From NCBI GenBank assembly GCA_022703505.1, contig JAKLDN010000008.1:158422-222421 (forward strand): a DNA stretch of 64,000 nt. Direction: 5' to 3'. The notes beneath the pieces were generated by a model. That model was not told the DNA's origin. It was given only the letters and a program-made list of their open reading frames with translations, and ran no database searches. The DNA is from Spirochaetota bacterium (GTDB lineage Bacteria; Spirochaetota; Spirochaetia; Treponematales; UBA12059). A program made the translations under genes and the position numbers. This document shows positions 1-64,000 of this stretch, piece after piece (within the stretch, counting starts at the first letter, position 1; the number at the start of each line of letters is the position of its first letter).

Positions 1-7
1 GGGTTCC

Positions 8-373
8 GTGGGGGGCGTGGAACGGCCCTGGTACGTGCACCCCCACCAGGAGGACAACCTGATCGTCCTGCACGGCAAGCGGATCGTGGATATCTACAGC
101 CGGGCGGTCGGGCGGATGGAGACCTTCACCGTGGAGCCTCAGCGGATCCTGAAGGACGGGAAGGTTATCTTCGACGGACCGGCCATGCTGGTCTGGCCCG
201 TGAACGTCTATCACCGGATCGTCTCCGGACCCGACGGGTCCGCCTCCCTGAACTTCGCCGTGCGCTCCAAGGGTTTCGACGTCCGGACGAACTTCTCCAT
301 CTACGACCTGGACATCAAGACCGGGGAACACCGGGTGATCCGGGAGGGATACAAGGACCAGATGACGGGCTGA
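8..373 (+). CDS. Cupin-fold protein (possibly N-terminally clipped by window edge)
   Basis: 121-aa ORF starting 7 nt from the window edge. Beta-rich cupin-like sequence (WYVHPH..LIVLHG). No strong motif. Confidence 0.45.
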   Translation: MGGVERPWYVHPHQEDNLIVLHGKRIVDIYSRAVGRMETFTVEPQRILKDGKVIFDGPAMLVWPVNVYHRIVSGPDGSASLNFAVRSKGFDVRTNFSIYDLDIKTGEHRVIREGYKDQMTG

Positions 374-452
374 CGGAACCTTCCGAAAGGCTCGATCGGG
401 TTTCCGGGGCGGCCGGGGATGATGCCGCCCGCGCACGGTCCCAAGGATCAGA

Positions 453-755
453 TCAGCGCGCCGCGATGAGGACGGCGGCCAGGGCGGCCGCCAGCGCCAT
501 AAAGGCGGCGGCATAGATCCAGCCGGGCAGGGGCCCCGAGGCCGTCGGGCGCCCGGACTTCGGGGCGGCCGGGCTTCCGGAAGCCGCGGAATAACCGCAG
601 GTGGGACATCCGTTCCGGAACAGGAAGGGTTCCCCGGAAAATCCGCAACGGGGACATTTCACGGAGGAGAAGAACCTTCCGCATTTCGGGCAGACCGAGG
701 CGTCCCGGCCGACCTCCGCCCCGCAGTGCTCGCAGAAGTATCGGGGGCGTTTCAC
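453..755 (-). CDS. Zinc-ribbon protein with C-terminal hydrophobic anchor
   Basis: Four CxxC pairs (CEHCG, CPKCG, CPRCG, CPTCG). C-terminal hydrophobic stretch AAAFMALAAALAAVLIAA. Confidence 0.5.
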   Translation of the reverse strand: MKRPRYFCEHCGAEVGRDASVCPKCGRFFSSVKCPRCGFSGEPFLFRNGCPTCGYSAASGSPAAPKSGRPTASGPLPGWIYAAAFMALAAALAAVLIAAR

Positions 756-789
756 CCCCGTCCCTCCCGGCGGACGGCCGCGGACGGGC

Positions 790-1095
790 TCACGCGCTCT
801 CCTGCGCCTTGGCGGGGGCGGGGCTGTCCTTGGCGGCTCCCTCTTTCGCCGGGACGTCCTTCACGGCACCGTCCTTGGCCGCCGGGGCTCCGGCCTTCGG
901 GCTTCCGGAGGAGGACTTGCGGGAGTCGTTCACGTAGAACCCGGAGCCCTTGAAGATGACCCCGGTGCCCCCGAAGATCAGCCGCTTGACGGCCTTGCCG
1001 CACTCGGGGCAGGAGGAAAGGGGGGCGTCGGACATGCTCTGGAAGGCTTCGAAGGTGTGGCCGCAGGAGGAACACTCGTATTCGTAGGTGGGCAT
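790..1095 (-). CDS. FmdB-family putative regulatory zinc-ribbon protein
   Basis: MPTYEYECSSCGH..CPECG signature of the FmdB Zn-ribbon family. The internal Met start was chosen because the longer ORF overlaps the next gene. Lys/Ala-rich tail. Confidence 0.7.
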   Translation of the reverse strand: MPTYEYECSSCGHTFEAFQSMSDAPLSSCPECGKAVKRLIFGGTGVIFKGSGFYVNDSRKSSSGSPKAGAPAAKDGAVKDVPAKEGAAKDSPAPAKAQESA

Positions 1096-1217
1096 ATCAA
1101 ACCTCTTGCCGCCGGGCCGATCCCGAGCGCCCGGCGCTCCGGATCGGCTGAACCGGGCATGATTTTTCCGATCGAAATATACCCATAGGCCCCGGGCTCC
1201 GGCAAGTCCGGCGGGGC

Positions 1218-1874
1218 TCAGGCTTCGTCGGACTTGGCGAAGATGTCGTAGACCGCCTGGGGTTCCGTGGCCTTGAGCAGGGTTTCCCGCAGCTCCGCGT
1301 TCTTGAGCTTGGAGCTGAAGTAGGAAAGGGTCTGCAGGTAGTAGGCGTGCTGGTTGTACGCCGAGGCGATCATGAAGAGGATCCGGACCGGGGAGTCGTC
1401 GAAGGACGCGAAATCCACGATGTCGCACTTGCTGATCCCCACGGCCACCACGAGGTCCGTCACGGAGGACAGCCGGACATGGGGGATGGCGATTCCCCGG
1501 CCGATGGCCGTGCTCATGAGCTCCTCCCGGCGGAGGATCTCCGAGACCAGTTCCGGGCGGCTTTTTACCTGGGGCGCCGTGGCCAGGGTTTCCGCCAGGG
1601 CCACGAGGGCGTCCCGCTTGTGGGGGTGGTTCGGGAAGATGATCCGCTCGGGGGTGAGGACGTTCCGAATCAGGACGGGATTGGAGGCCGCGGAACTCCG
1701 GTTGGAGGAGAGGCGTTCGTTGACCCAGCGCTCGATCTCGCTCTTCTTGAAGCGCCAGACGGTCCCGATCTTGCCGGAGGGAATCTCCCCCTTCTGGGCC
1801 CAGTCGTAGACGGTCCGCTCGGATACCCGAAGGTAGCGTGCGACTTCTTCGATCGTCAGGATATCGTCATCCAT
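1218..1874 (-). CDS. HTH (MerR/excisionase-type) + PTS EIIA-2 (PtsN-like) fusion regulator
   Basis: N-terminal LTIEEVARYLRVSERTVYDWAQKGEIPSGKIG DNA-binding helix. C-terminal EIIA-2 fold with the GIAIPH phospho-His motif. Confidence 0.7.
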   Translation of the reverse strand: MDDDILTIEEVARYLRVSERTVYDWAQKGEIPSGKIGTVWRFKKSEIERWVNERLSSNRSSAASNPVLIRNVLTPERIIFPNHPHKRDALVALAETLATAPQVKSRPELVSEILRREELMSTAIGRGIAIPHVRLSSVTDLVVAVGISKCDIVDFASFDDSPVRILFMIASAYNQHAYYLQTLSYFSSKLKNAELRETLLKATEPQAVYDIFAKSDEA

Positions 1875-1947
1875 GCGGAAAGCTCCCAAGGTTGGCTTAA
1901 GTTTCTTCTATATTGAATCCAATGCGAAAGATTGTCAAGACGCGCAT

Positions 1948-2568
1948 TTAGTCCCCTTCCTTGCGTATCGCTTCCAGGGCACCTCGGATTTCCGAGGGTT
2001 TCCAACCCTCGGAGCGGAGCTTCCGTGCCGCGGCCTCCGGATCCTTCCGGCCGGACCGGAGCAGTCTGCGCGCCGCCCTCAGCAGGGCCTCTCCCCGGGC
2101 CTCCTCCGGGTATAGTTCAACGCAGACACGCCGGGCCAGGTCCTCGGAAACCCCTCGGGCGGCCAGGCCCGCCGCGATCCGGGCCGGCCCCTCCCCGCGG
2201 CGGCGGGCCCTCTCCTCGGCCCAGGCGCGGGCGAAGCGCTCGTCGGACAGGAGCCCCTGCCCCTCGAGCCGGTCCAGGGCCGGGGATATCGATCCGTCGC
2301 CCATCCCCCGCTTGCGGAGTTTCAGGGTCAGGAGGTACCGGGTCTGCTCGGCCCGGGCCAGGAGCTCCAGGGCCTTGGTTTCGGCCGCGTAGATCCCCGA
2401 GGCTTCCTTCGCGCCGGCCAGGAACGTGTCCCCGGCTTCCTGCCCGATCGAGGGAACGGGGCCCGCGGAAGGCGATAGTTGTTCCAGGCGGAACAAAAAA
2501 CAGGAGCCCCCGTCCGTGCGCAGTCGCACGATGCCGGAGGCTCCGATTTCCAGGGATTCGACGCGCAT
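1948..2568 (-). CDS. recX: RecX-family regulatory protein
   Basis: 206-aa protein. Repeated three-helix RecX pattern (YLL...L.KRG, ERFARAWAEERARRRG, LRSEGW). Confidence 0.7.
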   Translation of the reverse strand: MRVESLEIGASGIVRLRTDGGSCFLFRLEQLSPSAGPVPSIGQEAGDTFLAGAKEASGIYAAETKALELLARAEQTRYLLTLKLRKRGMGDGSISPALDRLEGQGLLSDERFARAWAEERARRRGEGPARIAAGLAARGVSEDLARRVCVELYPEEARGEALLRAARRLLRSGRKDPEAAARKLRSEGWKPSEIRGALEAIRKEGD

Positions 2569-2583
2569 CGCGTCGGTCCCGGA

Positions 2584-2976
2584 TCAGCGCTTGGAGAACT
2601 GGAACCGGCGGCGCGCTCCGCGCTGGCCGTACTTCTTCCGCTCCACCATTCGGGGATCCCGGGAGAGCATGCCGTTCGTGCGCAGGGCCGTGTGGTTCGC
2701 GGGGTCGAACTGGGCCAGGGCGCGGGCGAGGCCGTGCCGGCAGGCCCCGGCCTGGCCGTTCATGCCTCCGCCGACGACGTTGATGACGACGTCCAGCTTG
2801 TTCTCGTTGGCGGTGACAACCAGGGGACCGCGGACCTTGTTGAACAGTTCCTCGAAGCGGAAGTACTTGTCCGCCTCCAGGCCGTTCACGAGGATCTTCC
2901 CGGTGCCTTCCCGGAGATAGACGCGGGCGACGGAGGTCTTGCGGCGTCCGGTTCCGATACCCAGATTCCTGACCAT
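2584..2976 (-). CDS. rpsI: 30S ribosomal protein S9
   Basis: Canonical S9 sequence ending GQRGARRRFQFSKR. Confidence 0.95.
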   Translation of the reverse strand: MVRNLGIGTGRRKTSVARVYLREGTGKILVNGLEADKYFRFEELFNKVRGPLVVTANENKLDVVINVVGGGMNGQAGACRHGLARALAQFDPANHTALRTNGMLSRDPRMVERKKYGQRGARRRFQFSKR

Positions 2977-2988
2977 TATCCTATTCTC

Positions 2989-3417
2989 CTACAGTTCCAG
3001 GGCGATGGGCTGCTGCGCGGCGTGCGGGTGGCTGGAGCCGGCGTAGATCTTGACGTTCTTGTTGAGCTTCCGGCCCAAGGGTCCCTTGGGGAGCATCCCG
3101 CGGATGGCGATCTCCAGGGGCATGCCGGGGTGCCGGTCCGAGAGGGCCTGGTAGGTCTGGCCCTTGAGGCCGCCGGGGAACCCGGTGTGATGGTAGTACA
3201 TCTTGTTTTCGCGCTTGGCGCCGGTGACGGCCACCTTGTCGGCGTTGATGACCACGACGTAGTCGCCGATTTCCTGGTGGGGCGTGTAGAAGGGCTTGTT
3301 CTTCCCGCGGAGGATGTAGGCCACCTTGGCGGCCACGCGGCCCAGGGACTTGCCCTCGGCGTCGATGAGGTACCAGGAGCGGGGAGCCTCTTCGGGCTTC
3401 ACAAAGACGGTCTTCAT
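2989..3417 (-). CDS. rplM: 50S ribosomal protein L13
   Basis: [29 protein letters not shown]... canonical L13. Internal Met start, since the upstream ORF extension has no L13 homology. Adjacent to rpsI. Confidence 0.95.
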
Positions 3418-3511
3418 GTATCGATTCCTTCGTGTTCTTGGAATACAGCGGAAAATAGCGCGGGTGATACTCCCATATTCGGGGGATTGTGTCAAGTAAG
3501 GCGACGGAAGT

Positions 3512-3649
3512 CAGGTAACAGGACTCAGGTCACAGGACTCAGGACCCAGGGGTCCGTCGACCGCGCAGGTTTCGGCGGAACCGGCTTCTGCATCCGTCGG
3601 GTGGACTGTCATCGGGCGCCTGGCTCCTGGTTCCTGACTCCTGTGTCCT
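3512..3649. repeat. Paired inverted arrays of CAGGNNN heptamer repeats (array 3512-3550, inverted CCTG array 3618-3649) forming a long imperfect stem-loop
   Basis: The plus-strand array reads CAGGTAA CAGGACT CAGGTCA CAGGACT CAGGACC CAGG. The complementary array reads CCTGGTT CCTGACT CCTGTGT CCT and ends at the stop codon of the small membrane-protein gene. Confidence 0.6.
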
Positions 3650-3879
3650 TATTTCCCCGCGTTCTCCTTGGCTTCCTCTTCCTCCTCCTTCTTGGCCTCC
3701 ATCCGGTCCTTGATGTCGGCGATGCCGATGAAGACCGCGATCAGGCCGATGAGGACCGCGAGGACGGGGAGGGATCCCCGTAGGAATACGACGACGTCCT
3801 GCCACCAGGCAAGACCGAAGGGGACGCAGGCGACTACGGCCAGCAGGATCAGGACGATACCGACTATGAGAGCTACCAT
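3649..3879 (-). CDS. Small membrane protein with acidic C-terminal tail
   Basis: 76 aa with two predicted TM helices and an EEEEEAKENAGK tail. Flanked on both sides by the heptamer hairpins. Confidence 0.4.
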   Translation of the reverse strand: MVALIVGIVLILLAVVACVPFGLAWWQDVVVFLRGSLPVLAVLIGLIAVFIGIADIKDRMEAKKEEEEEAKENAGK

Positions 3880-3995
3880 GATCGAATGTTCCTCCTCATG
3901 TTCGTCCGGTCCGGCCGATGGGGCTGCGGCGGGGCCGGAAGGCGGTCCGCGCCGCCCACCTAAGCATACCCGAAAGAATCATTTCGTCAATACGG

Positions 3996-4135
3996 GAGTC
4001 AGGCGACAGGTAACAGGACCCAGGTGCCAGGAACCAGGCGACAGAGGGGCCTTCCGGCGGCTGATGACGGGAGGGAATCCGCAGTTGTCCGGTCGGCACC
4101 TGAGTCCCGTGTCCTGACTCCTGGCTCCCGAGTCC
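3996..4135. repeat. Second pair of inverted NNNCAGG heptamer arrays (3996-4046 and 4098-4135)
   Basis: The plus-strand array reads GTCAGG CGACAGG TAACAGG ACCCAGG TGCCAGG AACCAGG CGACAGA. The inverted array reads CCTGAGT CCCGTGT CCTGACT CCTGGCT CCCGAGT. Confidence 0.6.
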
Positions 4136-4193
4136 CCTTCCTTGCTATACTGCCCTCCCGTCTTCAGGCGGAATCTACCAGTCAGGCGGTTGT

Positions 4194-6005
4194 ATGATCC
4201 CCAACGGAGCCCTCGTATTCTACAAAGGAAAGCCCGCCCTGGCCCGGAATTCCGGGGACAAGCTGGAGCTCTCGATACCCGGCGCCCCGGAGGTGAAGGT
4301 CCGGCCCAAGGACGTGGAGCTCCTGCACCCGGGTCCCCTGTCCAGGGTCCCCGAGGCCCGCCCGGACGGGGACTTCGAGACGGCCTGGGAGATGAGCGCC
4401 GGGGAAACCCTGGGCCTGGAGGCACTCTGCGAGCTCGTCTTCGGGCGGGCGGGTCCCGAGGAGGCCCTGGCCTGCCGCCTGGAGGCCCTGGAGGGCCTCC
4501 GGTTCCGGACCGAGGAGGCCCACCCGGGATTCCGGGCGGTTTCCCGGGAGGAGCGGGAAAAGGAGGCCGCACGCAGGGCCCGGAAGGAAACCGAGGCCGC
4601 GGACCGGGAGGCCTTCCTGGCCCGCGCCCGGAAAGGCCTCTTCGAGCCCGGGGACGAGCGCTTCCTGGGGGAGGTCGAGGCCTTCGCCCTAGGTGCCACC
4701 CAGAAGGCCCGGATCCTGGGTGACCTGGGACTGGCGGACAAGCCCGAGGCCGTGCATGCCTGGCTGATCAAGACCGGCCGCTGGACCGACGCCGTCAACC
4801 CCTGGCCCGTCCGCTTCGGGACCGCGTCCAGGGCACCGGACCTCGAGCTCGGACCGGAGGACGACGACGGCCGGGTCGACCTGACGGGGCTTGAGGCTTG
4901 GGCCATCGACAACGCCTGGAGCCGGGATCCCGACGACGCGGTCTCCTTCGACGGCCGGGACGTTTGGGTGCACGTGGCGGACCCCGCCTCCGCGGTGCTC
5001 CCGGGGAGCCCCGCGGACCGGGAGGCCTCGGACCGGGCCGCCACCCTCTACCTTCCCGAGGGTTCCGTCCCCATGCTCCCGGACTCGGCCCTGGAGCGGT
5101 TCGGACTGGGATTGTCGGGCGTAAGCCGGGCCTTGTCCGTCCGGATCTCCCTGGAACCGGACGGCTCGGTCCGGGAGGCGGAGATCCTTCCCACCCTCGT
5201 GAAGGTCACCCGGCTTTCCTACGGCGGAGCCGACCCCCTCCTGGGGTCCGGCCCCCTGGCCGAGCTGGACCGGATCGCCTCGATCCGCTCCGAAGCCCGG
5301 ACCGCCGCGGGGGCCGTGGACATCTCCATCCCGGAGGTCCGGGTCTGGGTGGACTCCGGGGAACCGCGCATCGACGCGATCCCGGAGCACCGCTCCGGCG
5401 CCGTGGTCCGGGAGATGATGGTCCTGGCGGGAGAGGCCGCGGCCCGCTGGGCCTTCGACCGGTCCCTGCCCTTCCCCTACTACAGCCAGGAAGCCCCCCA
5501 GGACGCGGGCTCCCTGCCGGCGGGCTTGGCCGGGGAGTTCGCCAAGCGCAGGCTGATGAAGGCCGGAATGGCGGGCCCCCAGCCCCGGGCCCACCGCGGC
5601 CTGGGGGTGCCCTTCTACGCCCAGTTCACGAGCCCCCTGCGCCGGTACTCCGACCTCCTCGCCCACCACCAGGTCCGGGCCGTCCTGGCGGGGCGCAAGC
5701 CCCTGGGAGAGGACGAGATTTCCGCTCTCCTGGGCCGCGCCGCGGCGGCCGCTGCCCTGATCCGCCAGGCCGAACGGGCCAGCCAGCTCCACTGGACCCT
5801 GGCCTTCCTGGGAAGGCGCCCCGGCTGGACCGGGGAGGGCGTCGTCGTCGGAACCGGGAATCCCGCCTCGGTGTACATCCCCGGCTTGGGGATGGAAACC
5901 CGGGTCCGCCTGGGGGGGACGGAGCTCAACGCGACGGTTTCCCTGCGCCTGACCGGAACGGACCTGGCCCGCCAGGAGGCCCGGTTCGAGACCGCGGAGG
6001 CCTAG
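4194..6005 (+). CDS. RNB-domain 3'-5' exoribonuclease (RNase II/R family)
   Basis: 603 aa. RNB catalytic motif FTSPLRRYSDLLAHHQ. Aspartate-rich region DNAWSRDPDDAVSFD. Confidence 0.8.
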   Translation: MIPNGALVFYKGKPALARNSGDKLELSIPGAPEVKVRPKDVELLHPGPLSRVPEARPDGDFETAWEMSAGETLGLEALCELVFGRAGPEEALACRLEALEGLRFRTEEAHPGFRAVSREEREKEAARRARKETEAADREAFLARARKGLFEPGDERFLGEVEAFALGATQKARILGDLGLADKPEAVHAWLIKTGRWTDAVNPWPVRFGTASRAPDLELGPEDDDGRVDLTGLEAWAIDNAWSRDPDDAVSFDGRDVWVHVADPASAVLPGSPADREASDRAATLYLPEGSVPMLPDSALERFGLGLSGVSRALSVRISLEPDGSVREAEILPTLVKVTRLSYGGADPLLGSGPLAELDRIASIRSEARTAAGAVDISIPEVRVWVDSGEPRIDAIPEHRSGAVVREMMVLAGEAAARWAFDRSLPFPYYSQEAPQDAGSLPAGLAGEFAKRRLMKAGMAGPQPRAHRGLGVPFYAQFTSPLRRYSDLLAHHQVRAVLAGRKPLGEDEISALLGRAAAAAALIRQAERASQLHWTLAFLGRRPGWTGEGVVVGTGNPASVYIPGLGMETRVRLGGTELNATVSLRLTGTDLARQEARFETAEA

Positions 6006-6102
6006 GGAAGGAGCCGGTTTCGTCCGTCCGCCCCGTCTGCGGGGAACGGTGGAACCCCGCGTCCTTGACGGCCGCCGACCACGGGAGTATCCTCCCAAGT
6101 CA

Positions 6103-8565
6103 ATGGAGCAAAAAGACTACCGCCTGGCGGCGATCCTGTACACGGACATCGCGGGTTTCTCCCGGATGATGGAAAACGACGAGGCGGGAACCCTCCGGCT
6201 CCTCCACTTCCACAACGCCGTCATCACCGAGGCCGCCGAGCGGAGGCACGGCACGGTCATCAAGACCATCGGGGACGCCTTCCTGGTGGACTTCCGGAAC
6301 ACCGTGGAAGCCCTCCAGACCGCCCTGGAAATCCAGGACAAGTTCTACCAGTACAACCTTGAGCACAAGGAGCTGCCCCTCCTTGTCCGCGTCGGCATCC
6401 ATCTGGGGGACATCTATTTCTTCGAGAACGACGCCCTGGGGGAGGGCATCAACATAGCCGCCCGCCTCCAGTCCCTGGCCCACCCGGGGGCTATCTGCAT
6501 GTCCCAGGACGTGTACAACCAGGTCCTCAACAAGATCGACTTCCACGCCGTCAAGCTGGGCAAGGTCTCCCTCAAGAACATCACCAAGGAAATCCACGCC
6601 TACGAGATCTCCAGCGCCAACGTGGAATTCGACCCGAACCGGGACAAACCCCAGCCGGGCTTCCCGCCCGGGGCCTACGCCGGCCCGGAGCCCGCGGAAC
6701 TCGGGACCCTGGGGCCCACCCTGCCGGAAGCCCCGCCGAAGACGTCCCGGGAAGCCGGCACGGGCTCCCCGAAGCCCCGCGGCCCCGACCGGGACTACAG
6801 CCCCGAAGGCTCCGCGAACGTCCTTTCGGAGATCCGCAAGGCCATCCTGGACGACACCCGGACCGAGGGTCGGCGCCTCTCCGTGGACGAGGCCCTGAAG
6901 CGTTACGGGGACTACGGGGTGGAGGCCCACGAGGTCATCGCCCGCATGGCGGAACAGGGACTGCTCATCAAGCGGACCCCTTCCCGGACCGACGGGGCGG
7001 GGAAGTTCGACGGGGAATCCCTGGGCCGGGACATCGAGCGGGCGGTCCGGGGCATCGTGGCCCTGGTGGACGACAAGATCGGGGAGTACGAGGAGAGCCG
7101 TCGCCGGGATCGCGGCAGCGCCCGCGACGTCGGCCGCGACGGGAACCGCGAGGACGGCCGGGACCGGTTCGAACGCGGGATGGACCGCATGGAAGCCCGG
7201 CTGGAGCGCTTCGCCGAGCGCATGGAACGGGGCGCGGGACGCTGGAGCGAGAAGACGGCCATCAAGGCCGAGCTCCGGCGGCACGCGGAGACGACCGAGA
7301 CCGGGGAGTGGGACAAGGAGCTCAAGGACTCGGACTACTTCAAGCCCGGCCGGGAAGAGCTGGCGACCAGTTTCGAGGCCTACCGGGAGGGCCTGGCGGA
7401 AAAAGCCCGCAGGCTGAGGGGCGGATTCGCCGGAAACCTCATTTCCTTCCTGGGGGTGAACGCCCTCTTGTGGTTCATCAACCTGCAGGTCCAGGGAGAC
7501 TCGTCCTTCCTGTGGGCGGCCATCGTCACCGCGGGCTGGGGGACCGGGGTCGTCTCCAACCTGGCGGGCCTGGCCCGGACCAACGCCAAGCTCCGGGAGG
7601 CCGACCGGGTCCCGGACCTGGAGGGCGAGGCCCTGGCCACCTACAAGAAGCTGAACATAGTCCGGGACTCCATGGCCCGTCATACGGCCAGCGTCCTCAC
7701 CGTCCCGGCCCTGCTCTTCACCATCCACGCCGTGGCCACGCCCCTGGTCTTTCCCTGGTGGCTCATACCCTCGGGGATCATGGCGATCAGCTGGGTATCC
7801 CACGCCATCGCCTACGCCTCCGCCCGCCGACGCCTGGAGTCCAAGCTCTTCAAGGAGGCCGGGGTCGGAGGCTGGAGGGACCTCTTCCGAATAGGAAAGA
7901 CCCGCAAGGCCGCGGCCCGGGCCTCCGGCCCCTACGCCACCCTGTACGCCGAGGCGGAGACGGCCAAGGAAGCCATCGTCGCCCAGGTCAAGGCCGCGGG
8001 CAAGGACTCCCCCTTCGACAAGGAGCTCATCCCGTCCCTGGAGGAGTACGTGGGTCAGGTCCGCCTGCTCACCCAGACGGTCAACGAGATCGACTCCATC
8101 ATCGACGCCATCCCCATGAAGGACCTGGCCAAGGACAAGGCGGAGCTCAGGGGGAAGCTCGAGGGCAGCGTCAATTCCTCCTTGAAAAGCGAGTACGCCC
8201 GGTCCGTGGAGGAGATCGAGAGGCAGGAGAAGTCCTTCCAGGACCTCCAAGACCAGCGGGAGGTCCTCCACCTTCGCCTGAAATCCTCGGTCAATTCCCT
8301 CAAGCAGATGCAGCTGGACATGGCCCGGTACCGGGCCAACCCCGACCTGGCCCAGTCCGCGTCCCTGGACCAGGTACGCTCCCGCACCGGGGAGCTCTCC
8401 AAGTACCTGGAGGACCTCCGGAAGGGCTACGAGGAGGCCCGGGAGGCCGAAGATCCCTGGAAGGATCTGGAGCGCCAGGCGGCGGAACGGGAAGCCCGGG
8501 CCAAGGCCCTTCCGGAGTCGGAGGGCTCCGGGAACGAGGGCGGGGCGGATTCCCCGTCACGTTGA
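6103..8565 (+). CDS. Class III adenylate/guanylate cyclase (CHD domain) with long C-terminal TM + coiled-coil region
   Basis: N-terminal YTDIAGFS...IGDAF...GIHLGD..GEGINIAARL cyclase motifs. Central hydrophobic segments, then an ~250-aa coiled-coil tail. Start at MEQKDY, preceded by GGGAG. Confidence 0.8.
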   Translation: MEQKDYRLAAILYTDIAGFSRMMENDEAGTLRLLHFHNAVITEAAERRHGTVIKTIGDAFLVDFRNTVEALQTALEIQDKFYQYNLEHKELPLLVRVGIHLGDIYFFENDALGEGINIAARLQSLAHPGAICMSQDVYNQVLNKIDFHAVKLGKVSLKNITKEIHAYEISSANVEFDPNRDKPQPGFPPGAYAGPEPAELGTLGPTLPEAPPKTSREAGTGSPKPRGPDRDYSPEGSANVLSEIRKAILDDTRTEGRRLSVDEALKRYGDYGVEAHEVIARMAEQGLLIKRTPSRTDGAGKFDGESLGRDIERAVRGIVALVDDKIGEYEESRRRDRGSARDVGRDGNREDGRDRFERGMDRMEARLERFAERMERGAGRWSEKTAIKAELRRHAETTETGEWDKELKDSDYFKPGREELATSFEAYREGLAEKARRLRGGFAGNLISFLGVNALLWFINLQVQGDSSFLWAAIVTAGWGTGVVSNLAGLARTNAKLREADRVPDLEGEALATYKKLNIVRDSMARHTASVLTVPALLFTIHAVATPLVFPWWLIPSGIMAISWVSHAIAYASARRRLESKLFKEAGVGGWRDLFRIGKTRKAAARASGPYATLYAEAETAKEAIVAQVKAAGKDSPFDKELIPSLEEYVGQVRLLTQTVNEIDSIIDAIPMKDLAKDKAELRGKLEGSVNSSLKSEYARSVEEIERQEKSFQDLQDQREVLHLRLKSSVNSLKQMQLDMARYRANPDLAQSASLDQVRSRTGELSKYLEDLRKGYEEAREAEDPWKDLERQAAEREARAKALPESEGSGNEGGADSPSR

Positions 8566-8611
8566 CAAGCCCCGGGTTTTGCCCCTAGTATCGCACCTGT
8601 CCCCAAAGCTA

Positions 8612-8685
8612 GACCCGGTAGCTCAGTTGGATAGAGCGAGCGCCTCCTAAGCGCTAGGTCGTGGGTTCGATTCCCGTCCGGGTCA
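8612..8685 (+). tRNA. tRNA-Arg (anticodon CCT)
   Basis: The cloverleaf folds by hand. Acceptor GACCCGG/CCGGGTC. D-arm GCTCAGTTGGATAGAGC. Anticodon stem AGCGC/GCGCT with loop CTCCTAA. T-loop TTCGATT. Confidence 0.8.
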
Positions 8686-8690
8686 GGCAT

Positions 8691-8727
8691 GAACGGTCCG
8701 CAGGCACGACGCCCGCGGGCCGTTTCC
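8691..8727. terminator. Imperfect GC-rich hairpin between tRNA-Arg and the convergent gene
   Basis: GAACGGTCCGC...GCGGGCCGTTTCC followed by a short T-rich run. Could be a bidirectional terminator. Confidence 0.35.
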
Positions 8728-8740
8728 ATTTCCCGGGGAA

Positions 8741-9190
8741 TCAGCCCTTGAGGGGGAAGTAGATGTTCGTCTCCAGCTTTTCCACAGGGGTGTCCTCCGG
8801 GGAGTTCAGGTACTCCTCGTACATGAAGGACTCCGGGGTGACTCCCTTCTCGGCCACGAAGGCCATGAGGGTGTTGTAGGTCGTCTCGATCGTCGTGTAG
8901 GGACCCGTATGCTTGGCCGTCGCGGTCGGCCCGCCGGGCAGGCGGCCCGACTTGATCCTGCCTTCCCCGGGCTCGGCCTTCCCGACCGGGAAGCCGATCT
9001 CGACGTCCAGGTCCTCCATGTCCATGTTGTGGTACATCGCGAAGGGAGGCCCCGCGAAGGGGATCCCCTTCCGGGCCATGTAGGCCGCGATCTGGCCGAA
9101 GACCGGCCCCATCGTCTCGGGCAGCTTGGCCGCGGCGGTCCGGTACCGGATCGACAGGGCGGGCTGTTCCTTCTTCCGCAGAATTTCCAT
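8741..9190 (-). CDS. GyrI-like small-molecule-binding domain protein
   Basis: 149 aa with GyrI/AraC-effector-domain-like composition (GPY...ETNIYFP). Confidence 0.55.
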   Translation of the reverse strand: MEILRKKEQPALSIRYRTAAAKLPETMGPVFGQIAAYMARKGIPFAGPPFAMYHNMDMEDLDVEIGFPVGKAEPGEGRIKSGRLPGGPTATAKHTGPYTTIETTYNTLMAFVAEKGVTPESFMYEEYLNSPEDTPVEKLETNIYFPLKG

Positions 9191-9271
9191 GGCGCTCCTC
9201 CTCGACCTTGAAGATGAGGCTATCCTGCCGCAGCCTTCACGAGCCTGGAATGCGGAGCAGGCCTTCGATCT

Positions 9272-9700
9272 TCAGGCCGACTCCGCGTCCTTCCCTTCCG
9301 CGTCGGGCGCCTCGGCGGCCGCCCGGGCCGCGCCCTCCGGTGTCGGCAGCAGGGCCACCCAGAGACTCCCGCAGGCCGCCGCCGACACGACCAGGATCTT
9401 GACCCAAGCCGGGGGTATGGCCAGGGCGCCCAGGCTCGCGAAGGTCATCATCGCGGCGATGGAGATGATCTTGCCCCGGGCCCGGATCCTGCCCTCCTCC
9501 ACGAAGAGCTTGACCCCCGGACCGAAGCGCCTGTGGGAGACGATCTTCTCGTACATGCGCCGGTTGGTGCGCAGGAAGGCCAGGCCCGCAAGGATCCAGA
9601 AAATCGTGGTGGGGAGGCCGGGCAGGAAAATTCCAACCCAGCCCAGGCCGAAGGCCAGGAAGCCGGCGGCCATCAAGATCCGTCGCTTTCCTTCGTTCAT
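9272..9700 (-). CDS. YbaN/DUF454-family inner membrane protein
   Basis: ILMAAGFLAFGLGWVGIFLPGLPTT...LRTNRR signature. GGAGGGG RBS before the MNEGKRR start. Confidence 0.65.
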   Translation of the reverse strand: MNEGKRRILMAAGFLAFGLGWVGIFLPGLPTTIFWILAGLAFLRTNRRMYEKIVSHRRFGPGVKLFVEEGRIRARGKIISIAAMMTFASLGALAIPPAWVKILVVSAAACGSLWVALLPTPEGAARAAAEAPDAEGKDAESA

Positions 9701-9829
9701 CCGCCCCTCCCCGCTTCGGTACCACGCTACCACTCCGGCCGCCCCGGAGTCCAGGGCCGGTCTCCGGCGGGCCGCCCGGAAGGCCGTTCGGCCGATCCGG
9801 ACAGCCGCCGCGTAGGCGCGGCGCCCCCG

Positions 9830-14655
<4,826 letters not shown>

Positions 14656-14772
14656 GAATATCCCCTTCCGGGGACGCCGGCCCGGGGCGGACCGGATGAT
14701 CGACGCTCTGGAATCGGGCATTTGACAGTAACCCTGTTCAGGTTTATCCTGGAAATTCGAGAGGGGGGCGAT

Positions 14773-15219
14773 ATGGAAGGCAAGACCAGGATCGGTATCA
14801 TCATCTGCGACCGGTACCGCAGCTGCGCGGGGGGCAAGTGCTTTCGCTCCCTGAGGAACCGGGAGGGAGCCTTCTCCCGCTACAAGGACCGGGAGGCCGA
14901 ACTGGTCGGATACACGAGCTGCGGTGGCTGTCCCGGCGGCAACATCGAGTACGCCGGCGAGGAGATGGTCAAGAACGGGGCCACGGTCATCCACCTGGCC
15001 ACCGGCCTGGTCGTCGGCTATCCCCCCTGCCCGAACATCGATTATTTCGCCAAGTTCCTCCGGGAACGGTACAAGGTCGAGGTCGTCGTAGGCACCCACC
15101 CGATACCCACCAAGTACCTGGACATGCACACCAAGCTGGGCACCTGGAACGCCCCGGAATGGAAACCCCGGATCCAGCCCACCCTCTCGGACCTCGCGAC
15201 CCGGGACGCGTACAACTGA
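14773..15219 (+). CDS. CGGC-domain protein
   Basis: CDRYRSCAGGKC...CGGCPG cysteine signature. GAGAGGGGGG RBS. TTGACA-17-TATCCT promoter candidate upstream. Confidence 0.6.
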   Translation: MEGKTRIGIIICDRYRSCAGGKCFRSLRNREGAFSRYKDREAELVGYTSCGGCPGGNIEYAGEEMVKNGATVIHLATGLVVGYPPCPNIDYFAKFLRERYKVEVVVGTHPIPTKYLDMHTKLGTWNAPEWKPRIQPTLSDLATRDAYN

Positions 15220-15256
15220 GCATTCGGCGATCCGCGGTCTCCGTGCTCTGGTAGGC

Positions 15257-15286
15257 TTGACGTATTATAAGCATATGCCTATAATA
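15257..15286 (+). promoter_or_regulatory. Consensus sigma-70 promoter (TTGACG-17-TATAAT) with an embedded 24-bp near-palindrome operator
   Basis: TTGACG at 15257-15262, TATAAT at 15280-15285. The spacer and -10 form TATTATAAGCATATGCCTATAATA (one mismatched pair). 7-bp GC hairpin at 15320-15336 in the leader. Confidence 0.6.
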
Positions 15287-15364
15287 TCCCTAGAAAGATT
15301 TTGAGCTTTGCCTTTTTCTCCGCGCCGTAGGCGCGGATACTCCACCAATCACGAGGAGGCGGAT

Positions 15365-15721
15365 ATGCCTTGTATGGATGGAACGGGACCGGCCGGCACC
15401 GGTCCGGTGACGGGCAGGGGCCTCGGGGCCTGCGCGGGCGGCCGCGGAGCGGGATGGGGATACGGCCCGGGTTTGGGCAGAGGAATCTGCCGTGGATTCG
15501 AACCGGGCCGGGGTCCGGGTTTTGGATCGGGATTCGGCAGGGGGTCGGGTCGAAGGATGGGATGGTTCTCCGTAGGGTACGGACAGGCCGGCGGGGGGCC
15601 GGCGACTAACGTCAAGAGCGTGCTGGAAGAACGACGCGGCTTTCTCCGGGCGGAACTCGAGAGGACCGAAGACCTCCTGAAAAAGGCCCCGGCCGCTCCT
15701 GGGGAAGACAAGGATGCGTGA
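15365..15721 (+). CDS. Glycine-rich DUF5320-like protein with C-terminal coiled coil
   Basis: MPCMDGTGPAGTGPVTGRGLGACAGGRGAGWGYGPG.. then KSVLEERRGFLRAELERTEDLLKK. GAGGAGG RBS. Confidence 0.5.
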   Translation: MPCMDGTGPAGTGPVTGRGLGACAGGRGAGWGYGPGLGRGICRGFEPGRGPGFGSGFGRGSGRRMGWFSVGYGQAGGGPATNVKSVLEERRGFLRAELERTEDLLKKAPAAPGEDKDA

Positions 15722-15798
15722 TACTCCTTGCGGAACCGTCCAAAACATCGGACAATGGGCCCGGCGCGCGGGGCCGCGAGGCCGCGCCGGGAGGCATC

Positions 15799-16797
15799 AT
15801 GCTGGTTCCGAAGATCAAGAAACTCTACGACATCGATCCCCGGTCCTGGGAGCATCCCGCGGATAAGGCGGCCCTGGCGGCCCTGCGGTCCCTGAAGGGT
15901 CTGGACGAACTCGTCTCCACGATCCTGTCCGTCACGACGGAGAAATCCCTGCGCCTCATGCACCTGGCCTCCGCGATCAAGGTCACCGAGCGCCAGTACC
16001 CCCGGATCTTCCGCCTGACGGCCGAGGTGACGGACACCTTCGACTGGCCGTACACGCCGACCGTGTTCGTCAAGCAGAGCGTGGAGTACAACGCGGGAGT
16101 CCTGGGGGCCAAGGAACCCTTCGTCGTCCTGAACTCCTACCTCCTTCGAAACTTCGACGAGACCGAGGTCAAGGCCATCCTGGCCCACGAGCTGGGCCAC
16201 ATCATGAGCGGCCACGCCCCGTACAAGACCCTCATCTGGATGCTGGCCCGCATCTCCCCCTACCTGCTCGGCCTGCCCAAGATCGTGCTCATCCCGATCT
16301 TCGCGGCCCTGTACGAATGGGACCGCAAGAGCGAGCTGACCGCGGACCGGGCGGAGGTCCTGGCCCTCCAGGACGACGGCCCTTCCCTGAACGCCTTGAT
16401 GCGCATGGCGGGCGGGGAGGACCTGTCCGAGGTGGACATCAACGAGTTCTTCCTGCAGGCCCGGGAGTTCGACGAGCAGAAATCCCTCCTGGACTCGGTA
16501 CACAAGCTGCTGAACCAGCTCTGGCAATCCCACCCCTTCCCGGTGGAGCGGATCCAGGAGCTGCGCACCTGGTCCGCCTCCGGGGCCTTCAAGGCCATCC
16601 TGGACGGCAACTACCTGAAGCGGGGATTCTCCGCCGAGACCCCCGAGGAGGACATCAAGGCGGGGTTCGACTTCTACAAGCGGGACATGGAGGATTCCGA
16701 GGATCCCCTGACCCGCCTTGCCTCGAACCTGGGCAAGGGGATCGAGAAGGCCGCGGGCAACCTGGAGGACGCCTTCAAGGAGCTGTTCAAACCGTAG
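15799..16797 (+). CDS. M48-family zinc metallopeptidase (HtpX-like, soluble)
   Basis: HELGHIMSGH HExxH motif with downstream ELTADRA. GGGAGG RBS at the MLVPKIKK start. Confidence 0.8.
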   Translation: MLVPKIKKLYDIDPRSWEHPADKAALAALRSLKGLDELVSTILSVTTEKSLRLMHLASAIKVTERQYPRIFRLTAEVTDTFDWPYTPTVFVKQSVEYNAGVLGAKEPFVVLNSYLLRNFDETEVKAILAHELGHIMSGHAPYKTLIWMLARISPYLLGLPKIVLIPIFAALYEWDRKSELTADRAEVLALQDDGPSLNALMRMAGGEDLSEVDINEFFLQAREFDEQKSLLDSVHKLLNQLWQSHPFPVERIQELRTWSASGAFKAILDGNYLKRGFSAETPEEDIKAGFDFYKRDMEDSEDPLTRLASNLGKGIEKAAGNLEDAFKELFKP

Positions 16798-16865
16798 CCC
16801 GACTTCGGACGGCGTGGCCGCGGCGAGTCGGCGCCGGCCCGCTGCCCGCGCCGGAACCGGTCCGC

Positions 16866-18095
16866 CTAGTCCAAGTCCCCCGCGTCCAGGCGATCCGCCA
16901 GGCGGACGCCCACCGCCAGGGCCAACTCAACGGCGGCGGGTTCCACCGCGGACAGGTCGTCCTTGGGGGTGTGGTAGCCCCCGGAGCGCTCCTCGTTGGA
17001 CCACTTCATGGCGATCAGGGTGGTGGCCCGGGCCCCCGCCTTGGCGGTCTCCGCGGCGTCCGTCCCACCCGTCAGGAAGGCGATGGGCTCCACCGCGGCC
17101 GGCACCCCAGCCTCCCGGGCAGCGGCCGCGCAGGCTTCCGCCAGAGGAACCGATAGCTTCACGGAGCCGTTGATGTCGCTGGTCAGGAAGCGGGCGTCCG
17201 CGGCCTTGTAGACGCAGTCCATGTTGTAGTGCCAGGTCGGAAGCCCCGCGATCTCGGCGGCATGGGCTTTGGCCCAGGCCCGGGCCCCCCGGAGCCCCGC
17301 CTCCTCGGCGTCGAAGCTGACGAACAGAAGGCGGGTACCGACCAGGCCCCGGCCCGCGTCCCGGCGGGTCCGGAACTCCCGCAGGAGCTCCAGGGCGATC
17401 GCGGAGGCCGCCAGGTTGTCCCCCGCCCCGGGAGTGCCCTCGGAGCCCGCGAAGTTCCACAGGGGAGCCACCAGGAGGAAGTCGAGGCAGAAGGATATCG
17501 TCACCGCCGCCCTCACCCAGGGTCCCGGTGCCAGGACCGCGACGGCCAGGGAGACGATCCAGAGCACCGCGAAGGAGCCGATGCCGCCGTATACGCGCAG
17601 GGAGTACTTCTCGGGCTTGTCGATGTAAAAGTTGAAGACCCGGGCGGAGTCGTGGTGGCCGCTCACGATGAGCTGGCGCTTCGCGGGCCCGGCGGGCTCC
17701 AGCACCGCGGTCACGTTCCGCCCCGTGCGGCCCGGGAAGAAGGGGTCCAGCACTTCCCGGTACAGGAAGAACCCGAAGATCAGGATGCCGATGCCCGCTG
17801 TCATGAGGACCGCCGAGAGGGCGGGGGCGAAGAAGAGGGCCGGGGCGGAGACCAGGTACAGGACCACGAGCACCCGGATGAAGCCCAGGAAGGCCCCCGG
17901 GTGGACCCGGAAGTCCTCGGCCCAGGCCTTGTCGGCCGCGCCCCGCGCCTCCGCCAGGAGGGCGTCCGCACAGCCCAGGGACGCCTCGCTCCCGGCCAGC
18001 CGCGGCCCGAAGCGTTCGATGAGCTTTCCCGTCAGTTCCAGCGCGGCCTTCGCCCTCGTATTACGCATAGTCATCCTCCCCGCATCAGTATGCAC
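16866..18095 (-). CDS. M28-family peptidase with an internal multi-TM insertion
   Basis: M28 aminopeptidase-like blocks (SGHHDS, FVSFDAEEAGLRGA) interrupted by about 4 hydrophobic helices. Start ambiguous (alternative at 18074). Confidence 0.65.
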   Translation of the reverse strand: MHTDAGRMTMRNTRAKAALELTGKLIERFGPRLAGSEASLGCADALLAEARGAADKAWAEDFRVHPGAFLGFIRVLVVLYLVSAPALFFAPALSAVLMTAGIGILIFGFFLYREVLDPFFPGRTGRNVTAVLEPAGPAKRQLIVSGHHDSARVFNFYIDKPEKYSLRVYGGIGSFAVLWIVSLAVAVLAPGPWVRAAVTISFCLDFLLVAPLWNFAGSEGTPGAGDNLAASAIALELLREFRTRRDAGRGLVGTRLLFVSFDAEEAGLRGARAWAKAHAAEIAGLPTWHYNMDCVYKAADARFLTSDINGSVKLSVPLAEACAAAAREAGVPAAVEPIAFLTGGTDAAETAKAGARATTLIAMKWSNEERSGGYHTPKDDLSAVEPAAVELALAVGVRLADRLDAGDLD

Positions 18096-18178
18096 GGGAG
18101 GGAATCAAAACGGAAGACTGTTCGGGATCCGAACCTCGGGGAGGGGCGGCGCCCGCGCCCCTCCCCGGGGGGGTTCGA

Positions 18179-19561
18179 TCAGAAGCGGCTCTCCACTCCG
18201 TCGATGAAGGTGAACCCTGCAAGCAGGGCCGTCGGGTACGCGAAGAGGTGCACGTCCGCGAGATTCACCAAAGCCTCCGGCAGGGGCACGGGAGGCACGA
18301 AAATAGGCGGAAGCACGTTCGGCAGGAACTTGAAGGCCTCGTACGCCGCCAGGGTGTTCTCCACGGGCACGATGCCGTCCTCGGGGGAATGGATCATCTG
18401 CAGGATCATGCCGGGAATCCATCCCGTCCGGAACGCCGTGTTTTTAAGCAGCCGCCCGAATACGGTGCCGGTGCCGGCCGCGAGTTCAGCCGCCAGGGTG
18501 TCCGTGATGAGTTCCCGTAGCACTTTGGAGGGCATCGCCGCGGACACCTCCGCCCCGGAGTACGCGCCGCCGAACAGGGTGTCCAGGATTCCCGGGAGGG
18601 GCGGCTTCAATAGGGCGGCGTAATCCCAGGCTGCGGGCTCCACGTTCCGGTAGACCGAGGCGTAGCCGAAGACCGTATAGGGGATGTAGTAGGGAACCGG
18701 CGCCTCCTCCCCGGAGAGGACTTCCCGGACCATCGTACCCGAAAGGTCGTAGGAGCCCGCGCAGGGCACCGCGGCGGTCACGTGCATGCCCGTTTCCTGC
18801 ATGCGCTTGGCCGCGGCCATCGTGGCGAATCCGCCCTCGGAATAGCCGATGAGATACAACCGGTTGTTGGCGCGGGCCGCTCCCCAGAGGGTGGCGAGCA
18901 CCGTCCGGGCCCGGCCGACCAGGACGCGGACGGACTCGCCCAGGGAAAGGTGGACATAGGGGTGCGGAGCCCGGCTGTCGCCGAATCCCGGATAATCGGG
19001 CATCACCACGATGTACCCCGCCGAGGCCATCAGGGCGCCGGCCACGCACTCCACGTAGTTCTGGAAAGCCCCCGAGACGTCCCGACTCGAGAGGACGGAC
19101 AGGGGGTTCGAGTTGAACCGGGACGGGGCGTTCTCCCAGTACACCCGCGTCCCGTGCTGGTAGGCGATGATCGGGACCGAGAGGGTCCTGCCCAGGCTGA
19201 CGGGCACCCACATGAGCCCGCTCTGTCCCCCGGTTTTCAACTTGACGGGCATCACCAGGTACGGACTGTTCGAGGCGGCCGCGGCCGCACAGGAAGCCAG
19301 GGCGTCCTTGATGCCCGAGAGGTACCCCGACAACTCGTCGGCGGTGAAATACCCGCCCGTCGGTTTGGGTATGGACGAGGCGCCGAACAGCGCCTTGCTT
19401 TGTACGGCCCCCAGGGCGTCGAGATCGGCAAGGAGCTCGTCCACGGAAACCGCGGACTCCTCCGGGGACGCCTTGGGTTCCACGACCTGGGCGCATCCCA
19501 GGACCAGCAGGGACAGGAGGACAGCGCAGACTGCCCCCCAGCGGGGAAACGTTCCACTCAT
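18179..19561 (-). CDS. Secreted lipoprotein, alpha/beta-hydrolase (lipase/esterase-like)
   Basis: Signal peptide with lipobox LVLGC. GYSEGG (GxSxG) nucleophile elbow. GGGGAGGAA RBS. Confidence 0.75.
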   Translation of the reverse strand: MSGTFPRWGAVCAVLLSLLVLGCAQVVEPKASPEESAVSVDELLADLDALGAVQSKALFGASSIPKPTGGYFTADELSGYLSGIKDALASCAAAAASNSPYLVMPVKLKTGGQSGLMWVPVSLGRTLSVPIIAYQHGTRVYWENAPSRFNSNPLSVLSSRDVSGAFQNYVECVAGALMASAGYIVVMPDYPGFGDSRAPHPYVHLSLGESVRVLVGRARTVLATLWGAARANNRLYLIGYSEGGFATMAAAKRMQETGMHVTAAVPCAGSYDLSGTMVREVLSGEEAPVPYYIPYTVFGYASVYRNVEPAAWDYAALLKPPLPGILDTLFGGAYSGAEVSAAMPSKVLRELITDTLAAELAAGTGTVFGRLLKNTAFRTGWIPGMILQMIHSPEDGIVPVENTLAAYEAFKFLPNVLPPIFVPPVPLPEALVNLADVHLFAYPTALLAGFTFIDGVESRF

Positions 19562-19821
19562 GATTTCCTCCCCGGCGCGGCGCGTGCGGCCGCGCCGATA
19601 CAGCGAACCCGCCGCCGAAGCCGGGTAGCGGTTCGGCGGTCCATCGTCGCTAGGATGTCGTTTGGGTGGTACACTATCGGGCGGCGGCCGAGTCGATGCC
19701 GGGGAAGGTTCCGGACGCCGAACGGTTCGGGGGCACCGGCGATTCAAGCATAGTGCCGGCCCGCCGGATTCGCAAGCGCCGGGAACCCCGGAGGCCGACC
19801 AAGATCGCTTGGAGGGACGGC

Positions 19822-20511
19822 ATGAAGACCATCGGACTGATCGGAGGCATGAGCTGGGAATCCTCGGGGGTCTACTACACCCTGATCAACCGGGAGGTGC
19901 GGCGGCGGCTGGGAAAAAGCCATTCCGCGTCCTGCGTGATGTGGTCCTTCGACTTCCAGGAGATCGAGGAGCTCCAGTACGCCGGGGACTGGGAGGCCCT
20001 GCGCAAGCGCATGTTCCAGGCGGGCAGGGGCCTCGCGGCCGCTGGGGCGGACTTCGCGGTCCTGTGCACGAACACGATGCACAAGGTCATGGAGGGTTTC
20101 GAGGCCGCCGCGGGCATCCCCTACCTGCACATCGTGGACGCCGCAGGGGAGGCCCTGGCCGCGGACGGCCCGGGCACGGTCGGCCTCCTGGGCACGAAGT
20201 TCACCATGGAGGGAGGCTTCTACGCGGACCGGCTCCGGGACCGCTTCGGCCTTACGGTCCTGGTACCGGAGGCGGAGGACCGGGCAGCGGTGAACGACGT
20301 CATCTACGGGGAGCTCGTCCGGGGTGAGATCCGGGAGGAGTCCCGGACTCGCTACGCCGAGGTCATCGACCGCCTGGCCGACCGGGGGGCCCGGGGGATC
20401 GTGCTGGGCTGTACGGAGATCGGCCTCCTGATCCGGGAGCACCCCCGGGTGCCGCTCTACGACACCACGGTCCTCCACGCCCGGGCCGCGGTGGATCGGG
20501 CGCTGGGGTAG
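19822..20511 (+). CDS. Asp/Glu/hydantoin racemase-family protein (aspartate racemase-like)
   Basis: MKTIGLIGGMSWESS N-terminus and conserved LCTNTMH and LGCTE cysteine motifs. Confidence 0.8.
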   Translation: MKTIGLIGGMSWESSGVYYTLINREVRRRLGKSHSASCVMWSFDFQEIEELQYAGDWEALRKRMFQAGRGLAAAGADFAVLCTNTMHKVMEGFEAAAGIPYLHIVDAAGEALAADGPGTVGLLGTKFTMEGGFYADRLRDRFGLTVLVPEAEDRAAVNDVIYGELVRGEIREESRTRYAEVIDRLADRGARGIVLGCTEIGLLIREHPRVPLYDTTVLHARAAVDRALG

Positions 20512-20529
20512 GAGGATTCTCCGCCTACC

Positions 20530-20961
20530 CTACTTCCCCGCCAGATAATCCCGAAGGCTGATCCCCAGCACGGCTTCCCAGCCCGCACGGTAGTCGGCAA
20601 TCGTGTCCGGATCGATCCGGCCCAGGATGTCGTGGACCAGGCGGAGCCGGGTGCCGGTTCCGTCGGGATCCAGGGTGTACTCCATGGAGGCGGCGACCGC
20701 CCCGTCCATGCCCATGGGGCCGTCCAGGATCAGGGTCTCCGGCGGATCGAGGTGGCGGACCACGGCGTAGACGGCGCCCCCGCCGGACCAGGACTCCCCG
20801 AAGGCGCCGCCCGGGCGCGGATCCAGGCCGACTTTGGAGCCCTCCCGGAAGGCGTGGGACCACCAGGCGCCGATGCCCCGGGTGAGGGCCTCGAAGACCC
20901 GCTCCGGTGCGGCGTCGAACCGGAATTCAAGCTCGATCGTGTCGTGGACTAGGTCTTTCAT
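20530..20961 (-). CDS. SRPBCC/AHSA1-like domain protein
   Basis: 143 aa with typical START/Bet v1-like composition (APERVFEALT..WW). Confidence 0.6.
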   Translation of the reverse strand: MKDLVHDTIELEFRFDAAPERVFEALTRGIGAWWSHAFREGSKVGLDPRPGGAFGESWSGGGAVYAVVRHLDPPETLILDGPMGMDGAVAASMEYTLDPDGTGTRLRLVHDILGRIDPDTIADYRAGWEAVLGISLRDYLAGK

Positions 20962-20988
20962 GGAACCTCCGGCGCCTTCGCCCCGGGC

Positions 20989-21534
20989 CTAGTTCGACTC
21001 GTCCATCACCTTGTAGAGGGCGTCATACCGGGCCCGGACCAGCTTCAGCTCGGCCTCGTTCACTTTCGCCTCCTCAGGCAGGGCCAGGACGCTCTTCTTG
21101 GCTTCCTCGAGACCCTGGATCGCCTGGGCCTTGTCCGCGGGGGACAGGGACGGATTCGCCCGGATCTGGGCTATGGCCTCGTCGAACTGCTTGATCATAT
21201 CCGGATTCTGACGCTCGAAGGTGACGTAGGCGGCCAGCATGAAGGCCGTGCCCGCAACGTAGCTGAACCGCGCCAGGGTCCAGCCCTTGCCCTTCAGGAA
21301 GGCTTCCAGGTCCGCCCCCGCCATCATCGCGGCGAAGGCGCCGGGCCCCGCGGACTCGGCGGCGTCCAGCTGGCGGCCCTTGGCCTCCATCCACTGGACC
21401 ACCGAGGGCCAGTCGGCGATGAGCTTGGCCAGCTCCCGGTCCGTGAAGGGGGCGTCGGCGGACTGCGCCAGGACGGGGGCGCAGAGGGACAGGGCGAGGA
21501 GGAGGGCGGCGACAAGCCGGTTGATTGCTTTCAT
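20989..21534 (-). CDS. Secreted hypothetical protein (paralog 1)
   Basis: Signal peptide MKAINRLVAALLLALSLCAPVLA. Shares the DAPFTDxELAxxIxDWPxVxxW block with the next gene. Confidence 0.55.
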   Translation of the reverse strand: MKAINRLVAALLLALSLCAPVLAQSADAPFTDRELAKLIADWPSVVQWMEAKGRQLDAAESAGPGAFAAMMAGADLEAFLKGKGWTLARFSYVAGTAFMLAAYVTFERQNPDMIKQFDEAIAQIRANPSLSPADKAQAIQGLEEAKKSVLALPEEAKVNEAELKLVRARYDALYKVMDESN

Positions 21535-21613
21535 GGGAGAAAGTATAGCACGCTCCGTCAAGGACGGAAGGCAGGACGCGGACCGATGGCTCCGGCAGTC
21601 CACGGGAGTGTAT

Positions 21614-22021
21614 CTAATCCCCCGCCTTCCTGCGGGCTTCCGCGATCTCGCCCAGGCGCGTCTTCACGAGCTCGTACTCCTGTGGATCCCGGGCTCCTCC
21701 CGGATCGTCCGCTTCCACAAGGAGGCATAACCGGAAGACCGAACCCGCCATGTACCGGAACCGCTCCGAAGTCCAGTAGAATCGCCGCTTGAGTCGAGCC
21801 TCGAACTCGGATCCCTGGAACAATTCCGCAGCGGAGCGCTCCGGGTTCTCGTAATCGAACTTTCCTCCTCCAAGATGAATCCACTCCATTACGGGGTACC
21901 AGTCGTGGATAAATCGTGCGAGTTCCCAGTCGGTGAAGGGGGCGTCCTGGGTCTGGGATACGGCGGGAAAGGCGGACAGGGCTACGAGAACTATTAAAGG
22001 GAGTGTTTTTGAGCTTTTCAT
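21614..22021 (-). CDS. Secreted hypothetical protein (paralog 2)
   Basis: Signal peptide followed by QDAPFTDWELARFIHDWYPVMEW. Tandem paralog of 20989-21534. Confidence 0.55.
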   Translation of the reverse strand: MKSSKTLPLIVLVALSAFPAVSQTQDAPFTDWELARFIHDWYPVMEWIHLGGGKFDYENPERSAAELFQGSEFEARLKRRFYWTSERFRYMAGSVFRLCLLVEADDPGGARDPQEYELVKTRLGEIAEARRKAGD

Positions 22022-22198
22022 ACCAAGATTCTAGACCCGCTCGCCTCGCTTGTAAAACGACTTTTATGAAAATCTAGACCTTGGAACGCGCCCACTTCCA
22101 CAAGCCCCAGGCGGCCATGCCCAGGAGCACGACGTACTGGGCCGAGACGAAGCGGACGTCCACCGGATAACGCCGAAAGAGGGCTAGGCCCGGGGAGC

Positions 22199-22627
22199 TC
22201 AGTAAAGCAGTTCGACCCGGAGGCCCGGAAACCGTTGGAAATCCCGATCTCCCGTGACGATCACCGCGTCCTGTTCCAGACACAGGGCGGCCAGGTGGGC
22301 GTCCGTCGTGAGGTTGCCCCCCGTACCCGAGGCGAGCAGGAGGTGCCCCAGTATCCCGAGATGGGCCTTTCCGGGATCCAGGATACGGACCGACGGCCGG
22401 GCCGCCAGGTCCCGGATCCACTCCAGGGCCTGTTCAATGGATAAAGGCCGCGGGAAGACACGGCTCGAGGTCGTGAGCCGGAGGAACCCGAGGATCACGG
22501 CCCAGGGAAGTCCGATCTCCTCCGTTCCCCCGTTCACCTCCTCCTTCAGCCACGCCTCCGCCCGCTCGTGGCGGGCCGAGCCCGCGTCGACGGCGTACAG
22601 CAGGACGTTCAGGTCCGGGATGATCAC
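22199..22627 (-). CDS. vapC: PIN-domain toxin VapC
   Basis: MIIPDLNVLLYA...D..D acidic PIN residues. 4-nt overlap with the upstream antitoxin. Confidence 0.8.
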   Translation of the reverse strand: MIIPDLNVLLYAVDAGSARHERAEAWLKEEVNGGTEEIGLPWAVILGFLRLTTSSRVFPRPLSIEQALEWIRDLAARPSVRILDPGKAHLGILGHLLLASGTGGNLTTDAHLAALCLEQDAVIVTGDRDFQRFPGLRVELLY

Positions 22628-22881
22628 TTGCGCAGGTCCCGCTTGGCGATCGCGGCGTCGGCCTCCAGGCTATCCGCGACCTCCCAGGCCTTGTCGAGGT
22701 CCGCGGCGGGAGTCCCCATCCGGTAGGAAACGGGCTTCCACGGGGATCGGCCGACCGGGTCGCGCCCCAGGCCCTTTGCCAGGGTACGGTTCACCTCGTC
22801 CTTGAGGGTCGTCGAGTCCCGGGCCGCCCGGTCCTGTAGCTCGCGCATCAATATGTCCGAAATATCGATCGTAGTGCGCAT
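22624..22881 (-). CDS. vapB: VapB-type antitoxin
   Basis: 85-aa ORF overlapping the VapC start by ATGA. Typical type II TA layout. Confidence 0.6.
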   Translation of the reverse strand: MRTTIDISDILMRELQDRAARDSTTLKDEVNRTLAKGLGRDPVGRSPWKPVSYRMGTPAADLDKAWEVADSLEADAAIAKRDLRK

Positions 22882-22983
22882 ATGGACATCATACTGCTAT
22901 ATCCCGCCGGGGTCAATATTTCGGGTCCGAATCCGCCCACACGAGTCTTTAACCGGCCGCAAACGATTTTTCTGATTTTTCAT

Positions 22984-23017
22984 TGACGTCGCGTACATAG
23001 TGTAGTATATACACTAT
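22984..23017 (+). promoter_or_regulatory. Sigma-70-like promoter (TTGACG-16-TATATA) overlapping a 21-bp palindrome ATAGTGTA-GTATA-TACACTAT
   Basis: -35 at 22984-22989. Palindrome at 22997-23017 covers the -10. Lies 48 nt upstream of the sirtuin start. Confidence 0.55.
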
Positions 23018-23064
23018 TAGATGACCCGCGGCCGATCCTCGTGACCGGCTTCGAGGAGGAAACC

Positions 23065-23883
23065 ATGGCAAAACGGCATCGAATCGATCCTTCGGACTAC
23101 AGGTCCATCGTCTTCCTGACCGGGGCGGGGATATCCGTGGCCTCGGGGATCCGCCCCTATCGGGGACCCGGGGGCCTGTGGAACGACGAGACCCTGGTCA
23201 AGTTCTCGGACCTCGAGACTTTCCGGAAGGATCCCCTAGCGGTCTGGCGCTTCATGAGCGAGACCCGGAGGATCTCCGCCGCCGCCCGGCCCAACCCCGC
23301 CCACCTCGCCCTGGCGGAGCTGGAGGTACGGCTGGAGGCGGAGCAGTCCCTGACGGTCATCACCCAGAACATCGACGGCCTCCACCGCCGGGCCGGGAGC
23401 TCCCACGTGATCGAGTTCCACGGCTCCGTGACCCGGACCCGGTGCTCCAACCACCGCTGCGACTTTCCGGCCTTCGAGGATCCCCTCCTGCACGCGGATT
23501 CCGTGCCCCTCTGCTCGGTCTGCGGCGCCCCCCTCCGGCCGGACGTGGTCTTCTTCGGGGAGATCATCCCCTCCGTCCGGGGCGCCGCGGCCATGGAGGC
23601 CCTGGCGGACTGCGACCTCTTCGTAGCCGTCGGCACCTCGGCCTCGGTATACCCCGCGACCCGCTTCGTGGAATGGGCCTGGAAGCGGAACGCCCGGACG
23701 GTGTTCGTGAACGTGGAGTCCTTCCGGGATCGGGATCCCGTGGCCGCCACCTGGTTCCGGGAGGAGTACATCGGGCCCGCGGAACGGATCCTGCCCCGGC
23801 TCTTCGGGGAGGGCCTGGACGAGGAGGAGCTGGACGGGTACCGGCCCGAGGTACTGGAGGATCTCCCGGAAGCCCGGGAGTAG
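23065..23883 (+). CDS. NAD-dependent protein deacylase, Sir2 family (CobB-like sirtuin)
   Basis: GAGISVASGIRPYRG, TQNIDGLHRRAG, EFHGS catalytic His. Zn-ribbon CSNHRC...CSVCG. GAGGAGG RBS. Confidence 0.85.
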   Translation: MAKRHRIDPSDYRSIVFLTGAGISVASGIRPYRGPGGLWNDETLVKFSDLETFRKDPLAVWRFMSETRRISAAARPNPAHLALAELEVRLEAEQSLTVITQNIDGLHRRAGSSHVIEFHGSVTRTRCSNHRCDFPAFEDPLLHADSVPLCSVCGAPLRPDVVFFGEIIPSVRGAAAMEALADCDLFVAVGTSASVYPATRFVEWAWKRNARTVFVNVESFRDRDPVAATWFREEYIGPAERILPRLFGEGLDEEELDGYRPEVLEDLPEARE

Positions 23884-23917
23884 CGGGAATTCTGGCACGA
23901 ACGCGAGGAGAAGAATC

Positions 23918-25699
23918 ATGGAGAAAACGGACTTGAGTTTCATGTTCCTGAAAAAGGGCCTGGCCGCCGGCCGGGACCTGGATCTCGTGCTCCGGGTGGA
24001 GACCCCGGCCCGTACCTCCGAGGGCGCACGCAAGCCCGCGGACCTGGCCCTGGTCCTGGACCGCTCCGGATCCATGCAGGGCCGCAAGATCATCTACGCC
24101 CGGCAGGGGGCGGCCGCCGCCGTGGGCCTCCTGGGGCCGGAAGACCAGGCCAGCCTGGTGCAGTTCGACGACCGGGTGGACCTCCTCCAGCCCCTGACCC
24201 CGGCGGGCCGGGCCGGTGCCCTCCAGGCCGCCATCGCGGGCATCGAGCCCCGGGGCAACACCGATCTCCACGGGGGCTGGGCCGCGGGAGCGGACAGCCT
24301 GGGGGACGGAGAACCCGGACGCGGCGCCCGGCGGGTCGTCCTGTTGACCGACGGCCTGGCCAACCACGGGGTGACCGACCCCGGGACCATCGCCGCGAAG
24401 GTGGCCGAGGCGGCCCGCCGGGGCATCGCCACCAGCGCCCTGGGCATCGGGGAGGACTTCAACGAGGAACTCCTGGAGGCCGTGGCCCGGGCCGGGGACG
24501 GCTCCTACACCTTCGTGGAATCCCCGGACCAGCTGCCCGCCTTCTTCGAAGCCGAACTCGCGGGATTCGCGAACCTGGCGGGCCGGGAAGTCCGGCTCGG
24601 CCTGGCCCCGGGACCGGGGATCCAGATCGTCTCGGTCCTGAACGACCTTCCGTCCTCGAACACGGGTTCCCTGGTCCTGCCCAACCTGGTCGCAGGGGGC
24701 CGGCAGGAGATTGGGCTTACCGTGCGGGCCCTGCCGGGCCTGACCGCCCGGCCCGGGGAGGAGACGGAGCTCCTGGCGGTCCGGCTGGAATGGACCGATC
24801 CGGAGACCGGGGAGCGCCGGGAAATGCGGCAGGCCGCCCGCGTCCGGGCGGTCGAGGATCGGGATTTCGAGGCCCTGCCCGCGGATCCCGCCGCAGTGGA
24901 GACCCTGGCCCTGCTCCGGACGGCCCGGGCCAAGCGGGAGGCTCTGAACGCCGTGGACCGGGGGGACGAAGCGGGAATCGCCCTCGCGATGGACCATATC
25001 CGGGCCATCCTGGCGGGAACGCCTCCCACCGAACGGACGGAGCGGGAGAAGATCTCCCTGGCCTCCCTGGAGGAGGACTTCCGGCTCCGGAAAATGGGCA
25101 AGTTCCGCAAGAACGTGCACTACGAGTCCTACGCCCGGGGCCACGCCATGGACGAGGCCCGGCTCTTCGGACATTATTCCCGGAAGCTCCTGTTCCTGGT
25201 CCGGGACAGGCTGGACCTGCACATCGGCAGCCTGGCCGGCTTCCCCTGCGACGCGATCGTGAACTCCCGGTCCGACGAGCCCGCCTCGGGGCTGGACGAG
25301 GCTCTCCGGGCCGCGGGGGGCCCCGCCTTCCGGGCCGCCTGCGAGGCGATCGGCAGGCTGGGCGCAGGTGCCGCGGCCGTCACGGGCGGCGGAGACCTGC
25401 CCGTCAAGTCGGTCATCCACGTGCGGGTCCCGGACTGGCGGGGTGGGAATGCCTCCGAGTTCGGAGCTCTATCGGAGTGCTACGCGGCCTGCCTCCTCGT
25501 CGCGAAGGAGCGGGGCTTCGGCCACGTGGCCTTCCCGGTCCTGGGCGCGGGGGGCAGAGGATTCCCCGTAGATGCCGCAGTTTCCCTTGGGCTGAGTGCC
25601 GCGGCCCAGTTCCTGTTCTCGAACCCGGCGCCGCGGCGGGTGACCTTCGTCTGTCCGGACGGTCCGGCAGCCGAACTGATCTGGGGCCAGCTTCCCTGA
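23918..25699 (+). CDS. vWA (MIDAS) + Macro domain fusion protein
   Basis: N-terminal DLALVLDRSGSM MIDAS motif. C-terminal macro fold: DAIVNSRSD, GGP, VIHV, FPVLGAGGRGFPVD. Confidence 0.8.
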   Translation: MEKTDLSFMFLKKGLAAGRDLDLVLRVETPARTSEGARKPADLALVLDRSGSMQGRKIIYARQGAAAAVGLLGPEDQASLVQFDDRVDLLQPLTPAGRAGALQAAIAGIEPRGNTDLHGGWAAGADSLGDGEPGRGARRVVLLTDGLANHGVTDPGTIAAKVAEAARRGIATSALGIGEDFNEELLEAVARAGDGSYTFVESPDQLPAFFEAELAGFANLAGREVRLGLAPGPGIQIVSVLNDLPSSNTGSLVLPNLVAGGRQEIGLTVRALPGLTARPGEETELLAVRLEWTDPETGERREMRQAARVRAVEDRDFEALPADPAAVETLALLRTARAKREALNAVDRGDEAGIALAMDHIRAILAGTPPTERTEREKISLASLEEDFRLRKMGKFRKNVHYESYARGHAMDEARLFGHYSRKLLFLVRDRLDLHIGSLAGFPCDAIVNSRSDEPASGLDEALRAAGGPAFRAACEAIGRLGAGAAAVTGGGDLPVKSVIHVRVPDWRGGNASEFGALSECYAACLLVAKERGFGHVAFPVLGAGGRGFPVDAAVSLGLSAAAQFLFSNPAPRRVTFVCPDGPAAELIWGQLP

Positions 25700-25744
25700 A
25701 AGCCGGGCCCGCCTATTAACCCGTCGAAGGAGGATCCGAGACCT

Positions 25745-26431
25745 ATGTACACTTACCCGTACCCCCACCCCGCGGTCACCGTGGACTGCGTCGTCTTCGG
25801 CCTGGACGAGGGGGAACTCAAGGTCCTCCTTATCCAGCGGGACCTGGACCCCTTCGCCGGAAAATGGGCCTTGCCCGGGGGCTTCATCCGCATGGACGAG
25901 GACCTGGAGGCTGCCGCCCGGCGGGAACTGGAGGAGGAGACGGGGGTCAAGAAGCTGTACATCGAGCAGCTCGGGGCCTTCGGGACCCCCGGCCGGGATC
26001 CCCGGGAGCGGGTGGTCACCGTGGCCTGGTGGGCGGTGGTCAACCTCTACGAGCACGAGGTGAAGGCCTCCACGGACGCCCGGAACGCCGCCTGGTTCCC
26101 CGTGGAGGAGCTTCCCGCCCTGGCCTTCGACCATCCGGTCATCCTGGACGCGGCGCTGGCCCGCGTGCGGGAAACCCTGCGCCGGGAACCCCTGGCCTTC
26201 GAGTTCCTGCCCCGGAAGTTCACCCTGACCCAGCTCCAGCGCTTCTACGAGACCGTCCTGGGCCGGCCGTTGGACAAGCGCAACTTCCGAAAGAAGGTCC
26301 TTTCCTACGGCCTGCTTGAGGAGCTCGAGGAGTACGAGGTGGACGTGGCCCACCGGGCCGCACAGCTCTATACCTTCCGCCGGGACCGCTACGAAACGTT
26401 CCGGGAGGAAGGCAGCCGGTTCCTGGTATAA
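25745..26431 (+). CDS. NrtR-like Nudix hydrolase-domain transcriptional regulator (Nudix + C-terminal winged helix)
   Basis: Nudix box GKWALPGGFIRMDEDLEAAARRELEEETG. C-terminal 90 aa is helix-rich and basic (KRNFRKKVLSYGLLEE). GAAGGAGG RBS. Confidence 0.7.
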   Translation: MYTYPYPHPAVTVDCVVFGLDEGELKVLLIQRDLDPFAGKWALPGGFIRMDEDLEAAARRELEEETGVKKLYIEQLGAFGTPGRDPRERVVTVAWWAVVNLYEHEVKASTDARNAAWFPVEELPALAFDHPVILDAALARVRETLRREPLAFEFLPRKFTLTQLQRFYETVLGRPLDKRNFRKKVLSYGLLEELEEYEVDVAHRAAQLYTFRRDRYETFREEGSRFLV

Positions 26432-26440
26432 GGAGGCCTC

Positions 26441-28504
26441 ATGCTGGGCGCGATTTCAGGGGACGTCCTGGGCTCGTTGTACGAGGCCTGGTCGATCAAG
26501 GACAAGAACTTCCGGCTCTTCCACGAGCTGGACCGGCCCACCGACGACTCCGTCCTCTCCCTGGCGGTGGCCAAGGCGATCCTGGACGCCGACGCCGAGG
26601 GCCGGTTGCCGGAAGCCGGGGACTACGAGCGGGAACTCCGGGCCTTCGGCCGCCGCTACCCCGACGCGGGCTACGGGGGCTCCTTCCGGGCCTGGGTGAA
26701 CGATCCCGTAGGCAAGCCCTACGAAAGCTTCGGGAACGGCTCGGCCATGCGGGCCTCCGCCGTGGGCTGGGCCTTCGGGGACGCGGAAACCGTCCTGACC
26801 CAGGCGGAACTCTCGGCCGCCCCGACCCACGGCCACCCGGAGGGCATCAAAGGAGCCCAGGCCGTCGCCCTGGCGGTCCTCCGGGCCCGGACGGGATCCT
26901 CGAAGGAGGAAATCCGCTCGGAGCTCTCCCGCCGCTTCGGCTACGACCTGGGCCGGACCGTGGACTCGATCCGGCCGGGCTACCCCTTCGAGGTCAGCTG
27001 CCAGGCCTCGGTCCCGGAGGCGATCGTCGCCTTCCTGGATTCCCGGGATTGGGAGGACGCGGTGCGGAACGCCGTCTCCCTGGGGGGCGACGCGGACACC
27101 CAGGCCTGCATCGCCGGGGCGATCGCCGAGGCCTTCTACGGCGGGGTTCCGCCCCGGGTCCTGGCCTGGGTCCTGCCCCGGCTGGAGGCCGGCCTCCTTT
27201 CGACCCTCTCGGACTTCGCGCGCCGCTTCCTGCCCGCCGACCGGGCCGCGGCCGTGGCCGCCGAGACCGCGGCCCGCGGTCTGCCCCGGGGAGTACCGGG
27301 GGCGGGCGGGAACCGGAAGGCCGGCGGAGCCGGCCCCGCCCCGGGCGACCGGAAGCGCCGCGGAGCGGCGCATGCCGGAGACCCGGGCAGGGACCCCGAC
27401 ACCCGGCACCCCCTGGCCCCCGCCCCGGGCTACCGGGTGGTCCTGGCCGGCTCGACCCGGGCCCGGATCGCCGACTACGCACGGCGCCTTTCCGCGGACC
27501 CAGGTCTCGCGGGGGCGCGGCTCCAGGCGGCCCTGGCGGACCTGGCTGTCCCCAGGTTTGACGCGGCCTGGCTCCTCGTCTCCCTCCTGGCCACCAAGAA
27601 GCCCCGGATCTTCGCGGAGAGCGAGGTGGCCGGGGACGGCTCGGACTGGACCCGGGAGGAGCTCGGGCTTTTGGGGGACATCGGCTTCGCGGTGCCCGTC
27701 ACGGTCTTCGACGACGGCCGCCACTCCGCCCCCCGGGTACACTCGACGCCCTTCGGGGCCACCCTGCTCTTCGCCCCCGGGGCCCTGTTGGCAGGGAGGC
27801 GGGGATCCCCCGCGGACGGGCACGTAGCCCCCGGCGGCCACATCGACCCGGTCCGGTACGGGGCCCTCTACGAGGGGCGGCTCCTCCCCCTCCTCCAGTA
27901 CGCGAGCGCCGTCTCCTCGGCGGCGGGCCGGAAGGCCCTGGTCACCGTGCCGGGCCTGGGCTGCGGCCAGTTCGCCGGACCTTTCCGGGGCCGCCTGGGA
28001 CCGTACCTGAGGGACGCCCTGGCGGGGATCCTGAAACGGAACGCGAAGATCCTGCCGGGCATCCGGGCCGTCCGCCTCGATCCCTACGACGAATGCGGGA
28101 ACGAGGACCGGCGCATCGGACGGATCGCCTTCCGGGTCCGCCCCCTGGCGGTGAACGAACGGAAGGGCACGGGGCTCGGCCTGCCCCAGCTCCGCCCGCC
28201 CCGGGACTACCAGGAGCCCGGGGACGACTTCTCGGACTGCGACCTCTTCAGCGTCGTCGCCTGGGACCCCGTCTCCTGGCCCGGGAACGACTACTGGGCC
28301 GGGGCCCGGGCCACCGACGACGGGGTCAAGGCCGCGGCCACGGACGCGATGTTCGCCCTTTCGGGCTTCCGGGGCCGCTACGACCCGGAGACCTGCGGAT
28401 ATCTGCCGCCCCCGGGGGTCCGCGCCTGGGAGGACCTGGTCCTGGAGCAGCGCCTGGTCCTGCGGGCCGTGGACAACGTGACGGTCGTCGGATCTCCGGG
28501 ATGA
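26441..28504 (+). CDS. ADP-ribosylglycohydrolase (DraG/ARH family) fused to a 400-aa uncharacterized C-terminal domain
   Basis: N-terminal ARH motifs (DDSVLSLA, GNGSAMRASAVGW, GGDADTQACIAGAIAEAFYG). The C-terminal half has a TVPGLGCGQFAG glycine-rich loop and no family I can name. AAGGAGG RBS. Confidence 0.75.
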   Translation: MLGAISGDVLGSLYEAWSIKDKNFRLFHELDRPTDDSVLSLAVAKAILDADAEGRLPEAGDYERELRAFGRRYPDAGYGGSFRAWVNDPVGKPYESFGNGSAMRASAVGWAFGDAETVLTQAELSAAPTHGHPEGIKGAQAVALAVLRARTGSSKEEIRSELSRRFGYDLGRTVDSIRPGYPFEVSCQASVPEAIVAFLDSRDWEDAVRNAVSLGGDADTQACIAGAIAEAFYGGVPPRVLAWVLPRLEAGLLSTLSDFARRFLPADRAAAVAAETAARGLPRGVPGAGGNRKAGGAGPAPGDRKRRGAAHAGDPGRDPDTRHPLAPAPGYRVVLAGSTRARIADYARRLSADPGLAGARLQAALADLAVPRFDAAWLLVSLLATKKPRIFAESEVAGDGSDWTREELGLLGDIGFAVPVTVFDDGRHSAPRVHSTPFGATLLFAPGALLAGRRGSPADGHVAPGGHIDPVRYGALYEGRLLPLLQYASAVSSAAGRKALVTVPGLGCGQFAGPFRGRLGPYLRDALAGILKRNAKILPGIRAVRLDPYDECGNEDRRIGRIAFRVRPLAVNERKGTGLGLPQLRPPRDYQEPGDDFSDCDLFSVVAWDPVSWPGNDYWAGARATDDGVKAAATDAMFALSGFRGRYDPETCGYLPPPGVRAWEDLVLEQRLVLRAVDNVTVVGSPG

Positions 28505-28618
28505 GAAGGCTGAAGCGCCCGGACCTCCGGGAGCCCGAACTCCTGAAGGACCTTGGAAGCCGCGTGGCTCCGGAGGCGATCGTGACGTGACGAGAATCGG
28601 CGCCGAATCAAAAAAGAT

Positions 28619-28655
28619 GGAAAACGATGTAAACACCATTGAAAACCATGTAAAA
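28619..28655. promoter_or_regulatory. AT-rich 16-bp direct repeats spaced 21 bp apart upstream of the ZIP transporter gene
   Basis: GGAAAACGATGTAAAC and TGAAAACCATGTAAAA. Conspicuously AT-rich against 68% GC background. Confidence 0.45.
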
Positions 28656-28813
28656 AAGTTTGCGCGCGCGTCGGGAGGACGAAGCCGACCGCCTCATGCT
28701 TCGTGAGCCCGCACCCTCCCTCTGGCGCCCGGCCCGGCCATGCCCGATACTTGAACCGAGGCGGCCGCCGCCCGGACACTCGCTCCCTTCGGCGCGGCCG
28801 GACTGGAGGTTCC

Positions 28814-30112
28814 ATGGATCCCCTGGCGATATCCCAGGCCCTCTCGGCCCTGGTCTTCGGGGCCCTGTCCGCGGGGAGTCTCCTCCTGGGCGCCTGGACC
28901 GGAATATTCCTGAAGCCGCCGCCCCGGGTCTCCGCCGCGGTCATGGCCTTCGGCGCGGGGGCCCTCTTCGCGGCCCTGTCCCTGGAACTGATCGGCGAGG
29001 CGGTGGAGCGCCTCCACGGGAACTTCTGGCCCATCGGACTGGGCTGCGTGGCCGGGGGCCTGCTCTTCGTCACCCTGGACCACCTGGTGAACGGCGCGGG
29101 AGGCTTCCTCCGCAAGCGCTCCACCCTGTCCCGGCGCCTCCGAGCGGACCGGAGGAAGGACGTCCGGCTCCTCCTGGAGAGTCTGGCCAAGGTCCCCCTC
29201 TTCGCCAGCCTGCCCCCCGAGGAGGTCCGCAGCCTGGCGGACCAGGTGACCCGGGTGCGCTGCGACGCCGGCACCCCGGTCATCCGCACCGGGGAGCCCG
29301 GGGCCGAGCTCTACCTGGTCGAGTCCGGCCGCCTGGAGGTATCCCGGGGGGGCGCAAGCCTGGCGGTCCTCGGGCCCGGGGACATGGTCGGGGAGATGGC
29401 CCTGCTCACCGGGGAGACCCGCACCGCGGACGTGACGACCCTGGAAGCGGCGGTCCTGCTCACCCTGCGCAAGGAAGCCTTCGACCGACTCCTGGCCGCG
29501 AACCCCCGGCTCCGGGAGGCGGTGGAGAGACTGTCCGGCCAGCGGCGGGAGGCCCTGGAGAAGGCGGCCGCCACGGTGGACCCTGCGGCCTGGGCCCGGA
29601 AGGCCGGGACCGGGGACTGGAAGCCCAGCTCCCTGGAGCTGGACGAGGCCTTCGCCCAGGCTGGGGGAAAGAAGAAGGGCGGGGCCCCCATGGGTATCTG
29701 GCTGGGCATCCTCCTGGACGGCGTCCCCGAGTCCGCGGTCATCGGTGCCAGCATGATCGGGGCCGAGAAGGCCAGCCTGGCCCTGATCCTGGGACTCTTC
29801 ATCGCCAACTACCCCGAGGCCCTGTCCAGCGCCGTGGGGATGCGGAAGATGGGCATGTCGGTGTGGAAGATCACCGCCCTCTGGGGCTCCATCGTGGCCC
29901 TGACCGCGGTGGGCGCGGGGATCGGCAACCTGGCCTTCCGCTCGGCCCCCGGGGAGCTGGTGGCCCTCTTCGAGAGCCTGGCCGCGGGCTCCATGCTGGC
30001 CATGCTGGCGGAGACCATGATGCCCGAGGCCTACGAGCACGGCGGTTCCGTCACCGGTATGGCCACCATCCTGGGCTTCGTGTCCGCGGTCTTCCTGCGG
30101 GTGGCGGGGTGA
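28814..30112 (+). CDS. ZIP-family metal transporter with an inserted cyclic-nucleotide-binding (CAP_ED) domain
   Basis: TM helices and GIxLHxxxEG-like ZIP blocks at both ends. Central cNMP fold (FASLPPEEV...GEPGAELYLVESG...GEMALL..RTA). GGAGG RBS. Confidence 0.75.
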   Translation: MDPLAISQALSALVFGALSAGSLLLGAWTGIFLKPPPRVSAAVMAFGAGALFAALSLELIGEAVERLHGNFWPIGLGCVAGGLLFVTLDHLVNGAGGFLRKRSTLSRRLRADRRKDVRLLLESLAKVPLFASLPPEEVRSLADQVTRVRCDAGTPVIRTGEPGAELYLVESGRLEVSRGGASLAVLGPGDMVGEMALLTGETRTADVTTLEAAVLLTLRKEAFDRLLAANPRLREAVERLSGQRREALEKAAATVDPAAWARKAGTGDWKPSSLELDEAFAQAGGKKKGGAPMGIWLGILLDGVPESAVIGASMIGAEKASLALILGLFIANYPEALSSAVGMRKMGMSVWKITALWGSIVALTAVGAGIGNLAFRSAPGELVALFESLAAGSMLAMLAETMMPEAYEHGGSVTGMATILGFVSAVFLRVAG

Positions 30113-30205
30113 TTCGGAATTCCGAGCCCCCTCGATAATCAGGATGGATTCCCGGAACCGTGATAGACTGAAGGATAGAGAATCATTACAAAGGAGCGTC
30201 CCTTC

Positions 30206-31186
30206 ATGAAGATCCACGTCATCGGCTGCGGCAACGCCTTTTCCAGCGAGTCCTTCAACCAGTCCTTCGTGATCGAGGAAGCCGGGCGGCGCATGCTCAT
30301 CGACTGCGGCATGCAGACCCCCCAGGCCCTGGTCACGGCCCGGTACAAGCCCCAGGACATCCACGACATCTACGTGAGCCACCTCCACGCGGACCACGTC
30401 GGGGGCCTGGAGTACTTCGCTTTCGCCCGGTACGACTGGGCCAAGCATCCCCGGTCCTGGTCGGAGGGGACCTACGCCCCCCGGCTGATCGGCAACGTCC
30501 AGCTCCTCCGGGACCTCTGGGACAAGACCCTCCGGGGCGGCCTGGAATCCATGGAGGGTTTCGTCTCGAACCTGGAGACCTTCTTCGAGCCGGTCCCCGT
30601 CGAGCCGAACAAGCGCTTCGAGTGGCAGGGCTGGACCGTGGACCTGATCCAGCAGATCCACATCATGTCGGGCTCGGTGATCATGCCCTCCTTCGGCATC
30701 CTCTTCAGCAGGACGGGCCGCAAGTCCGTGTACTTCGTGACGGACAGCCAGCACTGCTCGCCCCGGCAGATCGAGGAGTACTACAAGCGCGCGGACCTGA
30801 TCTTCCAGGACTGCGAGTGCACGGGCATGGACCTTCGCTTCCCCGAGGGCGCCAAGACCTACGTCCAGGACGGGGTCCCGAAGGCCTGGCCCGAGGACGA
30901 GATGGAGGCCCTGGACCTCCTGGCCCGGGGGATCGAGCCCGTGAAATGGTCCCGGTACAAGTTCTCCTCGGGGGTCCACGCCAACTACGCCCAGCTGGCG
31001 GGCTACGAGAGCGCCAACTCCATCAAGCTGGATCCCCAGGTCAAGGCCAAGATGTGGCTCTCCCACTACCAGGACTACGTCCTCATCGGCAAGGACCACT
31101 TCGGCAACGAGGTCGACTGGGCCGCGGAGGCGAAGAGAGACGGGTTCGCGGGCTTCGTCAAGCTGGGCCAGCGATTCGAGGTCTGA
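30206..31186 (+). CDS. MBL-fold metallo-hydrolase
   Basis: HLHADHVGG (HxHxDH) motif. AAGGAG RBS. Confidence 0.75.
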   Translation: MKIHVIGCGNAFSSESFNQSFVIEEAGRRMLIDCGMQTPQALVTARYKPQDIHDIYVSHLHADHVGGLEYFAFARYDWAKHPRSWSEGTYAPRLIGNVQLLRDLWDKTLRGGLESMEGFVSNLETFFEPVPVEPNKRFEWQGWTVDLIQQIHIMSGSVIMPSFGILFSRTGRKSVYFVTDSQHCSPRQIEEYYKRADLIFQDCECTGMDLRFPEGAKTYVQDGVPKAWPEDEMEALDLLARGIEPVKWSRYKFSSGVHANYAQLAGYESANSIKLDPQVKAKMWLSHYQDYVLIGKDHFGNEVDWAAEAKRDGFAGFVKLGQRFEV

Positions 31187-31226
31187 GGTACGGAGGGTCC
31201 GGAATGGAACCGTCCGGGAGGTCCCC

Positions 31227-32774
31227 GTGAAGCGGCGTCCGCGGGACTCCGAGGAGCTCGAGGAACTCGAGGCTGTCGAGGAAGACGAGTCAGTCGAAGA
31301 GCTCGAGTCGGTCGAGGACGCGGAGCCGGTCCCCCAGGACTCGGAGGCGGTACCGCTGTACTCCGAACTTCCGGACTTCGCGTCCCCCGAGGCTTCCCTG
31401 GGCCCTCCGGGCGTGCCGGCCGACGAATCGATCCGGCGGGGATTCGAGGCGGAGATGCGGATCCTCCAGGCGGAACTGGAGAGGATCCGGCAGGCCAAGA
31501 GCGACGCGGCACGGCATGAAACACCGACCAGCGGCAGGAAGCACACAAAGGAGAAACCCATGGAAGAACTCAGGGACCCGGGCTCGAGCCCACAGACCTA
31601 CGGCACCAAAGAATACATCAAGCGGCGCCGCAAGCTTTCGGGCCTTTTCTTCGAGACCGCCCTGCCCAACGAGTACCTGGTGGAGGTGGGGCGCAAGGAC
31701 GTCCGACCCCGCCTGGGGGGCCGGCGATTCCGGCTCTTCCGTAAGTTCCTGCGCATCCCCGCCTCGGTCCAGACCCTGGTCTTCACCACGGACAACGCCA
31801 ACGTGGACTACCAGGGGATCGGTGTGGACGGCTACGCCTCCTGGCGGGTGGACCCGGAGCATCCCGAGGTCGCGGTCCGCACCCTGGACTTCTTCGACGA
31901 GGACGACCCCATGGCTCGCACCAACGCCGAGCTCCGGACGATCTGCGTGGAGGCGGTCCGCCACGTGATCTCCAACATGAGCATCGACGACGCCCTCAAG
32001 AAGAAGGACGAGATCGCGGAGAACCTCTCCCGCCAGCTCAAGGGGATCGAGCGGAAGTGGGGCATCCTCTTCGACCAGGTGGGGATCGAGAAGGTCCGCA
32101 TCATGTCGGACCGCCTGTTCGAGCAGCTCCAGGCCCAGTTCCGGGACGGGCTCCGGTTGGAGGTGGAGCGCAAGCGGATCGCCACGGACCGCCAGATCGC
32201 GGCGGAGCAGAACGCCATGCGGGAGGGCACGGGGCTGGAGACCATCCTGACCAACCAGAAACTCGAACTCTCCGAGGTGGAGCAGAAGGCCCGGGTCCAG
32301 GAGGCCCAGGCGGCGGAGGCCCACCGCCTGGCCCTCCAGAAGATCGAGATAGACCGCGCGACCTTCCGGGAAGAGCAGTCCTTCCGCACCGAGAAGGAGA
32401 AGGAGGGCCATGCCCTGGCACTCCTGGAACGGACACTGAAGACGGAACTGGCCGCCGCGGAACTCCGGCTCCTCAAGGAAGAGTCCTCGGTGGAGGACCT
32501 GCGGGCGAAGATCGGGGAGCGCCAGCTGGAGCTCCAGCGCCTCCAGCGGGAGGTTTCCCAGGTCTTCTCCGACCAGGCCCTGGCCAGCGAATTCATCCAG
32601 CGCCTGCCCTCCCTGTTCGCGGCCCTCCAGATCGACAACTACACCGTCCTGGATTCGGGCTCGGGCCAGGTCACGCCGGTCACCCGGGTGCTGACGGAGG
32701 TGGCCGCGGCCCTGAAGGGCCTGGACCTCAAGGGACTCCTGGGCGGGGGAAAGGACGCGGCCCCCGGGGCCTGA
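31227..32774 (+). CDS. SPFH/band-7 (flotillin-like) protein with acidic N-terminal repeats and long coiled coil
   Basis: GTG start after GGGAGG. EELEELEAVEEDESVEELESVED N-terminus. SPFH core. Extended EA-rich coiled coil. Confidence 0.65.
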   Translation: MKRRPRDSEELEELEAVEEDESVEELESVEDAEPVPQDSEAVPLYSELPDFASPEASLGPPGVPADESIRRGFEAEMRILQAELERIRQAKSDAARHETPTSGRKHTKEKPMEELRDPGSSPQTYGTKEYIKRRRKLSGLFFETALPNEYLVEVGRKDVRPRLGGRRFRLFRKFLRIPASVQTLVFTTDNANVDYQGIGVDGYASWRVDPEHPEVAVRTLDFFDEDDPMARTNAELRTICVEAVRHVISNMSIDDALKKKDEIAENLSRQLKGIERKWGILFDQVGIEKVRIMSDRLFEQLQAQFRDGLRLEVERKRIATDRQIAAEQNAMREGTGLETILTNQKLELSEVEQKARVQEAQAAEAHRLALQKIEIDRATFREEQSFRTEKEKEGHALALLERTLKTELAAAELRLLKEESSVEDLRAKIGERQLELQRLQREVSQVFSDQALASEFIQRLPSLFAALQIDNYTVLDSGSGQVTPVTRVLTEVAAALKGLDLKGLLGGGKDAAPGA

Positions 32775-32839
32775 CCGGGGAGGGAGCGGCGGGCCGGGTT
32801 CGGAAGGAACCGAGGGGCGGGGCCCGGGCGCCGGGCCCC

Positions 32840-33286
32840 TCAAAGGGCGAGTTCGAAGACCTCCTCCCCGTCGTCCAGGATACCCGTGTCCCGGAAGCCC
32901 GCCTTGAGGTAGACCTTGATGGCGTGGGCGTTCTCCGGGTGGGTGGACAGCCGCACGCGGGCGGCCGCGGGGTAGTCCCGGCGGATCTCCGCCACCAGGA
33001 GCCGGACCGCGGCGCTCCCGATCCCCCGGCCGTGCAGGTCCGGCAGGACGTACATCCGAACGATCCAGGGGATGCCCCGGTCCGCCGGATCGTCCGCGTC
33101 GTCGTCGACGCCGCTCATGCAGAATCCCGCGAGCTTGCCGTCCGCGTAGATCGCCCGGGGCCGAAGGGACGGGTAGAGCCAGGCCTGAGCCAAGCTCCGG
33201 ATATTCGCGGCCACGTGGTCCTGCTTGGGCATGGCCACGATCTCCTCGAAATTGTCCTTGTCCACGGGGCGCAGTTCCACGTTCAT
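32840..33286 (-). CDS. GNAT-family N-acetyltransferase
   Basis: LHGRGIGSA acetyl-CoA-binding motif. Last gene of the overlapping six-gene operon. Confidence 0.8.
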   Translation of the reverse strand: MNVELRPVDKDNFEEIVAMPKQDHVAANIRSLAQAWLYPSLRPRAIYADGKLAGFCMSGVDDDADDPADRGIPWIVRMYVLPDLHGRGIGSAAVRLLVAEIRRDYPAAARVRLSTHPENAHAIKVYLKAGFRDTGILDDGEEVFELAL

Positions 33287-34194
33287 GGTGCCTCCTTGTT
33301 CGATTCCGGCAACGGCTCCGCAGCCCGGGCCCAGGCCGCGGGCACGCCGCCGGGGGCCGAGAGGGCCACGATGCCCCCGACGATGGCGCAGGTGGTGTCC
33401 CGGTCGATGCCGCAGGCGGCGTCCCGGAGGGCCGCGGCGTAGTCGGAGGGCCGACGGGCGGCGACCCAGAGGCAGAAGGGGACGGTGTCGAAGGCCGCCA
33501 CGGCCATGCCGGAGCCGAGGCTCCAGGCGGCCCTCTCGGCCGGCACGTCCCCCAGGACCCGGGCCTTCCCGATCCCCTCCCGCACCCGGCCGGACCCGAG
33601 CACGTCGAGCACGGCGGTAAAGAATGCGTCCCGGTCGAAGGACCCCGTCCCCTCCCGGCCGGACGCGGCCGCTAAGGCGGCGGCCGCGGCTACGGCGGCC
33701 GCCCCGTCGATGCCTTCGGGATGGGCATGGGTAGGCTCCGCGCTTGTCGCGCCCTCCGAGGCGGCCCGGGCGGGGTCCCCCGCGTACCAGGCCCCGATCG
33801 GCGCGGCCCGCATGGCTCCCCCGTTGCCCCAGGAACCGGTTCCCCCGAAGGCCGCCCGGGAAACCGCGCGCCAGTCCTTTCCCCGGGCTATCTCGGACAG
33901 GATCGCGTGGGCCCCTCCCCAGTAGCCCCGGGCGGGGTCCTCGGCGTAGCGGAGGGCGAAACGCCGGGCCAGGTCGTCCGGGTCGATCCGTCCCCGGGCC
34001 TCCAGGGTCTCCACGACGGAGACCGCCATGGCCGTGTCGTCGGTCCAGCGCAGGGACCCCGGCGGAACCTGTCCGGCCTCGATCCGGGCCGCGACCTCCA
34101 CGGGGTCCCGGGAGAAACAGGCTTCCCCGTACGCATCCCCCGCGGAGAGCCCCAGCAGGGACAGGCGGGCGAGGATTCGGCGGCCGTCGTTCAC
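33283..34194 (-). CDS. ADP-ribosylglycohydrolase-family protein (second copy in window)
   Basis: DDTAMAVSV, GNGGAMRAAPIG, GIDRDTTCAIVGGIVA ARH-family blocks. Confidence 0.8.
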   Translation of the reverse strand: MNDGRRILARLSLLGLSAGDAYGEACFSRDPVEVAARIEAGQVPPGSLRWTDDTAMAVSVVETLEARGRIDPDDLARRFALRYAEDPARGYWGGAHAILSEIARGKDWRAVSRAAFGGTGSWGNGGAMRAAPIGAWYAGDPARAASEGATSAEPTHAHPEGIDGAAAVAAAAALAAASGREGTGSFDRDAFFTAVLDVLGSGRVREGIGKARVLGDVPAERAAWSLGSGMAVAAFDTVPFCLWVAARRPSDYAAALRDAACGIDRDTTCAIVGGIVALSAPGGVPAAWARAAEPLPESNKEAP

Positions 34195-34790
34195 GATTCC
34201 TCCTCCACGGGCTCCGCGTCCTGGACCACCGGCAGTTCCTCCATCAGGGACGCCAGCTCCCGGGCGAAGTCCGCGATCCTCGAGTCCTGCATCACTTTGG
34301 CCTCGGCCTCCAGGCGGGAGCCCAGGATCCGGTCGAAGCAGCGCACGAAGCGGAGGTTGGGCAGGGCCTGGGGCCGGACCTCCCGAAGCCTCCGGACCGC
34401 CTCGGCCTCGCTGCCGGTCTCCAGGTAGAGGAGCGCCAGGGCCGCCGCGGTGGACCGGGACACCCCCGCCCAGCAGTGCACCACGTAGCCGGACGCCTCC
34501 CGGCGGGTGCGGCGCCAGAAGGCCACGACCCTGCGGGCGTCCCGGACCTCGGGGATCCGGGCCAGGAAGGGATGCCGGAGATGGGACCGCTCGGTGGCGT
34601 CCTGGAAGGACAGGCGCAGGATGCTGCGGAAGCGCGGTCGGAACTCGGGGCGCACCCGGGTGCCCGGCTCCCGCTCCGCCCAGGGGACGCGGGGATTCCC
34701 GATGGACACCAGGTGGTCCGGCAGGGGGACGCCGACCCTCACCAGGTCCGCCAGCTCCTCCTCCCCGAAGACGAGAATCGGCAAGGTCAT
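34191..34790 (-). CDS. Dual-specificity (Cys-based) protein phosphatase
   Basis: VVHCWAGVSRST CX5R P-loop. Internal Met start with a 4-nt overlap to the upstream gene. The longer ORF prefix is Pro/Gly junk. Confidence 0.7.
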   Translation of the reverse strand: MTLPILVFGEEELADLVRVGVPLPDHLVSIGNPRVPWAEREPGTRVRPEFRPRFRSILRLSFQDATERSHLRHPFLARIPEVRDARRVVAFWRRTRREASGYVVHCWAGVSRSTAAALALLYLETGSEAEAVRRLREVRPQALPNLRFVRCFDRILGSRLEAEAKVMQDSRIADFARELASLMEELPVVQDAEPVEEES

Positions 34791-35556
34791 GCCCACCTCG
34801 GGTTCGGAACCGGGACGGCTGCGGGGATCCGCCGGACCTTTCGGGTTTCGACCTCGATGTCCCAGAAGACCCGGGCGTGGGGATACGCCCCGTTCACGAA
34901 GCGCCCCCGCCGGCCGGGCCGGTTGTGGATGTGGCCGAAGAGATGTAGCCGGGGCTCCCGGTCCCGGACCAGGTCCCGGAGGGCGGGGATGCCGTGGATC
35001 AGCTCCGCCCGGCCGTCCAGGATCCCCGCGGGCGGGGAATGGGTGACCAGGATCGATTTCCGGTCCACCCGGGGCGCCAGGGCCCGGACCTCCCGGTCCA
35101 GGTCCGCCTCGCTCCGGTGGTCGACGGTCCACCGGTACCCGACGAAGTTCCAGGTCCCGAACTCGATCCTCCGTCCGTGCAGGTTCACGATCCCTCCTCC
35201 ATCCGCCCAGGGGGTGTCGTCGTGGTTCCCGGGCACCAGGAAGACGGGCTTTCCGGCCCCGCCCAGGACCTCCCGGAACCGGCCTTCCAGGATGGACAGC
35301 CCCCTCAGGTTAATCTCGTTGAAGCGCCGGCCTACGGTTTGCCAGGGCGACGGGTCCTCGGGATCCGCCAGGTCCTCCAGAAGGTCGTCCGGGTCCGCCC
35401 CCAGTTCCCGGACCAGGAACTCGTCGGGCAGGCGGATGTCGTCCAGGAGGTCCCCCGCCAGGACCCCCGCGTCCCAGGGACCCTCCGCCAATGTCCGGGC
35501 GAAGAGACGGTACGCCGGCATGAGGGCGTGGAGATCCGAGGAGAAGAGGAGCCTCA
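34787..35556 (-). CDS. Calcineurin-like metallophosphoesterase
   Basis: SDLH, GDLLD, GNHD, HSPP, GHIH metallophosphoesterase motifs. GGAGGGGG RBS. Confidence 0.75.
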
Positions 35557-36723
35557 TTCCGCCCCCTCCAGTTCCTCGAGGCCCTCGTCCAGGACCGCGC
35601 GGAAATGGGCGGCCAGGGCGGCCTTCCGGCGCTCCAGGAGTTCCTCGTCCGAGGCCGAGGGGAGGAAGGGCGCGGGCGCCCCGGACCGGGGCGGGGCGAG
35701 CATGAGGTCCTCGACCAGCCGGGAGAGGTCCGCGGGGTCGAACCGGGCCTCCAGGTACCGGTGGTTTCCGGAGGGATCCGCCGTCCAGCGCCCGGAGCCT
35801 TCCCTGTCCACCTCGAGCCGGCCCGGCGCGGAGAGCCGGAAATACCGGGTCCCCGTCACGGCGGCCAGGACAGCGGCCTGGTCGTAGCAGGCCCAGTCCA
35901 GGCCCACCGTGTGGAGGCGGTAGGCGGTGCGCACGGGGTTCCCCCGGGGCGCCTCGCGGCAGAACCGGGCGCCCGCCTGGAGGGAGCCCCCGAGTTCGCC
36001 GTCGCAGATCACGACGGGGGTCGGCCATCCGGCTAGGACGCGCCGGGCGGCCCCGGGATCCTGCCGGAGATTGTACTCGATCCCCTCGGGGATCCGGCCG
36101 CACATGAGGACGAGCTTCCGCACCGAACGGCGGACCAGGTCCGGCCCGGACAGGGGGCTGGTTCCGTCGGGGCCCGAGTCGAGGAGGGCCGCCAGGTTGA
36201 GCATCGGGCCGATGCCCACGAGTACCGCGTCCGCCCGATCGCGGCCCGCCAGGAGCCGCCGGATAAGGCCGACCGCCTCCGGGTCCGCTTCGTGCGCTGT
36301 TCCGGCCTGCGCGGGCGCGGCGGCCGCCTCAGGATTGTTACCGGGCACGGCTTCAGCCTGCGCGGACACGGCGGCCGGTTCCGGACCGCCCGGGGCCGCG
36401 ACGCCCTCCCCGGGTCCGTAGGCCTCCGCCAGGAAGCGGATGTACGAGAGGTCCGCGTGCTCGTCCAGGAAGCCCGGCCGGCCGAAGGCGCCGACGGGTA
36501 TGTCCGGTCGGCCGTACCAGCGGTTGACCGCCCGGATTGCGGGGACGCCCCAGCGTGCGGAGGTGCAGTAGGTCATCCCAAGGATCTCCGCCAGGCCTCG
36601 ATCCGCAAGGGCGTGGAGCACCGCCAGGGCCCCCGCGTCGTCCACGTCCTCGTTCAAGTCCGTGTCCAGGATCAGGGGTAGCGGCCGTCGCCGTCTTCGC
36701 GGGAGGGGAGGAAGCTCAGCCAA
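35554..36723 (-). CDS. Inosine-uridine-preferring nucleoside hydrolase-family protein
   Basis: LILDTDLNEDVDDAGAL (DxDxxxDD) N-terminal motif. Confidence 0.8.
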   Translation of the reverse strand: MAELPPLPRRRRRPLPLILDTDLNEDVDDAGALAVLHALADRGLAEILGMTYCTSARWGVPAIRAVNRWYGRPDIPVGAFGRPGFLDEHADLSYIRFLAEAYGPGEGVAAPGGPEPAAVSAQAEAVPGNNPEAAAAPAQAGTAHEADPEAVGLIRRLLAGRDRADAVLVGIGPMLNLAALLDSGPDGTSPLSGPDLVRRSVRKLVLMCGRIPEGIEYNLRQDPGAARRVLAGWPTPVVICDGELGGSLQAGARFCREAPRGNPVRTAYRLHTVGLDWACYDQAAVLAAVTGTRYFRLSAPGRLEVDREGSGRWTADPSGNHRYLEARFDPADLSRLVEDLMLAPPRSGAPAPFLPSASDEELLERRKAALAAHFRAVLDEGLEELEGAE

Positions 36724-37735
36724 GGAACACCTCCCCTTCGTCGGTCACCTTCAGGAGCGTCTTGCAGGACTTGCAGCGCCCCCGCATGGGCCGGGCCGAC
36801 CGGGTTCGGGCCCCGCAGATGGGGCACTTGAAGATCTTCGGGAACTCAGGCTCCTCCAGTCCGTCCGAACTCCTTTTCAGGAGCGCCATGGCTTCCGCCT
36901 CGGTATCGACGATCTCGAAGTACTGGTGGAATAATCCCAGAAGCAGAAATACTTCATCGATCTTCGGGGGGATTCCGAAGAGGACCAGGCGGCCGTCCCG
37001 GAGCTTGACCGTCTTCAGGATACCGGTCAGGTGCCCGATTCCCGACCCTGGCCATTGAAGCCCGGAGAAGTCCAGGGCCAGACGGATGAACTCGGCCTCC
37101 ACGCGCCGCAGGACCAGGCCGTAAAACCAAGTCCCGGCCTGCCGGTCCAGGTAGCCCGAGTACCGAATGACCAGGCCGCCGGGGAGGTCGGACAGAGGTT
37201 CGAAGACGGCCTTGTTACCGTTGCCGTCCTCCTCTTCCCGGGGAAGGTCCGGCGCCGGAGCGCCGGGCGAGCGGTCCGCGGCCGCGGCCGCTAGGATCGC
37301 GGCGGCTTCCGTAGGATCCCGGGCTGGAGGGAAAAGCGTCTCGAGCCTGGAAATCCGGAGGCTTTCCCGGATGCAGGGCGAAGGCAGGACGACCACAGTT
37401 CCGCCCCGGGGATGGACCGCCTTCAGAGCAGCCGTAAACAGATGGATCGCGTGATCGCCGCAGGACTCGACCCTCCAGGTATCGAACACGACACCGTGCG
37501 TGTCCAGATCCTTCATATACCGCAGAAGCAGGTCAACGGCCCAACCATCATTCCCTCGATCAAACTTGCCGTCGACCTCCACGAGCAGGGTGCCCTCCGG
37601 CGTACCGGGCACTCGGTCCTTCAAGGGTTGGGCTGTCAGGCCGAGCTTGCCGGTTGGGTCCGTCCGTCGTTCCGGGGATGGAGTCATGAAGGGGCTCCAG
37701 GATTTTCCATCGTTTTCCTTGGGTTCCATATTCAC
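36716..37735 (-). CDS. STAS-domain (anti-sigma-antagonist-like) protein with C-terminal zinc ribbon
   Basis: Two STAS-like segments, then CPICG...CKSC. Start could be 37735 or the later Met at 37687. Confidence 0.55.
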   Translation of the reverse strand: MNMEPKENDGKSWSPFMTPSPERRTDPTGKLGLTAQPLKDRVPGTPEGTLLVEVDGKFDRGNDGWAVDLLLRYMKDLDTHGVVFDTWRVESCGDHAIHLFTAALKAVHPRGGTVVVLPSPCIRESLRISRLETLFPPARDPTEAAAILAAAAADRSPGAPAPDLPREEEDGNGNKAVFEPLSDLPGGLVIRYSGYLDRQAGTWFYGLVLRRVEAEFIRLALDFSGLQWPGSGIGHLTGILKTVKLRDGRLVLFGIPPKIDEVFLLLGLFHQYFEIVDTEAEAMALLKRSSDGLEEPEFPKIFKCPICGARTRSARPMRGRCKSCKTLLKVTDEGEVFLG

Positions 37736-37785
37736 AGGGTGCTGACAAAGGCGATGGCGCCTTTGTCAGCACCCTGCCAGGAAGA

Positions 37786-37827
37786 GTATAGCACGGGGCG
37801 GAGGCGTTCCCGGATCCCCGCTTCGGC
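37786..37827. repeat. Perfect 19-bp stem / 4-nt loop hairpin (CAGGGTGCTGACAAAGGCG-ATGG-CGCCTTTGTCAGCACCCTG)
   Basis: Directly visible inverted repeat in the divergent intergenic region. Immediately 5' of the STAS-gene ATG on the minus strand. Confidence 0.7.
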
Positions 37828-37958
37828 CTACCCCGCCCTCGGAAGCTCGATGGTCGCCGTGGTCCCCTCGCCAGCTGGCAGGACGCCGGTTCATTAAAGG
37901 TTTTTGGGTTTTTCATTTTGGTAGTTGTCATATTGGACAATTACGCTATTATGGATGC

Positions 37959-38996
37959 ATGCCGATCACACCGGAATCCGCCCAGATTCCCGCCGTGGAA
38001 GTCCGTTTCTCCTACACCGCCGAACTCGTCCTGGCGTCCATGCTCGTAACGGGACGCCCCGCCTCAATCACAGGCTTCGACGAGGCCTGGCAGAAAGCCC
38101 AGACGGCCGCCCTTCCGCCGGCCGCCCTCCGGTTCCTGGAGAAAACCCGGGGCTTCTCCTGCCCCACCCTCTCGTTCATCGACTTCGTGGCCCGGACCCG
38201 GGAGTTCGACGATCCCGAGCGGCTCTTCGCCGAGGTTCGCAGACTCCCCGTCCGGCGCTTCCTGTCGATCCTCCTGAACGAGGATCTTTCGGACCCGGAC
38301 CTGGACGAGTGCCTGGCGGAGCCCCGAAAGGCAGCCTACCATGTATCCAAGCTCTCCTTCTTCTCCCGGATGCCGGAAAGCGACCTCGTGTCCATCTTCA
38401 CGGATCCCCAGGCCTTCCGGGAGGACCTGATCGGCTTCGTGGCGGCCAACCGCACCGAGGGCTTCGAGGCGCGCATCCGGGACCTGGCGCCGGTCTACGC
38501 GGGTCGCATCGCGGCCATGCAGACGCGCCTGGCCGCGGAATCCCCGCTCCAGGTGATCCAGGACATCAAGAAACACCCCCCCTACCGCAGCGAATCCCTC
38601 CGGTACGTGTTCCTCCCCTCCCATTTCGAGGGATACATGAACATCTCCTGCCACGACGAGGAACAGTACATGCTCCTCTTCACCATAGTCCCCCCGCCCC
38701 CCGGCGACGCCGCCGGAATCCGGATAGCGGAAAAGCTCCGCGCCCTCTCGGACAGAAGCCGGATGGAAGTGCTTCGCCTCCTGTCCACGGCGCCCAGCTA
38801 CGGCAAGGAGATCTCCTCCCGGCTCGGACTGACCACCGCCACGGTATCCCGGCACCTGGACCAGCTCAAGAAGGCGGGGCTCGTGATCGAGGAGCCCGCG
38901 GACGCCCAGAACGTCAAGATTGTCCGGCTGGACCGCGCCGGGGTCGAGCAGCTCCTGGACGAGACCCGCCGCTTCCTCTTCGGCGAATCCTCCTGA
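37959..38996 (+). CDS. ArsR/SmtB-family wHTH regulator with large uncharacterized N-terminal domain
   Basis: C-terminal RMEVLRLLSTAPSYGKEISSRLGLTTATVSRHLDQLKKAGLV. TTGTCATATTGGACAA palindrome upstream. Confidence 0.65.
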   Translation: MPITPESAQIPAVEVRFSYTAELVLASMLVTGRPASITGFDEAWQKAQTAALPPAALRFLEKTRGFSCPTLSFIDFVARTREFDDPERLFAEVRRLPVRRFLSILLNEDLSDPDLDECLAEPRKAAYHVSKLSFFSRMPESDLVSIFTDPQAFREDLIGFVAANRTEGFEARIRDLAPVYAGRIAAMQTRLAAESPLQVIQDIKKHPPYRSESLRYVFLPSHFEGYMNISCHDEEQYMLLFTIVPPPPGDAAGIRIAEKLRALSDRSRMEVLRLLSTAPSYGKEISSRLGLTTATVSRHLDQLKKAGLVIEEPADAQNVKIVRLDRAGVEQLLDETRRFLFGESS

Positions 38997-39058
38997 CCCG
39001 ACCCTCCCAGCCCGCGCACGAAATCCCGCGGATCTGAACGAATTTTCGATTTCCCCCC

Positions 39059-39087
39059 TTGACAACGTGTTTCTGTTTTTGTATTGT
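39059..39087 (+). promoter_or_regulatory. Sigma-70-like promoter (TTGACA-17-TATTGT) in an AT-rich patch
   Basis: TTGACA at 39059-39064. The spacer ends in a TG dinucleotide before the TATTGT -10 (extended -10-like). GTAATTACGTAAT palindromic element follows. Confidence 0.45.
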
Positions 39088-39127
39088 AATTACGTAATCA
39101 GGTAACTACACACTTTAGGAGGTATGT

Positions 39128-39325
39128 ATGGACCTTTTGAACACGATGGATTCGGCCGCGTTCCGGAACCACCTTGCAGCACCCGTCCCTGCCCTCTACC
39201 GGGACATGGACGACACCGCCCGGGCTTCGAGCCTGAACGTCACCCGCAAGGAGGCGAACGAGCGGGTTTCCCTGGGCTTCCCCCGGGAAACGTGGGTGCA
39301 GTCCTGGGCCGTGGCGCCGTTCTGA
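39128..39325 (+). CDS. Small 65-aa ORF with near-ideal SD (TAGGAGGT)
   Basis: Strong RBS 5 nt before the ATG. No recognisable homology. Followed by a 330-nt structured non-coding leader before the SBP gene. Confidence 0.4.
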   Translation: MDLLNTMDSAAFRNHLAAPVPALYRDMDDTARASSLNVTRKEANERVSLGFPRETWVQSWAVAPF

Positions 39326-39654
39326 GCGGGACCTGAATCGTGAGCCCTCACTCAAACGGAGCATTCCTCGCGGAAACGGCGGTCGCCGGAAGGGGCCGCC
39401 GTTTCGCCTTGCTCGAGTCCTGACCCCCCCTCCACCGAATCCCCCACGCCCCCCTGCCATCTCGAACCTTGACAGCTCCTTCCCCGTGCCTTACTTTCAG
39501 GATGAAAGTAATCTTCGCGTTCCGCCGTTGTTCTCTTGAATGTACGAGAGGCCGGAACCCGAGAGGATTTCCACCGGGCCCCGAAGAACCTTGAAAGGAC
39601 CCGAGACGACGACGCCGGGCACGCCGGAAGCGGCGCGGCCCGCAGGAGGAAGGC

Positions 39655-40911
39655 ATGATTTCCAGAAAGTCTTTCCGTGTCACAGCCCTTGCGCTCATGA
39701 TCCTTATGGTCCTTCCCCTGGCGGTTTCCGCCCAGGGCAAGGAGATCGTCCTCAAATGGCCTTCCATTTGGGTGGGCAAGGATTCCAAGGCCCCCGCGAT
39801 CGCCCAGATCGTGGAGAGCTTCAACAAGGCCAACGCGGGCAAGATCCGGGTGGAGGTCGAGCCCCAGCCGGACTACAACGCCTACGAGCAGAAGGTCCGG
39901 ACCTCCCTGGCGGCCAAGCAGGTGCCGGGTGACATCTTCACCTTCAACCTGAACGCCACGACCCGGGAGTTCTACGACTCCCCCCTGCTCATGGACTTCT
40001 CCAAGCACCTGACCGGGGAATGGAAGGCCTCCTTCGACGCGGGCGCCGTGGCCCAGTCCACGGTGAACAAGAAGCTCAAGTCCCTGCCCTACGAGACCGC
40101 CATCCTGCCCATCTGGTACAACACGGACCTCCTCAAGAAGGCCGGCGTCACCAGCATCCCCGGAACCCTTCCCGAGTTCTGGGCCGCCATGGACAAGCTC
40201 AAAGCCTCCGGGGTCACCCCCATGAGCCAGATGAGCGGCGACATCAACGCCTGGACCTCCATGCTCTGGTTCTCCCACCTGGTCGTGTCCCAGGGGGGTC
40301 CCAACGTCTGGGACAAGCCCTTCACGGACAAGGTCTTCGTGGAGTCCGCCAAGATCCTCAAGCGGATGTTCGTCGAGTACTCGACCCCGGACGCCGTGGG
40401 CGCCGGCGCGGGCGTCTCGGGCGGCCATTTCCTGGCCGGCCGCACCGCGGTCTTCTCCAACGGACCCTGGTACGCGGGCCGGGCGGACCTACGGGCCACC
40501 CCCTTCTTCAACAGCATCGTCGTGGCTCCCGCCCCCGTGATCGGACCCAACCGCAACATGATGATCAGCATCCTCCAGTCCAACATCGCCGCCGGGGAGA
40601 CCAAGGACGCCGCCCGCCGGGAGGCCATCCTCGCCTTCCTCAAGCACCTGACCAGCCGGGAGAGCATCGCCCTCCTGCAGTCCACCTCCGGGGCCATGTT
40701 CGCCATCGACTCGGGCTTCATCCCCCTGGATCCCTTCCAGAAGCAGTTCTACGACCTGGCCGCCAAGTCGAAGATCACGTCCCACCACCTCCAGGCCGCC
40801 TACGGCGCCGAGGCCACCCTCGAGTTCGCCCAGCAGCTGGGGGCCCTGGTCCTGGACAAGATCACCCCCGAGCAGTTCTGCGCCCTGGTGGAGAAGAAGA
40901 TCGACCGCTGA
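39655..40911 (+). CDS. ABC transporter substrate-binding protein (family 1, sugar-type)
   Basis: Signal peptide MISRKSFRVTALALMILMVLPLAVSA. Family 1 SBP composition. Confidence 0.85.
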   Translation: MISRKSFRVTALALMILMVLPLAVSAQGKEIVLKWPSIWVGKDSKAPAIAQIVESFNKANAGKIRVEVEPQPDYNAYEQKVRTSLAAKQVPGDIFTFNLNATTREFYDSPLLMDFSKHLTGEWKASFDAGAVAQSTVNKKLKSLPYETAILPIWYNTDLLKKAGVTSIPGTLPEFWAAMDKLKASGVTPMSQMSGDINAWTSMLWFSHLVVSQGGPNVWDKPFTDKVFVESAKILKRMFVEYSTPDAVGAGAGVSGGHFLAGRTAVFSNGPWYAGRADLRATPFFNSIVVAPAPVIGPNRNMMISILQSNIAAGETKDAARREAILAFLKHLTSRESIALLQSTSGAMFAIDSGFIPLDPFQKQFYDLAAKSKITSHHLQAAYGAEATLEFAQQLGALVLDKITPEQFCALVEKKIDR

Positions 40912-41031
40912 TCCCGGAATCCCGACCCGCGGCTCCGGCCGCGGTCTCGGGAACATCGATTCATCCGCATTGAACCCCGAGCGCCCCGGCCGGAACGGAG
41001 GGGCGCTCGGAGTCTTCCGAGGCCAAGCTCC

Positions 41032-42252
41032 ATGACCAGGACCACGATCGTCAACGCCCGAATCCTCGAAGGAAACGACCCCGGCGGGCCGGCCGGCGAA
41101 TCCGGCCGAGGCGGAGCGCCCGGGGCCGCGGACGGTCCCGAGGGCCTCCGGGATCTCCTTCTGGGAGAGGGCCGGATCCTCCGCATCTCCCCGGCGGGCC
41201 GGACGCCACCGGAGGGTGTAGTCATCGACGCGGAAGGCGCCCGGGCGGCCTCGGGCTACGTGGACATCCACACCCACGGCGGGGCCGGGGCGGACGTCAT
41301 GGACGCGGACTCCGAGGGCCTCGGGCGCATCGCCCGCTTCCACCTCTCCAACGGCACCACGACCTTCCTGGCCACGACCCTCACGGCACCCCTGGACCGG
41401 ATCCGGGCGGCCCTGGACACGGTCCGCGCCTACCGGGGCGGAGGAGCCCGGATCGCGGGGGTCCACCTGGAAGGTCCCTTCCTCTCCCCGGCCAACGCGG
41501 GGGCCCAGGAAAAACGGTTCCTCCGGGCGCCGGACACCGAAGCCCTGCGTTTCGTTGCGGACAACGCGGACATCCTCCGACGCGTCACGCTCGCCCCGGA
41601 GCTTCCGGGCGCACTCGACTTGATCGCGGAATGCGCCGCCCGGGGCATCGGCGTGTCCGCGGGGCACGACGCGTCCGTGGACGACGAAATCGAGGCGGCG
41701 ATCGAGACGGGCCTTTCCTGCGTGACCCACATCTACTGCTGTTCCTCCACCATCTCCCGGAGGACGGGCCCCCGGAAGCACCTGGGGCTCACGGAGCTCG
41801 GCATGGCGGATCCCCGCCTGGCCGTGGAGGTCATAGCGGACGGCCGCCACGTCCCGGACGCCCTCTTCCGCCTGATCCTGCGCGCCAAGGGCCGGGACTC
41901 GATCTGCCTGGTATCCGACAGCATCCGGGTCGCGGGGATGCCCGACGGAGAGTACCGCCTGGGGGACCCGGGCACGGAGGTCCGGGTCCGCAAGGAGGGG
42001 GACGAAGCCTCCGTGCCGGACCTGGGGGTCTACGCGGGCAGCGTGATGCCCCTGGGCGCCATGGTACGCAGGCTCGTCGCGGGGGGCGCCGCCTCCCTGG
42101 AGGACGCCGTCCACATGGCGTCCGCGGTTCCGGCCCGGTTGGCCGGCCTTTCCGACCGGGGCCGCATCGCCGAAGGCCTGCTGGCGGACATCAACCTGCT
42201 CGCGGAGGACGGGTCCGTGCTCCGGACCTTCCTGGGAGGACAAGCGACATGA
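41032..42252 (+). CDS. nagA: N-acetylglucosamine-6-phosphate deacetylase
   Basis: DIHTHGG metal-binding motif and amidohydrolase fold blocks. Confidence 0.85.
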   Translation: MTRTTIVNARILEGNDPGGPAGESGRGGAPGAADGPEGLRDLLLGEGRILRISPAGRTPPEGVVIDAEGARAASGYVDIHTHGGAGADVMDADSEGLGRIARFHLSNGTTTFLATTLTAPLDRIRAALDTVRAYRGGGARIAGVHLEGPFLSPANAGAQEKRFLRAPDTEALRFVADNADILRRVTLAPELPGALDLIAECAARGIGVSAGHDASVDDEIEAAIETGLSCVTHIYCCSSTISRRTGPRKHLGLTELGMADPRLAVEVIADGRHVPDALFRLILRAKGRDSICLVSDSIRVAGMPDGEYRLGDPGTEVRVRKEGDEASVPDLGVYAGSVMPLGAMVRRLVAGGAASLEDAVHMASAVPARLAGLSDRGRIAEGLLADINLLAEDGSVLRTFLGGQAT

Positions 42253-43085
42253 ACTGGATGGAAATCTCCCCGGAGCGCCTGGGAGAAGGTAGCCCGATCC
42301 GGGTGGAGATCGTGGAGAACGAGTTCGACCTCTACTGGGAGATCGCCTTCGACATGGCCGAGCGGATACGGGCCGCGGCCCGGGAGGACCGGCCCTGCCT
42401 GTTCATCGTGCCCGTGGGGCCCGTGGGGCAGTACCGCCGCCTGGCCTCCCTGTGCAACCGGGAGCGCATGGACCTGCGGCACGTCCACCTCCTCAACATG
42501 GACGAGTACCTGGACGACCGGGACCGCTTCATCGGGCTGGACGACCCCCTCTCGTTCCGGGGCTTCATGGACCGGGAGTTCTACGGCCTATTGGACCCGG
42601 CCCTCGCCCCGCCGCCGGAGAACCGGGTCTTCCCGGAGCCCGGCCGGGAGGGCGAGGTCGCGCGACTCGTCGAGCGCCTGGGCGGGGTGGACACCTCCTA
42701 CGGGGGCGTGGGGATCAACGGCCACATCGCCTTCAACGAGCCCCCCGAGCCCGGCGAGGATCCCACGGTCGAGGAGTTCGCCGCCCTTCCCACGCGGTGT
42801 CTCTCCCTTACCCGGGAGTCCCGGACCATCAACTCCGTCACCGCCGCGGGAGGCTGCATCGACCGCATCCCCCGGCGCTGCGTCACCGTGGGCATGAAGG
42901 AGATCCTGGGGGCCCGCCGCCTCCGGTTCTACATGAATCGGGAGTGGCAGAAGGGCATCGTCCGGAAGCTCCTCCACGGGGGGATCACGCCCCGGGTCCC
43001 CGCCTCCCTCCTGGCCCTGCACCCGGACGCGAAGCTGACCATCACCCGGACCGTCGCCGAGCCCCCCCTGGGCCGGTTGCGCTAG
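42249..43085 (+). CDS. nagB: Glucosamine-6-phosphate deaminase/isomerase-family protein (NagB-like)
   Basis: ATGA overlap with nagA. GINGHIAFNEP motif. Confidence 0.75.
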   Translation: MNWMEISPERLGEGSPIRVEIVENEFDLYWEIAFDMAERIRAAAREDRPCLFIVPVGPVGQYRRLASLCNRERMDLRHVHLLNMDEYLDDRDRFIGLDDPLSFRGFMDREFYGLLDPALAPPPENRVFPEPGREGEVARLVERLGGVDTSYGGVGINGHIAFNEPPEPGEDPTVEEFAALPTRCLSLTRESRTINSVTAAGGCIDRIPRRCVTVGMKEILGARRLRFYMNREWQKGIVRKLLHGGITPRVPASLLALHPDAKLTITRTVAEPPLGRLR

Positions 43086-43094
43086 GAACCGGCC

Positions 43095-44168
43095 GTGGAA
43101 CCCATCCGCGTCGGGATCATCGGCTTCGGGATGATGGGCCGCATGCAGGCCCTCGGCTGCTTCGGCGCCCTGGCCGACGATTTCCGCCTGGCCGCGGTCT
43201 GCGACGACCACACTCCCCACCTGGCCGCCGCCCGGGAGCTCTTCGGTCCGGACGTCCGGTACTTCCCGGATTACCGGCGCATGCTGGACGAGTGCGACTT
43301 CGACCTGGCCGCGGTGGTCACCCCGGACTTCCTGCACGAGGAGATGGCGACGGCCTGCCTGCGGGCGGGGAGACACCTGCGCCTGGAGAAGCCCATGGCC
43401 CTGGACCCCGGAGGCTGTGCCCGGGTGATCGAGGCGGCCGAAAAGGCGGGAACCGTCGTCCAGATAGGCCTCGAGCTCCGCTACGCGGAGCTGGTGGGCC
43501 GGATGCGGGAGCGGCGGGAGGTCCTGGGGCGGCTCAAAATGCTCTGGTGCCACGAGTTCCGCCACCCCTTCCTGGCCAAGCCCGGGAGCGTGCCCGACTG
43601 GATCGTCCGCCGGGAGTACTCCGGCGGAACCCTCATAGAGAAGTGCTGCCACCACTTCGACCTCTTCAACGACTTCGCCGGGGCCCGCCCGGCTTCCGTG
43701 TACGCCGTCGGGGACCACGAGGTCCAGTACGCCCACACGGACGTCCTGGACAACGCCTTCGCGACCGTGGAGTACGAGAACGGGACGCGGGCGAACCTGT
43801 CCCTGTGCATGTTCGCCCCCCCCGCGGAGGGACGGCCGGGCCTGTCCACCCTGGACTTCGGCCTCCTGGGCGACTCGGGGCGGATGGAGCTGAGGGGCGA
43901 CGAACTGTCCGTCTGGGACCGGGGGCGCCCCGGTGTGGAGTCGTACCGGCACGAGCGGGTCGACCTCGTGGGCCACGACGACGAGATCGTCCCCTCCCTG
44001 CGGGACTTGGTCCGGTGCATTCGAACGTGCGGAACCCCGGACGCGGACCTCCGTGCGGGCCTTTCCAGCGTGATGACCGCCTGGGCCGCGGAAGAGTCCG
44101 TCCGCCTGGGCCGCCCCGTGGAGATGCGGGAGGTGGAGGAGCGCTTCGAGGTGGACTACCCGGCGTAG
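43095..44168 (+). CDS. Gfo/Idh/MocA-family oxidoreductase
   Basis: GTG start. IRVGIIGFGMMG Rossmann motif and EKP block. Confidence 0.8.
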   Translation: MEPIRVGIIGFGMMGRMQALGCFGALADDFRLAAVCDDHTPHLAAARELFGPDVRYFPDYRRMLDECDFDLAAVVTPDFLHEEMATACLRAGRHLRLEKPMALDPGGCARVIEAAEKAGTVVQIGLELRYAELVGRMRERREVLGRLKMLWCHEFRHPFLAKPGSVPDWIVRREYSGGTLIEKCCHHFDLFNDFAGARPASVYAVGDHEVQYAHTDVLDNAFATVEYENGTRANLSLCMFAPPAEGRPGLSTLDFGLLGDSGRMELRGDELSVWDRGRPGVESYRHERVDLVGHDDEIVPSLRDLVRCIRTCGTPDADLRAGLSSVMTAWAAEESVRLGRPVEMREVEERFEVDYPA

Positions 44169-44179
44169 GAGGGAGCCCC

Positions 44180-44989
44180 CTACAGGACGGCGCCCCGGGA
44201 GACCATCAGGGCCAGGACGGCCAGGGGCGCGTCCAGCAGGGCGTGGGCTCCCATCAGGTACGGGAGGACCGTGGGCCGCCGGTCGATCACCCAGCCCGTC
44301 CAGAGGGCGAAGGGCAGGAATCGGAAGGCGAGCCATAAGGCGTACAGCGGGTCGGGACGGAAGGACAGGAAGAGGTGCTGGAGGGAGAGGACGGCCCCCA
44401 CGGCCAGGATCGTCCTCCATCGGCCCCATCCGGAGGCCCGCAGCCGGGGCGCCGCGTACCCCCAGTACAGAGGGAGCTCCGCGAGGCCCTGGCCCGCGGG
44501 CACGAGCAGGAACAGGGGATAGACCGCGGCTTCCGGAAGGGGACCGAAGAGCAGGTTGTTCGGGATCGAGGAGCCGCCCCAGAACGCCTCGGCGAGCAGG
44601 AAGCCCGGAACCATCGAGAGCACCCCGGAGACCACCATGAAACCGGCCAGCCAGGCCAAGTCGCCCTTCCAGGTCGATCCCCGGGCGCAATACAGATCCC
44701 GCATCCGGAGGCCCTCCCGACGGGCCGCGGCGGCCAGGAATCCGAGGGAGGCCGCGTTGGCCGCGCTCAGGTACCAGAGCCACCCGGCCGACGCCCGTCC
44801 GAAGGGATCGACGACGCCCCGGGCCGCGAGCATCCCGGCGGCAGCCAGGAGAAGGGCGAAGGGCACGAAGCAACGCAGGCCCATGGCAAGCCAGGCCCGG
44901 CGGAACAAGGACTCCCCCGAGACGCGGACGGCGATCGATGCCCGGGAATCGGGAAGATCCCTCGCCGCCTCTCCGCCGGTATCCCGCAT
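44180..44989 (-). CDS. CPBP/Abi-family intramembrane metalloprotease
   Basis: Polytopic membrane protein with LAEAFW and HLFLSF-type conserved Glu/His patches. Confidence 0.55.
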   Translation of the reverse strand: MRDTGGEAARDLPDSRASIAVRVSGESLFRRAWLAMGLRCFVPFALLLAAAGMLAARGVVDPFGRASAGWLWYLSAANAASLGFLAAAARREGLRMRDLYCARGSTWKGDLAWLAGFMVVSGVLSMVPGFLLAEAFWGGSSIPNNLLFGPLPEAAVYPLFLLVPAGQGLAELPLYWGYAAPRLRASGWGRWRTILAVGAVLSLQHLFLSFRPDPLYALWLAFRFLPFALWTGWVIDRRPTVLPYLMGAHALLDAPLAVLALMVSRGAVL

Positions 44990-45043
44990 GTCGCCTCCTT
45001 CCCGGGTTCGGCCCGGCCGTTCGCTGTCCAGTGCATCCTGAGG

Positions 45044-45250
45044 GTCGACGAAGCACGCGGCGCCTCGTTACCTTACAAACTACTGGAAATCGCCGAAGGG
45101 CGATGCCCTTCGGCGTCGAGCATATCCGGCGGATCGACGAAGCGCGAAGCGCTTCGTTGCCTTCAAACTACTGGAAATCGCCGAAGGGCGATGCCCTTCG
45201 GCGCCAAGCATATCCGGCGGATCGACGAAGCGCGAAGCGCTTCGTTGCCT
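45044..45250. repeat. About 2.4 tandem copies of an 88-bp unit, each with two hairpins
   Basis: Units start near 45044, 45132 and 45220. Each contains CGACGAAGCGC-gaa-GCGCTTCGTTG and CGCCGAAGGGC-gat-GCCCTTCGGCG stem-loops. Copy 1 is diverged. Confidence 0.7.
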
Positions 45251-45292
45251 TGAAAAAACGACGGCGTACCCTACGGTACGCCGTCGTTTTTT
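45251..45292. terminator. Bidirectional rho-independent terminator
   Basis: AAAAAACGACGGCGTACC-cta-CGGTACGCCGTCGTTTTTT. Perfect 13-bp stem flanked by an A6 and a T6 run. Confidence 0.85.
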
Positions 45293-45295
45293 CAA

Positions 45296-45340
45296 GCTCC
45301 CCCGCGGTGACTCGAACACCGGACCCAGTGGTTAACAGGC
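45296..45340 (-). other. tRNA 3'-end-like fragment (T-arm + acceptor 3' strand); candidate att site at the island boundary
   Basis: Minus strand reads GGGTC-CGGTG-TTCGAGT-CACCG-CGGGGGA-G. The upstream 50 nt are AT-rich with no D-arm, anticodon arm or matching 5' acceptor. The terminator lies directly 3' of it. Confidence 0.5.
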
Positions 45341-45566
45341 GAACTTTCTATTACTTTGGATTATCACCGCCTGTCACTATTTATAATTATAGCAAGTATT
45401 TGCTTAGTTTTCAATAGTATGCGTTAGCAAGCGTTTTTATGGTTTTTTTAGATTTTTGCGCCCAATTTGCGCCCAGTTATTTATTGCTAACTATGCAATA
45501 GAAGAGGAAGCTCACCAAGCATTTTTATAGCCTTCGTCCTCAGTATGTACATGCTTCACCTCCTTA

Positions 45567-46823
45567 TCAAGCTCTTTTAAAAGCTCCCTGCATCCGCTCA
45601 ATTTCAGGCCTACGGATGCCCAGAGCCTTCGCCCGCACCTGCCACCTCGAGACCACCCCGCGTATCGCCTCCATGATCGAGAGTGCCTCGGGCTTTGAGA
45701 GCCTGAAGTACTGCGCGACCGATAGGGCCAAGTCGAAATCCAACGAATTGTCATGCTCGTCGATGGCGAGGGAGAGGCCCGCCGAATCAGGCGAGGGATT
45801 GATGTCGTAGGCGGGAGAAAGCCACCAGCCCTTCGCATCGAGGAGGAAGCCATGATTCCGAAGATGGTCGTCGGTGTTGGAAACGGCGATGGAAAACACG
45901 ATGCGTTTCCAGAGCTCCCGCAGATCGGCGTCGGGCCGGGATCCGGAGCGCATGATGAACTCCGCGAGCTCGAGGTAGCTTGCGCCGGCCTCGGCGTCAT
46001 CGCCGTCCTTGCGGCCGAGCAAGGTCATGGCGGAGGCGAAATGGATACGTCCCTCTCCTTGGCGATCGAAGCGCTTCGTCATGAAGGTGGAGCCTCGCTT
46101 CGAGAAGGAGTCTAGCCTGCATTCGCTCATCTCGATGCCAGCTGCGCAGGCGAGGTCGGCGACGAGCATCTCCCAAGCGCCTGAGTCGCGTTCATCATCC
46201 TTGCCCGGGAACTTGGCTATCCAGAGTTCGCCCTTCTCGTCCACTACGCTAGCCTTGGGCCTAGCGCCTCCGAGCGAGGAGCCGGGCGCAATCAACATGG
46301 CGAGCCAGGGGTCGAGCTTGTCGTCATCCTCTTCATGTTCCGCGAGGAAACTCGCATACTCGAGATCGCGTAGCGTTGACCACGGCGGGGCTGCCATAGC
46401 CGTATCCAAGCTCTGATAGGCTTCGTTGCCTGGTATCTTAAACCGCAAGGCGCCCAAACGATTCTTATCATGAACGCCGAGGAGGTACTCCGCTTCTCCG
46501 AGCCTTCGCGGCGTCCGCCCTTCCTTCCTTGCCAAGATGGCCTCGCGCCGCCTCATGAGGACGCGGCCCCAACGATCGGGAGAGGAATCCAGGAACAGGC
46601 CGAAATTTGGCTTACCCACCCCGGCATACTGGGGTCCCTTATAGAATCGCAGATCAGGGTCGAGCGTTCGGTTGTCGTCGCGGCGAAGCCATGCCGCGTC
46701 GTACTCGAAGGAGAAGACTTCCTTGCCGCGCGGCGCTTGGACGGACAACGTGCCGAGATGGGCAACGGATCCAAGGCCGAGCCAATCGGCATACACTTCG
46801 ATAGTGCGCCCGGCGTCGCTCAT
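45567..46823 (-). CDS. hipA: HipA-family Ser/Thr kinase toxin
   Basis: 418 aa. SNTDDHLRNHGF catalytic loop. Confidence 0.85.
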   Translation of the reverse strand: MSDAGRTIEVYADWLGLGSVAHLGTLSVQAPRGKEVFSFEYDAAWLRRDDNRTLDPDLRFYKGPQYAGVGKPNFGLFLDSSPDRWGRVLMRRREAILARKEGRTPRRLGEAEYLLGVHDKNRLGALRFKIPGNEAYQSLDTAMAAPPWSTLRDLEYASFLAEHEEDDDKLDPWLAMLIAPGSSLGGARPKASVVDEKGELWIAKFPGKDDERDSGAWEMLVADLACAAGIEMSECRLDSFSKRGSTFMTKRFDRQGEGRIHFASAMTLLGRKDGDDAEAGASYLELAEFIMRSGSRPDADLRELWKRIVFSIAVSNTDDHLRNHGFLLDAKGWWLSPAYDINPSPDSAGLSLAIDEHDNSLDFDLALSVAQYFRLSKPEALSIMEAIRGVVSRWQVRAKALGIRRPEIERMQGAFKRA

Positions 46824-47149
46824 GATTCATCCTTCTTCGGCGACTTTCGGGCACGCCGTCGGCTAGGAAGCTTGGCGTCCTGGAGAGCGCGTCCGAGCTC
46901 GTCATCGAGCGCGACAGCCTCGAGGTCCTTCTCGAGTCCCAGCACGAACAAGACCTGTATCCAAGTAGCCATCGATACCGAGCCGGAGCCATTCTCGAGG
47001 GCGCTCAGGGTCTGTCGGCTGATGCCCGCCCGTTCGGCAACCATCTCGGCGCTGAGATCGCGTCGGAGCCGCGCCAGTCGGATATTCTCGCCGAGCGTTT
47101 CGAGGCTACGTTGGACACTGGGCAATAGGACCGGGAGTTTCTTAGGCAT
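46820..47149 (-). CDS. hipB: HipB-like XRE-family HTH antitoxin
   Basis: LSAEMVAERAGISRQTLSALENG HTH. 4-nt overlap with hipA. Confidence 0.75.
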   Translation of the reverse strand: MPKKLPVLLPSVQRSLETLGENIRLARLRRDLSAEMVAERAGISRQTLSALENGSGSVSMATWIQVLFVLGLEKDLEAVALDDELGRALQDAKLPSRRRARKSPKKDES

Positions 47150-47353
47150 AACGTATAATATAATAGGCATAAAAGGTATATCTGTCAAATTATTACGACG
47201 TAAAACTGAATAACACAACTCACATGCAAAGGTGGTTCTTACAAAATGTCGAGAATCGGACTACTTTGATGTTCCTGACACGGCCACTTCATTGACCATA
47301 CCCTAGAAGGTATCTCCATGGTTTATACCTTGATGGGTAAATGGTAAGAAAGG

Positions 47354-47779
47354 CTATTGAACGATAGGCGTCTTCCCGTCCTTAACCTTGCTAGTCGTCT
47401 TAGCTGCAATCCGCGAGGCGGAGCCCCGGGACTTAGAAACTCCACGAGCACTGGAGGGTTGAGTAGCATAGGTCATAATCCGTTCACGCTGAATGAAGCC
47501 ATGGTCCTTCCGGAGGACTTCCAGAAAACGGCAAGCAGCGCCATTCGGGACGTTCCGACCAGCTTCCCAGGCCTCAACGGTCTTCTTAGCGACTCCAAGA
47601 ACTTGGGCGAAAACAGTCTGGGAAAGCCCAAGAGCGAGCCGGAGTGCCTTAACCGCATGGGCATCATAGGTGGGAAGCGGTGCTATCTTGATCGCTGTAG
47701 TCTTGAGCTTAAGCTTGCCCTCTTGATGAGCCTTGACCTCAGAGAGGCCACGCATGATGCTCTCGAACGCTTCGCCCAT
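47354..47779 (-). CDS. HigA-like HTH antitoxin
   Basis: LRLALGLSQTVFAQVLGVAKKTVEAWEAG HTH. Sits immediately downstream of the toxin. Confidence 0.7.
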   Translation of the reverse strand: MGEAFESIMRGLSEVKAHQEGKLKLKTTAIKIAPLPTYDAHAVKALRLALGLSQTVFAQVLGVAKKTVEAWEAGRNVPNGAACRFLEVLRKDHGFIQRERIMTYATQPSSARGVSKSRGSASRIAAKTTSKVKDGKTPIVQ

Positions 47780-47780
47780 A

Positions 47781-48109
47781 TCAGTCTCCTAACAGTCCCT
47801 TTACGTACGTCTTGATCGCCTGCTTCTCTTCGGAGCTCAGGTTGTCCTTCTCATCCTTACCGAAAACAGTGATGAGATAGATCAGGCCGGACGCCCGCAT
47901 ATCGAGATAGATCGTCCGCAGGCTCCCGGATTCCCCCTACCTTCGCGCGCCCAGCGCAGCTTACGCACACCACCTGTTCCCTGGATGACCGGAGCGATCT
48001 CCGGATGCTCGAGGAGGTAGTTCTGGAGCTCGCGGAGGTCATCCTCCGTCATCCCGAGGGCCTTCCATCGGGATTGGAACTCCTTGGTCTCTACAAAGGT
48101 TCTCGTCAT
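47781..48109 (-). pseudogene. RelE/HigB-family toxin disrupted by a -1 frameshift in a G5 homopolymer
   Basis: N-terminal MTRTFVETKEFQSRWKAL...GVRKLRWAREGRG in one frame. C-terminal ESGSLRTIYLDMRASGLIYLITVFGKDEKDNLS in another. Adding one G at about 47935 restores a 108-aa toxin. Confidence 0.7.
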
Positions 48110-48302
48110 CCAGTATACCAGACCACCCTATCTAATAGGGTACTTAGAATGAATATAGCTCTGTGAGAGACTCTCGTCTAGAAGAGGGAAGGATATGAAA
48201 GAGGAAACTCGATAAAGCGGTTTGACGCGCTCGAGCGAGTACTAGCAGGTACAGAATGTCTCTCCCCCATATCGCGTTGCCCTGAAACAGCCTGTGGGTT
48301 AA

Positions 48303-48338
48303 GACTAAAAAGCCCGCCCCATAAGGGAGCGGGCCAAG
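48303..48338 (-). terminator. Intrinsic terminator after the 327-aa gene
   Basis: Minus strand GGCCCGCTCCC-ttat-GGGGCGGGC followed by TTTTTAG. Confidence 0.55.
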
Positions 48339-48340
48339 GG

Positions 48341-49324
48341 TCATTCCAGGAAGCTATAACGGGACTTCATGTAGCGCGCCCAGGGTTCCAGCTCCGGGTG
48401 CCGGTCAGTCGGGACATACCGGAAGAGCTGTTCAGTCGGGATGTACCTGAACTCGTCGGGCATGAGGAGCAGTGTCGGCCACAGCTCGTAGAGGTCGCGG
48501 AAGAACTTACGGTAATGCGGCGAAGTGATGGACCGAAGTTCACGATTAGCTCCGACGGCAATGTGGACCACGATGACGTTATCGACCTCGGGGATGCCGA
48601 CCTCCAGGATGCGGGATGCCAGGAGTTGATGCCGGGCAAGCTGATACATCGGCTCATAGAGCAGGTATTCGATTCGCGGTACAACCTCCAGATTGAACGG
48701 TGTAAAGGGACCATAGAAGATCTCGCGGTAGGTATCCACGCGATCCGAGCCATCGGTCCTAAACCTCTTGTACTGGGACGAATAACTCTCGGTAAACTTA
48801 ACCTCGCACAGCATGAAGACCTTGCGATCATCCATGGTCTCAAAGCACATCGCAGCGTCGATGGAGGTTGAGCCAGCACCGCGAATCCGGTCGGTACCGA
48901 CATGAGATTCCTCCCCTAGGTAGTTGATGTCGCCCTGCCACTCGAAGGCGATGAACGCATCCTCCTCCACAGGGAGCATTCGTTTGATCTCGGGGAATTG
49001 CGGACGAAGGAAGTCAGCCAGAGCATCCGGGCGATTGCGGAACGGGAAGAGCGTGTTGACGCAGAATATCTGGCTGGAACAGGTATGGTTGGTTGGCAAG
49101 CCAGGAAGCGCGGCTCCATGCCAGACGATGCCAAGGCGCTCGAAGGTAGCCAGGGCATCGTCCCGGATCTCATGGAACAAGTTGTAGGCGGCGAGCTCAA
49201 GCGGGAAGCAGAATGGGTACATACGGCTCCGGTATAAGCCCGGAGCCCTGGCCTCGCGCGGGAGAGCCTTGCTGGTCAGCTTCCACTCCAACTGCATCTT
49301 CTTGGCGACGGAGAGGTAATTCAC
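48341..49324 (-). CDS. Hypothetical protein, possible PD-(D/E)xK-type nuclease
   Basis: 327 aa. DDRKVFMLCEVKF resembles a D...E-x-K patch. Sits downstream of the RecT-like gene. Confidence 0.35.
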   Translation of the reverse strand: MNYLSVAKKMQLEWKLTSKALPREARAPGLYRSRMYPFCFPLELAAYNLFHEIRDDALATFERLGIVWHGAALPGLPTNHTCSSQIFCVNTLFPFRNRPDALADFLRPQFPEIKRMLPVEEDAFIAFEWQGDINYLGEESHVGTDRIRGAGSTSIDAAMCFETMDDRKVFMLCEVKFTESYSSQYKRFRTDGSDRVDTYREIFYGPFTPFNLEVVPRIEYLLYEPMYQLARHQLLASRILEVGIPEVDNVIVVHIAVGANRELRSITSPHYRKFFRDLYELWPTLLLMPDEFRYIPTEQLFRYVPTDRHPELEPWARYMKSRYSFLE

Positions 49325-49338
49325 GATAAAGTCCTCCC

Positions 49339-50253
49339 CTACGCCGTAGCGGTCATGCTGGCAACGTTCTTGAGCACCTTCCGCGCGTAGGCGACCATGC
49401 GTTCCACGCCATCGGCGCTGTTCGACTGACGGGCCTTGGCCAGAATCCAGTCCTGATGCTTAGGCGTGAAGGCATCCTCGTTGTCCTCGAGGATCGAACG
49501 GAGTTCGCCCTGGAGACGATTCATCTTGGTGATCTCGTCTTCGGGTTCTGGCTCGGGCTCTACCTCGGGTAGAGGCTTGGTCGCTGGCATGAAGGGCTTT
49601 GGGTGGTCCTCAACAGTGGTAGTATTCATCGCAGGCCGTTCCGACATGGTCGGAAGAGGTACAGGAGTGACCGGCTTATCCTGGATACCAACGCTTTCTG
49701 CATCGGGGAGTTCGGCCGGATCGTAGGGCATGCCGCCGAGCTCCGAGGGAAAAGCCAGGCGGAAGCCTTGGGAAATCGCGACCTTCTTTAACTGAAACTT
49801 GGGCATCTTGGTCCAGAAAGACGTGGGTTGGCCATCGCGCTTCCGCTGGACTGCTTCCTTCCAGTAGACCTCATGTACGAAGGGTGAGTGCCAGTCCTTG
49901 CGGTGGATCTCGACAAGAGCCTTCATATCCTCGCCCTGGCCTTCGACCCAGGCTCGCCAGCCGTCGAGCTGGCTGGTGCGCTCGGCGCGGTCAAGGTAAG
50001 TCTGGTAGCCTACAACGATTGACATGCGCCGGTACTCGCCTTCGCCGTAGACCGCCACGTGGATCTCTCTTTTAAACGGGTTGAGGTGGAAGGCCTGAGC
50101 GACCTCGATGAATTGGAGCTTCTCCTCCTGGGTGAGCTGGGTCGCGAGGCCGAAGGCGGTGAGGTAGTCGAGCAGGGTCTGCTTCTGGACCTCGTTGGTA
50201 GGAAGGGGCGGCCCCTCGCGAGGCTGGGTGGGGAACGGTGATACTGTGGACAT
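49339..50253 (-). CDS. RecT/Bet-family single-strand annealing protein
   Basis: VVGYQTYLDRAERT and WTKMPKFQLKKVAI blocks parallel E. coli RecT (IIGYRGMIDLARRSG, W..MAKKTAIRR). TAGGAGGT RBS. Confidence 0.65.
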   Translation of the reverse strand: MSTVSPFPTQPREGPPLPTNEVQKQTLLDYLTAFGLATQLTQEEKLQFIEVAQAFHLNPFKREIHVAVYGEGEYRRMSIVVGYQTYLDRAERTSQLDGWRAWVEGQGEDMKALVEIHRKDWHSPFVHEVYWKEAVQRKRDGQPTSFWTKMPKFQLKKVAISQGFRLAFPSELGGMPYDPAELPDAESVGIQDKPVTPVPLPTMSERPAMNTTTVEDHPKPFMPATKPLPEVEPEPEPEDEITKMNRLQGELRSILEDNEDAFTPKHQDWILAKARQSNSADGVERMVAYARKVLKNVASMTATA

Positions 50254-50410
50254 GGGAGACCTCCTAGGGGATGGATCTCCAATATCAGTAGTATCGCCAT
50301 ATACGACCAGGAAGTAGAAATGTCCCAACCGAAGCCCAAGCTGGATGTTCATTGACAGCACAATTGGCGCGGTGTACTGTCCATAAGATACTTAACTGGA
50401 GGTAAAAACG

Positions 50411-50611
50411 ATGGCAGATGTATCTACGTCAGGATTCAATGGAACGACAGACATCCCAACGCAAGTCTTCGAAAGCTTCCTTTCGGAGCTGAAGAGCACC
50501 GGAGCATCGAGCGAGATGATCGAAAGACTTCGCAAGACGTTGCTCGAGGATCACATCTTCACAGAAGGCGCTCTAAAGACCGCCGTTCTAGGTGAGGAGA
50601 CGTCGCTATGA
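50411..50611 (+). CDS. Small 66-aa protein translationally coupled to the ATPase
   Basis: GGAGGT RBS. Stop overlaps the ATPase start (ATGA). Confidence 0.5.
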   Translation: MADVSTSGFNGTTDIPTQVFESFLSELKSTGASSEMIERLRKTLLEDHIFTEGALKTAVLGEETSL

Positions 50612-53061
50612 TCCGCGTAGACTCCATTACGATCAAAGAGTTCCGCGGAATACGTGATCTGACGCTCAATCTAAAAGGCAAGAACTATGCGGTCTGCGGT
50701 CCTAATGGGACTGGAAAAAGTGGCGTAGTGGATGCCTTGGAGTTCGCGCTGACTGGTAACGTCTCCCGCCTCTCTGGCAGAGGGAAAGGTGAAGTATCCC
50801 TCAAAGCCCATGGTCCCCATGTTGATCAAAGAAATGCCCCTGACAAGGCTCGAGTAACCGTGATACTAACTATCCCTAGCTTGAATAAGTCAGTCACAAT
50901 CGAACGAAGTGTAAAGGCACCTGCATCTCCTGTAATAACTCCCAATGAGCCAGACGTGCTCGCAGTTCTTCAACACGTCACGAGTCACCCCGAAATCGTA
51001 CTCTCTCGTCGAGAGCTGATTAACTACGTGTTAGCAACTCCTGGTGATCGCGCGCAGGAAGTACAAGCATTGCTCCATTTGGATCGAGTTGAGGAGGTTC
51101 GTGGCACGCTTCTCAAGATCGCTAATGCCTGTGATAAGCAGGTAGCTCCGCAGGCAAGCGCCGCTATATACGCCCGCGATAACCTAATGCGAGCGCTGGA
51201 AGTAACAGAGCTTACGAGTGCAACCATTCTCGAGGCAGCAAACAAACGGCGAGTTATGCTTGGGTTGATAGCACTCACCGAGCTAACTGAATCCGCTTCA
51301 TTAAAAGATGGGATGTCACAGTCCGAAGCAGCTCAATCTTCTGGTGTTCCTAAGGCGCAAACTCTGGCGGACATCCAAGTAACCCGCGAATCATTGGTAG
51401 AGCTTGGAAACGACTCGACTAAAGCACTAATAAGTGGTGTTGTAGCGGACCTCGGCGCCTTGACTGGTGACTCGGCTTTAGAAGCAAGTGTGAAGCTAGA
51501 ATCATTCTACGCAATGGGAATGGGCTTCATCGACAGGGGTTCATGCCCATTCTGTGATGATGAGTGGGATTTGGACGAACTGAGGCTTCATGTCCAGGGG
51601 AAGCTTGATCACCTCAAGCAAGTAGCACTTAGGCGCAGAGTCATTGAGGATAAGCTTATCCCCTTGATCTCGCTTCTTAGGAAACTAGCTAGCAACCTGG
51701 ACTCATTGATTAGTCAAGCGCAGCTTGTGAAGGCACCGGATGTGATGGCAAGCGTAAGCGGCTACAGCGTATATTGCAGAGAAGCATCGAGCAAATTGAC
51801 TACGATACTACCTCTCGCGGATACCATCAAGCAACTCATGGATTTGTCCGCTGTCCCCGATGGTACGATTAATGCGATCACATCGCTTGAAACACTAGTC
51901 TCAGGTCTTCCTGAGCCCACTAAACAGGAAGGGGCCCGAGAATGGCTCACCATTGCACAAGAGCGTCTTCAGGTATGGAGGGAATCGGTTCGACTGCATG
52001 AACTCCTGAAGGAACGAGCCAAGAGCGCTCGAAGGGTATATGACACGTATGTATCGGCGAGTGACAAGAAACTTGTTGGACTGTATGCGGCTGTTGAAAG
52101 GGACTTCTCGAGTCTGTACCGCTTCGCCAATCGAGACGATGAGGACAAGTTCAATGCGAAGATGGTGCCTTCCATGGGGAAGCTTGGATTCGATGTAGAC
52201 TTCTATGGGCGTGGGTTCTTCCCGCCCGGCGCTTATCATAGTGAGGGCCATCAGGACAGCATGGGACTTTGCCTGTACCTAGCACTAATGCGACACATCC
52301 AGGGAGTAGGATTTACATTCGCGGTGCTTGACGACGTGCTCATGTCGGTTGACGCTGGTCATCGCCGGGAAGTGTGCACGCTTCTAAAGACAGAATTTCC
52401 TGACACTCAGTTCGTCCTGACAACGCACGATCCAATCTGGCTTCGACATATGAAGACTGAGGGACTTCTTGCAAGCCGCTCATCAGTGCTATTCAGAAAC
52501 TGGTGCGTAGACGCGGGGCCCTCTCAATGGGAGGAGGAGGATGTCTGGAGTGAGATCGATGGACACCTCGAATTAAATGACATCCGAGCGGCTGCTGCCC
52601 TACTAAGGCATTACCTCGAGTATGTGTCGGCCGAACTGTGCCAACGACTTCGGGCATCAGTAGAGTATCGAGGCGATGCTCAATATCAGCTAGGGGAACT
52701 ACTCCCACCTGCAATTACTCAAATGAGAACGCTTATCAAGCGCGCTAAAGAAGCTGCAAGTTCATGGGATCAAAGAGAGGCTCTTGGGGCATTGTCAGCG
52801 CGCGAAGTAAGGTTCGCGGATTTGGTGAAGGCCACTAATTCCGATGCATGGCAAGTGAATACAGCAGTACACTATAATTCTTGGGATAGCCTTGGCAAGA
52901 ATGATTTCGCTCCGGTCGCTAATGCATACCGAGAATTGCTAGGTGGCTTTACCTGCTCGGGATGTGGAGAGTACCTTCGGGTATCGCCAGACAGAGAGAC
53001 GGCTGAATCGCTTCGCTGTGATTGTGGTGAAACAAATATTAACCTAAAGAAGAAGTCCTGA
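50608..53061 (+). CDS. SMC/Rad50-like ABC ATPase with zinc hook (RloC-like) and C-terminal Zn-ribbon domain
   Basis: Walker A GPNGTGKS. Coiled-coil insert carrying CPFC. Walker B/D-loop VLDDVLMSVD. H-loop TTHD. C-terminal CSGCG...CDCG. Confidence 0.7.
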   Translation: MIRVDSITIKEFRGIRDLTLNLKGKNYAVCGPNGTGKSGVVDALEFALTGNVSRLSGRGKGEVSLKAHGPHVDQRNAPDKARVTVILTIPSLNKSVTIERSVKAPASPVITPNEPDVLAVLQHVTSHPEIVLSRRELINYVLATPGDRAQEVQALLHLDRVEEVRGTLLKIANACDKQVAPQASAAIYARDNLMRALEVTELTSATILEAANKRRVMLGLIALTELTESASLKDGMSQSEAAQSSGVPKAQTLADIQVTRESLVELGNDSTKALISGVVADLGALTGDSALEASVKLESFYAMGMGFIDRGSCPFCDDEWDLDELRLHVQGKLDHLKQVALRRRVIEDKLIPLISLLRKLASNLDSLISQAQLVKAPDVMASVSGYSVYCREASSKLTTILPLADTIKQLMDLSAVPDGTINAITSLETLVSGLPEPTKQEGAREWLTIAQERLQVWRESVRLHELLKERAKSARRVYDTYVSASDKKLVGLYAAVERDFSSLYRFANRDDEDKFNAKMVPSMGKLGFDVDFYGRGFFPPGAYHSEGHQDSMGLCLYLALMRHIQGVGFTFAVLDDVLMSVDAGHRREVCTLLKTEFPDTQFVLTTHDPIWLRHMKTEGLLASRSSVLFRNWCVDAGPSQWEEEDVWSEIDGHLELNDIRAAAALLRHYLEYVSAELCQRLRASVEYRGDAQYQLGELLPPAITQMRTLIKRAKEAASSWDQREALGALSAREVRFADLVKATNSDAWQVNTAVHYNSWDSLGKNDFAPVANAYRELLGGFTCSGCGEYLRVSPDRETAESLRCDCGETNINLKKKS

Positions 53062-53240
53062 TGTCGCTTCTAGCTTTCGAAAGATAGAAGGCACTTTCTC
53101 CTCCTCGGGCTAGGTTTGTTAATGCCATCCTTAGACATGATAGCATTATACTATTGGACGGGATCTCCTACAGTATAGAGAGGGATTTATCAGCGCAGGG
53201 AATATGGCGGAAAACCAAAACCTACAATCAAGCATCATGT

Positions 53241-54146
53241 CTAAGGCACAATGCTGAACAGGAAGTCAGCCATCTGCTCAAGAACGGCTATGCTCTTCAC
53301 CACCTCATCCTTCGTGATCATGATAGATCGACCGAGATCGCCGCCCTTCCCCCCGGTCTTCCTGATATAATCCTCGTCTATCACTCCCATCGTGTGAGCT
53401 AACAGGTGGCGGTTCTGAAACTGCACCTGGATAAAGCTCCACTCGCCTTGGCCGATGCACGAAGGGAAGCCCCTACCGAAAAGTCTGGATATTCGATCGT
53501 TAGCGCCTGAGAGATTCTGGAAAGATATCTTAGGATCGTGCTTGCGACAGAGCTCTCTACCAAAGCCATCGAATGAGGCTACCGCATCCTCTAGAGCATT
53601 CTCGGTAAGCTTCTTTGCGATGTCGCTGCTTGAAGTATCTGCCAAGGTAAGCATCGTGGTAACAATCCTGAAGTTATCGCGAAGTATCTGGAGAGAGTTA
53701 TGAGTCCCACAATCAGGGCAATAGCCGAATGCTCCATAGATCGCATACTCGAGGGTGCATGCAGAACAGGTCGCTCTATGTTCCAGGGTCTCCTCTGAGT
53801 AGTACGCAATTGGTGTAGGACTCCCCTTCACCGTAATCCCAATGGATAACATGGCATGAGGGTCGGGCTTCCTCTCCATCCTCTTGAGTTGTGAGAGTAA
53901 TTGGCTTGACAACTCATGCAACGCGATAGACTGAGCATACTTGATTTGTTGCTTCGTCCAGAATTCAGATTGAGGACCGGTATAGTTGCAGTATGGGCAA
54001 TGACAGGGCACTTCTCCCGGAAGACCGGTCCCGAATTTGATCTTGAAGTACTTCTCGCATTGAGGGCACTCTCGACCGATGTATCCCTCTCCATCTGGCG
54101 ATATCTTTATTGCATACTCCATCTCGACCTTCCAGGTTCCCCTCAA
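53241..54146 (-). CDS. Multi-zinc-ribbon hypothetical protein
   Basis: CPQCEKYF, CHCPYCNY, CSAC, CPDCG cysteine pairs. 301 aa. Confidence 0.5.
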   Translation of the reverse strand: MRGTWKVEMEYAIKISPDGEGYIGRECPQCEKYFKIKFGTGLPGEVPCHCPYCNYTGPQSEFWTKQQIKYAQSIALHELSSQLLSQLKRMERKPDPHAMLSIGITVKGSPTPIAYYSEETLEHRATCSACTLEYAIYGAFGYCPDCGTHNSLQILRDNFRIVTTMLTLADTSSSDIAKKLTENALEDAVASFDGFGRELCRKHDPKISFQNLSGANDRISRLFGRGFPSCIGQGEWSFIQVQFQNRHLLAHTMGVIDEDYIRKTGGKGGDLGRSIMITKDEVVKSIAVLEQMADFLFSIVP

Positions 54147-54158
54147 TATCTTAAGCGC

Positions 54159-54494
54159 TTAGAACACAATGTCTCCAGGATTCTCCTTCGAACTCGACAT
54201 CAGAGCCGTCGTAGCTAGCCTTTGAAGCTGGAGAACACCCTTCGAACCCACAGTTAAGCGCTCAATCTCAGCCAAATCCTTATTCTTGGTCGCGAGTCTC
54301 AGTTCCCTGGTATGTTCCCGTATGTGGCCGAGAAGCAGCTTCACGGTGAACTGGTTGACTTGCCAGACAAGATCGCTAGATATCACGTCCGCCCGTACCG
54401 TAGCCATCCCTGACTCATCCAAGCTTCTTCGAGCAGAATCAAGAGATGAGGCAAGCCTCTTCGCAAGCTGCATCCTTGCAGACATAGCCATCAT
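54159..54494 (-). CDS. Hypothetical 111-aa protein
   Basis: Co-directional and tightly spaced with the flanking genes. No recognisable motif. Confidence 0.4.
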   Translation of the reverse strand: MMAMSARMQLAKRLASSLDSARRSLDESGMATVRADVISSDLVWQVNQFTVKLLLGHIREHTRELRLATKNKDLAEIERLTVGSKGVLQLQRLATTALMSSSKENPGDIVF

Positions 54495-54669
54495 TCACCT
54501 CACATTGTCATGAAAATCGCCCAAAGCTGTTCCCGTACATCCCAACCCGCCGCATCCCACTTCATCGCCCAGACGAAGTGCCCTTTGACCTTCGACGCGC
54601 AGGCCCGTGATCTACCCTTCTCTCGCAGGATTCGGTTAGTGTGGAACTCTAGGCAGTTCAGCACTGCTA

Positions 54670-55086
54670 CTATTTCCTCCTGAATTGGTGCCAGACAGTG
54701 ATGATGCTCTTAATAAGCCTTCTAGCCATCGTAGTCTTAGGGGCAAACAGCTTCTCGGCTACATCATTCTGGAGTCTTCGTATGCGTTCTATCTGCTTTC
54801 GAGTCATCTTGCTAGACCAAATGACATGCCCTTGGCGGATCCAGTAATGTGACTCGCAGGCAAGTTCCCAGTTTCCGACTGAAGGGAAAAGTGTTGGGAC
54901 ATCATCTTTAATCACTAAACGCCATTCTCCAGGACCTAATGGCGTCACAACTTCATTACCGCAACCACAAGGACACAAATGTATTGCTGTTGAAAATCTG
55001 TCTGACACGTAAAGTACACCTGGTTCAAGAGTGTCTGGGATAATATCTACTCGTTCGATGCGTAGGGAGACGGTTCTCTCGCTCAT
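54670..55086 (-). CDS. Cys-rich small protein (DUF6527-like) downstream of the E1-like gene
   Basis: 138 aa with HLCPCGCG. Start overlaps the E1-like stop by ATGA. Confidence 0.55.
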   Translation of the reverse strand: MSERTVSLRIERVDIIPDTLEPGVLYVSDRFSTAIHLCPCGCGNEVVTPLGPGEWRLVIKDDVPTLFPSVGNWELACESHYWIRQGHVIWSSKMTRKQIERIRRLQNDVAEKLFAPKTTMARRLIKSIITVWHQFRRK

Positions 55087-56336
55087 GAAGACTTCTTTGC
55101 GATATCATTCCACTCAAGAGTGTAGGCACTAAGGCATTCATGAGTAGCATCTTGATAATACCCAATATGTTTCTTCCACCTAATGACAGCTAAGGCCGCA
55201 TTGAGCGCATTAAGGTCCGCGACTTGGATGTTGGATCTGTATAGCTCATCTCCATCTTCGCCAAATGGAGCGGTCATGTTGAAGAAACTTTCTGCTTCCT
55301 TGGTCCCGGTTGACACTCTGCAAATACCAGAAATAGTTCTACTCTTCCCACCATCATTGTCGACTGCCTCAAGGCCCATTCCAACATCAATGAAGGGGAG
55401 CTCAAGACTGAAGAGCAGACTGGAAATCTCATTGCGGACAGACCCGGCATCGACAGCAACGAAAACAAACGCTAGGCTAGAAAGAAGATCACGGTGCGAA
55501 CCATCGACCTTGAGCTCATGAGCCTTGATTCCACGATGTATCCGACTATATGTAGCAGAAAGGTATTGTGCCTTCGTAGTAAGGCTTCCCTTAAAAGTTT
55601 CGAGGGATGCAGCGCCAGGCGTTCGGAAGGCGTTATGTTGGTGGAAGTGGTCATAGTCAAATAGGTGTATCTCTTCAACCGGAGTCTTCGCTACAAGGTC
55701 GAGGATATAAGAACCGGTTCCACCGAGGCCGATGATCCCGACTCGCATCCCTTTGAAAAGATGAGACAGATCCGAAAGTCCAGCCCTTGCAGTCGCGGTG
55801 TCCTCATAGACAAATGGTGTAGGTTCACGAACAGTACGTTCCGCCTTAAATGTTCGAGGCGTCATCGTATCATCGACACGCTTCGCTGGATAAGCTATAA
55901 GCTCCTCATAACGGTGAACTTTGTCCAGAAGAGTTGCGTAGACTCCTTCGGGTGGTTTCGACGATAGATGAAAACCAGCGACACCGCATGTCGGGATTGC
56001 AAAACCGGCGTTCTCGTTGGCGAGTATATTGATGGGGATGTCCGCAGAACTATGGGGCTTCTCACCCATGAAATAGAACGTATGGTCTTCCGCAGTAAGC
56101 TTGCCATCCCGGGTGACAACCTTGCAGGCGAGAACACTTAGACCGATGCTCCCATCAGCTTTGAGGTATGGGAAGTCTCGAAGAATCAGAAGAGAATCTA
56201 GTATCTCGGCATTATAGCCTTCGCTGAGTAGCTCAAGGAGCTCAGCATCAGGACTTGTCGGTTCGTTTGACATTAAAGGACATCCCCTTGTGAACCGCTG
56301 TCGACTCTCCCGGAACCAGGATACCGGTCTTTCCAT
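55083..56336 (-). CDS. E2-like/E1-like (ThiF/MoeB superfamily) fusion protein
   Basis: C-terminal half has GIIGLGGTGSYILDL nucleotide loop and DYDHFHQHNAFR. N-terminal 150 aa has an HPN-like EKPHSS...IPTCG His/Cys patch. True start probably the Met at 56273. Confidence 0.7.
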   Translation of the reverse strand: MERPVSWFRESRQRFTRGCPLMSNEPTSPDAELLELLSEGYNAEILDSLLILRDFPYLKADGSIGLSVLACKVVTRDGKLTAEDHTFYFMGEKPHSSADIPINILANENAGFAIPTCGVAGFHLSSKPPEGVYATLLDKVHRYEELIAYPAKRVDDTMTPRTFKAERTVREPTPFVYEDTATARAGLSDLSHLFKGMRVGIIGLGGTGSYILDLVAKTPVEEIHLFDYDHFHQHNAFRTPGAASLETFKGSLTTKAQYLSATYSRIHRGIKAHELKVDGSHRDLLSSLAFVFVAVDAGSVRNEISSLLFSLELPFIDVGMGLEAVDNDGGKSRTISGICRVSTGTKEAESFFNMTAPFGEDGDELYRSNIQVADLNALNAALAVIRWKKHIGYYQDATHECLSAYTLEWNDIAKKSS

Positions 56337-56502
56337 TCTCCGGAATGAGGAAAGTTATTGTAATGTTGGCGGTTGGAGGTAATGTCTCCCCTGGAAAAGC
56401 AAGCTTAAGAAGATCCTCATAGCTAATCCGTCCGTGCGGAACTTCCTTCGGCCTTGAGTTTACATAGACTTCTACCAAGTTGGCTCTTTCAGCGTCGGGC
56501 AT
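56248..56502 (-). CDS. Ubiquitin-like (beta-grasp) small protein
   Basis: 84 aa immediately upstream of, and overlapping, the E1-like gene. No C-terminal GG (ends KRTDKS). Confidence 0.5.
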   Translation of the reverse strand: MPDAERANLVEVYVNSRPKEVPHGRISYEDLLKLAFPGETLPPTANITITFLIPENGKTGILVPGESTAVHKGMSFNVKRTDKS

Positions 56503-56635
56503 ACTATACCTCCCATTGAGTGAATGATGTTGTATCGATCCTAAGCGATACTTAAAATATCTAATAGCCCCAGCGAGGGCAAGATCATACCGAGCATGAG
56601 TTACATGTTGACCTCTTCGACCGGATAACGCCTTT

Positions 56636-59326
56636 CTAATAAATACTCAGAGCTACCTTAAGCTGCCCCCTCAAATCCCTACCCGCCTCATCCCTCTTCA
56701 TCGCCCAGACGAAGAGTGCTTTGCCTTTCGACGCGCGGGCCCAGAGCTCGCCTACTCGGCGCTTCTCGCGTTCTGAGGGATCGGCTGCGATGTGGGCACC
56801 CTTGTACTCGACGACGAGGACGCGGCCATCCTTGAGCCTGGCAATGAAGTCTGGATAGAAGTCGTCTCTCGAGGTAGGAAGGCGGAAGCACCACTGATGT
56901 CGGGGTGGGACGTTGCGTACCCAAGTCTCGACTTCGTCGAGAGCGTCGATCTCCTTGGCGCAGGCGTATTCCTCGCCGTCGCGCTTCAGGTTGTCGACGA
57001 CGGAGAAGAAGTGTTTGGAGAATCCATAGGAGGAAGCAGGCTCTGCCCGTGGGTAGGGACAGCGGTCTTTCGAGAAGGAGAAGTCGCCTTCCCAGACGAG
57101 GCTGCCATCGAGCTCGGGAAGGTCAAGAAGCGACTCAAGTCCTAAGGACGCGGCGCTGAGGCGGTACGAGTCGAGCTTCGCCCTGATCTTATCCTCGAGA
57201 AGGTACTTTTGGAGGATGAGGTCCCCAAGGCGGAGCTTTCGCTCGTCGATGAGCTGGTGTATGAGGCGGGACAAGAAGTCCTGGAGGACCAGCTGGGACA
57301 CGTCGCTCCGCGCGAGGCGGCGATCGAGCCAGAACACGAGGCCGTTTAGGTAGTACTCGCCTGCGACCTCGGCGGTGAAGAGCTCTCGGTCGTAGCGGGT
57401 GTTCCGGGTGATGACTTTCTCGGCAACGACATCAAGCTCCGTGACCTTCCGCTCGGCAGGTACGGAGAACTCCTCCAGTGTGAGGCGAGCGGGGAAGCGC
57501 GACGCATCCGAAAGGTCGAGACGTCCACGGTTGGCAAACCAGCCCTCGTCAATGGGAATGAGCTCGCCTGAGACCTCATCGCGGGAGAAGAGAGAGCCCA
57601 CCGTGAAGACATCGGGGCCAGCAGGAAGGACGCGATGCCGGGAGGCTTGAAGAAGGCGATAGTTGCCAAGGTTGCGCGCGATATCGCGCGTGCGCTCGCC
57701 ACCGGCATCCGCCCCGAGGGTCTCCGCGAGCTTGGCGATCGTAGCCTCGGTGATCGAGCCAGAAACCCTGACGAGAGGGACACCGTCTGAACGAGTACCC
57801 GCAGTCTCGACAACAAGGCCAGACTCGGCGGCGAAGAGGCCAAAATCGAGAGCAGCATACGCGGGTATTGCAATGGACCGACCATCAGGCGCGAGACCGA
57901 CTATGGTGCCAGAGCCTTCACCTGGAAAGAAATCCGCCACCTCGGTCCATGCGTCCGCTTCTATGCGCTCGAAGCCCATCTTGTCGACGAGGCAATCCTT
58001 GAGCGCGGAAGCCGTCTCGGCGAAGTCGCGTGAGGAAACATGGGCATAGGCCTTGTTCAGCAATGCCGAGGGACGCTCCTCCGCGTAGGGCATCCGCAAG
58101 ACACGGCCGAGAAGTTGCTCTACAGCACGCGCGGATTTCAGTTCCTGGATAGAGCAGAAGACATAGGCGAAGGAGCAATCCCAGCCTTCCTTGAGGGCTT
58201 GCACGGTGATGATGTGCCGGATGGAACAATCCGGCGCGAAGAGGTTGACGCCTTCGATGCCGCGCTCGTCTCCGGTCGCCACGGCGATATGGGCGGGATC
58301 GATGCCCTCATTCTGGATGAGGTGTTCGCGAAGCCTGTCGGCGGTGATGACCGTCGGATCATCTTTGTCCTTGGCTTGAGCCTGGTAGAGGGTGATGGGC
58401 CGCACTGAATCCCCGGAGGCCTTGGCGGCTTCTTCTAGGGAGTTTCGGGTGCTGATGGCCGCGGCGACGGTCGTGGCCCAGCTGGCGTGCTCGGCAAGGA
58501 CTATCGGCAGCTTGATCATCTTTTCGGCCTTGAGCTCGGTGGCCGTGGCCTCGTGGAGGACATTTGAGCCGCTGGCACTGCTCGTGTCGGGTGTGGCGGT
58601 AAACTCGATGATACCGAGGGGAGAAAGGCGGGCGAGCGTATCGAAGGAGAGCTTCGACCGGGCGTTGTGCGCTTCGTCGATGATGATGAGCGGCTTAAAG
58701 ACATGGCAGAGGTTGACGAAGGAATGGACGGGCTTTCCCCGGTTGGCTCCTTCCTTACCGAGCTCGAGCCCCGCTATGCCATTGAGGGCCGCGAAGTGAC
58801 GCTCCCATCGTTCGGAATGAGCATAGATGGTTCGGGTTTTCGTGTCTTCCGCTTTGAAGCCCTGGATAGTCGAAACCACGACGACAAGTCGTGTAGAAAA
58901 GTCCTGGGGACTTACCGCTTCGAGTCCATCTCTCGTGACCACAAGAGGACGGCCCCAGGCCTCGACGAGCTCCTCCCGATATGGATGCCCGGCAGTTGAA
59001 AGAGCTGTGAGTGTCTGTTCGAGAATAGCCTGCGATGGGACGAGCCACAGCACATGAAGTGATTGACTGTAGGTATAGCTGTCGCGCACGATGCGCAGGG
59101 AACGCGCAGCGAGCCAGGTCTTGCCGCCTCCGGTCGGGATGCGAATACAGACATAGGGTATATCGCCCACACCCGGAGCCTGGTGCCAGCGAGTAACCGA
59201 GGGACGGCCACGCACGCTCCAGGATTCAATGAAGGCAGCCTTGGGATCGCCAAGGCGCTTGGCTCGCTCGAGGTAGTCCTTCAGGGATTCGAGGGCCTTT
59301 GCCTGGTAGATCTTGGGCTCAAACAT
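56636..59326 (-). CDS. res: Type III restriction enzyme Res subunit (SF2 helicase-nuclease)
   Basis: IIDEAH DEAH box, TATP motif, helicase C blocks. Start overlaps the mod stop by 8 nt. Confidence 0.85.
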   Translation of the reverse strand: MFEPKIYQAKALESLKDYLERAKRLGDPKAAFIESWSVRGRPSVTRWHQAPGVGDIPYVCIRIPTGGGKTWLAARSLRIVRDSYTYSQSLHVLWLVPSQAILEQTLTALSTAGHPYREELVEAWGRPLVVTRDGLEAVSPQDFSTRLVVVVSTIQGFKAEDTKTRTIYAHSERWERHFAALNGIAGLELGKEGANRGKPVHSFVNLCHVFKPLIIIDEAHNARSKLSFDTLARLSPLGIIEFTATPDTSSASGSNVLHEATATELKAEKMIKLPIVLAEHASWATTVAAAISTRNSLEEAAKASGDSVRPITLYQAQAKDKDDPTVITADRLREHLIQNEGIDPAHIAVATGDERGIEGVNLFAPDCSIRHIITVQALKEGWDCSFAYVFCSIQELKSARAVEQLLGRVLRMPYAEERPSALLNKAYAHVSSRDFAETASALKDCLVDKMGFERIEADAWTEVADFFPGEGSGTIVGLAPDGRSIAIPAYAALDFGLFAAESGLVVETAGTRSDGVPLVRVSGSITEATIAKLAETLGADAGGERTRDIARNLGNYRLLQASRHRVLPAGPDVFTVGSLFSRDEVSGELIPIDEGWFANRGRLDLSDASRFPARLTLEEFSVPAERKVTELDVVAEKVITRNTRYDRELFTAEVAGEYYLNGLVFWLDRRLARSDVSQLVLQDFLSRLIHQLIDERKLRLGDLILQKYLLEDKIRAKLDSYRLSAASLGLESLLDLPELDGSLVWEGDFSFSKDRCPYPRAEPASSYGFSKHFFSVVDNLKRDGEEYACAKEIDALDEVETWVRNVPPRHQWCFRLPTSRDDFYPDFIARLKDGRVLVVEYKGAHIAADPSEREKRRVGELWARASKGKALFVWAMKRDEAGRDLRGQLKVALSIY

Positions 59327-60977
59327 GATCGCCCTCCTCTCCAGCGCTAGCGGCGCGTGTAGCGAGGGTTTGAGGAGCTTCGGGCATGAGCCCTGCCGCG
59401 TATTCGAGCGCGCCTTCCGCGAGGAGCGGCATGGACCCGAGGTCATATGGTATCTGCTTGAAGGAGATATTGATGCGAGCGAGTGATGAGGGCGAATAGG
59501 TCGTCGCCTCGGCGTAAACAATGCGAGGACCATCATGCTTGGGGAGCGAGGCCAGAACGGCTGGCGTGAGGACATTGCCGCCCTTGGGGCGCTTGTCCCC
59601 GAGTATCCCGTTGTACAGGAGATAGAGGCCTCGTCCCTCGTGAATGCCGAGGAATGGCGATGCCGGCTTGATCGAGCCGCCTATGGCTGGTGCCTTGGTC
59701 TCGCGCCACCAGACGAAGGCAGCGAGGTCGATAAACTTGACCTTGGGGTTGAGGCGACCGAAGGCATCAAAGAGAGTCTCGCCGAGCTTGACGAAGCGGA
59801 AGCCGCCACCACCCTTCCAGCTAACAACTTCAGAGATGCCACCCTGCTCTCCGTCAATGACCTTCTGAAGACGGGGTAGGCAGTGCGTTACCGCATGGTC
59901 GCCCATCTCAACTCCGATCCAGCGACGGCCCATCTTGTGGGCGACGGCTGCGGTTGTGCCGGAGCCAAGGAAGGAGTCGAGGACAATATCACCAGGGTTA
60001 GTGGCGATGTGGATAATTCGGTGAAGTAGCCTTTCAGGCTTGGGTGTAGAAAACGGAATCAAGTCAGGAAAAAGCTTCGTAATCTCAAGCTTGGCCTGTC
60101 CATTGGATCCGACTTCTTGGTATAGCCAAAGCGTTGATGGCACAAGTCCAGCTTGCACCTCCGAAAGAAACTTCTTGACCCGAGGTGCATTGCCTCCATC
60201 TTGGCCAAACCAAATGCGTCCATCAACCCGCATCTCTTCAAAGCGAGGTTGAGTATAGAGCCAACACCGCCCAGGCGGGGGATCAATGGTTCGCCCGCTC
60301 GGAGTAGTGATAGTATAGAACTGCTCCTTGCGCCGCCCCTTCTCTGCTTTTGCATGTGCAGGTAGCGAAGCCCAAACACCTCTTGGATCGTTGTCTGGAT
60401 TGGTGAAGCGTTCGAGCTGGCTCTCCGAAGCAGGGAGCATGTGTCGAACTTGCTTCCACTGCTCGCGGTCCTTTGCGTAAAGGAGTACATGATCGTGGAC
60501 GGAAGAGAAATCCGTCCGGTTCTCTCTCGTCGGGTTCTTCTGCCAGAATATGTCAGCGATAAAATTACCGCGGCCAAGAAGCTCATCGAGGATAACCTTC
60601 AGGTACTGGCATTCTTGGTCATCAATGTTGACCCAAAGACTTGCATCGTCAGTCATAAATTCTCTCAACAACTCCAGCCTCGGGTACATCATCGAAAGCC
60701 ACGTTGAGTGCTCAAGGTTGTCGTCGTAGTGCTCGAAGGCAGACCCGGTGTTGTAGGGCGGGTCGATGTAGATGCACTTCACGCGCCCAGCGTAGTAGGG
60801 AAGCAAGGCTTTGAGAGCCTCGAGGTTGTCGCCCTGGATGAGGAGGTTGTCCTGCGCGGCCTTCGGGTCGCCGACAATGCCGCCTTTGGCTGCGGTGTGA
60901 GGCTCGAGGAGGCGGAAGGGAACAAGGGATGCGGCGCGGAGGGCGTCTTCTTTACCTGTCCAAGTTAGCGTAGGCAT
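59319..60977 (-). CDS. mod: Type III R-M DNA methyltransferase Mod (beta-class, N6A/N4C)
   Basis: DPPYN motif IV precedes FLGSGTT motif I (permuted order). Confidence 0.85.
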   Translation of the reverse strand: MPTLTWTGKEDALRAASLVPFRLLEPHTAAKGGIVGDPKAAQDNLLIQGDNLEALKALLPYYAGRVKCIYIDPPYNTGSAFEHYDDNLEHSTWLSMMYPRLELLREFMTDDASLWVNIDDQECQYLKVILDELLGRGNFIADIFWQKNPTRENRTDFSSVHDHVLLYAKDREQWKQVRHMLPASESQLERFTNPDNDPRGVWASLPAHAKAEKGRRKEQFYTITTPSGRTIDPPPGRCWLYTQPRFEEMRVDGRIWFGQDGGNAPRVKKFLSEVQAGLVPSTLWLYQEVGSNGQAKLEITKLFPDLIPFSTPKPERLLHRIIHIATNPGDIVLDSFLGSGTTAAVAHKMGRRWIGVEMGDHAVTHCLPRLQKVIDGEQGGISEVVSWKGGGGFRFVKLGETLFDAFGRLNPKVKFIDLAAFVWWRETKAPAIGGSIKPASPFLGIHEGRGLYLLYNGILGDKRPKGGNVLTPAVLASLPKHDGPRIVYAEATTYSPSSLARINISFKQIPYDLGSMPLLAEGALEYAAGLMPEAPQTLATRAASAGEEGDHV

Positions 60978-61014
60978 AGGCTGTCCTTGTCAAAGAGCTC
61001 GCGAGCTGGTTTCA

Positions 61015-61455
61015 TTATAGAATCCAAGGGAGCGGTAGAGCGGTGATTCCGAGGCGGCTCATGCCGTCGTGCACGTGCTGACGGAGAAAAGGCCACATGG
61101 TCTTCTGGATCTGGTTCTCATGGAAGACCTTGCGCACTTCTTCATCCTTCCAGAGTTCCTCGAAGGTGGGAACATCCGTGAGATGAAAGACGATGAAGAA
61201 CACGGAGACCTGACGGAAGATAGGGGCTCCCTGGAAGCTCACGGTGATCTCGTATCGCGGGCGGAAAATACGGGTTTCGCCGTTGACCAGGACAGGATCG
61301 CCATCAGCGAAAACCTGGTTCCATCCGAGGTTGATCTCGCTATTAGGCGCAGGCATCTCCCCGAGCAGATCGGAGTGAAAAGACATCGGCTTGATGTCTT
61401 GCAGGCTCATCGACTTGAGGAGCCGCGTGAGCCGCTCGTTGATCGTTTCGCTCAT
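61015..61455 (-). CDS. Hypothetical 146-aa protein coupled to the MqsA-like gene
   Basis: 4-nt overlap with the upstream antitoxin gene. No recognisable motif. Confidence 0.4.
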   Translation of the reverse strand: MSETINERLTRLLKSMSLQDIKPMSFHSDLLGEMPAPNSEINLGWNQVFADGDPVLVNGETRIFRPRYEITVSFQGAPIFRQVSVFFIVFHLTDVPTFEELWKDEEVRKVFHENQIQKTMWPFLRQHVHDGMSRLGITALPLPWIL

Positions 61456-62159
61456 GAGGCTACCGAGAGAGGCGCCGGAGCCTCAGACTTCATATCAATG
61501 ACCTGGGCAACGCCGGTAGACCAGCTGATGCCTTCCATGAGGCGGGAGTAATCCCTGAATGAGGAGTCACCGACATAGCGGGCGACTTGTTCGGGGACAG
61601 TGCGACCAGCGCGCGTGGCGCACTCCTCCACCTTGACCCGTTGAAGCTCGGTGAGTTCACGGCTCAAGGCTTCGAGTCCTTCCCAGGAAGAAGCAGCCTT
61701 GTATCCAGGGGACTCCTCGATCCTGCGACGTTGCGTCATCCCGATCTTCCCCGAGTTGATGTCGTACATCGCCTTGAAGGTGCAGGGATCGGCGGCGAGT
61801 TTGAGGAGGAGACGATTGGTCGAGTCGGGCGTACCCCCGCTCTCATAACCGTTCATGGTGAGCTCGCCGAAACCGAGGATCGCGCCAAAGGCCTTCTGGC
61901 TGGCATTGTAGCAAGCGCGCAGGGAAACGAGGGCTTCGGGCGACGGTGCCTCATAGAGACGGGCATACGCCTCACGCGCGGCGTCTAGATTGGTGTCGAG
62001 TTGGCCTGGGGCCTCGAACTCGTCTCCGCAGGTGAGGCAGCGCGAGTAGTGGGCTTTATAGGAGACCTCCCTGCCCTTGATTGTCACCTGTTCAACCCGC
62101 TCGATGATCTCGATATCTCGGGTTACCCCGCAGCGGGAGCACGGCAGTCTATTGCTCAT
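61452..62159 (-). CDS. MqsA-like antitoxin (N-terminal Zn-ribbon + XRE HTH) with C-terminal extension
   Basis: CSRCG...CLTCG zinc ribbon. LRACYNASQKAFGAILG HTH. Confidence 0.65.
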   Translation of the reverse strand: MSNRLPCSRCGVTRDIEIIERVEQVTIKGREVSYKAHYSRCLTCGDEFEAPGQLDTNLDAAREAYARLYEAPSPEALVSLRACYNASQKAFGAILGFGELTMNGYESGGTPDSTNRLLLKLAADPCTFKAMYDINSGKIGMTQRRRIEESPGYKAASSWEGLEALSRELTELQRVKVEECATRAGRTVPEQVARYVGDSSFRDYSRLMEGISWSTGVAQVIDMKSEAPAPLSVAS

Positions 62160-62415
62160 AATTGCCCTCATCATGAAAAGACATCACGATACCGGCATCC
62201 CCATTGGTGTCGGTCCAGATCTTCAGCTTGATGTACAACAGAATCATGTCTCCAGCCGGGGCCTGGCGCGTGTAGGGTTGATGAAACACCATGACGTCTC
62301 CAGGCGACCCATCATCATCGGGCTCAGGCCCCTTGGCATAGTGTTCAGGCCTCAGGTCGGCGATGATCTCGTACGCGTCCTCTTCGCTGAGTCCTTCATC
62401 CAGCATGAATTCCAT
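62149..62415 (-). CDS. MqsR-like toxin
   Basis: ILLYIKLKIWTDTNGDAGIVMSFHDE matches the MqsR core (YLKITVI...VSFKE). Internal Met start. Confidence 0.6.
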   Translation of the reverse strand: MEFMLDEGLSEEDAYEIIADLRPEHYAKGPEPDDDGSPGDVMVFHQPYTRQAPAGDMILLYIKLKIWTDTNGDAGIVMSFHDEGNYEQ

Positions 62416-62972
62416 GGTCTTACGCCTATTGCGAGGCTTCCAAGCAAGCTTTCTAGCCGCGAGGAGTGGCCTGAGGCGGATGAGGAACAGCTGAGCCGCG
62501 AATGAACCTCCCATTCAATATACTTTCATTATCGGTATTGTGCAATACCGATAGTAAGCTCTTGAATTGAGAGTGTCCCGGCTCGAGAGCCTTGGTTGTG
62601 ATGAAGCGGGTAGCAGGAAGACGTTATTGACATAATTATCCTCGGCTCTCGATAACACATGGAAAACGATGGAACCATGATAGCAGAGCTGGGAGAAATG
62701 TAAAGTCAGACACGACTACTCGGTGTGGACAACACACTCAGATAGGGGCTACCACGTAATATTCCTGAAGGAGTCCGCAGCGGAAAAGGGTGGGCTTAGG
62801 GGCAGATTGTGTGTTGAACATATCCTTGGTGACTATTCTGACAATAGCAACTATTTCTATACCTGATAATTAATTATAAGTACATGCAAGCGCTATATAG
62901 TGATTTCTATACTGTTGGGAGGGGCTTCTCACTAGTATCATACAGGTATATTACTGCGAAGGAGTCTTACCG

Positions 62973-63401
62973 ATGCTTCACTACGCTTCTGACCTGATCA
63001 AGTGGCTCGTCTTTACCGACAAGGAGAGGACCGTTCTACTCGATGCCCTGAACGCCTTCTTCTCGGCATCCGAAACCGTCCAAGAGCCGGTTCATGCGGA
63101 CGAAGATGAGCCTTATTCCGCAAGGCTGGCCCTCCATACCGATACGAAGAAGCTGGACAGCCTCATGTCAGTTCGCGGCCTCTTGGTCTCGAGCCTTCGC
63201 GAAGGATCAAGTGCCGTTATTGGCCTAACAACCAACGACCGCGAGGCTCTGAGTGCTCTGTTGATGCTCGATATCGCTGGCTTCTACGACTACCTAATCA
63301 GCCTTGAAGATAAGATGGCCGCCATGGGGGTCGAGTTCAGACCGATCGATGATGATCGCCAGAAGGCAAGGTTCCGCATCATGAGCAAGCTCAATGCCTG
63401 A
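62973..63401 (+). CDS. Hypothetical protein
   Basis: AAGGAG RBS after a 450-bp AT-rich non-coding stretch. No motif. Confidence 0.45.
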   Translation: MLHYASDLIKWLVFTDKERTVLLDALNAFFSASETVQEPVHADEDEPYSARLALHTDTKKLDSLMSVRGLLVSSLREGSSAVIGLTTNDREALSALLMLDIAGFYDYLISLEDKMAAMGVEFRPIDDDRQKARFRIMSKLNA

Positions 63402-63495
63402 CTCTACTAGGCGGATACAACGAAAAGTGGCCGCCCTCGAAGGCGGCCTTAAACGACGCTAACGGTGAATATATGGAGGCAGCTCTAAGCGCGCG

Positions 63496-64000
63496 CTACC
63501 TCAGCGCTCCCTGTAGAATTCGAATAGCGGAACGGATCGCCTTCCTTCTCGCACTGGAGGGATCACGCTGGACGAGCTCATGGAGGAGCTCGACGATTCG
63601 GAGCCCGTCGGCGACCGCAACGTCGTTGATGTGCTGCGCTTCAGGGCTTTGACTGCGCCTCTTGGCAGGAGCTTGCGGGACGACACGCTTGGCCTTGGCT
63701 GCCTCCGCTGCCTGGTGGATGGTCTTCTCGCCGCGACGGACTGAGGCGGCTTCCTCGGGGTCGGAAAGCACTGCCCGTGCGCGCTCCACTTTGGCCCGAG
63801 AAGTCCCGATGGTGTCGGCAGTAACTTCGGCTGTCTTGCGCGGCTTGCTGTCGGTAGCCTCGATTGAGGCTACCCGGGTATTGAAGCCAGTCTGAGGCCG
63901 GTCAACAAGCTCGATGAGCCGGAGAAGTTCAGCATCCGAGAGGTTACGGCGGTCCTTCTGGGTATGGATGGCGTAGGCCAGGGCCTCGGCTTCGGAGGCG
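63496..64000 (-). CDS. ParB-like protein (C-terminal part; N-terminus beyond window)
   Basis: The minus-strand frame stays open to the window edge. ALAYAIHTQKDRRNLSDAELLRLI resembles the ParB/Spo0J HTH region. Confidence 0.5.
   Translation of the reverse strand, partial: ASEAEALAYAIHTQKDRRNLSDAELLRLIELVDRPQTGFNTRVASIEATDSKPRKTAEVTADTIGTSRAKVERARAVLSDPEEAASVRRGEKTIHQAAEAAKAKRVVPQAPAKRRSQSPEAQHINDVAVADGLRIVELLHELVQRDPSSARRKAIRSAIRILQGALR

Follow-up and report, generated by a model that had tools for sequence, protein, structure and literature searches.

Within the window, a 64,000-nucleotide stretch of spirochaete DNA, four co-directional open reading frames occupy the + strand at 23041/23065-23883, 23918-25699, 25745-26431 and 26441-28504, separated by 34, 45 and 9 nt and each carrying a Shine-Dalgarno sequence (GAGGAGG, GAGGAG, GGAGG and AGGAGG, in gene order) 6-11 nt upstream of its ATG. 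Their codon composition (GC3 0.89-0.93; position-2 GC 0.39-0.55) identifies all four as coding, and Pfam finds SIR2, VWA, Macro, NUDIX, NrtR_WHD and ADP_ribosyl_GH domains among their products. The Sir2, vWA-macro, NrtR and ARH-MavL genes thus form a real four-gene operon, in agreement with the initial annotation as to gene number, tight gaps and strong Shine-Dalgarno sequences. The start which that annotation placed at 22984 is no gene start: translation there opens with a stop codon and the position belongs to a -35-like TTGACG, the sirtuin ATG lying at 23065. Toxin-antitoxin pairs flank the locus, a defence island lies within the window at 46-64 kb, and chromosomal synteny around the operon is conserved (racemase, VapBC, MBL, Band7). 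The features are as follows.

22983..23011, + strand: candidate sigma-70-type promoter, read from the sequence (TTGACG 22983-22988, 17-nt spacer, TATATA 23006-23011)
22997..23017, no strand assigned: predicted NrtR operator, a perfect 21-bp palindrome with a GT-N7-AC core, over the promoter spacer and -10
23065..23883, + strand: sirtuin, 272 aa (PF02146 1e-42; motifs GAGIS, TQNID, HG, CX4C...CX2C)
23918..25699, + strand: vWA-macro protein, 593 aa (Pfam VWA 2e-15, Macro 1e-22)
24041-24574, + strand: vWA domain with MIDAS, in the vWA-macro protein
24575-24850, + strand: beta-sandwich, in the vWA-macro protein
24887-25198, + strand: helical bundle, in the vWA-macro protein
25211-25690, + strand: YmdB-like macro domain, in the vWA-macro protein
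25745..26431, + strand: NrtR-family regulator, 228 aa (PF00293 1e-23, PF21906 (NrtR_WHD) 2e-26, NF050029 2e-51)
25772-26134, + strand: Nudix domain of NrtR, Nudix box intact
26195-26377, + strand: NrtR winged-helix domain
26441..28504, + strand: ARH-MavL fusion, 687 aa (PF03747 1e-33, PF24754 6e-105)
26441-27226, + strand: ARH (ARG) domain (ADP_ribosyl_GH 1e-33)
27227-27430, + strand: low-complexity Ala/Gly/Pro/Arg linker between ARH and MavL
27431-28411, + strand: MavL-type macrodomain (PF24754, residues 331-657)

The candidate promoter was not called by a consensus promoter scan because its -10 element lacks a T at position 6; the whole promoter block is nevertheless kept at two related loci, L081 and L089. 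The operator within it reads ATAGTGTAGTATATACACTAT, with arms ATAGTGTA-N5-TACACTAT, and conforms to the 21-bp GT-N7-AC motif rule for NrtR (Rodionov et al., 2008; PMC2330246). It occurs once in the window even with three mismatches allowed and in 0/100 shuffles, so that the upstream palindrome pointed out earlier proves real. A box scan returned 21 matches in 278 kb of spirochaete loci versus 5 in 874 kb of control loci, the latter all at the minimum score.

About a dozen Spirochaetota assemblies have the same box ahead of a homologous operon, directly 5′ of it at L002, L004/L084, L005, L081, L082, L085, L086, L087 (which has two boxes), L089 and L090. At L009 and L083 it stands ahead of ARH-MavL genes without an adjacent nrtR, and at L088 one box each precedes ARH, vWA-macro, nrtR and a second ARH; at L003, L006 and L011, ARH-MavL is present with no detectable box or nrtR. 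Gene content ranges from NrtR-Sir2-ARH-MavL (L004, L084) and Macro-NrtR-Sir2-ARH-MavL (L082) to Sir2-vWA-macro-NrtR-ARH-MavL (the window, L089, L090), NrtR-NadR-PnuC-ARH-MavL (L085, L087) and vWA-macro-NrtR with stand-alone ARHs (L088). NrtR and ARH-MavL constitute the conserved core, around which Sir2, macro or vWA-macro, a further ARH and NadR-PnuC interchange as accessories. The sir2 and vWA-macro pair is an accessory cassette; the syntenic L081 (88% identity) shares the promoter, box, 5′UTR and flanks and lacks exactly these two genes. Conservation of the full four-gene set is confined to close relatives. Many Spirochaetota assemblies have the components together with the operator, though in varying gene order, so their linkage does not reflect the chance adjacency that had been considered at the outset.

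What does the regulator sense? NrtR is let go of DNA by ADP-ribose (PMC2330246; PMC6800001), and the third gene product, flagged initially as an NrtR-like Nudix regulator, is confirmed as such by its NUDIX and NrtR_WHD domains. The recognition-helix residues that contact GTGT in BtAraR are conserved, as are R32, R84 and H130 of the effector pocket. However, among solved structures the regulator comes nearest to the L-arabinose sensor BtAraR (5bs6; 42% identity, 2e-58), ahead of the ADP-ribose-responsive Shewanella NrtR (3e-30), and the effector must therefore be read from context. Along these lines, the regulator, being closely related to Bacteroides AraR/XylR, could sense a free sugar or other metabolite, with the enzymes acting on soluble nucleotide-sugar metabolites instead of modified proteins. 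Effector diversification is known in the NrtR family (PMC4666351), and L34, at the position of BtAraR F36 and SoNrtR N43, is AraR-like. We consider this very unlikely: roughly 15 operons contain zero sugar-catabolic genes, their partners all being NAD/ADP-ribose enzymes, the Nudix box, in contrast to that of AraR, is fully intact, and R87 occupies the position of the ADP-ribose-contacting R98 of Shewanella NrtR, which is Gly in the arabinose sensor. With the NrtR regulons, including Streptomyces nrtR-draG (Rodionov et al., 2008, NAR 36:2047), the spirochaete operon shares a Nudix and winged-helix repressor, a palindromic operator over the promoter, autoregulation, and a linked ADP-ribosylglycohydrolase, joined in relatives by NAD salvage genes; it differs in a regulator nearer the Bacteroides AraR branch by sequence, with its Nudix box intact, and in a regulon where ADP-ribose erasers and a sirtuin, not NAD biosynthesis genes, predominate.

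The fourth gene had been described as an ARH joined to an unknown 400-aa domain. The ARH assignment holds; the extra domain is no longer unknown, being by homology a MavL-type (DUF4804 class) arginine-specific macrodomain. It matches Legionella MavL structures at 1e-63 over the full length, retains both signature motifs (VPGLGCGQF and WDPVSWPGNDYW) along with F391, E393, F511, D609, N616, D617, T625 and D627, and keeps every catalytic and every mutationally important residue (Zhang et al., 2024, Nat Commun 15:2452). Its characterized counterpart is an effector secreted by Legionella, with a ubiquitin and SidE context; neither applies to the spirochaete version, which is joined to ARH, under predicted NrtR control, in a free-living spirochaete, and Zhang et al. 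(2024) mention no fusion or operon context for the class. Stand-alone MavL homologues adjoin rhodanese-type DSP phosphatases. The ARH domain conserves E15, D35, D36, H130, D217, D219 and T220 and best matches ARH3 (2e-12), though sequence alone does not reveal its substrate specificity. At 50-61% identity, the domain is most closely related to ARGs with ARPP-1, SseB, vWA, DUF1810 and DUF3293 as fusion partners.

For the second gene, the proposed fusion of a macro domain to a vWA MIDAS domain stands, with DxSxS, T115 and D145 invariant, but the eraser role attached to it is uncertain because both MacroD signature motifs are degenerate across the clade: Ser replaces the catalytic Asn, SG replaces GG, and GR replaces [VIA][YF]. 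The macro domain may hydrolyse nothing. In the AlphaFold model (pLDDT 89.3, pTM 0.85), Foldseek likens residues 1-427 to 4fx5, ArnB and Sec23/24 (E=8e-22) and superposes the macro domain on YmdB (TM 0.88, rmsd 1.9 Å).

The sirtuin is, as first described, a canonical Zn-binding Sir2, yet its proposed role as a writer is not supported. Its best PDB matches are the deacylases SIRT5, CobB and Af-Sir2 (4e-42 to 1e-39), and orthologues at L089, L082, L084 and L004 share 51-94% identity with it. The SirTM-defining QG and GVGx[NT]TP are absent, HG and AVGTSASVYP standing in their place; with the HG catalytic motif, GTS and Zn cysteines kept, the motif evidence assigns it to the canonical deacylase type, not SirTM. 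A self-contained circuit of SirTM-style protein ADP-ribosylation by the sirtuin and its reversal by macro, ARH and MavL is accordingly an unlikely reading. Weak ART activity has been reported for some HG-type sirtuins (PMC4518038), the operon-linked sirtuin lineage accompanies ARH-MavL in at least five lineages, and the adjacent sirtuin and macro genes come and go together between the window or L089 and L081. Nevertheless, most NrtR/ARH-MavL operons lack a sirtuin (L002, L005, L081, L085, L086), and the MavL-class substrate is Arg-ADPr, which no known sirtuin ART is shown to produce. SirTM/Zn-macrodomain operons (Rack et al., 2015, Mol Cell 59:309; PMC4518038) likewise place a sirtuin beside a macrodomain gene, but here GcvH-L and LplA2 were not found, the macro domain is YmdB-like and vWA-fused, and NrtR and ARH-MavL are present. 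The pairing more closely recalls CobB and YmdB, which deacylate proteins and deacetylate O-acetyl-ADP-ribose, respectively: a sirtuin of the deacylase type and a macro fold like that of YmdB would make a chemically coherent O-acetyl-ADP-ribose producer/consumer pair. In contrast to CobB and YmdB, however, the sirtuin has no class III YxxR and scores under the cut-offs of NCBIfam CobB-like equivalog models, the macro domain has degenerate motifs, and the genes are operon-linked and predicted to be NrtR-regulated.

The gene set and its fusions had seemed distinct from described systems. They are less so than supposed, as nrtR-draG (PMC2330246) and the combination of ARG, Nudix-TF, vWA and Macro (PMC9503650) were already described or predicted. 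The latter, the ARG-centric conflict systems (Iyer, Burroughs, Anantharaman, & Aravind, 2022, Viruses 14:1977, section 3.8), combine an ARG/ARH from the same clade with a negative regulator of the Nudix-HTH (NrtR-like) type, their presumed ADP-ribose sensor, a vWA "chaperone", an optional Macro and a variable accessory shell, and feed-forward induction by released ADP-ribose has been proposed for them, as it is predicted here. On a less likely reading, the operon belongs among them and is dedicated to immunity against foreign ADP-ribosyltransferases: phage or toxin ARTs would modify host proteins, basal erasers would free ADP-ribose, the Nudix-TF would derepress, and the modification would be stripped, with modified targets brought in by the vWA module in the role of a peptide-binding chaperone. 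The ARH fusion partners listed above are hallmarks of the ARG-centric system, Nudix-HTH, vWA and Macro are all in the operon, accessory genes are gained and lost between close relatives, and the phosphatase neighbours of stand-alone MavL homologues resemble those of ARGs. Both fused eraser folds have arginine-specific characterized members (MavL; DraG, ARH1, Tri1), although this ARH domain scores closest to ARH3, and arginine is what R-S-E ARTs such as Tre1, DraT and SdeA modify. The flanking toxin-antitoxin pairs and the defence island also fit, while the conserved synteny does not, nor does the lack of PADLOC matches for the operon enzymes. Moreover, the published system, itself only a prediction, was defined in a search that left out sirtuin- and ART-linked loci and usually includes a phosphatase, whereas this operon has a linked sirtuin and no phosphatase/ARPP; its ARG has a MavL-type macrodomain and its Macro a vWA as fusion partner, and its Spirochaetota lineage is not listed by Iyer et al. 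A pointer to homeostasis is that nadR-pnuC NAD salvage shares the regulator and box at L085 and L087.

We favor, with a probability of about 0.6, one operon, autoregulated and from a Spirochaetia genome of high GC content, that would serve as an ADP-ribose-inducible, self-amplifying module, de-ADP-ribosylating proteins, clearing O-acetyl-ADP-ribose and tied to NAD homeostasis. An NrtR dimer would sit on the 21-bp box across the promoter spacer and -10 until free ADP-ribose or a close derivative, by homology, engages its Nudix domain and takes it off DNA. The remaining products would be NAD-consuming or ADP-ribose-releasing enzymes: the ARH3-like ARH would release ADP-ribose in a metal-dependent manner and, in the same polypeptide, the MavL-type macrodomain is predicted to cleave mono-ADP-ribosyl-arginine. 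The YmdB-like macro, on its ArnB/Sec23-like protein-binding vWA scaffold, might serve for reading or tethering or, alternatively, hydrolyse O-acetyl-ADP-ribose or protein-ADP-ribose; the sirtuin would be an ordinary NAD-dependent lysine deacylase, whose by-product, O-acetyl-ADP-ribose, is a substrate of macro- and ARH3-type enzymes. As all three hydrolase domains would make the presumed inducer, the circuit would amplify itself, a little ADP-ribose from ADP-ribosylated proteins or sirtuin turnover derepressing more erasers, and the intact Nudix box means that NrtR may itself hydrolyse ADP-ribose and reset the switch. It is not obvious, however, why a sirtuin, an NAD consumer, should be induced on a signal of NAD consumption.

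Of the writer/eraser/sensor module first envisaged, an NrtR-type sensor and several erasers in one NAD/ADP-ribose operon remain; the writer does not, as the sirtuin is non-SirTM and no ART domain was found among the window genes scanned for domains. Modified substrates would come from elsewhere, through endogenous, toxin or phage ARTs. The operon, whose switch appears to be a repressor that senses ADP-ribose, is a version of a predicted class of bacterial systems and not a novel pathway of writer/eraser signalling; in its relatives the same signal would also derepress NadR-PnuC NAD salvage.

The proposed four-gene arrangement is borne out: four plus-strand ORFs, encoding a sirtuin, a vWA-macro protein, an NrtR regulator and an ADP-ribosylglycohydrolase (ARH) fusion protein, are separated by gaps of 34, 45 and 9 nt, carry the SD-like sequences GAGGAGG, GAGGAG, GGAGG and AGGAGG ahead of their respective ATGs, and have GC3 of 0.89–0.93 with position-2 GC of 0.39–0.55. 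The initial annotation placed the first start at 22984; translation from there opens with a stop, and so this position, which falls on a −35-like TTGACG, is not a gene start, the sirtuin ATG being at 23065. Pfam and NCBIfam searches agree with the named domains (SIR2, 1e-42; VWA, 2e-15; Macro, 1e-22; NUDIX, 1e-23; NrtR winged helix, 2e-26; ADP-ribosylglycohydrolase PF03747, 1e-33), except that the 400-aa domain of gene 4 once listed as unknown is a PF24754 MavL macrodomain (residues 331-657, E=6e-105). A terminator scan 3′ of gene 4 returned nothing convincing. An identical partial copy of gene 2 has been deposited as a Spirochaetia MAG protein, the closest genomic relatives are uncultured Spirochaetes and Treponema MAGs, and the window is chromosomal, carrying rpsI/rplM, recX, RNase II, katG and a sigma-54 activator.

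Upstream of the sirtuin gene lies a candidate operator, hereafter the box:

22997-23017: perfect 21-bp palindrome ATAGTGTA-GTATA-TACACTAT, between the −35-like TTGACG (22983-88) and across the −10-like TATATA (23006-11)

The box is unique in 64 kb even with three mismatches allowed, is absent from 100 shuffles, and fits exactly the definition of an NrtR site given by Rodionov et al., a 21-bp palindrome built round a GT-N7-AC core (PMC2330246). A simple promoter scan did not call the TTGACG/TATATA pair, because its −10 element ends in A, and its role as the operon promoter is therefore plausible rather than proven. The product of gene 3 has the full architecture of the NrtR family, a Nudix-like domain at the N-terminus and the NrtR winged helix at the C-terminus (PF00293, 84 bits; PF21906, 92 bits against a cut-off of 27; NF050029, 2e-51). 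Its Nudix box, GFIRMDEDLEAAARRELEEETGV, is fully canonical; that of AraR and many NrtRs is impaired. Of the proteins with solved structures, B. thetaiotaomicron AraR is the nearest (42% identity), and GTGT is the motif that its K179, R180, N181, K184 and R205 read (PMC4666351); all five residues are kept in the window NrtR, and the half-site of the box contains GTGT. Among the effector-pocket residues compared (R32, R84, R87 and H130), R87 occupies the position of the ADP-ribose contact R98 of Shewanella NrtR, which is Gly in the arabinose sensor. Considering that NrtR represses and that ADP-ribose lifts this repression (PMC2330246, PMC6800001), repression by the window regulator would likewise be relieved by ADP-ribose. 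Deacetylation of NrtR by the sirtuin is at most a lead: M. smegmatis NrtR is acetylated, and deletion of cobB left its acetylation unchanged (PMC6800001).

The ARH half of gene 4 retains the metal-ligand and TH motifs (E15, T34-D35-D36, T129-H130, D217-x-D219-T220) and scores 2e-12 against ARH3 but only about 1e-5 against ARH1 or DraG, its closest relatives at 50–61% identity being ADP-ribosylglycohydrolases (ARGs) fused to ARPP-1 (PF20208), SseB (PF07179), vWA, DUF1810 or DUF3293. The MavL half can be aligned over its whole length with the constructs crystallised for Legionella MavL (1e-63). To our knowledge, arginine-specific macrodomains of the MavL type have been characterised only as this Legionella effector and two fly proteins. 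Both motifs of the MavL/DUF4804 class, [VIL]xGxGxGx[FWY] and WDxx[SA]xPGN[DE][FY][FWY] (PMC10951314), are present, as VPGLGCGQF and WDPVSWPGNDYW, and hardly vary, if at all, among 23 fusion proteins. All eight MavL residues whose importance was shown by mutagenesis or structure (F105, E107, F227, D315, N322, D323, T331 and D333; PMC10951314) are kept, as F391, E393, F511, D609, N616, D617, T625 and D627, and by analogy with this class, which is selective for mono-ADP-ribosyl-arginine, the domain would take ADP-ribose off arginine. We found no description of an ARH-MavL fusion, or of NrtR control over a MavL-class enzyme, in a literature search that left most subscription journals outside its reach.

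Stand-alone MavL homologues spread widely, with 257 confirmed loci in species-representative genomes. All-vs-all clustering of the neighbours at 69 loci yielded no ART (ADP-ribosyltransferase) and no conserved partner other than a small CX5R DSP-type phosphatase (PF22784/PF22785/PF22741), which lies beside MavL in 10 of the 69 (L017, L023, L027, L039, L049, L058, L064, L065, L070 and L079). In the ARG-centric systems predicted by Iyer et al. (PMC9503650), phosphatases of this same class, the rhodanese-phosphatases, are found with the ARGs.

The 23 fusion proteins (A1) served as queries to collect loci from species-representative genomes; metagenome-contig loci were added by exact-protein look-ups, and the neighbourhoods were then tabulated. 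The fusion is essentially confined to Spirochaetota, the single locus L011 being labelled a gammaproteobacterial MAG.

Gene arrangements by comparison locus
Sir2, vWA-macro, NrtR, ARH-MavL: window, L089, L090; L001 is cut
truncated vWA-macro, NrtR, Sir2, ARH-MavL: L082
NrtR, Sir2, ARH-MavL: L004/L084
Sir2, ARH-MavL: L003
NrtR, ARH-MavL: L002, L005, L081, L086
NrtR, (ARH), NadR, PnuC, ARH-MavL: L085, L087
ARH / vWA-macro, NrtR / ARH: L088
ARH-MavL alone: L006, L008, L009, L011, L083

A half-site scan (GT-N7-AC core required, with 12 or more of the 16 arm positions matching) places boxes directly 5′ of almost all of these operons, ahead of each cluster gene in L088, and ahead of ARH-MavL genes that have no adjacent nrtR (L009, L083). 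The scan gave 21 matches in 278 kb of spirochaete loci versus 5 in 874 kb of control loci, the latter all at the minimum score and in AT-richer sequence. The shared boxes and recurring gene sets indicate that the linkage is functional and not accidental, and the conserved core, as judged from these comparisons, is NrtR plus ARH-MavL. We reject the alternative that a plain CobB happens to lie next door, since members of this sirtuin lineage are found repeatedly together with NrtR and ARH-MavL, in differing gene orders and under the same operator. The closely related L081 (88% protein identity; same racemase, PIN and MBL flanks) has its promoter, box and 5′UTR in common with the window, but there nrtR comes directly, and sir2 and vWA-macro are absent; this pair therefore behaves as a two-gene cassette that is either present or absent. 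At the L081 junction (3630-3905, versus window 22860-23075) the 15-nt unit GGGACCGGCTCCAAG stands in tandem about four times, perhaps as a scar, perhaps as a leader prone to slippage. NrtR boxes also lie directly upstream of DUF1152 genes in L089 (3422-5296), L083 (12344-14834) and L085 (5885-8171). The partner gene encodes a Zn-type histone deacetylase homologue in L089 and, in L083 and L085, an uncharacterised protein of 386-447 aa with a weakly nucleoside-deoxyribosyltransferase-like N-terminus; the DUF1152 genes and their partners are probably further regulon members.

The AlphaFold model of the vWA-macro protein, a confident one (pLDDT 89, pTM 0.85), comprises a vWA domain with intact MIDAS, a beta-sandwich, a helical bundle and then the macro domain. 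The module made up of the first three parts is similar to 4fx5, to archaeal ArnB and to the core of Sec23/24, with E about 1e-21. The macro domain has the YmdB/MacroD fold, with TM 0.88 and rmsd 1.9 Å on YmdB (Foldseek range TM 0.87–0.89, rmsd 1.7–2.0 Å, 32% identity to YmdB; phmmer, 7e-22). In the window clade it departs from the MacroD signatures Nx6GG[VLI] and G[VIA][YF]G: it reads NSRSDEPASGLD, with Ser at YmdB N25 and SG for GG, and GAGGRGFP, with GR for [VIA][YF]. In vWA-macro proteins at a greater distance the motifs are canonical. ADP-ribose binding by the window protein is plausible; hydrolysis is uncertain. The vWA module (about 420 aa) is also found alone or fused to ARH in place of macro, so that it appears to be a scaffold that has repeatedly recruited different ADP-ribose hydrolase folds. 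The homologous proteins P0149, P0150, P0155, P0046 and P0048 join the vWA, sandwich and helical module to ARH, some of them with two ARH domains. The locus of P0155 (L091) has no NrtR linkage, and of two stand-alone homologues one (L092) adjoins DUF3293 with SIR2 nearby and the other (L093) lies in an unrelated context. In L082 (3534-4850), where an NrtR box lies directly upstream, the vWA-macro gene is reduced to two ORFs covering the sandwich/helical part and the macro domain, and the vWA is missing; the gene is either decaying or a variant that does without the vWA.

The initial annotation suggested a module that includes a writer of protein ADP-ribosylation. The sirtuin carries GAGIS, TQNID, the catalytic HG and four Zn cysteines (CX4C...CX2C), all deacylase-type motifs, and its best PDB matches are SIRT5, CobB and Af-Sir2 (4e-42 to 1e-39). 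Where SIRT5 has FYHYRRE it reads FMSETRR (Y to M, R to T), so that the class III acidic-acyl pocket, which we take to be the two residues of the SIRT5 YxxR, is absent. The NCBIfam CobB equivalog models score below their cut-offs (205 bits against 320). SirTM enzymes are defined by QG replacing HG and by a GVGx[NT]TP diphosphate loop (PMC4518038); the window protein has VIEFHGS, with H119 and G120 invariant in operon-linked orthologues, and AVGTSASVYP, and we reject SirTM membership because both defining motifs are absent. Pfam found neither of the SirTM partners, GcvH-L and LplA2, in the operon or in the genes flanking it. Operon-linked sirtuins are 51–94% identical between loci, and the motifs and comparisons together identify a deacylase-type enzyme of a lineage that travels with the operon; by analogy, it would produce O-acetyl-ADP-ribose. 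With no SirTM motifs in the sirtuin and no ART domain in Pfam scans of about 50 window genes, the writer has to be given up, but the assignment of a sensor and erasers was right.

The surroundings offer further observations. A VapB-like (85 aa) and VapC PIN (142 aa) pair lies upstream (22199-22916, minus strand), divergent from the operon and with its own promoter, TTGACC-17-TATGAT, at 22916-22888; PIN toxin–antitoxin pairs hold the equivalent position in L081 and L089. Downstream (28505-32774) are genes for a cNMP-binding, ZIP-like membrane protein, an Apyc1-like MBL phosphodiesterase (75 bits, with the cut-off at 50) and a Band7 protein. Within an A-rich gap of 200 nt, GAAAAC[GC]ATGTAAA occurs twice as a direct repeat, at 28620-28633 and 28641-28654. 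MBL and Band7 genes also flank NrtR/ARH-MavL in L086 (4351-6597; 52% identity), with fragments in L081 (7501-9763), and so their proximity may be more than synteny. PADLOC defence models gave no match for the sirtuin, vWA-macro or ARH-MavL, the sole match being a generic Nudix for NrtR, and we accordingly reject a defence-type Sir2 or a known anti-phage system. Some 17 kb from the operon, between 45500 and 64000, GC drops from about 0.65–0.72 to 0.49–0.60, and this stretch has the look of a defence/mobile island gained by horizontal transfer:

45567-46823, minus: HipA
48341-50361, minus: REase-ARP PF22558, adjoining RecT
50608-53061, plus: SMC-like ATPase
55083-56336, minus: ThiF/E1 protein with DUF6791
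56636-60977, minus: type III restriction Res and Mod pair

How far, then, does the operon depart from known systems? The nrtR-draG pair of Streptomyces has been on record since 2008 (PMC2330246). In the predicted ARG-centric systems an ARG is accompanied by a repressor of Nudix-HTH or WYL-HTH type, by phosphatases and by vWA, SseB or TY chaperones, with Macro or NADAR domains as optional additions; feed-forward induction was proposed for these systems, and they were read as immunity against phage ARTs (PMC9503650). The window operon shares with them the ARG clade of its ARH, the Nudix-HTH negative regulator (gene 3) and, in the MIDAS-bearing vWA of gene 2, a candidate peptide-binding chaperone. 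ARG-centric systems were selected for having no coupled sirtuin or ART, whereas this operon opens with a sirtuin, unlike its core-only relatives L081, L086 and L002; about 55% of them have a coupled phosphatase, and the operon has none. It further differs in its ARG-MavL and vWA-macro fusions, in its phylum, Spirochaetota, and in the co-regulation of NAD salvage among its relatives. There is no new principle here: published work has already described or predicted each of the elements, sensor, eraser families and feed-forward logic.

Sequence and comparison outline one operon with its operator overlapping the putative promoter and matched by the DNA-reading residues of its regulator, and a predicted clade regulon of ARH-MavL, Sir2, macro/vWA-macro, extra ARHs and NadR-PnuC. 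By analogy, the ARH3-like and YmdB-like enzymes would hydrolyse O-acetyl-ADP-ribose or protein-ADP-ribose. Each operon hydrolase would generate ADP-ribose, the presumed inducer of the NrtR regulon, and the response may therefore be self-amplifying until, perhaps, the intact Nudix site of NrtR ends it; the source of the ADP-ribosylated substrates would be encoded outside the operon. We give a probability of roughly one in four to the following reading: NrtR and ARH-MavL form a damage-sensing circuit, in which two unrelated eraser folds on one polypeptide release free ADP-ribose from proteins ADP-ribosylated on arginine, be the modifier an endogenous enzyme or an ART of phage or toxin origin, and NrtR reads this ADP-ribose, calling up more erasers and NAD salvage at once (NadR-PnuC in relatives), with vWA-macro as a reader or adaptor delivering modified proteins. 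Such a circuit, if true, would be the first regulatory link of protein ADP-ribosylation load to NAD replenishment.

The operon is real and coherent, and belongs to a known, largely predicted kind of system, of which it offers a compact, assayable instance with one operator, one repressor and separable hydrolase domains. It suggests that NrtR regulons are able to couple the reversal of ADP-ribosylation to NAD salvage. In these free-living spirochaetes the MavL-type domain has lost none of its catalytic residues and belongs to a chromosomal enzyme regulated by NrtR; together with the wide spread of stand-alone homologues, this implies an endogenous bacterial role in removing ADP-ribose from arginine.

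Follow-up and report, generated by a model that had tools for sequence, protein, structure and literature searches.

Genes at the locus

The stretch of DNA analysed here, called the window in what follows, is 64 kb long, and the features that concern us are four co-directional genes, a palindrome upstream of them and a divergent gene pair on the far side of the palindrome. The first of the four genes (23065-23883, + strand) encodes a CobB-type sirtuin, that is, an NAD-dependent protein deacylase (Pfam SIR2, 1.2e-42); its best NCBIfam matches, NAD-dependent protein deacylase and CobB, stay under the cut-off. The second (23918-25699, + strand) encodes a fusion of a VWA and a macro domain (Pfam VWA and Macro) that resembles O-acetyl-ADP-ribose deacetylase, the NCBIfam models of which match the protein, also under the cut-off. 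The third (25745-26431, + strand) is the gene of the regulator, in which a Nudix domain is followed by an NrtR winged helix (Pfam PF00293 and PF21906), so that the NrtR-like regulator that an earlier note on this DNA had placed in the sirtuin operon is indeed encoded there. Its best NCBIfam match is NF050029, 'ADPR responsive transcriptional repressor', under the equivalog cut-off. The last gene (26441-28504, + strand) encodes an ADP-ribosylglycohydrolase fused to a MavL-type macro domain (Pfam ADP_ribosyl_GH 1.4e-33, MavL 5.6e-105), and such an ARH-MavL fusion also follows nrtR in a related locus, L088.

The gaps between the four genes are 34, 45 and 9 bp long, and a promoter scan of the sequence between them called no consensus promoter. 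These short gaps and the lack of a called internal promoter suggest that the four genes are carried on one transcript.

On the other side lies a vapBC pair (22199-22881, - strand), with the VapB antitoxin gene at 22624-22881. A promoter of its own was called for vapB, TTGACC-17-TATGAT at 22916-22888, around 80 bp from the palindrome. We also considered an inverted repeat around this vapB promoter (22857-22868 / 22913-22924), which was set aside as probably due to chance, being not conserved in the three related loci that keep the vapBC pair (L081, L116 and L136). Regarding defence functions, a PADLOC search gave no match for the sirtuin, the VWA-macro protein or the ARH-MavL protein and a single weak one for NrtR (PDC-S07, in the Nudix region, E 2.4e-09), and no convincing match to a known defence system.

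The palindrome and the predicted promoter

The palindrome is 21 bp long and is located at 22997-23017. Its sequence, ATAGTGTAGTATATACACTAT, can be written as ATAGTGTA-GTATA-TACACTAT, with two arms of 8 bp each that are 100% complementary and a spacer of 5 bp, exactly as the earlier note had described it. The half-site cores are GTGT at 23000-23003 and ACAC at 23011-23014, giving GTGT-N7-ACAC, and within them the GT at 23002-23003 and the AC at 23011-23012 are separated by 7 nt, which is the GT-N7-AC core. The distance from the palindrome to the ATG of the sirtuin gene (23065) is 48 nt.

Symmetry by itself was dropped as evidence, since there are 9 perfect 8-5-8 inverted repeats in the window (2.3 in block shuffles). 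Such repeats are therefore not rare, and the significance of this one rests on the conservation of its specific sequence. The 21-mer has no second copy in the 64-kb window at up to 3 mismatches (0 expected from shuffles). Scored with a weight matrix derived from other loci, the window site reaches 34.8 bits against a training median of 30.6 bits, and the best further score in the rest of the window is only 7.6 bits.

The palindrome lies between a TTGACG and the start codon, another point on which the earlier note was right. This TTGACG (22983-22988, + strand) is a -35 hexamer by consensus prediction and ends 8 nt upstream of the palindrome. The putative -10 hexamer, TATATA (23006-23011, + strand), falls wholly within the palindrome, with a 17-bp spacer from TTGACG. 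The assignment of this -10 is a consensus guess, as the usual final T is absent from TATATA; the promoter scanner made no call for TTGACG/TATATA because it requires a T at the last -10 position, where there is an A here. Further downstream, the sirtuin gene has a ribosome binding site, GAGGAGG (23053-23059, + strand), which is kept in L116 and L136. Just upstream of the -35 there is a T-rich direct repeat, two copies of GATTTTTC (22965-22981, + strand), a weak candidate for an UP-like element; in the alignment its block CGATTTTTCCGATT is partly conserved in L116, L136 and L081.

Conservation in close relatives

Homologues of this NrtR number thousands, and those that carry names are mostly from Spirochaetota MAGs. 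The close relatives were found through contigs encoding NrtR homologues and through a metagenome scan with the 19-mer core of the palindrome. In 7 loci (L081, L082-L085, L116 and L136) the 21-mer is found unchanged, again with TTGACG 8 nt upstream of it; NrtR is 77-98% identical to that of the window in these loci, and the flanks diverge.

The gene content behind this site varies. L116 (NrtR 96%) has the whole four-gene operon and the divergent vapBC pair. L136 also has the divergent vapBC, and its contig ends inside the VWA gene, with nrtR beyond the end; in these two loci the products of the vapBC, SIR2 and VWA genes have 83-98% amino-acid identity to those of the window. In L081 (NrtR 98%) vapBC is divergent again and the promoter stands directly before nrtR, with neither SIR2 nor VWA-macro: the 2.7-kb segment carrying these two genes is missing behind the same promoter and operator, and homology restarts at the ribosome binding site of nrtR. 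At 9 nt after nrtR another gene begins in L081, truncated where the contig stops. L082-L085 (NrtR 77%) have an nrtR-SIR2 operon and no vapBC. The operon, as read from these sequences, is thus modular, with segments present or absent between loci whose NrtR proteins are near-identical.

In three other loci the site is somewhat altered or duplicated. L088 (NrtR 78%) has the palindrome with two changes at its outer edge, before nrtR-ARH_MavL. In L086 (NrtR 78%), with a near-identical palindrome, nrtR is divergent from nadR-like/pnuC/PARG genes, and in L090 (NrtR 70%) an nrtR-ARH pair is divergent from nadR-like/pnuC/ARH; in both of them there is one site per divergent promoter.

When these loci are aligned, the conserved islands are the TTGAC of the -35 and the palindrome, and the 8 nt between them as well as both flanks diverge. 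In L081, L082, L086, L088, L116 and L136 the distance from the upstream TTGAC[G/T] to the palindrome is exactly 8 nt; these 8 nt vary in sequence and TATATA is invariant. In L090 there is TTGACA 9 nt upstream, and TATTAT at the -10 position. The overlap of the palindrome with the -10, which the earlier note had claimed for the window, is therefore conserved in the relatives together with the offset of the -35, the promoter itself being a consensus prediction. The same note had proposed to give up the operator if the palindrome were absent from orthologous loci; it was found as the identical 21-mer in all the close relatives examined.

Regarding the number of sites, the window scan revealed no tandem partner beside the palindrome. 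Many relatives have tandem sites and the window has one, an observation that we counted against the reading of the palindrome as an operator.

A motif shared across the family

We also looked further away from the window, at 80 nrtR loci from the matches listed by a retrieval with peptide patterns including DKRNFRKK. The encoded regulators are 52-66% identical to that of the window, no relative above 66% being among the matches listed in this retrieval, and the loci belong to Planctomycetota, Myxococcota, Verrucomicrobiota, Cyanobacteria, Bacteroidota and other phyla. The generalised motif WTAGTGTn-N5-nACACTAW, with up to 3 mismatches allowed over the 16 arm positions, has 61 matches in 50 of these 80 loci. 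By comparison, 200 control palindromes with permuted arms of matched composition gave 2.5 +/- 2.6 matches, with a maximum of 18, which means an enrichment of around 25-fold. Slightly more than half of the matches (32 of 61) are found in the 200 bp before nrtR. The others are mostly 1-5 kb upstream, and in at least one of these cases (L021) the site stands before pncB and nrtR, which run in the same direction. The consensus of the position matrix is W-T-A-G-T-G-T-(a/c)-N5-(t/g)-A-C-A-C-T-A-W. Its near-invariant positions are G4, T5, G6 and T7 with their mirror positions, that is, GTGT/ACAC, and the spacer is free.

The exact 19-mer core was found in 46 metagenome loci with a GC content of 29-70%. 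Apart from the two loci with the operon of the window (L116 and L136), it adjoins nrtR in several of them (for example L098, L100, L109, L113, L118 and L120). In others it lies upstream of NAPRTase (pncB) genes, confirmed by Pfam in L092 and L095 and recognised elsewhere by eye from the N-terminal signature D-x-D-F/L-Y-K-x-T-M, or upstream of isochorismatase-type (PncA-like) genes and of a PnuC gene. In the spirochaete relatives the site is placed between nrtR and nadR-like/pnuC/PARG or ARH operons. The 19-mer also occurs before radical-SAM genes without an assigned role.

These distant sites carry promoter elements as well. At 21 of 47 sites of the 19-mer there is a TTGAC[A/G/T] 8-9 nt away on the opposite strand, and the centre of the palindrome then reads TATACT as a -10, 16-17 bp from that hexamer. 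In the loci of the window type the promoter runs the other way: TTGACG is 8 nt from the palindrome and the -10 reads TATATA. In both orientations a predicted -10 lies inside the operator, as with a repressor that acts by steric hindrance.

According to Rodionov et al. (2008, PMC2330246), NrtR sites are palindromes of 21 bp that contain GT-N7-AC as their core, and they either overlap a promoter or come after it. The earlier note had taken the palindrome of the window for an NrtR-type site of about 21 bp, and its 21-bp symmetry and GT-N7-AC core agree with the signature given in that paper. Actually, everything in that description of an NrtR operator that can be checked on a sequence was found at the window site.

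Predicted recognition of the site by the regulator

The closest solved protein to the NrtR of the window is BtAraR of B. thetaiotaomicron (5BS6/5DD4, E 2.4e-58), and the NrtR of Shewanella, SoNrtR (3GZ5/3GZ6, E 2.9e-30), is further off. In the crystal of BtAraR with DNA (PDB 5DD4), the residues that 'define the GTGT DNA sequence motif' (PMC4666351) are Lys179, Arg180, Asn181, Lys184 and Arg205; the contacts from Lys179 to Lys184 are in the recognition helix, with Arg180 intercalating, and Arg205 is in the wing. The operators of BtAraR read AGTGTA-N5-TACAC, and the half-sites of the crystal DNA are G7-T10 and A18-C21 (PMC4666351).

The recognition helix of the window NrtR, DKRNFRK, is identical to that of BtAraR. 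In the wing Arg205 is kept and Lys204 is replaced by His. Furthermore, GTGT and ACAC are separated by 7 bp in the window site, which is the same register as in the BtAraR operator. By homology with this complex, then, the recognition helix matches the operator DNA. The helix DKRNFRK is present in all the 101 full-length homologues surveyed, a universal conservation that is partly due to ascertainment because DKRNFRKK was among the retrieval patterns for 80 of the 101.

The most probable effector

The family to which a regulator belongs does not tell its effector, since BtAraR senses L-arabinose and NdnR of C. glutamicum senses NAD. We infer that ADP-ribose is the inducer here, on the basis of the Nudix box, of one binding residue and of the gene context. 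The Nudix box GX5EX7REUXEEXGU is intact in the window NrtR (GFIRMDEDLEAAARRELEEETGV) and degenerate in BtAraR. Among the proteins studied before, the cyanobacterial NuhA, with an intact box, is an active ADPR pyrophosphatase, and Slr1690 and SO1979, with altered boxes, have no hydrolase activity (PMC2330246). Regarding the binding residues, SoNrtR contacts ADPR through Arg41 and Arg98, and the window NrtR has Arg at both positions (in IQRD and RDPRER respectively). The second of these Arg is kept in 99 of the 101 homologues, and BtAraR has Gly (Gly89) in its place. The context in every relative examined consists of NAD salvage and ADP-ribose-releasing hydrolases. It is also known that ADPR abolishes the binding of NrtR in EMSA (PMC2330246).

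The only serious alternative to this reading concerns the ligand and not the site. It says that the palindrome is an NrtR operator, with an inducer other than free ADP-ribose: O-acetyl-ADP-ribose, phospho-ADPR, NAD(P), NaAD, or a pentose as in AraR/XylR. The sirtuin heads the operon, and the direct product of sirtuins is O-acyl-ADP-ribose. The effectors of BtAraR and NdnR speak for it in the same way, as does the release of SoNrtR in vitro by pADPR, NaAD, NADH and NADP (PMC2330246). Nevertheless, both NrtRs tested in that study responded most strongly to ADPR. A pentose is opposed by the pocket: the arabinose-type pocket of BtAraR, with Gly89 and with Tyr5 filling the nucleotide cleft, is not matched by the window NrtR, which has Arg (RDPRER) at the Gly89 position and an intact Nudix box. 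It is opposed by the context too, as no arabinose- or pentose-utilisation genes were found in the window or in the related loci examined, where the neighbours are NAD salvage genes and ADP-ribose hydrolases. We therefore regard an inducer other than free ADP-ribose as improbable.

Explanations of the palindrome without NrtR

A second alternative is that the palindrome is the chance symmetry of an AT-rich -10, or a hairpin in the RNA of the 5' leader, with no dedicated binding protein in either case. It could draw on the frequency of perfect 8-5-8 repeats in the window and on the -10-like hexamer at the palindrome's centre, and the arms can indeed pair as an 8-bp hairpin. However, conservation is not limited to the centre and falls on the arm cores GTGT/ACAC; in other phyla the spacer varies freely and the arms stay. 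The enrichment over the permuted-arm controls also argues against chance. As to the hairpin, the fold is unremarkable (z = -1.27), no Rfam family matches and a transcript from the proposed promoter would start too late to include most of the palindrome. This explanation is thus very improbable.

In the last alternative, the divergent VapB antitoxin would have its operator in the palindrome, or the palindrome would be an element shared by the divergent region. This could draw on the vapBC neighbours in the window, L081, L116 and L136 and on the habit of type II antitoxins of binding palindromic sites in the promoters of their own genes, but it is almost certainly wrong and was rejected because vapB has the promoter of its own described above and because the palindrome accompanies nrtR where vapBC is absent (L082-L085, L086, L088 and L090), besides preceding pncB, pnuC and PncA-like genes elsewhere.

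The proposed circuit

The site, its position and its conservation, which can be read directly from the DNA, lead us to propose that NrtR, the product of the third gene of the operon, is a repressor with the palindrome as its operator, in an autoregulated circuit that would be induced by ADP-ribose, as the earlier note had suggested; we give this reading a probability of roughly 85%. According to this proposal, a dimer of NrtR would place its two winged-helix domains on GTGT and ACAC, 7 bp apart, and straddle the -10. The bound protein would occlude the -10 and bar RNA polymerase, with the result that the sirtuin, VWA-macro, nrtR and ARH-MavL genes would be repressed jointly. The nrtR gene would be autoregulated, because it would be repressed together with the rest of the operon. 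Free ADP-ribose, or a close derivative, bound in the Nudix domain would then make the winged helices reorient and the DNA would be released.

The enzymes of the operon fit into this circuit by their predicted chemistry. The sirtuin would make O-acyl-ADP-ribose, which the macro domain is predicted to deacylate, and the ARH and MavL domains are predicted to strip ADP-ribose from modified proteins. All the enzymes of the operon are in this way predicted to yield free ADP-ribose, and NrtR itself, with its intact Nudix box, may destroy it. If enzymes that raise ADP-ribose and a Nudix domain that lowers it are encoded together, the circuit would be both inducible and self-limiting.

Comparison with known systems

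The NrtR regulons of NAD metabolism (PMC2330246), including the Cyanobacteria- and Pirellula-type groups, are like the window in the 21-bp GT-N7-AC palindrome, in the overlap with the promoter, in the combination of Nudix and winged-helix domains and in the frequent presence of nrtR in the operon that it controls. Moreover, among the loci found here are some in which pncB, PncA-like or pnuC genes have this motif upstream. However, those regulons control the synthesis of NAD, whereas the operon of the window contains the sirtuin, VWA-macro and ARH-MavL genes, and the Nudix box of the window NrtR is intact, unlike those of Slr1690 and SO1979. BtAraR (5DD4, PMC4666351) shares with the window NrtR the DKRNFRK helix, the Arg of the wing and the GTGT-N7-ACAC site, but it differs as a sensor of L-arabinose with a degenerate Nudix box and Gly89, with arabinose-utilisation genes as targets and usually with tandem sites.

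Two other systems are close to the window in their autoregulation. The predicted nrtR1-draG-SCO1765 operon of Streptomyces (labelled 'ADPR' in Table 1 of PMC2330246) is also an autoregulated nrtR operon with an ADP-ribosylglycohydrolase that is not devoted to NAD synthesis. It differs in belonging to another branch of NrtR with another motif (Actinobacteria-2a), and it has no sirtuin, VWA-macro or MavL. MsNrtR of Mycobacterium smegmatis (PMC6800001) has been shown experimentally to repress its own gene by binding to a palindrome in the promoter, from which ADP-ribose releases it. Its palindrome is different, with 23 bp (GTTTTCGA-N7-TCGAAAAC), and its target is nadA/B/C (PMC6800001).

Regarding the set of genes, a close description is that of the ARG-centric systems by Iyer, Burroughs, Anantharaman and Aravind (2022, PMC9503650). 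As presented in the section of that paper on these systems (3.8), they have Nudix-HTH or WYL repressors, vWA chaperones and Macro accessories, and they are proposed to act against viral ADP-ribosylation. The window has the same set, namely ARG, Nudix-HTH repressor, vWA and Macro, and its ADP_ribosyl_GH gene (26441-28504) adjoins nrtR, as the definition by an ARG core and a Nudix-HTH repressor given there requires. The logic described in that section is also alike, being off by default and induced by released ADPr. On the other hand, it defines the ARG-centric systems without a linked ART or sirtuin, and the operon of the window starts with a sirtuin; therefore it fails one of the defining features given there. 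The coupling of nrtR to SIR2 is also seen in L082 and L083, where the two genes form an operon. In the same account vWA, Macro and phosphatase are optional, with a coupled phosphatase in around 55% of the systems; the operon of the window has a vWA and two macro-type domains, and no phosphatase domain was found in it with Pfam. The operator sequence is not given in section 3.8. These systems and the nrtR1-draG operon of Streptomyces are two precedents for repressors of the NrtR type at genes of ADP-ribose removal.

Implications

The class of operator, its geometry and the autoregulation are textbook knowledge for the NrtR family, and the site reveals no new regulatory principle. The content of the regulon, with a CobB-type sirtuin, VWA-macro, NrtR and ARH-MavL, is moderately new. 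The predicted operator ties the NrtR class, studied mostly in NAD biosynthesis, to an operon for reversing protein acylation and ADP-ribosylation. Also new is a site that can be tested directly for a predicted ADPr-centred system: its position, the geometry of the promoter and a structural rationale for recognition give a basis on which to design EMSA, reporter and ligand experiments. Furthermore, the motif WTAGTGTn-N5-nACACTAW can be used for mapping NrtR regulons in Spirochaetota, Planctomycetota, Myxococcota, Verrucomicrobiota and Cyanobacteria.

A wider idea can be put forward tentatively, as a possibility that we hold to be rather doubtful. In a high-GC lineage, an NrtR that senses and probably hydrolyses ADP-ribose may have been rewired from NAD salvage to a modular cassette for de-acylation and de-ADP-ribosylation (CobB-type sirtuin, VWA-macro and ARH-MavL), in a feed-forward and self-limiting circuit, and the 19-mer operator with its -10 may be a portable module across phyla of 29-70% GC. 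If this were true, the ADP-ribose circuit could act in the response to stress or against the ADP-ribosyltransferases of phages.

Cassette difference behind the promoter-operator

One such difference was found in L081, a close relative whose NrtR is 98% identical to that of the window. Both loci share the vapBC pair, the promoter and the operator; however, in L081 nrtR directly follows the promoter-operator and the 2.7-kb segment with the SIR2 sirtuin and VWA-macro genes is missing (window 23065-25744 compared with L081 3049-3093). The homology ends around 20 nt past the palindrome and picks up again at the nrtR ribosome-binding site, AGGAGGATC. The promoter-operator has thus stayed fixed, and the SIR2 and VWA-macro cassette behind it was recently gained or lost. 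The ARH-MavL fusion, joined in the window by a low-complexity, Pro/Gly/Arg-rich interdomain linker of 82% GC (27200-27500), also occurs in relatives without SIR2 or VWA-macro (L088).

Repeats around the promoters

The -35 element (TTGACG) is abutted on its upstream side by a direct repeat, two copies of GATTTTTC at 22965-22981, whose T-rich block is partially conserved in the relatives L116, L136 and L081 and may be a UP-like element. The start and promoter of vapB are flanked by a 12-nt inverted repeat, 92% complementary (22857-22868 / 22913-22924), which lacks conservation in the same three relatives and is therefore probably due to chance.

Other features of the window

At 28703-30112 a ZIP-type transporter carries a fused cNMP-binding domain; the protein encoded after it (30206-31186) has a metallo-beta-lactamase fold and matches the anti-Pycsar Apyc1 family. 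The two may form a chromosomal pair of cyclic-nucleotide sensor and phosphodiesterase. On the minus strand, two adjoining paralogous small proteins (20989-22021) have signal-peptide-like N-termini and the common motif DAPFTDxELAxxIxDWPxVxxW. An 88-bp tandem repeat (45045-45292; 2.4 copies, 92% matches) contains two perfect 8-5-8 hairpins in each unit. Past this repeat we observed a strong terminator-like hairpin, AAAAAACGACGGCGTACC...GGTACGCCGTCGTTTTTT, as well as an apparent tRNA 3'-end on the minus strand.

Operator variants and other genes behind the 19-mer

In the HGW-Spirochaetae-7 relative (L082, 7090-7128) the palindrome has 17-bp arms, GCATCCATAATAGTGTA-GTATA-TACACTATTATGGATGC, greatly exceeding the 21-bp operator in length. 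Tandem operator pairs, 22-23 bp from start to start, were found just upstream of nrtR in many phyla (L005, L006, L010, L027, L067, L003, L040, L015 and L062), resembling the tandem BtAraR and SoNrtR sites, whereas the window has one operator.

The exact 19-mer core of the operator also precedes radical-SAM genes in several metagenome contigs (L103, L107, L126, L130 and L108), and a conserved 291-aa protein is found among these downstream genes. The radical-SAM genes may be overlooked members of NrtR regulons.

Follow-up and report, generated by a model that had tools for sequence, protein, structure and literature searches.

The gene at 23918-25699 (+ strand) of the 64-kb stretch of DNA that we analysed (hereafter the window) raises the question of why a vWA domain should be joined to a macro domain, and what such a protein would serve. 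The initial annotation had described a single polypeptide combining a MIDAS-bearing vWA domain with a macro domain, and this was borne out. The gene is one coding frame from ATG to stop, encoding 593 aa, with a Shine-Dalgarno sequence (GAGGAG) 8 nt upstream of the ATG and a GC content by codon position (0.76/0.52/0.89) that is normal for genes of this ~70% GC genome. The motifs quoted in the annotation (DRSGS, AIVN, GGG, VIHV and FPVLGAGGRGFP) were all verified in the translation, Pfam recognised both VWA and Macro, and five metagenomic homologues, 68-87% identical to the window protein, are each exactly 593 aa long and carry both domains. The AlphaFold2 (AF2) model is a single compact body (pLDDT 90.3, pTM 0.86). 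A secreted or adhesin-type vWA protein was rejected, as the N-terminus of the translation has neither a signal peptide nor a hydrophobic stretch and the partners are all cytoplasmic enzymes. Read from its sequence, the gene is genuine and its predicted product is an intracellular vWA scaffold carrying an ADP-ribose-binding macro domain.

The vWA domain (aa 42-218; 24041..24571, +) was matched by Pfam VWA, VWA_2 and VWA_3, the first of these at residues 42-211 with an E-value of 1.9e-15, well over the gathering cut-off. Its MIDAS is complete (D48-x-S50-x-S52, T115 and D145), and in each of two 31-sequence family alignments the corresponding columns are either invariant or conserved to at least 90%. 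Downstream of it the AF2 model places a beta-sandwich domain (aa 220-311; 24575..24850, +), for which Pfam gave no match but Foldseek found ArnB-type proteins and Sec23/24, and a helical bundle (aa 324-427; 24887..25198, +) made of helices 324-347, 351-366, 372-389, 393-408 and 413-427. The N-terminal beta-strands (aa 1-41; 23918..24040, +), modelled at residues 5-10 and 20-28 and also covered by Foldseek, are probably the first part of the beta-sandwich, which the vWA domain splits. The order of elements in the model (strands 5-28, vWA 42-218, strands 220-311, five helices 324-427) and the Foldseek matches reproduce the ArnB/Sec23-24 core, and the last of these elements stands where ArnB has its regulatory helical bundle. 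In ArnB, too, the vWA domain is inserted in a beta-sandwich that is followed by a helical bundle (PMC12852372). The top Foldseek matches to the whole body were 4fx5, the ArnAB complex 8s05 and the ArnB paralogue 5a8j, aligned over 406-434 columns.

The C-terminal part (aa 432-593; 25211..25696, +) is a MacroD/YmdB-like macro domain. Pfam Macro matched residues 456-556 (E 9.6e-23, well over the gathering cut-off), phmmer retrieved E. coli YmdB at about E 5e-22 and the macro domains of PARP14 at E 6e-25, and Foldseek superposed this part on YmdB with an rmsd of 1.5-1.8 and a target-normalised TM of 0.9; the annotation's own worry that the region might fail to align with macro domains is thereby removed. 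The domain had been called complete, which holds for the fold and for both ADP-ribose-binding loops, but not for three catalytic or orienting positions. In the window's clade the active-site string reads NSRS ... SGLDEALR ... GAGGRGFP, with Ser for N25, Arg for H39 and Arg for Y126 (YmdB numbering), substitutions that are kept from 50% to 100% identity. The conserved Asn (MacroD2 N92, YmdB N25) shields the 2''-OH (PMC7050489); its equivalent is Ser throughout the clade and Asn in most distant vWA-macro proteins, which also keep the canonical MacroD catalytic motifs. The catalytic-loop Asp is kept in the clade (GLDEAL), the His is replaced by Arg, and so is the Tyr/Phe of the G-x-[YF]-G diphosphate loop (GGRG). 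Since three catalytic or ribose-orienting positions are substituted, hydrolysis by this domain is not to be assumed.

The vWA-macro gene stands second in a run of four genes on the same strand (Sir2, vWA-macro, NrtR and ARH-MavL), with gaps of 34, 45 and 9 bp and no terminator signal above chance found between them. The first gene (23065..23883, +) encodes a Sir2-family NAD-dependent deacylase of class III, Sirt5/CobB-like (Pfam SIR2, E 1.3e-42). Its longest ORF begins at GTG 23041, and its start is probably ATG 23065, which follows the ribosome-binding site GAGGAGG; the orthologue in locus L008 was called at 272 aa. NCBIfam deacylase models matched it with scores under their cut-offs, and its nearest solved relatives are Sirt5 and CobB, with the catalytic His aligned, so that the window sirtuin is a predicted ordinary class III enzyme and no ADP-ribosylating SirTM. 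The third gene (25745..26431, +) encodes an NrtR-type regulator with a Nudix domain (Pfam NUDIX, E 1.1e-23) and an NrtR winged helix (NrtR_WHD, E 2.2e-26); its Nudix box GX5EX7REUXEEXGU is intact (GFIRMDEDLEAAARRELEEETGV), and the NCBIfam model 'ADPR responsive transcriptional repressor NtrR' gave 174.9 bits, under its cut-off of 400. The fourth (26441..28504, +) encodes a fusion of an ARH/ARG domain (aa 1-234; Pfam ADP_ribosyl_GH, E 1.4e-33) to a MavL/DUF4804-type macrodomain (aa 331-657; MavL, E 5.6e-105). The ARH domain has the metal-site motifs TDD and GDADT, and both MavL signature motifs, VPGLGCGQF and WDPVSWPGNDYW, are intact (motifs from PMC10951314); MavL-type domains have been shown experimentally to be arginine-specific ADP-ribosylhydrolases (PMC10951314). 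In the proteins with the nearest ARH domains, the fusion partners are ARPP-1, SseB, DUF3293 and phosphatase domains (Metallophos, His_Phos_1).

Upstream of the run lies a candidate NrtR operator, a perfect 21-bp palindrome (22997..23017; ATAGTGTA-GTATA-TACACTAT) with a GT-N7-AC core, the end of which lies 48 bp before the Sir2 ATG. No second copy occurs in the window, and none of 100 shuffles matched the palindrome at three or fewer mismatches. NrtR sites have the symmetry of a 21-bp palindrome and a GT-N7-AC core (Rodionov et al. 2008, PMC2330246), and the features of an NrtR regulon are present here: a Nudix and winged-helix protein, and such palindromes upstream of genes. The palindrome is conserved in four loci (L001, L002, L008 and L009). 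An identical copy precedes Sir2 in L008 and L009, and L001, which has no Sir2, contains three copies, before vWA-macro and before both ARH genes. It was not found in the other 85 of the 89 loci, none of which comes from these spirochaetes. We infer that NrtR binds the palindrome; classical NAD-biosynthesis targets of NrtR were not seen in the window. The palindrome is preceded, at a distance of 8 bp, by a TTGACG hexamer. The sigma-70 scan upstream of Sir2 called no promoter, as TTGACG-17-TATATA has no T at the required position 6 of the -10 element, and the promoter assignment is therefore our own reading.

How bacteria remove ADP-ribose marks that they have not written themselves is, to our knowledge, largely unexplained, the sole proposal being a computational one. 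That proposal, in section 3.8 of Iyer, Burroughs, Anantharaman and Aravind (2022, Viruses 14:1977), predicts ARG-centric systems against ADP-ribosylation and names vWA as a peptide-binding chaperone and Macro as an accessory in ARG-centred ADP-ribose removal. The best reading of the four genes, to which we give a probability of roughly 0.5, is that they form an ADP-ribose-inducible eraser operon, a variant of the ARG-centric type in which the vWA domain is a recruiting adaptor. NrtR would sit on the 21-bp palindrome, overlapping the promoter region, and keep the operon off. Once proteins were ADP-ribosylated, for example by the ADP-ribosyltransferase of an invading phage or a toxin, or alternatively once turnover of the sirtuin yielded O-acetyl-ADP-ribose, free ADP-ribose would bind the Nudix domain of NrtR and the repressor would leave its operator. 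The ARH and MavL-type domains would strip arginine-linked ADP-ribose, while the substrates of the MacroD-like domain would be acidic-residue esters or O-acetyl-ADP-ribose. The MIDAS face of the vWA-sandwich-helical scaffold would dock a modified target or a partner and so bring the macro domain there. Several points weigh against the eraser operon. The clade's macro domain, with N25S, H39R and Y126R, may be inactive on the usual substrates; the operon includes a sirtuin, although section 3.8 defines the ARG-centric class without one; the operon has no phosphatase gene; and the PADLOC defence models matched neither vWA-macro nor Sir2 nor ARH-MavL. The locus is nevertheless a compact, testable case, in which a predicted ADP-ribose-sensing repressor comes with an explicit candidate operator and three unrelated ADP-ribose-hydrolase folds (MacroD-like, ARH and MavL-like) are brought together, with a docking scaffold fused to one of them. 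Such a fusion would tell which chaperone pairs with which eraser, and the MIDAS face offers a handle for fishing out the physiological target.

The wider family, of which about 1,240 representatives were found at E <= 1e-30 and 94 loci were sampled for their neighbourhoods, ties the scaffold to ADP-ribose hydrolases; a second protein search with the family alignment returned nothing beyond the proteins already found. The vWA-macro architecture, initially described as unusual, is indeed a minority form of its vWA family, found at 4 of the 80 loci that came from GTDB species genomes, but it is recurrent and not unique, since the macro-carrying fusion occurs in at least about 38 clusters among the top matches. 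A neighbouring clade has the same vWA scaffold with ARH in the position of the macro domain, and in P0192 the macro domain is N-terminal to the scaffold. ARH genes also flank the vWA-macro genes in the window and in L001, L005, L008, L048 and L090, the last of which has in addition a rhodanese-phosphatase-type PTP (PTP/Tc-R-P) and a UvrD-like fragment. In L048, a distant locus, a stop-to-stop ORF screen put the vWA and macro domains in different frames, which fits a local error or a pseudogene confined to that metagenome-assembled genome. The general idea of the annotation, a docking module fused to an ADP-ribose-handling module, agrees with three observations: the exchange of macro for ARH, the neighbouring ARH genes and the proposal of Iyer et al. 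2022. However, when the wider set of vWA-scaffold loci in GTDB genomes was screened with phmmer, only about 12% had an ADP-ribose-related neighbour of any kind, and other members carry an FHA domain (P0224) or an RsbW-like kinase with STAS (P0236) at the C-terminal position. This too weighs against the eraser operon, and the scaffold is therefore a general signalling adaptor rather than a dedicated ADP-ribose device. At most loci outside the spirochaetes a MerR-like partner gene takes the place of NrtR; it encodes a MerR-type HTH protein directly upstream, often overlapping, with a conserved C-terminal W-x-R...G-x-E-L-x-x-R-x-D motif. This partner was not found in the six-frame ORFs of the window with an HMM built from 13 partners or with the motif as a regular expression. 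The occurrence of one scaffold with macro, ARH, FHA or RsbW-STAS, usually next to a small MerR-type protein, suggests a broader uncharacterised signalling system, and in the family pattern ADP-ribosylation joins phosphorylation among the marks that ArnB/Sec23-24-like scaffolds read.

These same members give some ground to a second explanation, possible although unlikely in our view, by which the macro domain of the clade is a non-catalytic sensor or reader of ADP-ribose that controls what the ArnB-like scaffold binds. Its model is archaeal ArnB, whose helical bundle the FHA domain of ArnA reads, and its output would be regulatory, a transcription factor or some other partner being sequestered or set free. 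In its favour, the three Ser/Arg/Arg replacements of the clade persist across 50% to 100% identity; the sisters hold signalling domains at the same C-terminal place; the MerR-type gene upstream in most other lineages looks like half of a transcription-factor and scaffold pair; and the nearest structures are ArnB-type regulators. On the other hand, most vWA-macro proteins outside the clade have canonical MacroD motifs, a pure enzyme (ARH) takes the place of the macro domain in the neighbouring clade, and the MerR-like partner is missing from the window. The catalytic-loop Asp is kept here, and the Asp/His dyad is not universal, since some active viral MacroD enzymes are without the residues of the supposed dyad (PMC7050489).

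By analogy with ArnA/ArnB, a joint reading may also be put forward, which we regard as unlikely: the ArnB-like scaffold and its MerR-type partner would be a widespread, unstudied bacterial signalling pair, with NrtR replacing the partner in these spirochaetes and the C-terminal domain picking the mark (phospho-threonine for FHA, ADP-ribose for macro or ARH, partner switching for RsbW-STAS). If this were true, the window protein would be an ADP-ribose-gated switch whose Ser/Arg/Arg site binds a specific ADP-ribose derivative without hydrolysing it, and an ADP-ribose signal would be coupled to the transcription of the eraser operon.

A further explanation, which we find quite doubtful, recasts the annotation's link to the sirtuin in metabolic terms. 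Sir2, in deacylating proteins, would release O-acetyl-ADP-ribose, the macro domain would deacetylate this to ADP-ribose, NrtR would sense the ADP-ribose, which its Nudix box may also cleave, and the vWA domain would hold the macro domain close to Sir2 or to the proteins on which Sir2 acts. In keeping with this, Sir2 is the first gene after the NrtR-type palindrome in the window, L008 and L009, the Nudix signature of NrtR is intact, YmdB, to which the macro domain is most similar, is an O-acetyl-ADP-ribose deacetylase, and MacroD enzymes accept O-acetyl-ADP-ribose as a substrate (PMC7050489). The residue equivalent to N25, important in the YmdB and MacroD enzymes, is Ser here, however, and the by-product scheme explains neither the three-domain scaffold nor ARH-MavL, both halves of which come from protein-arginine de-ADP-ribosylase families. 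Conservation is also unfavourable. Adjacency to Sir2 is confined to L008 and L009, relatives that are 85% or more identical; Sir2 is not beside the 50%-identical Spirochaetales homologue (L001), which keeps the vWA-macro, NrtR and ARH genes and the operators, nor is it at any of the other vWA-macro loci examined (L005, L010, L048, L090, L091, L092 and L094). The suggestion that the sirtuin encoded upstream is the docking partner thus finds no support in the conservation of the locus. A link through deacetylation of NrtR by CobB was also considered and dropped, as acetylation of Mycobacterium smegmatis NrtR is the same in a cobB deletion strain (PMC6800001).

That separate vWA and macro genes were merged by a sequencing or assembly frameshift, as the annotation had cautioned, has a negligible chance and is effectively refuted by the continuous frame with its uniform GC3, the common length of 593 aa in independent assemblies, the recurrence of the fusion in about 38 clusters and the compact, confident AF2 fold; we found nothing in its favour, the different frames in L048 being the one such case in the screen.

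Among known systems, several share features with the locus. The macro domain has its fold, both ADP-ribose-binding loops and the catalytic-loop Asp in common with YmdB and human MacroD1 and MacroD2, but YmdB is a stand-alone protein and the window macro domain is joined to a scaffold of 430 aa. The SirTM/Zn-macrodomain operons reportedly resemble the window run in that a sirtuin gene and a MacroD-type macro gene are neighbours within an operon of stress type. Their sirtuin is of class M, while that of the window is class III and Sirt5/CobB-like; their macro loop binds zinc, whereas the catalytic loop of the window domain has no Cys-containing zinc motif; and they include GcvH-L and LplA2, neither of which is in the window operon or among its neighbours. 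These differences ruled out a SirTM-macro system, and the sirtuin-macro adjacency of the window is moreover lost beyond close relatives. In vWA-MoxR conflict systems, Macro and Nudix are among the effector domains attached to vWA components (Kaur, Burroughs, Iyer and Aravind 2020, eLife), so the combination of vWA and macro is not unprecedented. Those systems have an adjacent MoxR AAA+ ATPase; none was found among the ORFs scanned across the 64-kb window, the precomputed Pfam annotation that we read for related loci showed none either, and a vWA-MoxR system was ruled out by the absence of the gene from the window.

The scaffold has its closest parallel in ArnB and ArnE of Sulfolobus (8s05, 5a8j), the Catenulispora vWA protein (4fx5) and the Sec23/24 core, which have the same architecture, although sequence identity is just 16-21%. 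The bundle of ArnB is read by an FHA domain, a reader of post-translational modifications, and P0224 has FHA where the window protein has its macro domain; ArnB and Sec23/24 themselves have no macro domain. ArnB works with the ZnF-FHA partner ArnA, whereas the window locus has no ArnA-like partner, kinase or phosphatase genes nearby, and no FHA or kinase gene was found in the operon or the flanking genes scanned. The modification implied at the window locus would be ADP-ribosylation, in place of the phosphorylation of the ArnB system.

The ARG-centric systems, as set out in section 3.8 of Iyer et al. 2022, come closest. They have an ARG/ARH core enzyme, and the window has an ADP_ribosyl_GH protein too, here fused to a MavL-type macrodomain. 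About 42% of them have a Nudix-HTH or WYL-HTH negative regulator, the Nudix-HTH repressor being predicted there as an ADP-ribose sensor, and its counterpart in the window is NrtR. Their vWA chaperone and accessory Macro are joined in the window in one polypeptide. A phosphatase is coupled in about 55% of the systems described in that section; the window operon has none, but L090 has one. By the definition given there, members of the class have neither an ADP-ribosyltransferase nor a sirtuin coupled to them; Sir2 stands first in the run in the window, L008 and L009, while L001, which has no Sir2, agrees with the definition in this respect. Other components named in that section recur as the ARPP-1, SseB, DUF3293 and phosphatase domains fused to the nearest ARH relatives and as the PTP and UvrD-like fragment of L090. 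On its gene content, the window locus is a predicted variant of the ARG-centric type, so far known from computation alone, and not a one-off oddity.

The open reading frame at 23918-25699 (+) encodes 593 residues, as in the initial annotation, and all of the motifs quoted there were found in its translation. Its codon-position GC (0.76/0.52/0.89) resembles that of other real genes in this stretch of ~70% GC, and a GAGGAG ribosome-binding site lies 8 nt 5′ of the ATG. Pfam placed VWA at residues 42-211 (E 1.9e-15) and Macro at residues 456-556 (E 9.6e-23). A frameshift artefact was ruled out, since both domains and the length of 593 aa recur in five homologues (68-87% identity) from independent assemblies, the fusion is common to dozens of more distant clusters, and AlphaFold2 modelled the protein as one confident body (mean pLDDT 90.3, pTM 0.86). 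A partial protein on record from a Spirochaetia MAG is 100% identical to it. We conclude that the vWA-macro fusion is real and informative.

The AlphaFold2 model contains more than two domains: residues 5-28 form two N-terminal strands, 42-218 the vWA domain, 220-311 a beta-sandwich, 324-427 a five-helix bundle and 432-593 the macro domain. When we compared it with the PDB using Foldseek, the first 400-430 residues aligned as one unit (the scaffold) with the Catenulispora vWA protein 4fx5, the Sulfolobus ArnA-ArnB complex 8s05, whose deposition title reads 'an archaeal ortholog of the Sec23/24 core motif', and the ArnB paralogue 5a8j; Sec24 was a weaker match. In ArnB the vWA domain splits a beta-sandwich and is followed by a regulatory helical bundle, which is read by the FHA domain of ArnA (PMC12852372), and the scaffold has the same arrangement. 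Across the scaffold family, the MIDAS residues D48, S50, S52, T115 and D145 vary little or not at all. The translation has no signal peptide, and the protein is therefore an intracellular one.

The macro domain is of the MacroD type. Among solved structures it is closest to YmdB of E. coli (about E 5e-22, rmsd 1.5-1.8 Å) and to the macrodomains of PARP14 and MacroD2. Alignment with YmdB shows N25, H39 and Y126 replaced by Ser, Arg and Arg respectively in the window clade, with D35 kept. These replacements are maintained throughout the clade, from 50% to 100% identity, and the canonical N-x-x-N, G-V-D-G-A-x-H and G-x-Y-G-Y-P motifs are kept in most of the distant vWA-macro proteins. In MacroD enzymes the Asn has the role of shielding the 2''-OH, and not all active members have the Asp/His pair (Rack et al., PMC7050489). 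The sequence of the window domain is compatible both with hydrolysis and with mere binding of ADP-ribose.

Searched exhaustively, 1.84 billion cluster representatives yielded 1,238 relatives at E <= 1e-30. Architecture classes come from a phmmer screen of 238 collected proteins: about 140 consisted of the scaffold alone (roughly 420 aa), 43 had a match to the macro query (about 38 being fusions confirmed on the tree, and one, P0192, having the macro domain at the N-terminus), and a C-terminal ARH was found in about 10. Other attached domains include a C-terminal FHA (P0224) and a C-terminal RsbW-like kinase with STAS (P0236). The gene for the permuted macro-vWA protein P0192 (L092:1787-3745) adjoins convergent lipoate-protein-ligase (LplA) genes, reminiscent of the link between macro and LplA in SirTM operons. 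In a rough neighbour-joining tree built from the scaffold region, macro fusions were strongly clustered (10 state changes versus about 35 with shuffled labels) and ARH fusions formed one clade beside the main macro clade; two unrelated hydrolase folds therefore swap on closely related scaffolds. Searching GTDB species genomes, we found the scaffold in Cyanobacteria, Acidobacteriota, Chloroflexota, Deinococcota, Actinomycetota, Proteobacteria and one Heimdallarchaeote, and the full vWA-macro protein in Lyngbya, Microcoleus, a Trueperaceae MAG and one unclassified MAG.

In the window, the gene is the second of four consecutive + strand genes separated by gaps of 34, 45 and 9 bp. It follows a Sir2-family deacylase (23065, a probable start, to 23883) of class III, with best matches to Sirt5 and CobB and the catalytic His present, and precedes an NrtR-type regulator (25745-26431), which combines a Nudix domain with intact Nudix box and an NrtR winged-helix domain, and a 687-aa fusion of an ADP-ribosylglycohydrolase with a MavL/DUF4804 macrodomain (26441-28504). 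The ARH part of the latter has the metal-site motifs TDD and GDADT, and the MavL part has VPGLGCGQF and WDPVSWPGNDYW, both signatures of the arginine-specific MavL class as described in the accessible text of the MavL paper (PMC10951314). One polypeptide here holds two unrelated folds, ARH/DraG-like and MavL/DUF4804, both of them arginine-de-ADP-ribosylase families. Such fusions are common in Spirochaetota (about 45 clusters, 45-91% identity), and we found no discussion of them in that same text.

A VapBC-type pair (22199-22881, -), consisting of a PIN-domain toxin and an 85-aa antitoxin, lies upstream of Sir2 in divergent orientation and has the same position in the related locus L008. Downstream of the operon, after a 198-bp gap, three genes (28703-32774, +) encode a membrane protein with a cNMP-binding domain matching PADLOC Pycsar effector models, a protein of metallo-beta-lactamase fold that matches the anti-Pycsar Apyc1 family, and an SPFH/Band-7 protein; this trio may be related to cyclic-nucleotide signalling or defence. 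From 46000 to 64000 the GC falls from about 0.70 to 0.50-0.57, and genes there include HipA, RecT, a ResIII helicase and a PD-(D/E)XK nuclease matching Pfam REase-ARP ('Restriction Endonuclease associating with ARP'), so named from its association with ARG-phosphatase systems and located here 20 kb from the operon. We take this region to be a probable mobile or defence island. Genes for an M28-family peptidase recur close to vWA-macro in three loci (window 16866-18095 (-), L008:3430-4410 and L090:2437-3402, directly downstream in the last), which may be coincidence or mark an accessory component.

ARH genes adjoin vWA-macro in the window and in five related loci (L001, twice, L005, L008, L048 and L090, the last also with a PTP/rhodanese-phosphatase-type gene and a UvrD-like fragment). 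Sir2 is next to vWA-macro in the closest relatives only, and conservation thus gives no support to the initial proposal that the sirtuin is the partner of this protein. Across the whole scaffold family, the commonest neighbour is a ~210-aa protein whose gene is immediately upstream of, and often overlaps, the vWA gene; its N-terminal MerR-type HTH is joined by a disordered linker to a C-terminal part with the conserved motif W-x-R-h-x-h-x-x-G-h-E-L-x-h-R-x-D. Its HMM matched 33 of the 94 loci (L010:7299-7940, L048:1905-3188, L091:61-789 and about 30 others), six non-spirochaete vWA-macro loci among them, and had no match in the window or the spirochaete loci. It is likely the cognate partner of the scaffold in other lineages, and in the spirochaete clade NrtR replaces it as the DNA-binding protein paired with the scaffold. 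A DUF3293 gene was also seen two genes upstream of a stand-alone scaffold (L004:5758-6540; scaffold P0012), and in P0299 DUF3293 is fused to a close relative of the window ARH domain, which hints that DUF3293 is in the same functional network.

A perfect 21-bp palindrome, ATAGTGTAGTATATACACTAT, occurs at 22997-23017, ending 48 bp 5′ of the Sir2 ATG. It has the GT-N7-AC core and 21-bp symmetry of most NrtR operators (Rodionov et al. 2008, PMC2330246), it occurs only once in the window, and a control with 100 shuffles gave no match, even with three mismatches allowed. The identical palindrome is 5′ of Sir2 in L008 and L009, two independent contigs with an 85%-identical orthologue. In L001 (Spirochaetales, 50%-identical), where Sir2 is missing, the motif is present in three copies, one at the start of a divergent ARH gene and the others immediately 5′ of vWA-macro and of a second ARH gene. 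None of the 85 other loci compared contained it. This comparative evidence suggests that in these spirochaetes vWA-macro and the ARH genes together make up an NrtR regulon, and by analogy with established NrtR proteins we infer NrtR binding and ADP-ribose responsiveness here. A further copy of the NrtR-type half-site pattern (L008:4423-4439) is directly 5′ of two genes, the first for a DUF1152 protein and the second for a member of the histone-deacetylase family. The pair may be part of the same regulon; the window showed no equivalent pair.

The best-supported reading, at a probability of about 0.5, is an ADP-ribose-inducible eraser module. The operon would be repressed by NrtR, free ADP-ribose would release this repression, the three hydrolase folds would attack different ADP-ribose linkages and the MIDAS-bearing scaffold would dock the modified target or a partner. 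The variant macro site, the sister architectures with FHA and RsbW-STAS and the MerR-type partner would also fit a macro domain or scaffold acting as a sensor or switch, which we consider unlikely. More doubtful again is a sirtuin by-product pathway, which accounts for the pairing of Sir2 with a YmdB-like domain but leaves unexplained the scaffold, the ARH-MavL protein and the loss of Sir2 in L001.

Regarding known systems, identity with the SirTM/Zn-macro operons was rejected given the class III sirtuin with its Sirt5 and CobB matches, and identity with the vWA-MoxR systems was rejected as there is no MoxR gene in the window. A bare vWA and Macro pair is not unprecedented, since Kaur et al. 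(2020) already counted Macro as one of the effector domains joined to vWA components. In the limited literature covered, the figures and supplement of Iyer et al. aside, we found no prior description of the vWA part as an ArnB/Sec23-24-type three-domain scaffold, of macro/ARH displacement on it, of an explicit NrtR operator before these genes, or of the MerR-type partner and its C-terminal motif. For ARG-centric systems, Iyer et al. (2022) have vWA among the peptide-binding chaperones and Macro as an accessory, and the scheme proposed there is essentially the eraser module proposed here. The window ARH domain is a member of the ARG clade of those systems, its nearest relatives being fused to ARPP-1, SseB, DUF3293, Metallophos or His_Phos_1. 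Although most components are common to both, the window clade departs from the defining absence of a coupled sirtuin, and the frequent phosphatase is missing from the window operon. We rate the vWA-macro operon as a variant of this computationally predicted ARG-centric kind.

Follow-up and report, generated by a model that had tools for sequence, protein, structure and literature searches.

The last gene of a cluster in the 64-kb stretch of spirochaete DNA analyzed here (the window) encodes a 687-aa protein that joins an ADP-ribosylglycohydrolase (ARH) domain to a MavL-type macrodomain. We read it as a two-headed ADP-ribosyl hydrolase, encoded in a cluster that would be controlled by NrtR and induced by ADP-ribose, and we put the probability of this reading at roughly 0.7. 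That the whole protein is probably a two-headed hydrolase follows from its C-terminal region, which is best read, from its sequence, as a catalytically competent MavL-type macrodomain. Our analysis yielded domain identity, fold, conservation of both sites, recurrence of the fusion, linkage to nrtR and SIR2, and a conserved palindrome. The fusion gene is laid out as follows (window coordinates).

26441..28504, + strand, ARH-MavL fusion gene, 687 aa
26441..27277, + strand, ARH (ADP-ribosylglycohydrolase) domain, ARH3-like (residues 1-279; Pfam PF03747, structures, and Foldseek)
27302..27418, + strand, interdomain linker, Gly/Pro/Arg-rich and disordered (residues 288-326; pLDDT <50)
27431..28411, + strand, MavL-type (PF24754) macrodomain (residues 331-657; Pfam, PDB sequences, and Foldseek)
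27947..27973, + strand, diphosphate-binding loop VPGLGCGQF (residues 503-511; published motif)
28262..28297, + strand, catalytic loop WDPVSWPGNDYW (residues 608-619; published motif)
28313..28321, + strand, T625-D626-D627 triad, 3' of the catalytic loop

An earlier note described this open reading frame (ORF) as a complete ARH followed by a further C-terminal region, as Pfam and the AlphaFold model bear out. The interval that it had delimited (27250..28504, residues 270 to 687) takes in the end of the ARH domain, the linker, and the second domain; of the estimated ∼400-aa tail, the second domain (residues 331 to 657) stands, but a disordered linker of ∼40 aa had been counted in. In the AlphaFold model (pLDDT 87.5, pTM 0.87), the helical ARH domain extends to about residue 279 and a second well-folded domain runs from residue 331 to about 683; the pTM value hints at a defined interface between the modeled heads.

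The low-complexity linker, with its very high GC content and predicted disorder, would suit a fusion created artificially by a sequencing or assembly frameshift between two adjacent genes. We give that explanation virtually no chance: gene calling gives exactly the same 687-aa protein on eight or more independent metagenome contigs from different samples, and 39 full-length homologues from independent assemblies (48 to 91% identity) have one continuous frame and align end to end, with linkers of varied length (proteins of 632 to 739 aa fill an alignment of 824 columns). Because of these contigs and homologues, we conclude that the fusion ORF is neither a chance ORF nor an assembly artifact. 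Conservation of the fusion in homologues, which the earlier note had proposed as a check, extends beyond the full-length set: PF03747 is fused to PF24754 in about 45 clusters at 90% identity, and every named cluster belongs to Spirochaetota. Eight GTDB species-representative loci with the fusion or a close orthologue (L001 to L008) are all from Spirochaetota as well; five of them are contig fragments, each with only one part of the gene. Within the set of 39, each residue of the ARH metal site and of the MavL catalytic site is either invariant or ≥90% conserved, and selection appears to act on both heads.

The second domain, previously described as uncharacterized and matching nothing nameable, in fact falls in a family that already has a Pfam model, crystal structures, and defined, published biochemistry. 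Pfam PF24754 ("Macrodomain effector MavL") matches over profile positions 1 to 322 of 325 with an E value of 5.6e-105 (351 bits, against a cutoff of 27), and six Legionella MavL crystal-structure sequences match with E values of about 1e-63 at 39% identity. Foldseek, the search suggested earlier, placed MavL at all of ranks 1 to 16 (E value of 1e-25, target TM of 0.85 to 0.89, RMSD of 2.3 to 2.9 Å), rather than a common domain unrelated to nucleotide metabolism. The proposal of a further module, catalytic or nucleotide-binding and acting on NAD or ADP-ribose, was therefore apt, as the region appears to be an ADP-ribose-binding macrodomain hydrolase. An NCBIfam search of the C-terminal part gave no matches; thus, under NCBI naming models the protein would stay an "ADP-ribosylglycohydrolase family protein," and the source names agree.

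The MavL (Lpg2526)/DUF4804 class is covered by Pfam PF24754 and PF16062 and by PDB entries 6OMI, 8DMP-8DMS, 8IPJ, 8IPW, and 8XEP (PMC10951314, PMC8699189). MavL is an arginine-specific mono-ADP-ribosylhydrolase, the roles of whose active-site residues were established by mutagenesis and structure in the same work that defined both signature motifs of the class (PMC10951314). The glycine-rich loop that the earlier note had singled out, TVPGLGCGQFAG (residues 502 to 513, window positions 27944..27979), is a diphosphate-binding loop of the MavL type: VPGLGCGQF fits the motif [VIL]xGxGxGx[FWY], with G505, G507, C508, and G509 invariant and F511 ≥90% conserved in the 39 homologues. The conserved patches of Asp and Glu that had been noticed correspond to the MavL catalytic loop, which fits WDxx[SA]xPGN[DE][FY][FWY], and the TDD triad; W608, D609, N616, D617, T625, and D626 are invariant and D627 is ≥90% conserved in the same homologues. 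The residues D609, N616, D617, T625, D626, and D627 correspond to MavL D315, N322, D323, T331, D332, and D333, and the fusion protein is identical to MavL at all of these as well as at the equivalents of F105, E107, H142, F227, and Y265.

Many macrodomains are binding modules, and three ADP-ribose-contacting positions are unlike those of MavL (T224 is C508, C226 is Q510, and K236 is G520 in the fusion; PMC10951314 counts C226 as a backbone contact); these differences count against our reading. Both points would suit a noncatalytic ADP-ribose "reader" that steers the ARH head to modified substrates. We consider such a role very improbable, since all residues at which mutation impairs catalysis by MavL (F227, D315, D323, D333, F105, and E107) are present in the fusion (F511, D609, D617, D627, F391, and E393) and are invariant or ≥90% conserved in the 39 homologues.

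With Legionella pneumophila MavL, then, the second domain has in common the fold, both motifs, the catalytic residues that mutagenesis defined, the F/E insertion suggested to hold the arginine, and the His/Tyr adenine sandwich. The differences lie in setting: the host is a free-living spirochaete, represented by a metagenome-assembled genome, rather than an intracellular pathogen, and the fusion protein, which is no secreted effector and has no cause to act on ubiquitin, lacks the MavL C-terminal extension and is joined to ARH under predicted NrtR-type control. Identity is 39% to MavL versus 50 to 55% to standalone homologues of free-living bacteria. We considered and rejected an orthologue of Legionella MavL, the ubiquitin-ADPR-specific Dot/Icm metaeffector, on the grounds of the 39% identity, the spirochaete host, and the lack of SidE-like or ADP-ribosyltransferase (ART) genes in the window neighborhood. 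The second domain is predicted to work like MavL, yet it is not that effector.

The N-terminal head matches Pfam ADP_ribosyl_GH (PF03747) over residues 1 to 234 (E value of 1.4e-33). It has the ARH fold and the TDD and DxDT metal ligands in common with ARH3 (ADPRHL2/ADPRS), Thermus thermophilus 2CWC, and DraG; the binuclear-metal ligands, T34-D35-D36 and D217-x-D219-T220, are invariant in the 39 homologues, as is E15 in the sequence GSLYE, while T129/H130 (the "TH motif") is invariant or ≥90% conserved. This GS-YE motif is similar to the catalytic Glu41 region of ARH3; E15 is a candidate equivalent of E41, and one ARH3 alignment spans fusion residues 3 to 157. Among solved structures, T. thermophilus ARH (2cwc) and human ARH3 come closest, with E values of about 1e-12, and Foldseek on the fusion model gave an ARH3 match to the N-terminal domain (E value of 6e-10), ranked after the MavL matches. 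The head scores better against ARH3 (E value of 3e-12) than against ARH1 (1e-5) or DraG (5e-5), at an identity to ARH3 of only ∼26% and with a shorter fold (∼280 aa versus ∼350 aa). Substrates of the ARH3 subtype are O-glycosidic: Ser-ADPr, PAR, and O-acetyl-ADPR. Because kinship to ARH3 is this distant, an ARH3-type, O-linked preference of the head is a guess.

The genes of the cluster lie on the same strand, with the fusion gene last, and are preceded by a palindrome.

22997..23017, no strand assigned, candidate NrtR operator ATAGTGTAGTATATACACTAT, a 21-bp perfect palindrome 24 bp upstream of the SIR2 start codon
23041..23883, + strand, class III (CobB/Sirt5-like) sirtuin, first gene of the cluster (Pfam SIR2)
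23918..25699, + strand, vWA domain fused to a MacroD-like macrodomain, 593 aa (Pfam VWA and Macro)
25745..26431, + strand, NrtR-family regulator, Nudix plus winged helix, 9 bp upstream of the fusion gene

Among the 60 solved-structure matches listed for the sirtuin, the closest are Sirt5, CobB, and Sir2Af2 (E value of 4e-42); of the NCBIfam models, NAD-dependent protein deacylase (NF001753) scores best, though its 217.6 bits fall short of the cutoff of 243. The GAGIS and QNID motifs, the catalytic His of HG, and four Zn-binding Cys are all present. Since Sirt5 and CobB are the closest structures and the catalytic His is in place, this predicted deacylase should yield O-acyl-ADP-ribose; O-acyl- and O-acetyl-ADP-ribose are given as known substrates of ARH3 and MacroD in PMC9503650. 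A class III sirtuin of this kind may also have weak ART activity. We rejected a SirTM-type ADP-ribosylating sirtuin as the writer: Sirt5 and CobB are closest, and no SirTM appears among the 60 matches listed. In the second protein, Pfam recognizes VWA at residues 42 to 211 (E value of 2e-15) and Macro at residues 456 to 556 (E value of 1e-22), and its best NCBIfam model is O-acetyl-ADP-ribose deacetylase, far below cutoff. The NrtR protein matches Pfam NUDIX (E value of 1e-23) and NrtR_WHD (E value of 2e-26), retains an intact Nudix box, GFIRMDEDLEAAARRELEEETGV, and scores 174.9 bits against the NCBIfam model "ADPR responsive transcriptional repressor," below its 400-bit cutoff. Around the cluster lie flanking PIN/antitoxin pairs and, 5 kb downstream on the opposite strand, a second ARG (a different ARH paralogue) with DSPc and calcineurin-like (Metallophos) phosphatases. 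PADLOC reported a weak Nudix match for NrtR and cNMP-domain matches for a downstream membrane protein.

The published NrtR operator is a 21-bp palindrome with a GT-N7-AC core (PMC2330246), a form that ATAGTGTAGTATATACACTAT fits. A search for AGTGTA-N5-TACACT with up to two mismatches found this single match in the 64-kb window, against 0.19 expected. Nine other loci (L002, L006, L007, L008, L087, L088, L089, L083, and L084) carry the same palindrome core just 5' of the gene that opens the cluster, with two copies each in L083 and L084. The promoter scan called nothing on the + strand at the palindrome, which counts against our reading; a by-eye candidate, TTGACG-17-TATATA, has a −10 hexamer whose final base breaks the scanner's rule. 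On the − strand, the scan found a divergent promoter at 22916-22888, and a terminator scan after the fusion gene found none. An nrtR gene lies directly 5' of the fusion or in the same operon in the window and in L001, L002, L004, L006, L007, L008, L087, L088, and L083, and L089 carries a degraded nrtR copy. SIR2 is part of the cluster in the window, L006, L088, and L081. Also against the reading, nrtR and the palindrome are both missing from L081, where SIR2 and the fusion occur, and SIR2 is missing from L084 and L089. Two NAD salvage genes, PnuC and a NadR-like gene, belong to the operon in L083. The surroundings of the fusion gene in L081 and L088 are syntenic and of a housekeeping kind, with shikimate-pathway genes next to it.

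How might these parts work together? From the features above we infer the substrate linkages, catalysis itself, NrtR binding, the response to ADP-ribose, and the physiological source of the modification. Head 1 (residues 1 to 279) would be a metal-dependent, ARH3-like ADP-ribosylglycohydrolase and head 2 (residues 331 to 657) a metal-independent macrodomain, connected by a flexible linker of about 40 residues. In head 2, the VPGLGCGQF loop would bind the diphosphate of ADP-ribose, and D609, N616, D617, and D627 would hold the distal ribose; as proposed for MavL, substrate-assisted attack by a phosphate-bound water would then take ADP-ribose off mono-ADP-ribosylated arginine. NAD-consuming reactions (sirtuin deacylation and protein ADP-ribosylation) would leave ADP-ribose on proteins or O-acyl-ADP-ribose, the protein ADP-ribosylation being carried out by an ADP-ribosyltransferase not found at the locus; that no ART gene was found near any locus examined speaks against this reading. 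Both heads and the adjoining MacroD-like domain could free ADP-ribose from chemically different linkages, head 2 taking N-linked arginine and head 1 O-linked forms, for example, O-acetyl-ADP-ribose or serine-ADP-ribose. Free ADP-ribose would release NrtR from its operator and raise expression of the cluster, closing a product-induced loop. We advance the complete scheme, a product-induced, dual-chemistry eraser (N-linked Arg plus O-linked Ser or O-acyl) wired to a class III sirtuin and an ADP-ribose-sensing NrtR, only tentatively.

Several of the same observations would fit a role confined to small molecules, in which the protein clears 2''/3''-O-acyl-ADP-ribose and other soluble derivatives for NAD salvage and does not de-modify proteins. 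A deacylase-type sirtuin is co-operonic, the adjoining MacroD-like domain has O-acetyl-ADP-ribose deacetylase as its best NCBIfam model, the L083 operon carries PnuC and the NadR-like gene, and O-acetyl-ADP-ribose is described as hydrolyzed by ARH3 and MacroD in PMC9503650. However, the four characterized MavL-class enzymes act on arginine-linked ADP-ribose of proteins or peptides and on no other tested linkage, being inactive on serine, threonine, cysteine, a histidine mimic, and thymine-linked ssDNA, in a panel that did not extend to O-acetyl-ADP-ribose. Arginine specificity is shown for four family members only and, as the authors state, may not extend to the whole class (PMC10951314), which counts against our own reading as well. 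The arginine-contacting insertion (F391 and E393), needless for a small-molecule substrate, is conserved, and the vWA partner suggests protein binding. On balance, we regard the small-molecule role as rather unlikely.

Our reading of a two-headed hydrolase in an NrtR-controlled cluster must also be weighed against the ARG-centric Nudix/WYL conflict systems (Iyer, Burroughs, Anand, de Souza, and Aravind, 2022; PMC9503650, section 3.8), in which the same biochemistry would serve inducible stripping of ADP-ribose that ART toxins of phages or competitors attach to host proteins, the MavL head widening the range of reversible linkages. As described in that section, the pattern fits: our cluster has the same ARG clade as the core, an adjacent ADP-ribose-sensing Nudix-HTH repressor with proposed ADP-ribose-induced derepression, a vWA partner ("chaperone"), and accessory Macro domains. 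The combination of ARG with an adjacent Nudix-HTH gene is found in the window, where NrtR is 9 bp upstream, and as adjacent or co-operonic genes in 10 further loci. The nearest nonfusion relatives of the ARH head (54 to 58% identity) have the hallmark partners ARPP-1, SseB, vWA, and DUF6508, no ART gene is coupled to the cluster, and the flanking PIN/antitoxin pairs and the second ARG with its phosphatases would also be at home in a conflict setting. Against this, the screen that defined these systems demanded that no sirtuin or ART be coupled, according to the same section, whereas in four loci (the window, L006, L088, and L081) the operon includes a sirtuin. PADLOC defense models leave the sirtuin, vWA-Macro, fusion, and second ARH proteins unmatched, and the shikimate-gene housekeeping synteny of L081 and L088 and the L083 operon with PnuC and a NadR-like gene resemble core NAD metabolism rather than a mobile defense island. 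A coupled phosphatase (rhodanese-phosphatase, calcineurin-like, HD, or HAD) occurs in about 55% of the published systems by the account in PMC9503650, whereas the window's operon has none. The Macro partner here is of the MavL type and in the same polypeptide as ARG, and Spirochaetota are not among the lineages named for these systems in that part of the paper. We consider a conflict role possible, though on the doubtful side.

The cluster can be compared with two further kinds of system. Like the NrtR regulons of Rodionov et al. (2008; PMC2330246), it has a Nudix and winged-helix regulator and a 21-bp GT-N7-AC palindrome upstream of the operon; nrtR-draG adjacency in Streptomyces, and with it an ADP-ribosylglycohydrolase neighbor, was noted already in that paper, in which a word search found no mention of spirochaetes. 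The genes here differ from those regulons in being mostly ADP-ribose-releasing enzymes plus a sirtuin, not NAD biosynthesis genes; only L083 adds PnuC and the NadR-like gene. Sirtuin and macrodomain hydrolase are likewise encoded together in the SirTM/Zn-macrodomain operons, writer-eraser systems reportedly described by Rack et al. in 2015. Our cluster departs from these in that the sirtuin is class III, CobB/Sirt5-like, with no SirTM among the 60 solved-structure matches listed, that GcvH-L and LplA2 genes are lacking, and that the macrodomain is of another class.

MavL-class macrodomains have been characterized only as Legionella effectors and as two Drosophila proteins, and their occurrence has been described as "spotted." In free-living bacteria, we found the class to be widespread, with at least 1,270 clusters at 90% identity and at least 524 representatives at 50% identity. 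Three standalone homologues, including ones from Verrucomicrobiota and Gammaproteobacteria, showed no recurrent partner and no consistent NrtR/SIR2 context, which counts against our reading. One of the three follows vWA and rhomboid genes, with TIR proteins close by. A Pfam scan of ten large MavL-domain proteins found no fused writer (ART) domain; these proteins look effector-like because only ankyrin repeats and lpg1496_N were found.

One lineage joins the MavL class to ARH, behind a predicted NrtR-type operator and often with a sirtuin. The cluster provides a concrete, testable context for the role of non-effector MavL enzymes and a natural system in which the substrate ranges of two unrelated ADP-ribosylhydrolase folds stand side by side. 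With it, the predicted ARG-centric systems induced by ADP-ribose come to include Spirochaetota and versions coupled to a sirtuin. If our proposal is true, free-living spirochaetes would have an endogenous, regulated cycle of protein arginine-ADP-ribosylation, whose writer would be the sirtuin itself or another enzyme, and the MavL macrodomain class would gain its first physiological, non-effector role in bacteria.

The fusion gene is a single open reading frame of 687 codons in a cluster of genes on the forward strand:

23041..23883, +, SIR2 (sirtuin), first gene of the cluster
23918..25699, +, vWA-Macro, 34-bp gap after SIR2
25745..26431, +, NrtR (Nudix and winged-helix regulator), 45-bp gap after vWA-Macro
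26441..28504, +, ARH-MavL fusion, 9-bp gap after NrtR

Residues 1 to 234 of the fusion match the Pfam ADP-ribosylglycohydrolase (ARH) domain (E = 1.4e-33). In an AlphaFold2 model built from a 39-homologue alignment (mean pLDDT 87.5, pTM 0.87), the helical ARH fold ends near residue 279, a Gly/Pro/Arg-rich segment (residues 288 to 326) has pLDDT <50, and a second, alpha/beta domain spans residues 331 to ~683. This bears out an earlier note's description of a complete ARH fold followed by a long further region; the interval it gave, 27250..28504, corresponds to residues 270 to 687 and takes in the end of the ARH fold as well as the linker and second domain. The fusion is real and not a frameshift artefact, because the identical 687-aa protein is called on at least eight independent metagenome contigs and has numerous full-length homologues.

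The second domain, which the earlier note called uncharacterized and matching nothing nameable, clearly belongs to a family already characterized both structurally and biochemically, so the claim to novelty fails. PF24754 ("Macrodomain effector MavL") covers residues 331 to 657 (profile positions 1-322 of 325; E = 5.6e-105), and the six distinct Legionella pneumophila MavL sequences in the PDB align with it at E ~1e-63 (39% identity over 320 aligned positions). In a Foldseek comparison, a check that the note had proposed, of the fusion model against the PDB, MavL chains occupy ranks 1 to 16 (E ~1e-25, target TM 0.85 to 0.89, rmsd 2.3 to 2.9 Å), followed by ARH3 structures that match the N-terminal domain.

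Zhang et al. 2024 (PMC10951314) defined the MavL macrodomain class by a diphosphate-binding-loop motif, [V/I/L]xGxGxGx[F/W/Y], and a catalytic-loop motif, WDxx[S/A]xPGN[D/E][F/Y][F/W/Y]. Both are present in the fusion, as VPGLGCGQF from residue 503 and WDPVSWPGNDYW from residue 608; thus, the glycine-rich loop seen earlier (TVPGLGCGQFAG, residues 502 to 513) is the ADP-ribose diphosphate-binding loop, and the accompanying "Asp/Glu patches" are the catalytic loop plus the T625-D626-D627 triad. In our alignment, all MavL residues that impair activity when mutated have identical counterparts in the fusion: F227, D315, D323, and D333 correspond to F511, D609, D617, and D627, while F105 and E107, in the arginine-contacting insertion, correspond to F391 and E393. 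The adenine-stacking pair H142/Y265 aligns with H428/Y549, and N322, T331, and D332 with N616, T625, and D626; in contrast, three ligand-contacting positions are changed (T224 to C, C226 to Q, and K236 to G). Among defined substrates (Arg, Ser, Thr, Cys, and His-mimic peptides and thymine-linked ssDNA), hydrolysis by MavL, Larg1, and two Drosophila homologues was limited to arginine-linked mono-ADP-ribose, with the authors' caveat that this specificity may not extend across the whole MavL class (PMC10951314).

Among solved structures, the ARH head comes closest to Thermus thermophilus ARH (2CWC; E = 9e-13) and human ARH3 (3e-12); ARH1 (1e-5) and DraG (5e-5) are more distant. The head has the binuclear-metal ligands T34-D35-D36 and D217-x-D219-T220, and its clade is very conserved (50 to 60% identity across many phyla), with ARPP-1, SseB, DUF6508, DUF1810, DUF3293, OGFr_N, vWA, and methyltransferase modules as fusion partners. 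Conservation in homologues, another check suggested earlier, extends to both active sites of 39 aligned full-length fusions (48 to 91% identity to the window protein). No variation is seen at the ARH metal ligands, E15, or H130, nor at G505, G507, C508, G509, W608, D609, N616, D617, T625, or D626 of the MavL head; T129 of the ARH head and F391, E393, H428, F511, P548, Y549, and D627 are ≥90% conserved. Both heads are therefore under selection, and these conserved residues argue against the idea that the MavL-type domain is a degenerate "reader." The protein joins two structurally unrelated ADP-ribosylhydrolase domains, their active sites intact and conserved, by a flexible linker.

Proteins with both PF03747 and PF24754 form ~45 clusters at 90% identity, and every source name given among them is from Spirochaetota; at 50% clustering, the fusion is a single representative (P0013). 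All eight GTDB species-representative loci with the fusion or a close orthologue are from Spirochaetes, Treponema, Treponematales, or Spirochaetales MAGs, with a closest match of 91% identity; five of the eight are contig fragments with one part of the gene only. The MavL domain itself has a far wider distribution (at least 1270 clusters when grouped at 90% identity), mostly as standalone ~355-aa proteins, 50 to 55% identical to the window domain, from Verrucomicrobiota, Gammaproteobacteria, and others. At 50% identity it has 524 representatives (199 with E ≤1e-30), among which large multidomain proteins are common; ten that we scanned look effector-like, since beyond MavL/MavL-like (PF16062) matches they contain only ankyrin repeats or lpg1496_N. 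At one locus (L091, 3564..7077), a standalone homologue (52% identical) lies directly 3' of vWA (YfbK-like) and rhomboid genes and adjoins two TIR-domain proteins; this further vWA-MavL co-occurrence might be more than coincidence.

A deacylase-type sirtuin frequently accompanies the cluster, as does, in the window, the vWA-MacroD-like protein. The sirtuin is of class III: its best NCBIfam match is a CobB-type deacylase, its nearest structures are Sirt5, CobB, and Sir2Af2, and SirTM is absent among the 60 structure matches listed; the catalytic His and zinc cysteines are kept. By eye, the C-terminal macrodomain of vWA-Macro (25280..25699) has divergent MacroD motifs (N-x7-SGLD versus Nx6GG[VLI]; GAGGRGF versus G[VIA][YF]G) and may bind rather than hydrolyze, or differ in specificity. 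A Treponematales locus (L006) has SIR2, vWA-Macro, NrtR, and the ARH head, where the contig ends; the MavL part of this gene is on L005. NrtR and the fusion occur together at L001, L002, L004, L007, L008, and L087; L088 has NrtR, SIR2, fusion, and GGDEF genes, L081 has SIR2, fusion, and GGDEF without NrtR, and L084 has neither NrtR nor SIR2 near the fusion. At L089, the nrtR directly 5' of the fusion (7267..7982) is frameshifted into several frames (five tblastn fragments, 50 to 79% identity) and gene calling there yields no nrtR, while an operator-like site is still present at 7250; provided that the break is genuine rather than an assembly error, it would amount to a natural nrtR knockout.

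We lean toward a housekeeping role for the cluster in NAD turnover (probability about 0.45) over one in conflict: several loci resemble core chromosome, with the same shikimate-pathway and GGDEF genes on the flanks at L081 and L088, and at L083 the operon of the fusion also contains PnuC and a NadR-like gene (order GGDEF, NrtR, ARH, NadR-like, PnuC, fusion). That the cluster is an ARG-centric counter-ADP-ribosylation system, as set out in PMC9503650, seems rather unlikely; although the parts list (ARG, Nudix-HTH repressor, vWA, accessory Macro) and the partners of the ARH clade fit, such systems are defined as having no coupled sirtuin, and PADLOC does not recognize the cluster's enzymes.

The cluster is preceded by an NrtR-type palindrome: ATAGTGTAGTATATACACTAT, a perfect 21-bp palindrome (22997..23017), lies 24 bp 5' of the SIR2 start. 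It satisfies the published form of NrtR operators, 21-bp palindromes with a GT-N7-AC core, given by Rodionov et al. 2008 (PMC2330246), which also places nrtR beside a draG-like ARH gene in Streptomyces. The AGTGTA-N5-TACACT core (≤2 mismatches) occurs once in the 64-kb window (0.19 expected). It lies immediately 5' of the first cluster gene at L002, L006, L007, L008, L087, L088, and L089, in two copies at L083, and in two copies directly 5' of the fusion gene at L084, despite no nearby nrtR. Fusion loci have 14 core matches in 218 kb, almost all promoter-proximal in this way, versus 12 in 964 kb at other loci, half of them paired sites in three Pseudanabaena loci. These pairs (AGTGTAAAAATAACACT and TGTGTAGTTTATACACT, 26 bp apart; L061 4603/4629, L068 7078/7104, L071 6900/6926) lie ~1 kb 5' of ARH-only homologues of the N-terminal head, which suggests a link between this ARH clade and NrtR in cyanobacteria as well. 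By eye, a −10-like hexamer coincides with the palindrome centre (the window reads TTGACG-17-TATATA, L087 TTGACG-17-TATAAA, and L088 TTGACT-17-TATATA); the promoter scanner did not call it, as the hexamer does not end in T. At L087, whose fusion is 88% identical to the window's, a 14-bp unit, CTCCAAGGGACCGG, is repeated in tandem about five times between palindrome and nrtR start (3790..3890); the window has one related copy.

Several other features of the window deserve mention. Divergent from the SIR2 cluster are a PIN-domain toxin and the small partner upstream of it (22199..22881, −), likely a toxin-antitoxin pair, served by the sole sigma-70-like promoter called in the region (TTGACC-17-TATGAT, 22888..22916, −). 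Directly 3' of the fusion (28703..31186, +) is a membrane protein with ZIP-transporter-like segments and a cyclic-nucleotide-binding domain resembling those of Pycsar effectors (PADLOC, E = 7e-15), followed by an Apyc1-like metallo-beta-lactamase-fold protein (Pfam Anti-Pycsar_Apyc1, E = 1e-20); the two could form a pair, an effector or transporter gated by cyclic nucleotides alongside a cyclic-nucleotide phosphodiesterase. A second ADP-ribose-related cluster (32840..36657, −) encodes, in order, a GNAT acetyltransferase, a 303-aa ARH (only 32% identical to the fusion's ARH head over 123 aa), a DSPc-type phosphatase, a calcineurin-like metallophosphatase, an inosine/uridine nucleoside hydrolase, and a STAS protein; its core of ARG, rhodanese-phosphatase, and calcineurin-like phosphatase fits the ARG-centric systems of PMC9503650 better than the fusion cluster does. 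At ~45500..59600, G+C falls to 0.49-0.57 from about 0.65-0.73, and the gene content resembles that of a mobile or defence island, with a HipA-like kinase, REase-ARP and RecT, an SMC/AAA_23 ATPase, DUF6791-ThiF (E1-like), and a ResIII helicase. The sole RNA gene found by Rfam and ARAGORN is tRNA-Arg(CCT) (8612..8685, +).

As for mechanism, the MavL head would strip arginine-linked mono-ADP-ribose by the substrate-assisted mechanism proposed for MavL, and the ARH3-like head would act on a chemically different substrate, the obvious candidates being sirtuin-derived O-acyl-ADP-ribose and serine-linked ADP-ribose. Freed ADP-ribose may then act as inducer by relieving repression by NrtR, so that the product would drive expression of the cluster; exactly such logic is proposed for ARG-centric systems by Iyer et al. 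(PMC9503650). No ADP-ribosyltransferase gene was seen near the fusion at any locus. A role confined to clearing small molecules is possible but disfavored, because the arginine-contacting insertion is conserved. The protein fits within NrtR/ARG neighbourhoods described before, but no description of the ARH-MavL fusion, its Spirochaetota restriction, or its sirtuin coupling was found in the papers searched. These features are of mild interest: they offer a natural dual-hydrolase system and, from gene context, a first clue to the role of non-effector MavL enzymes.
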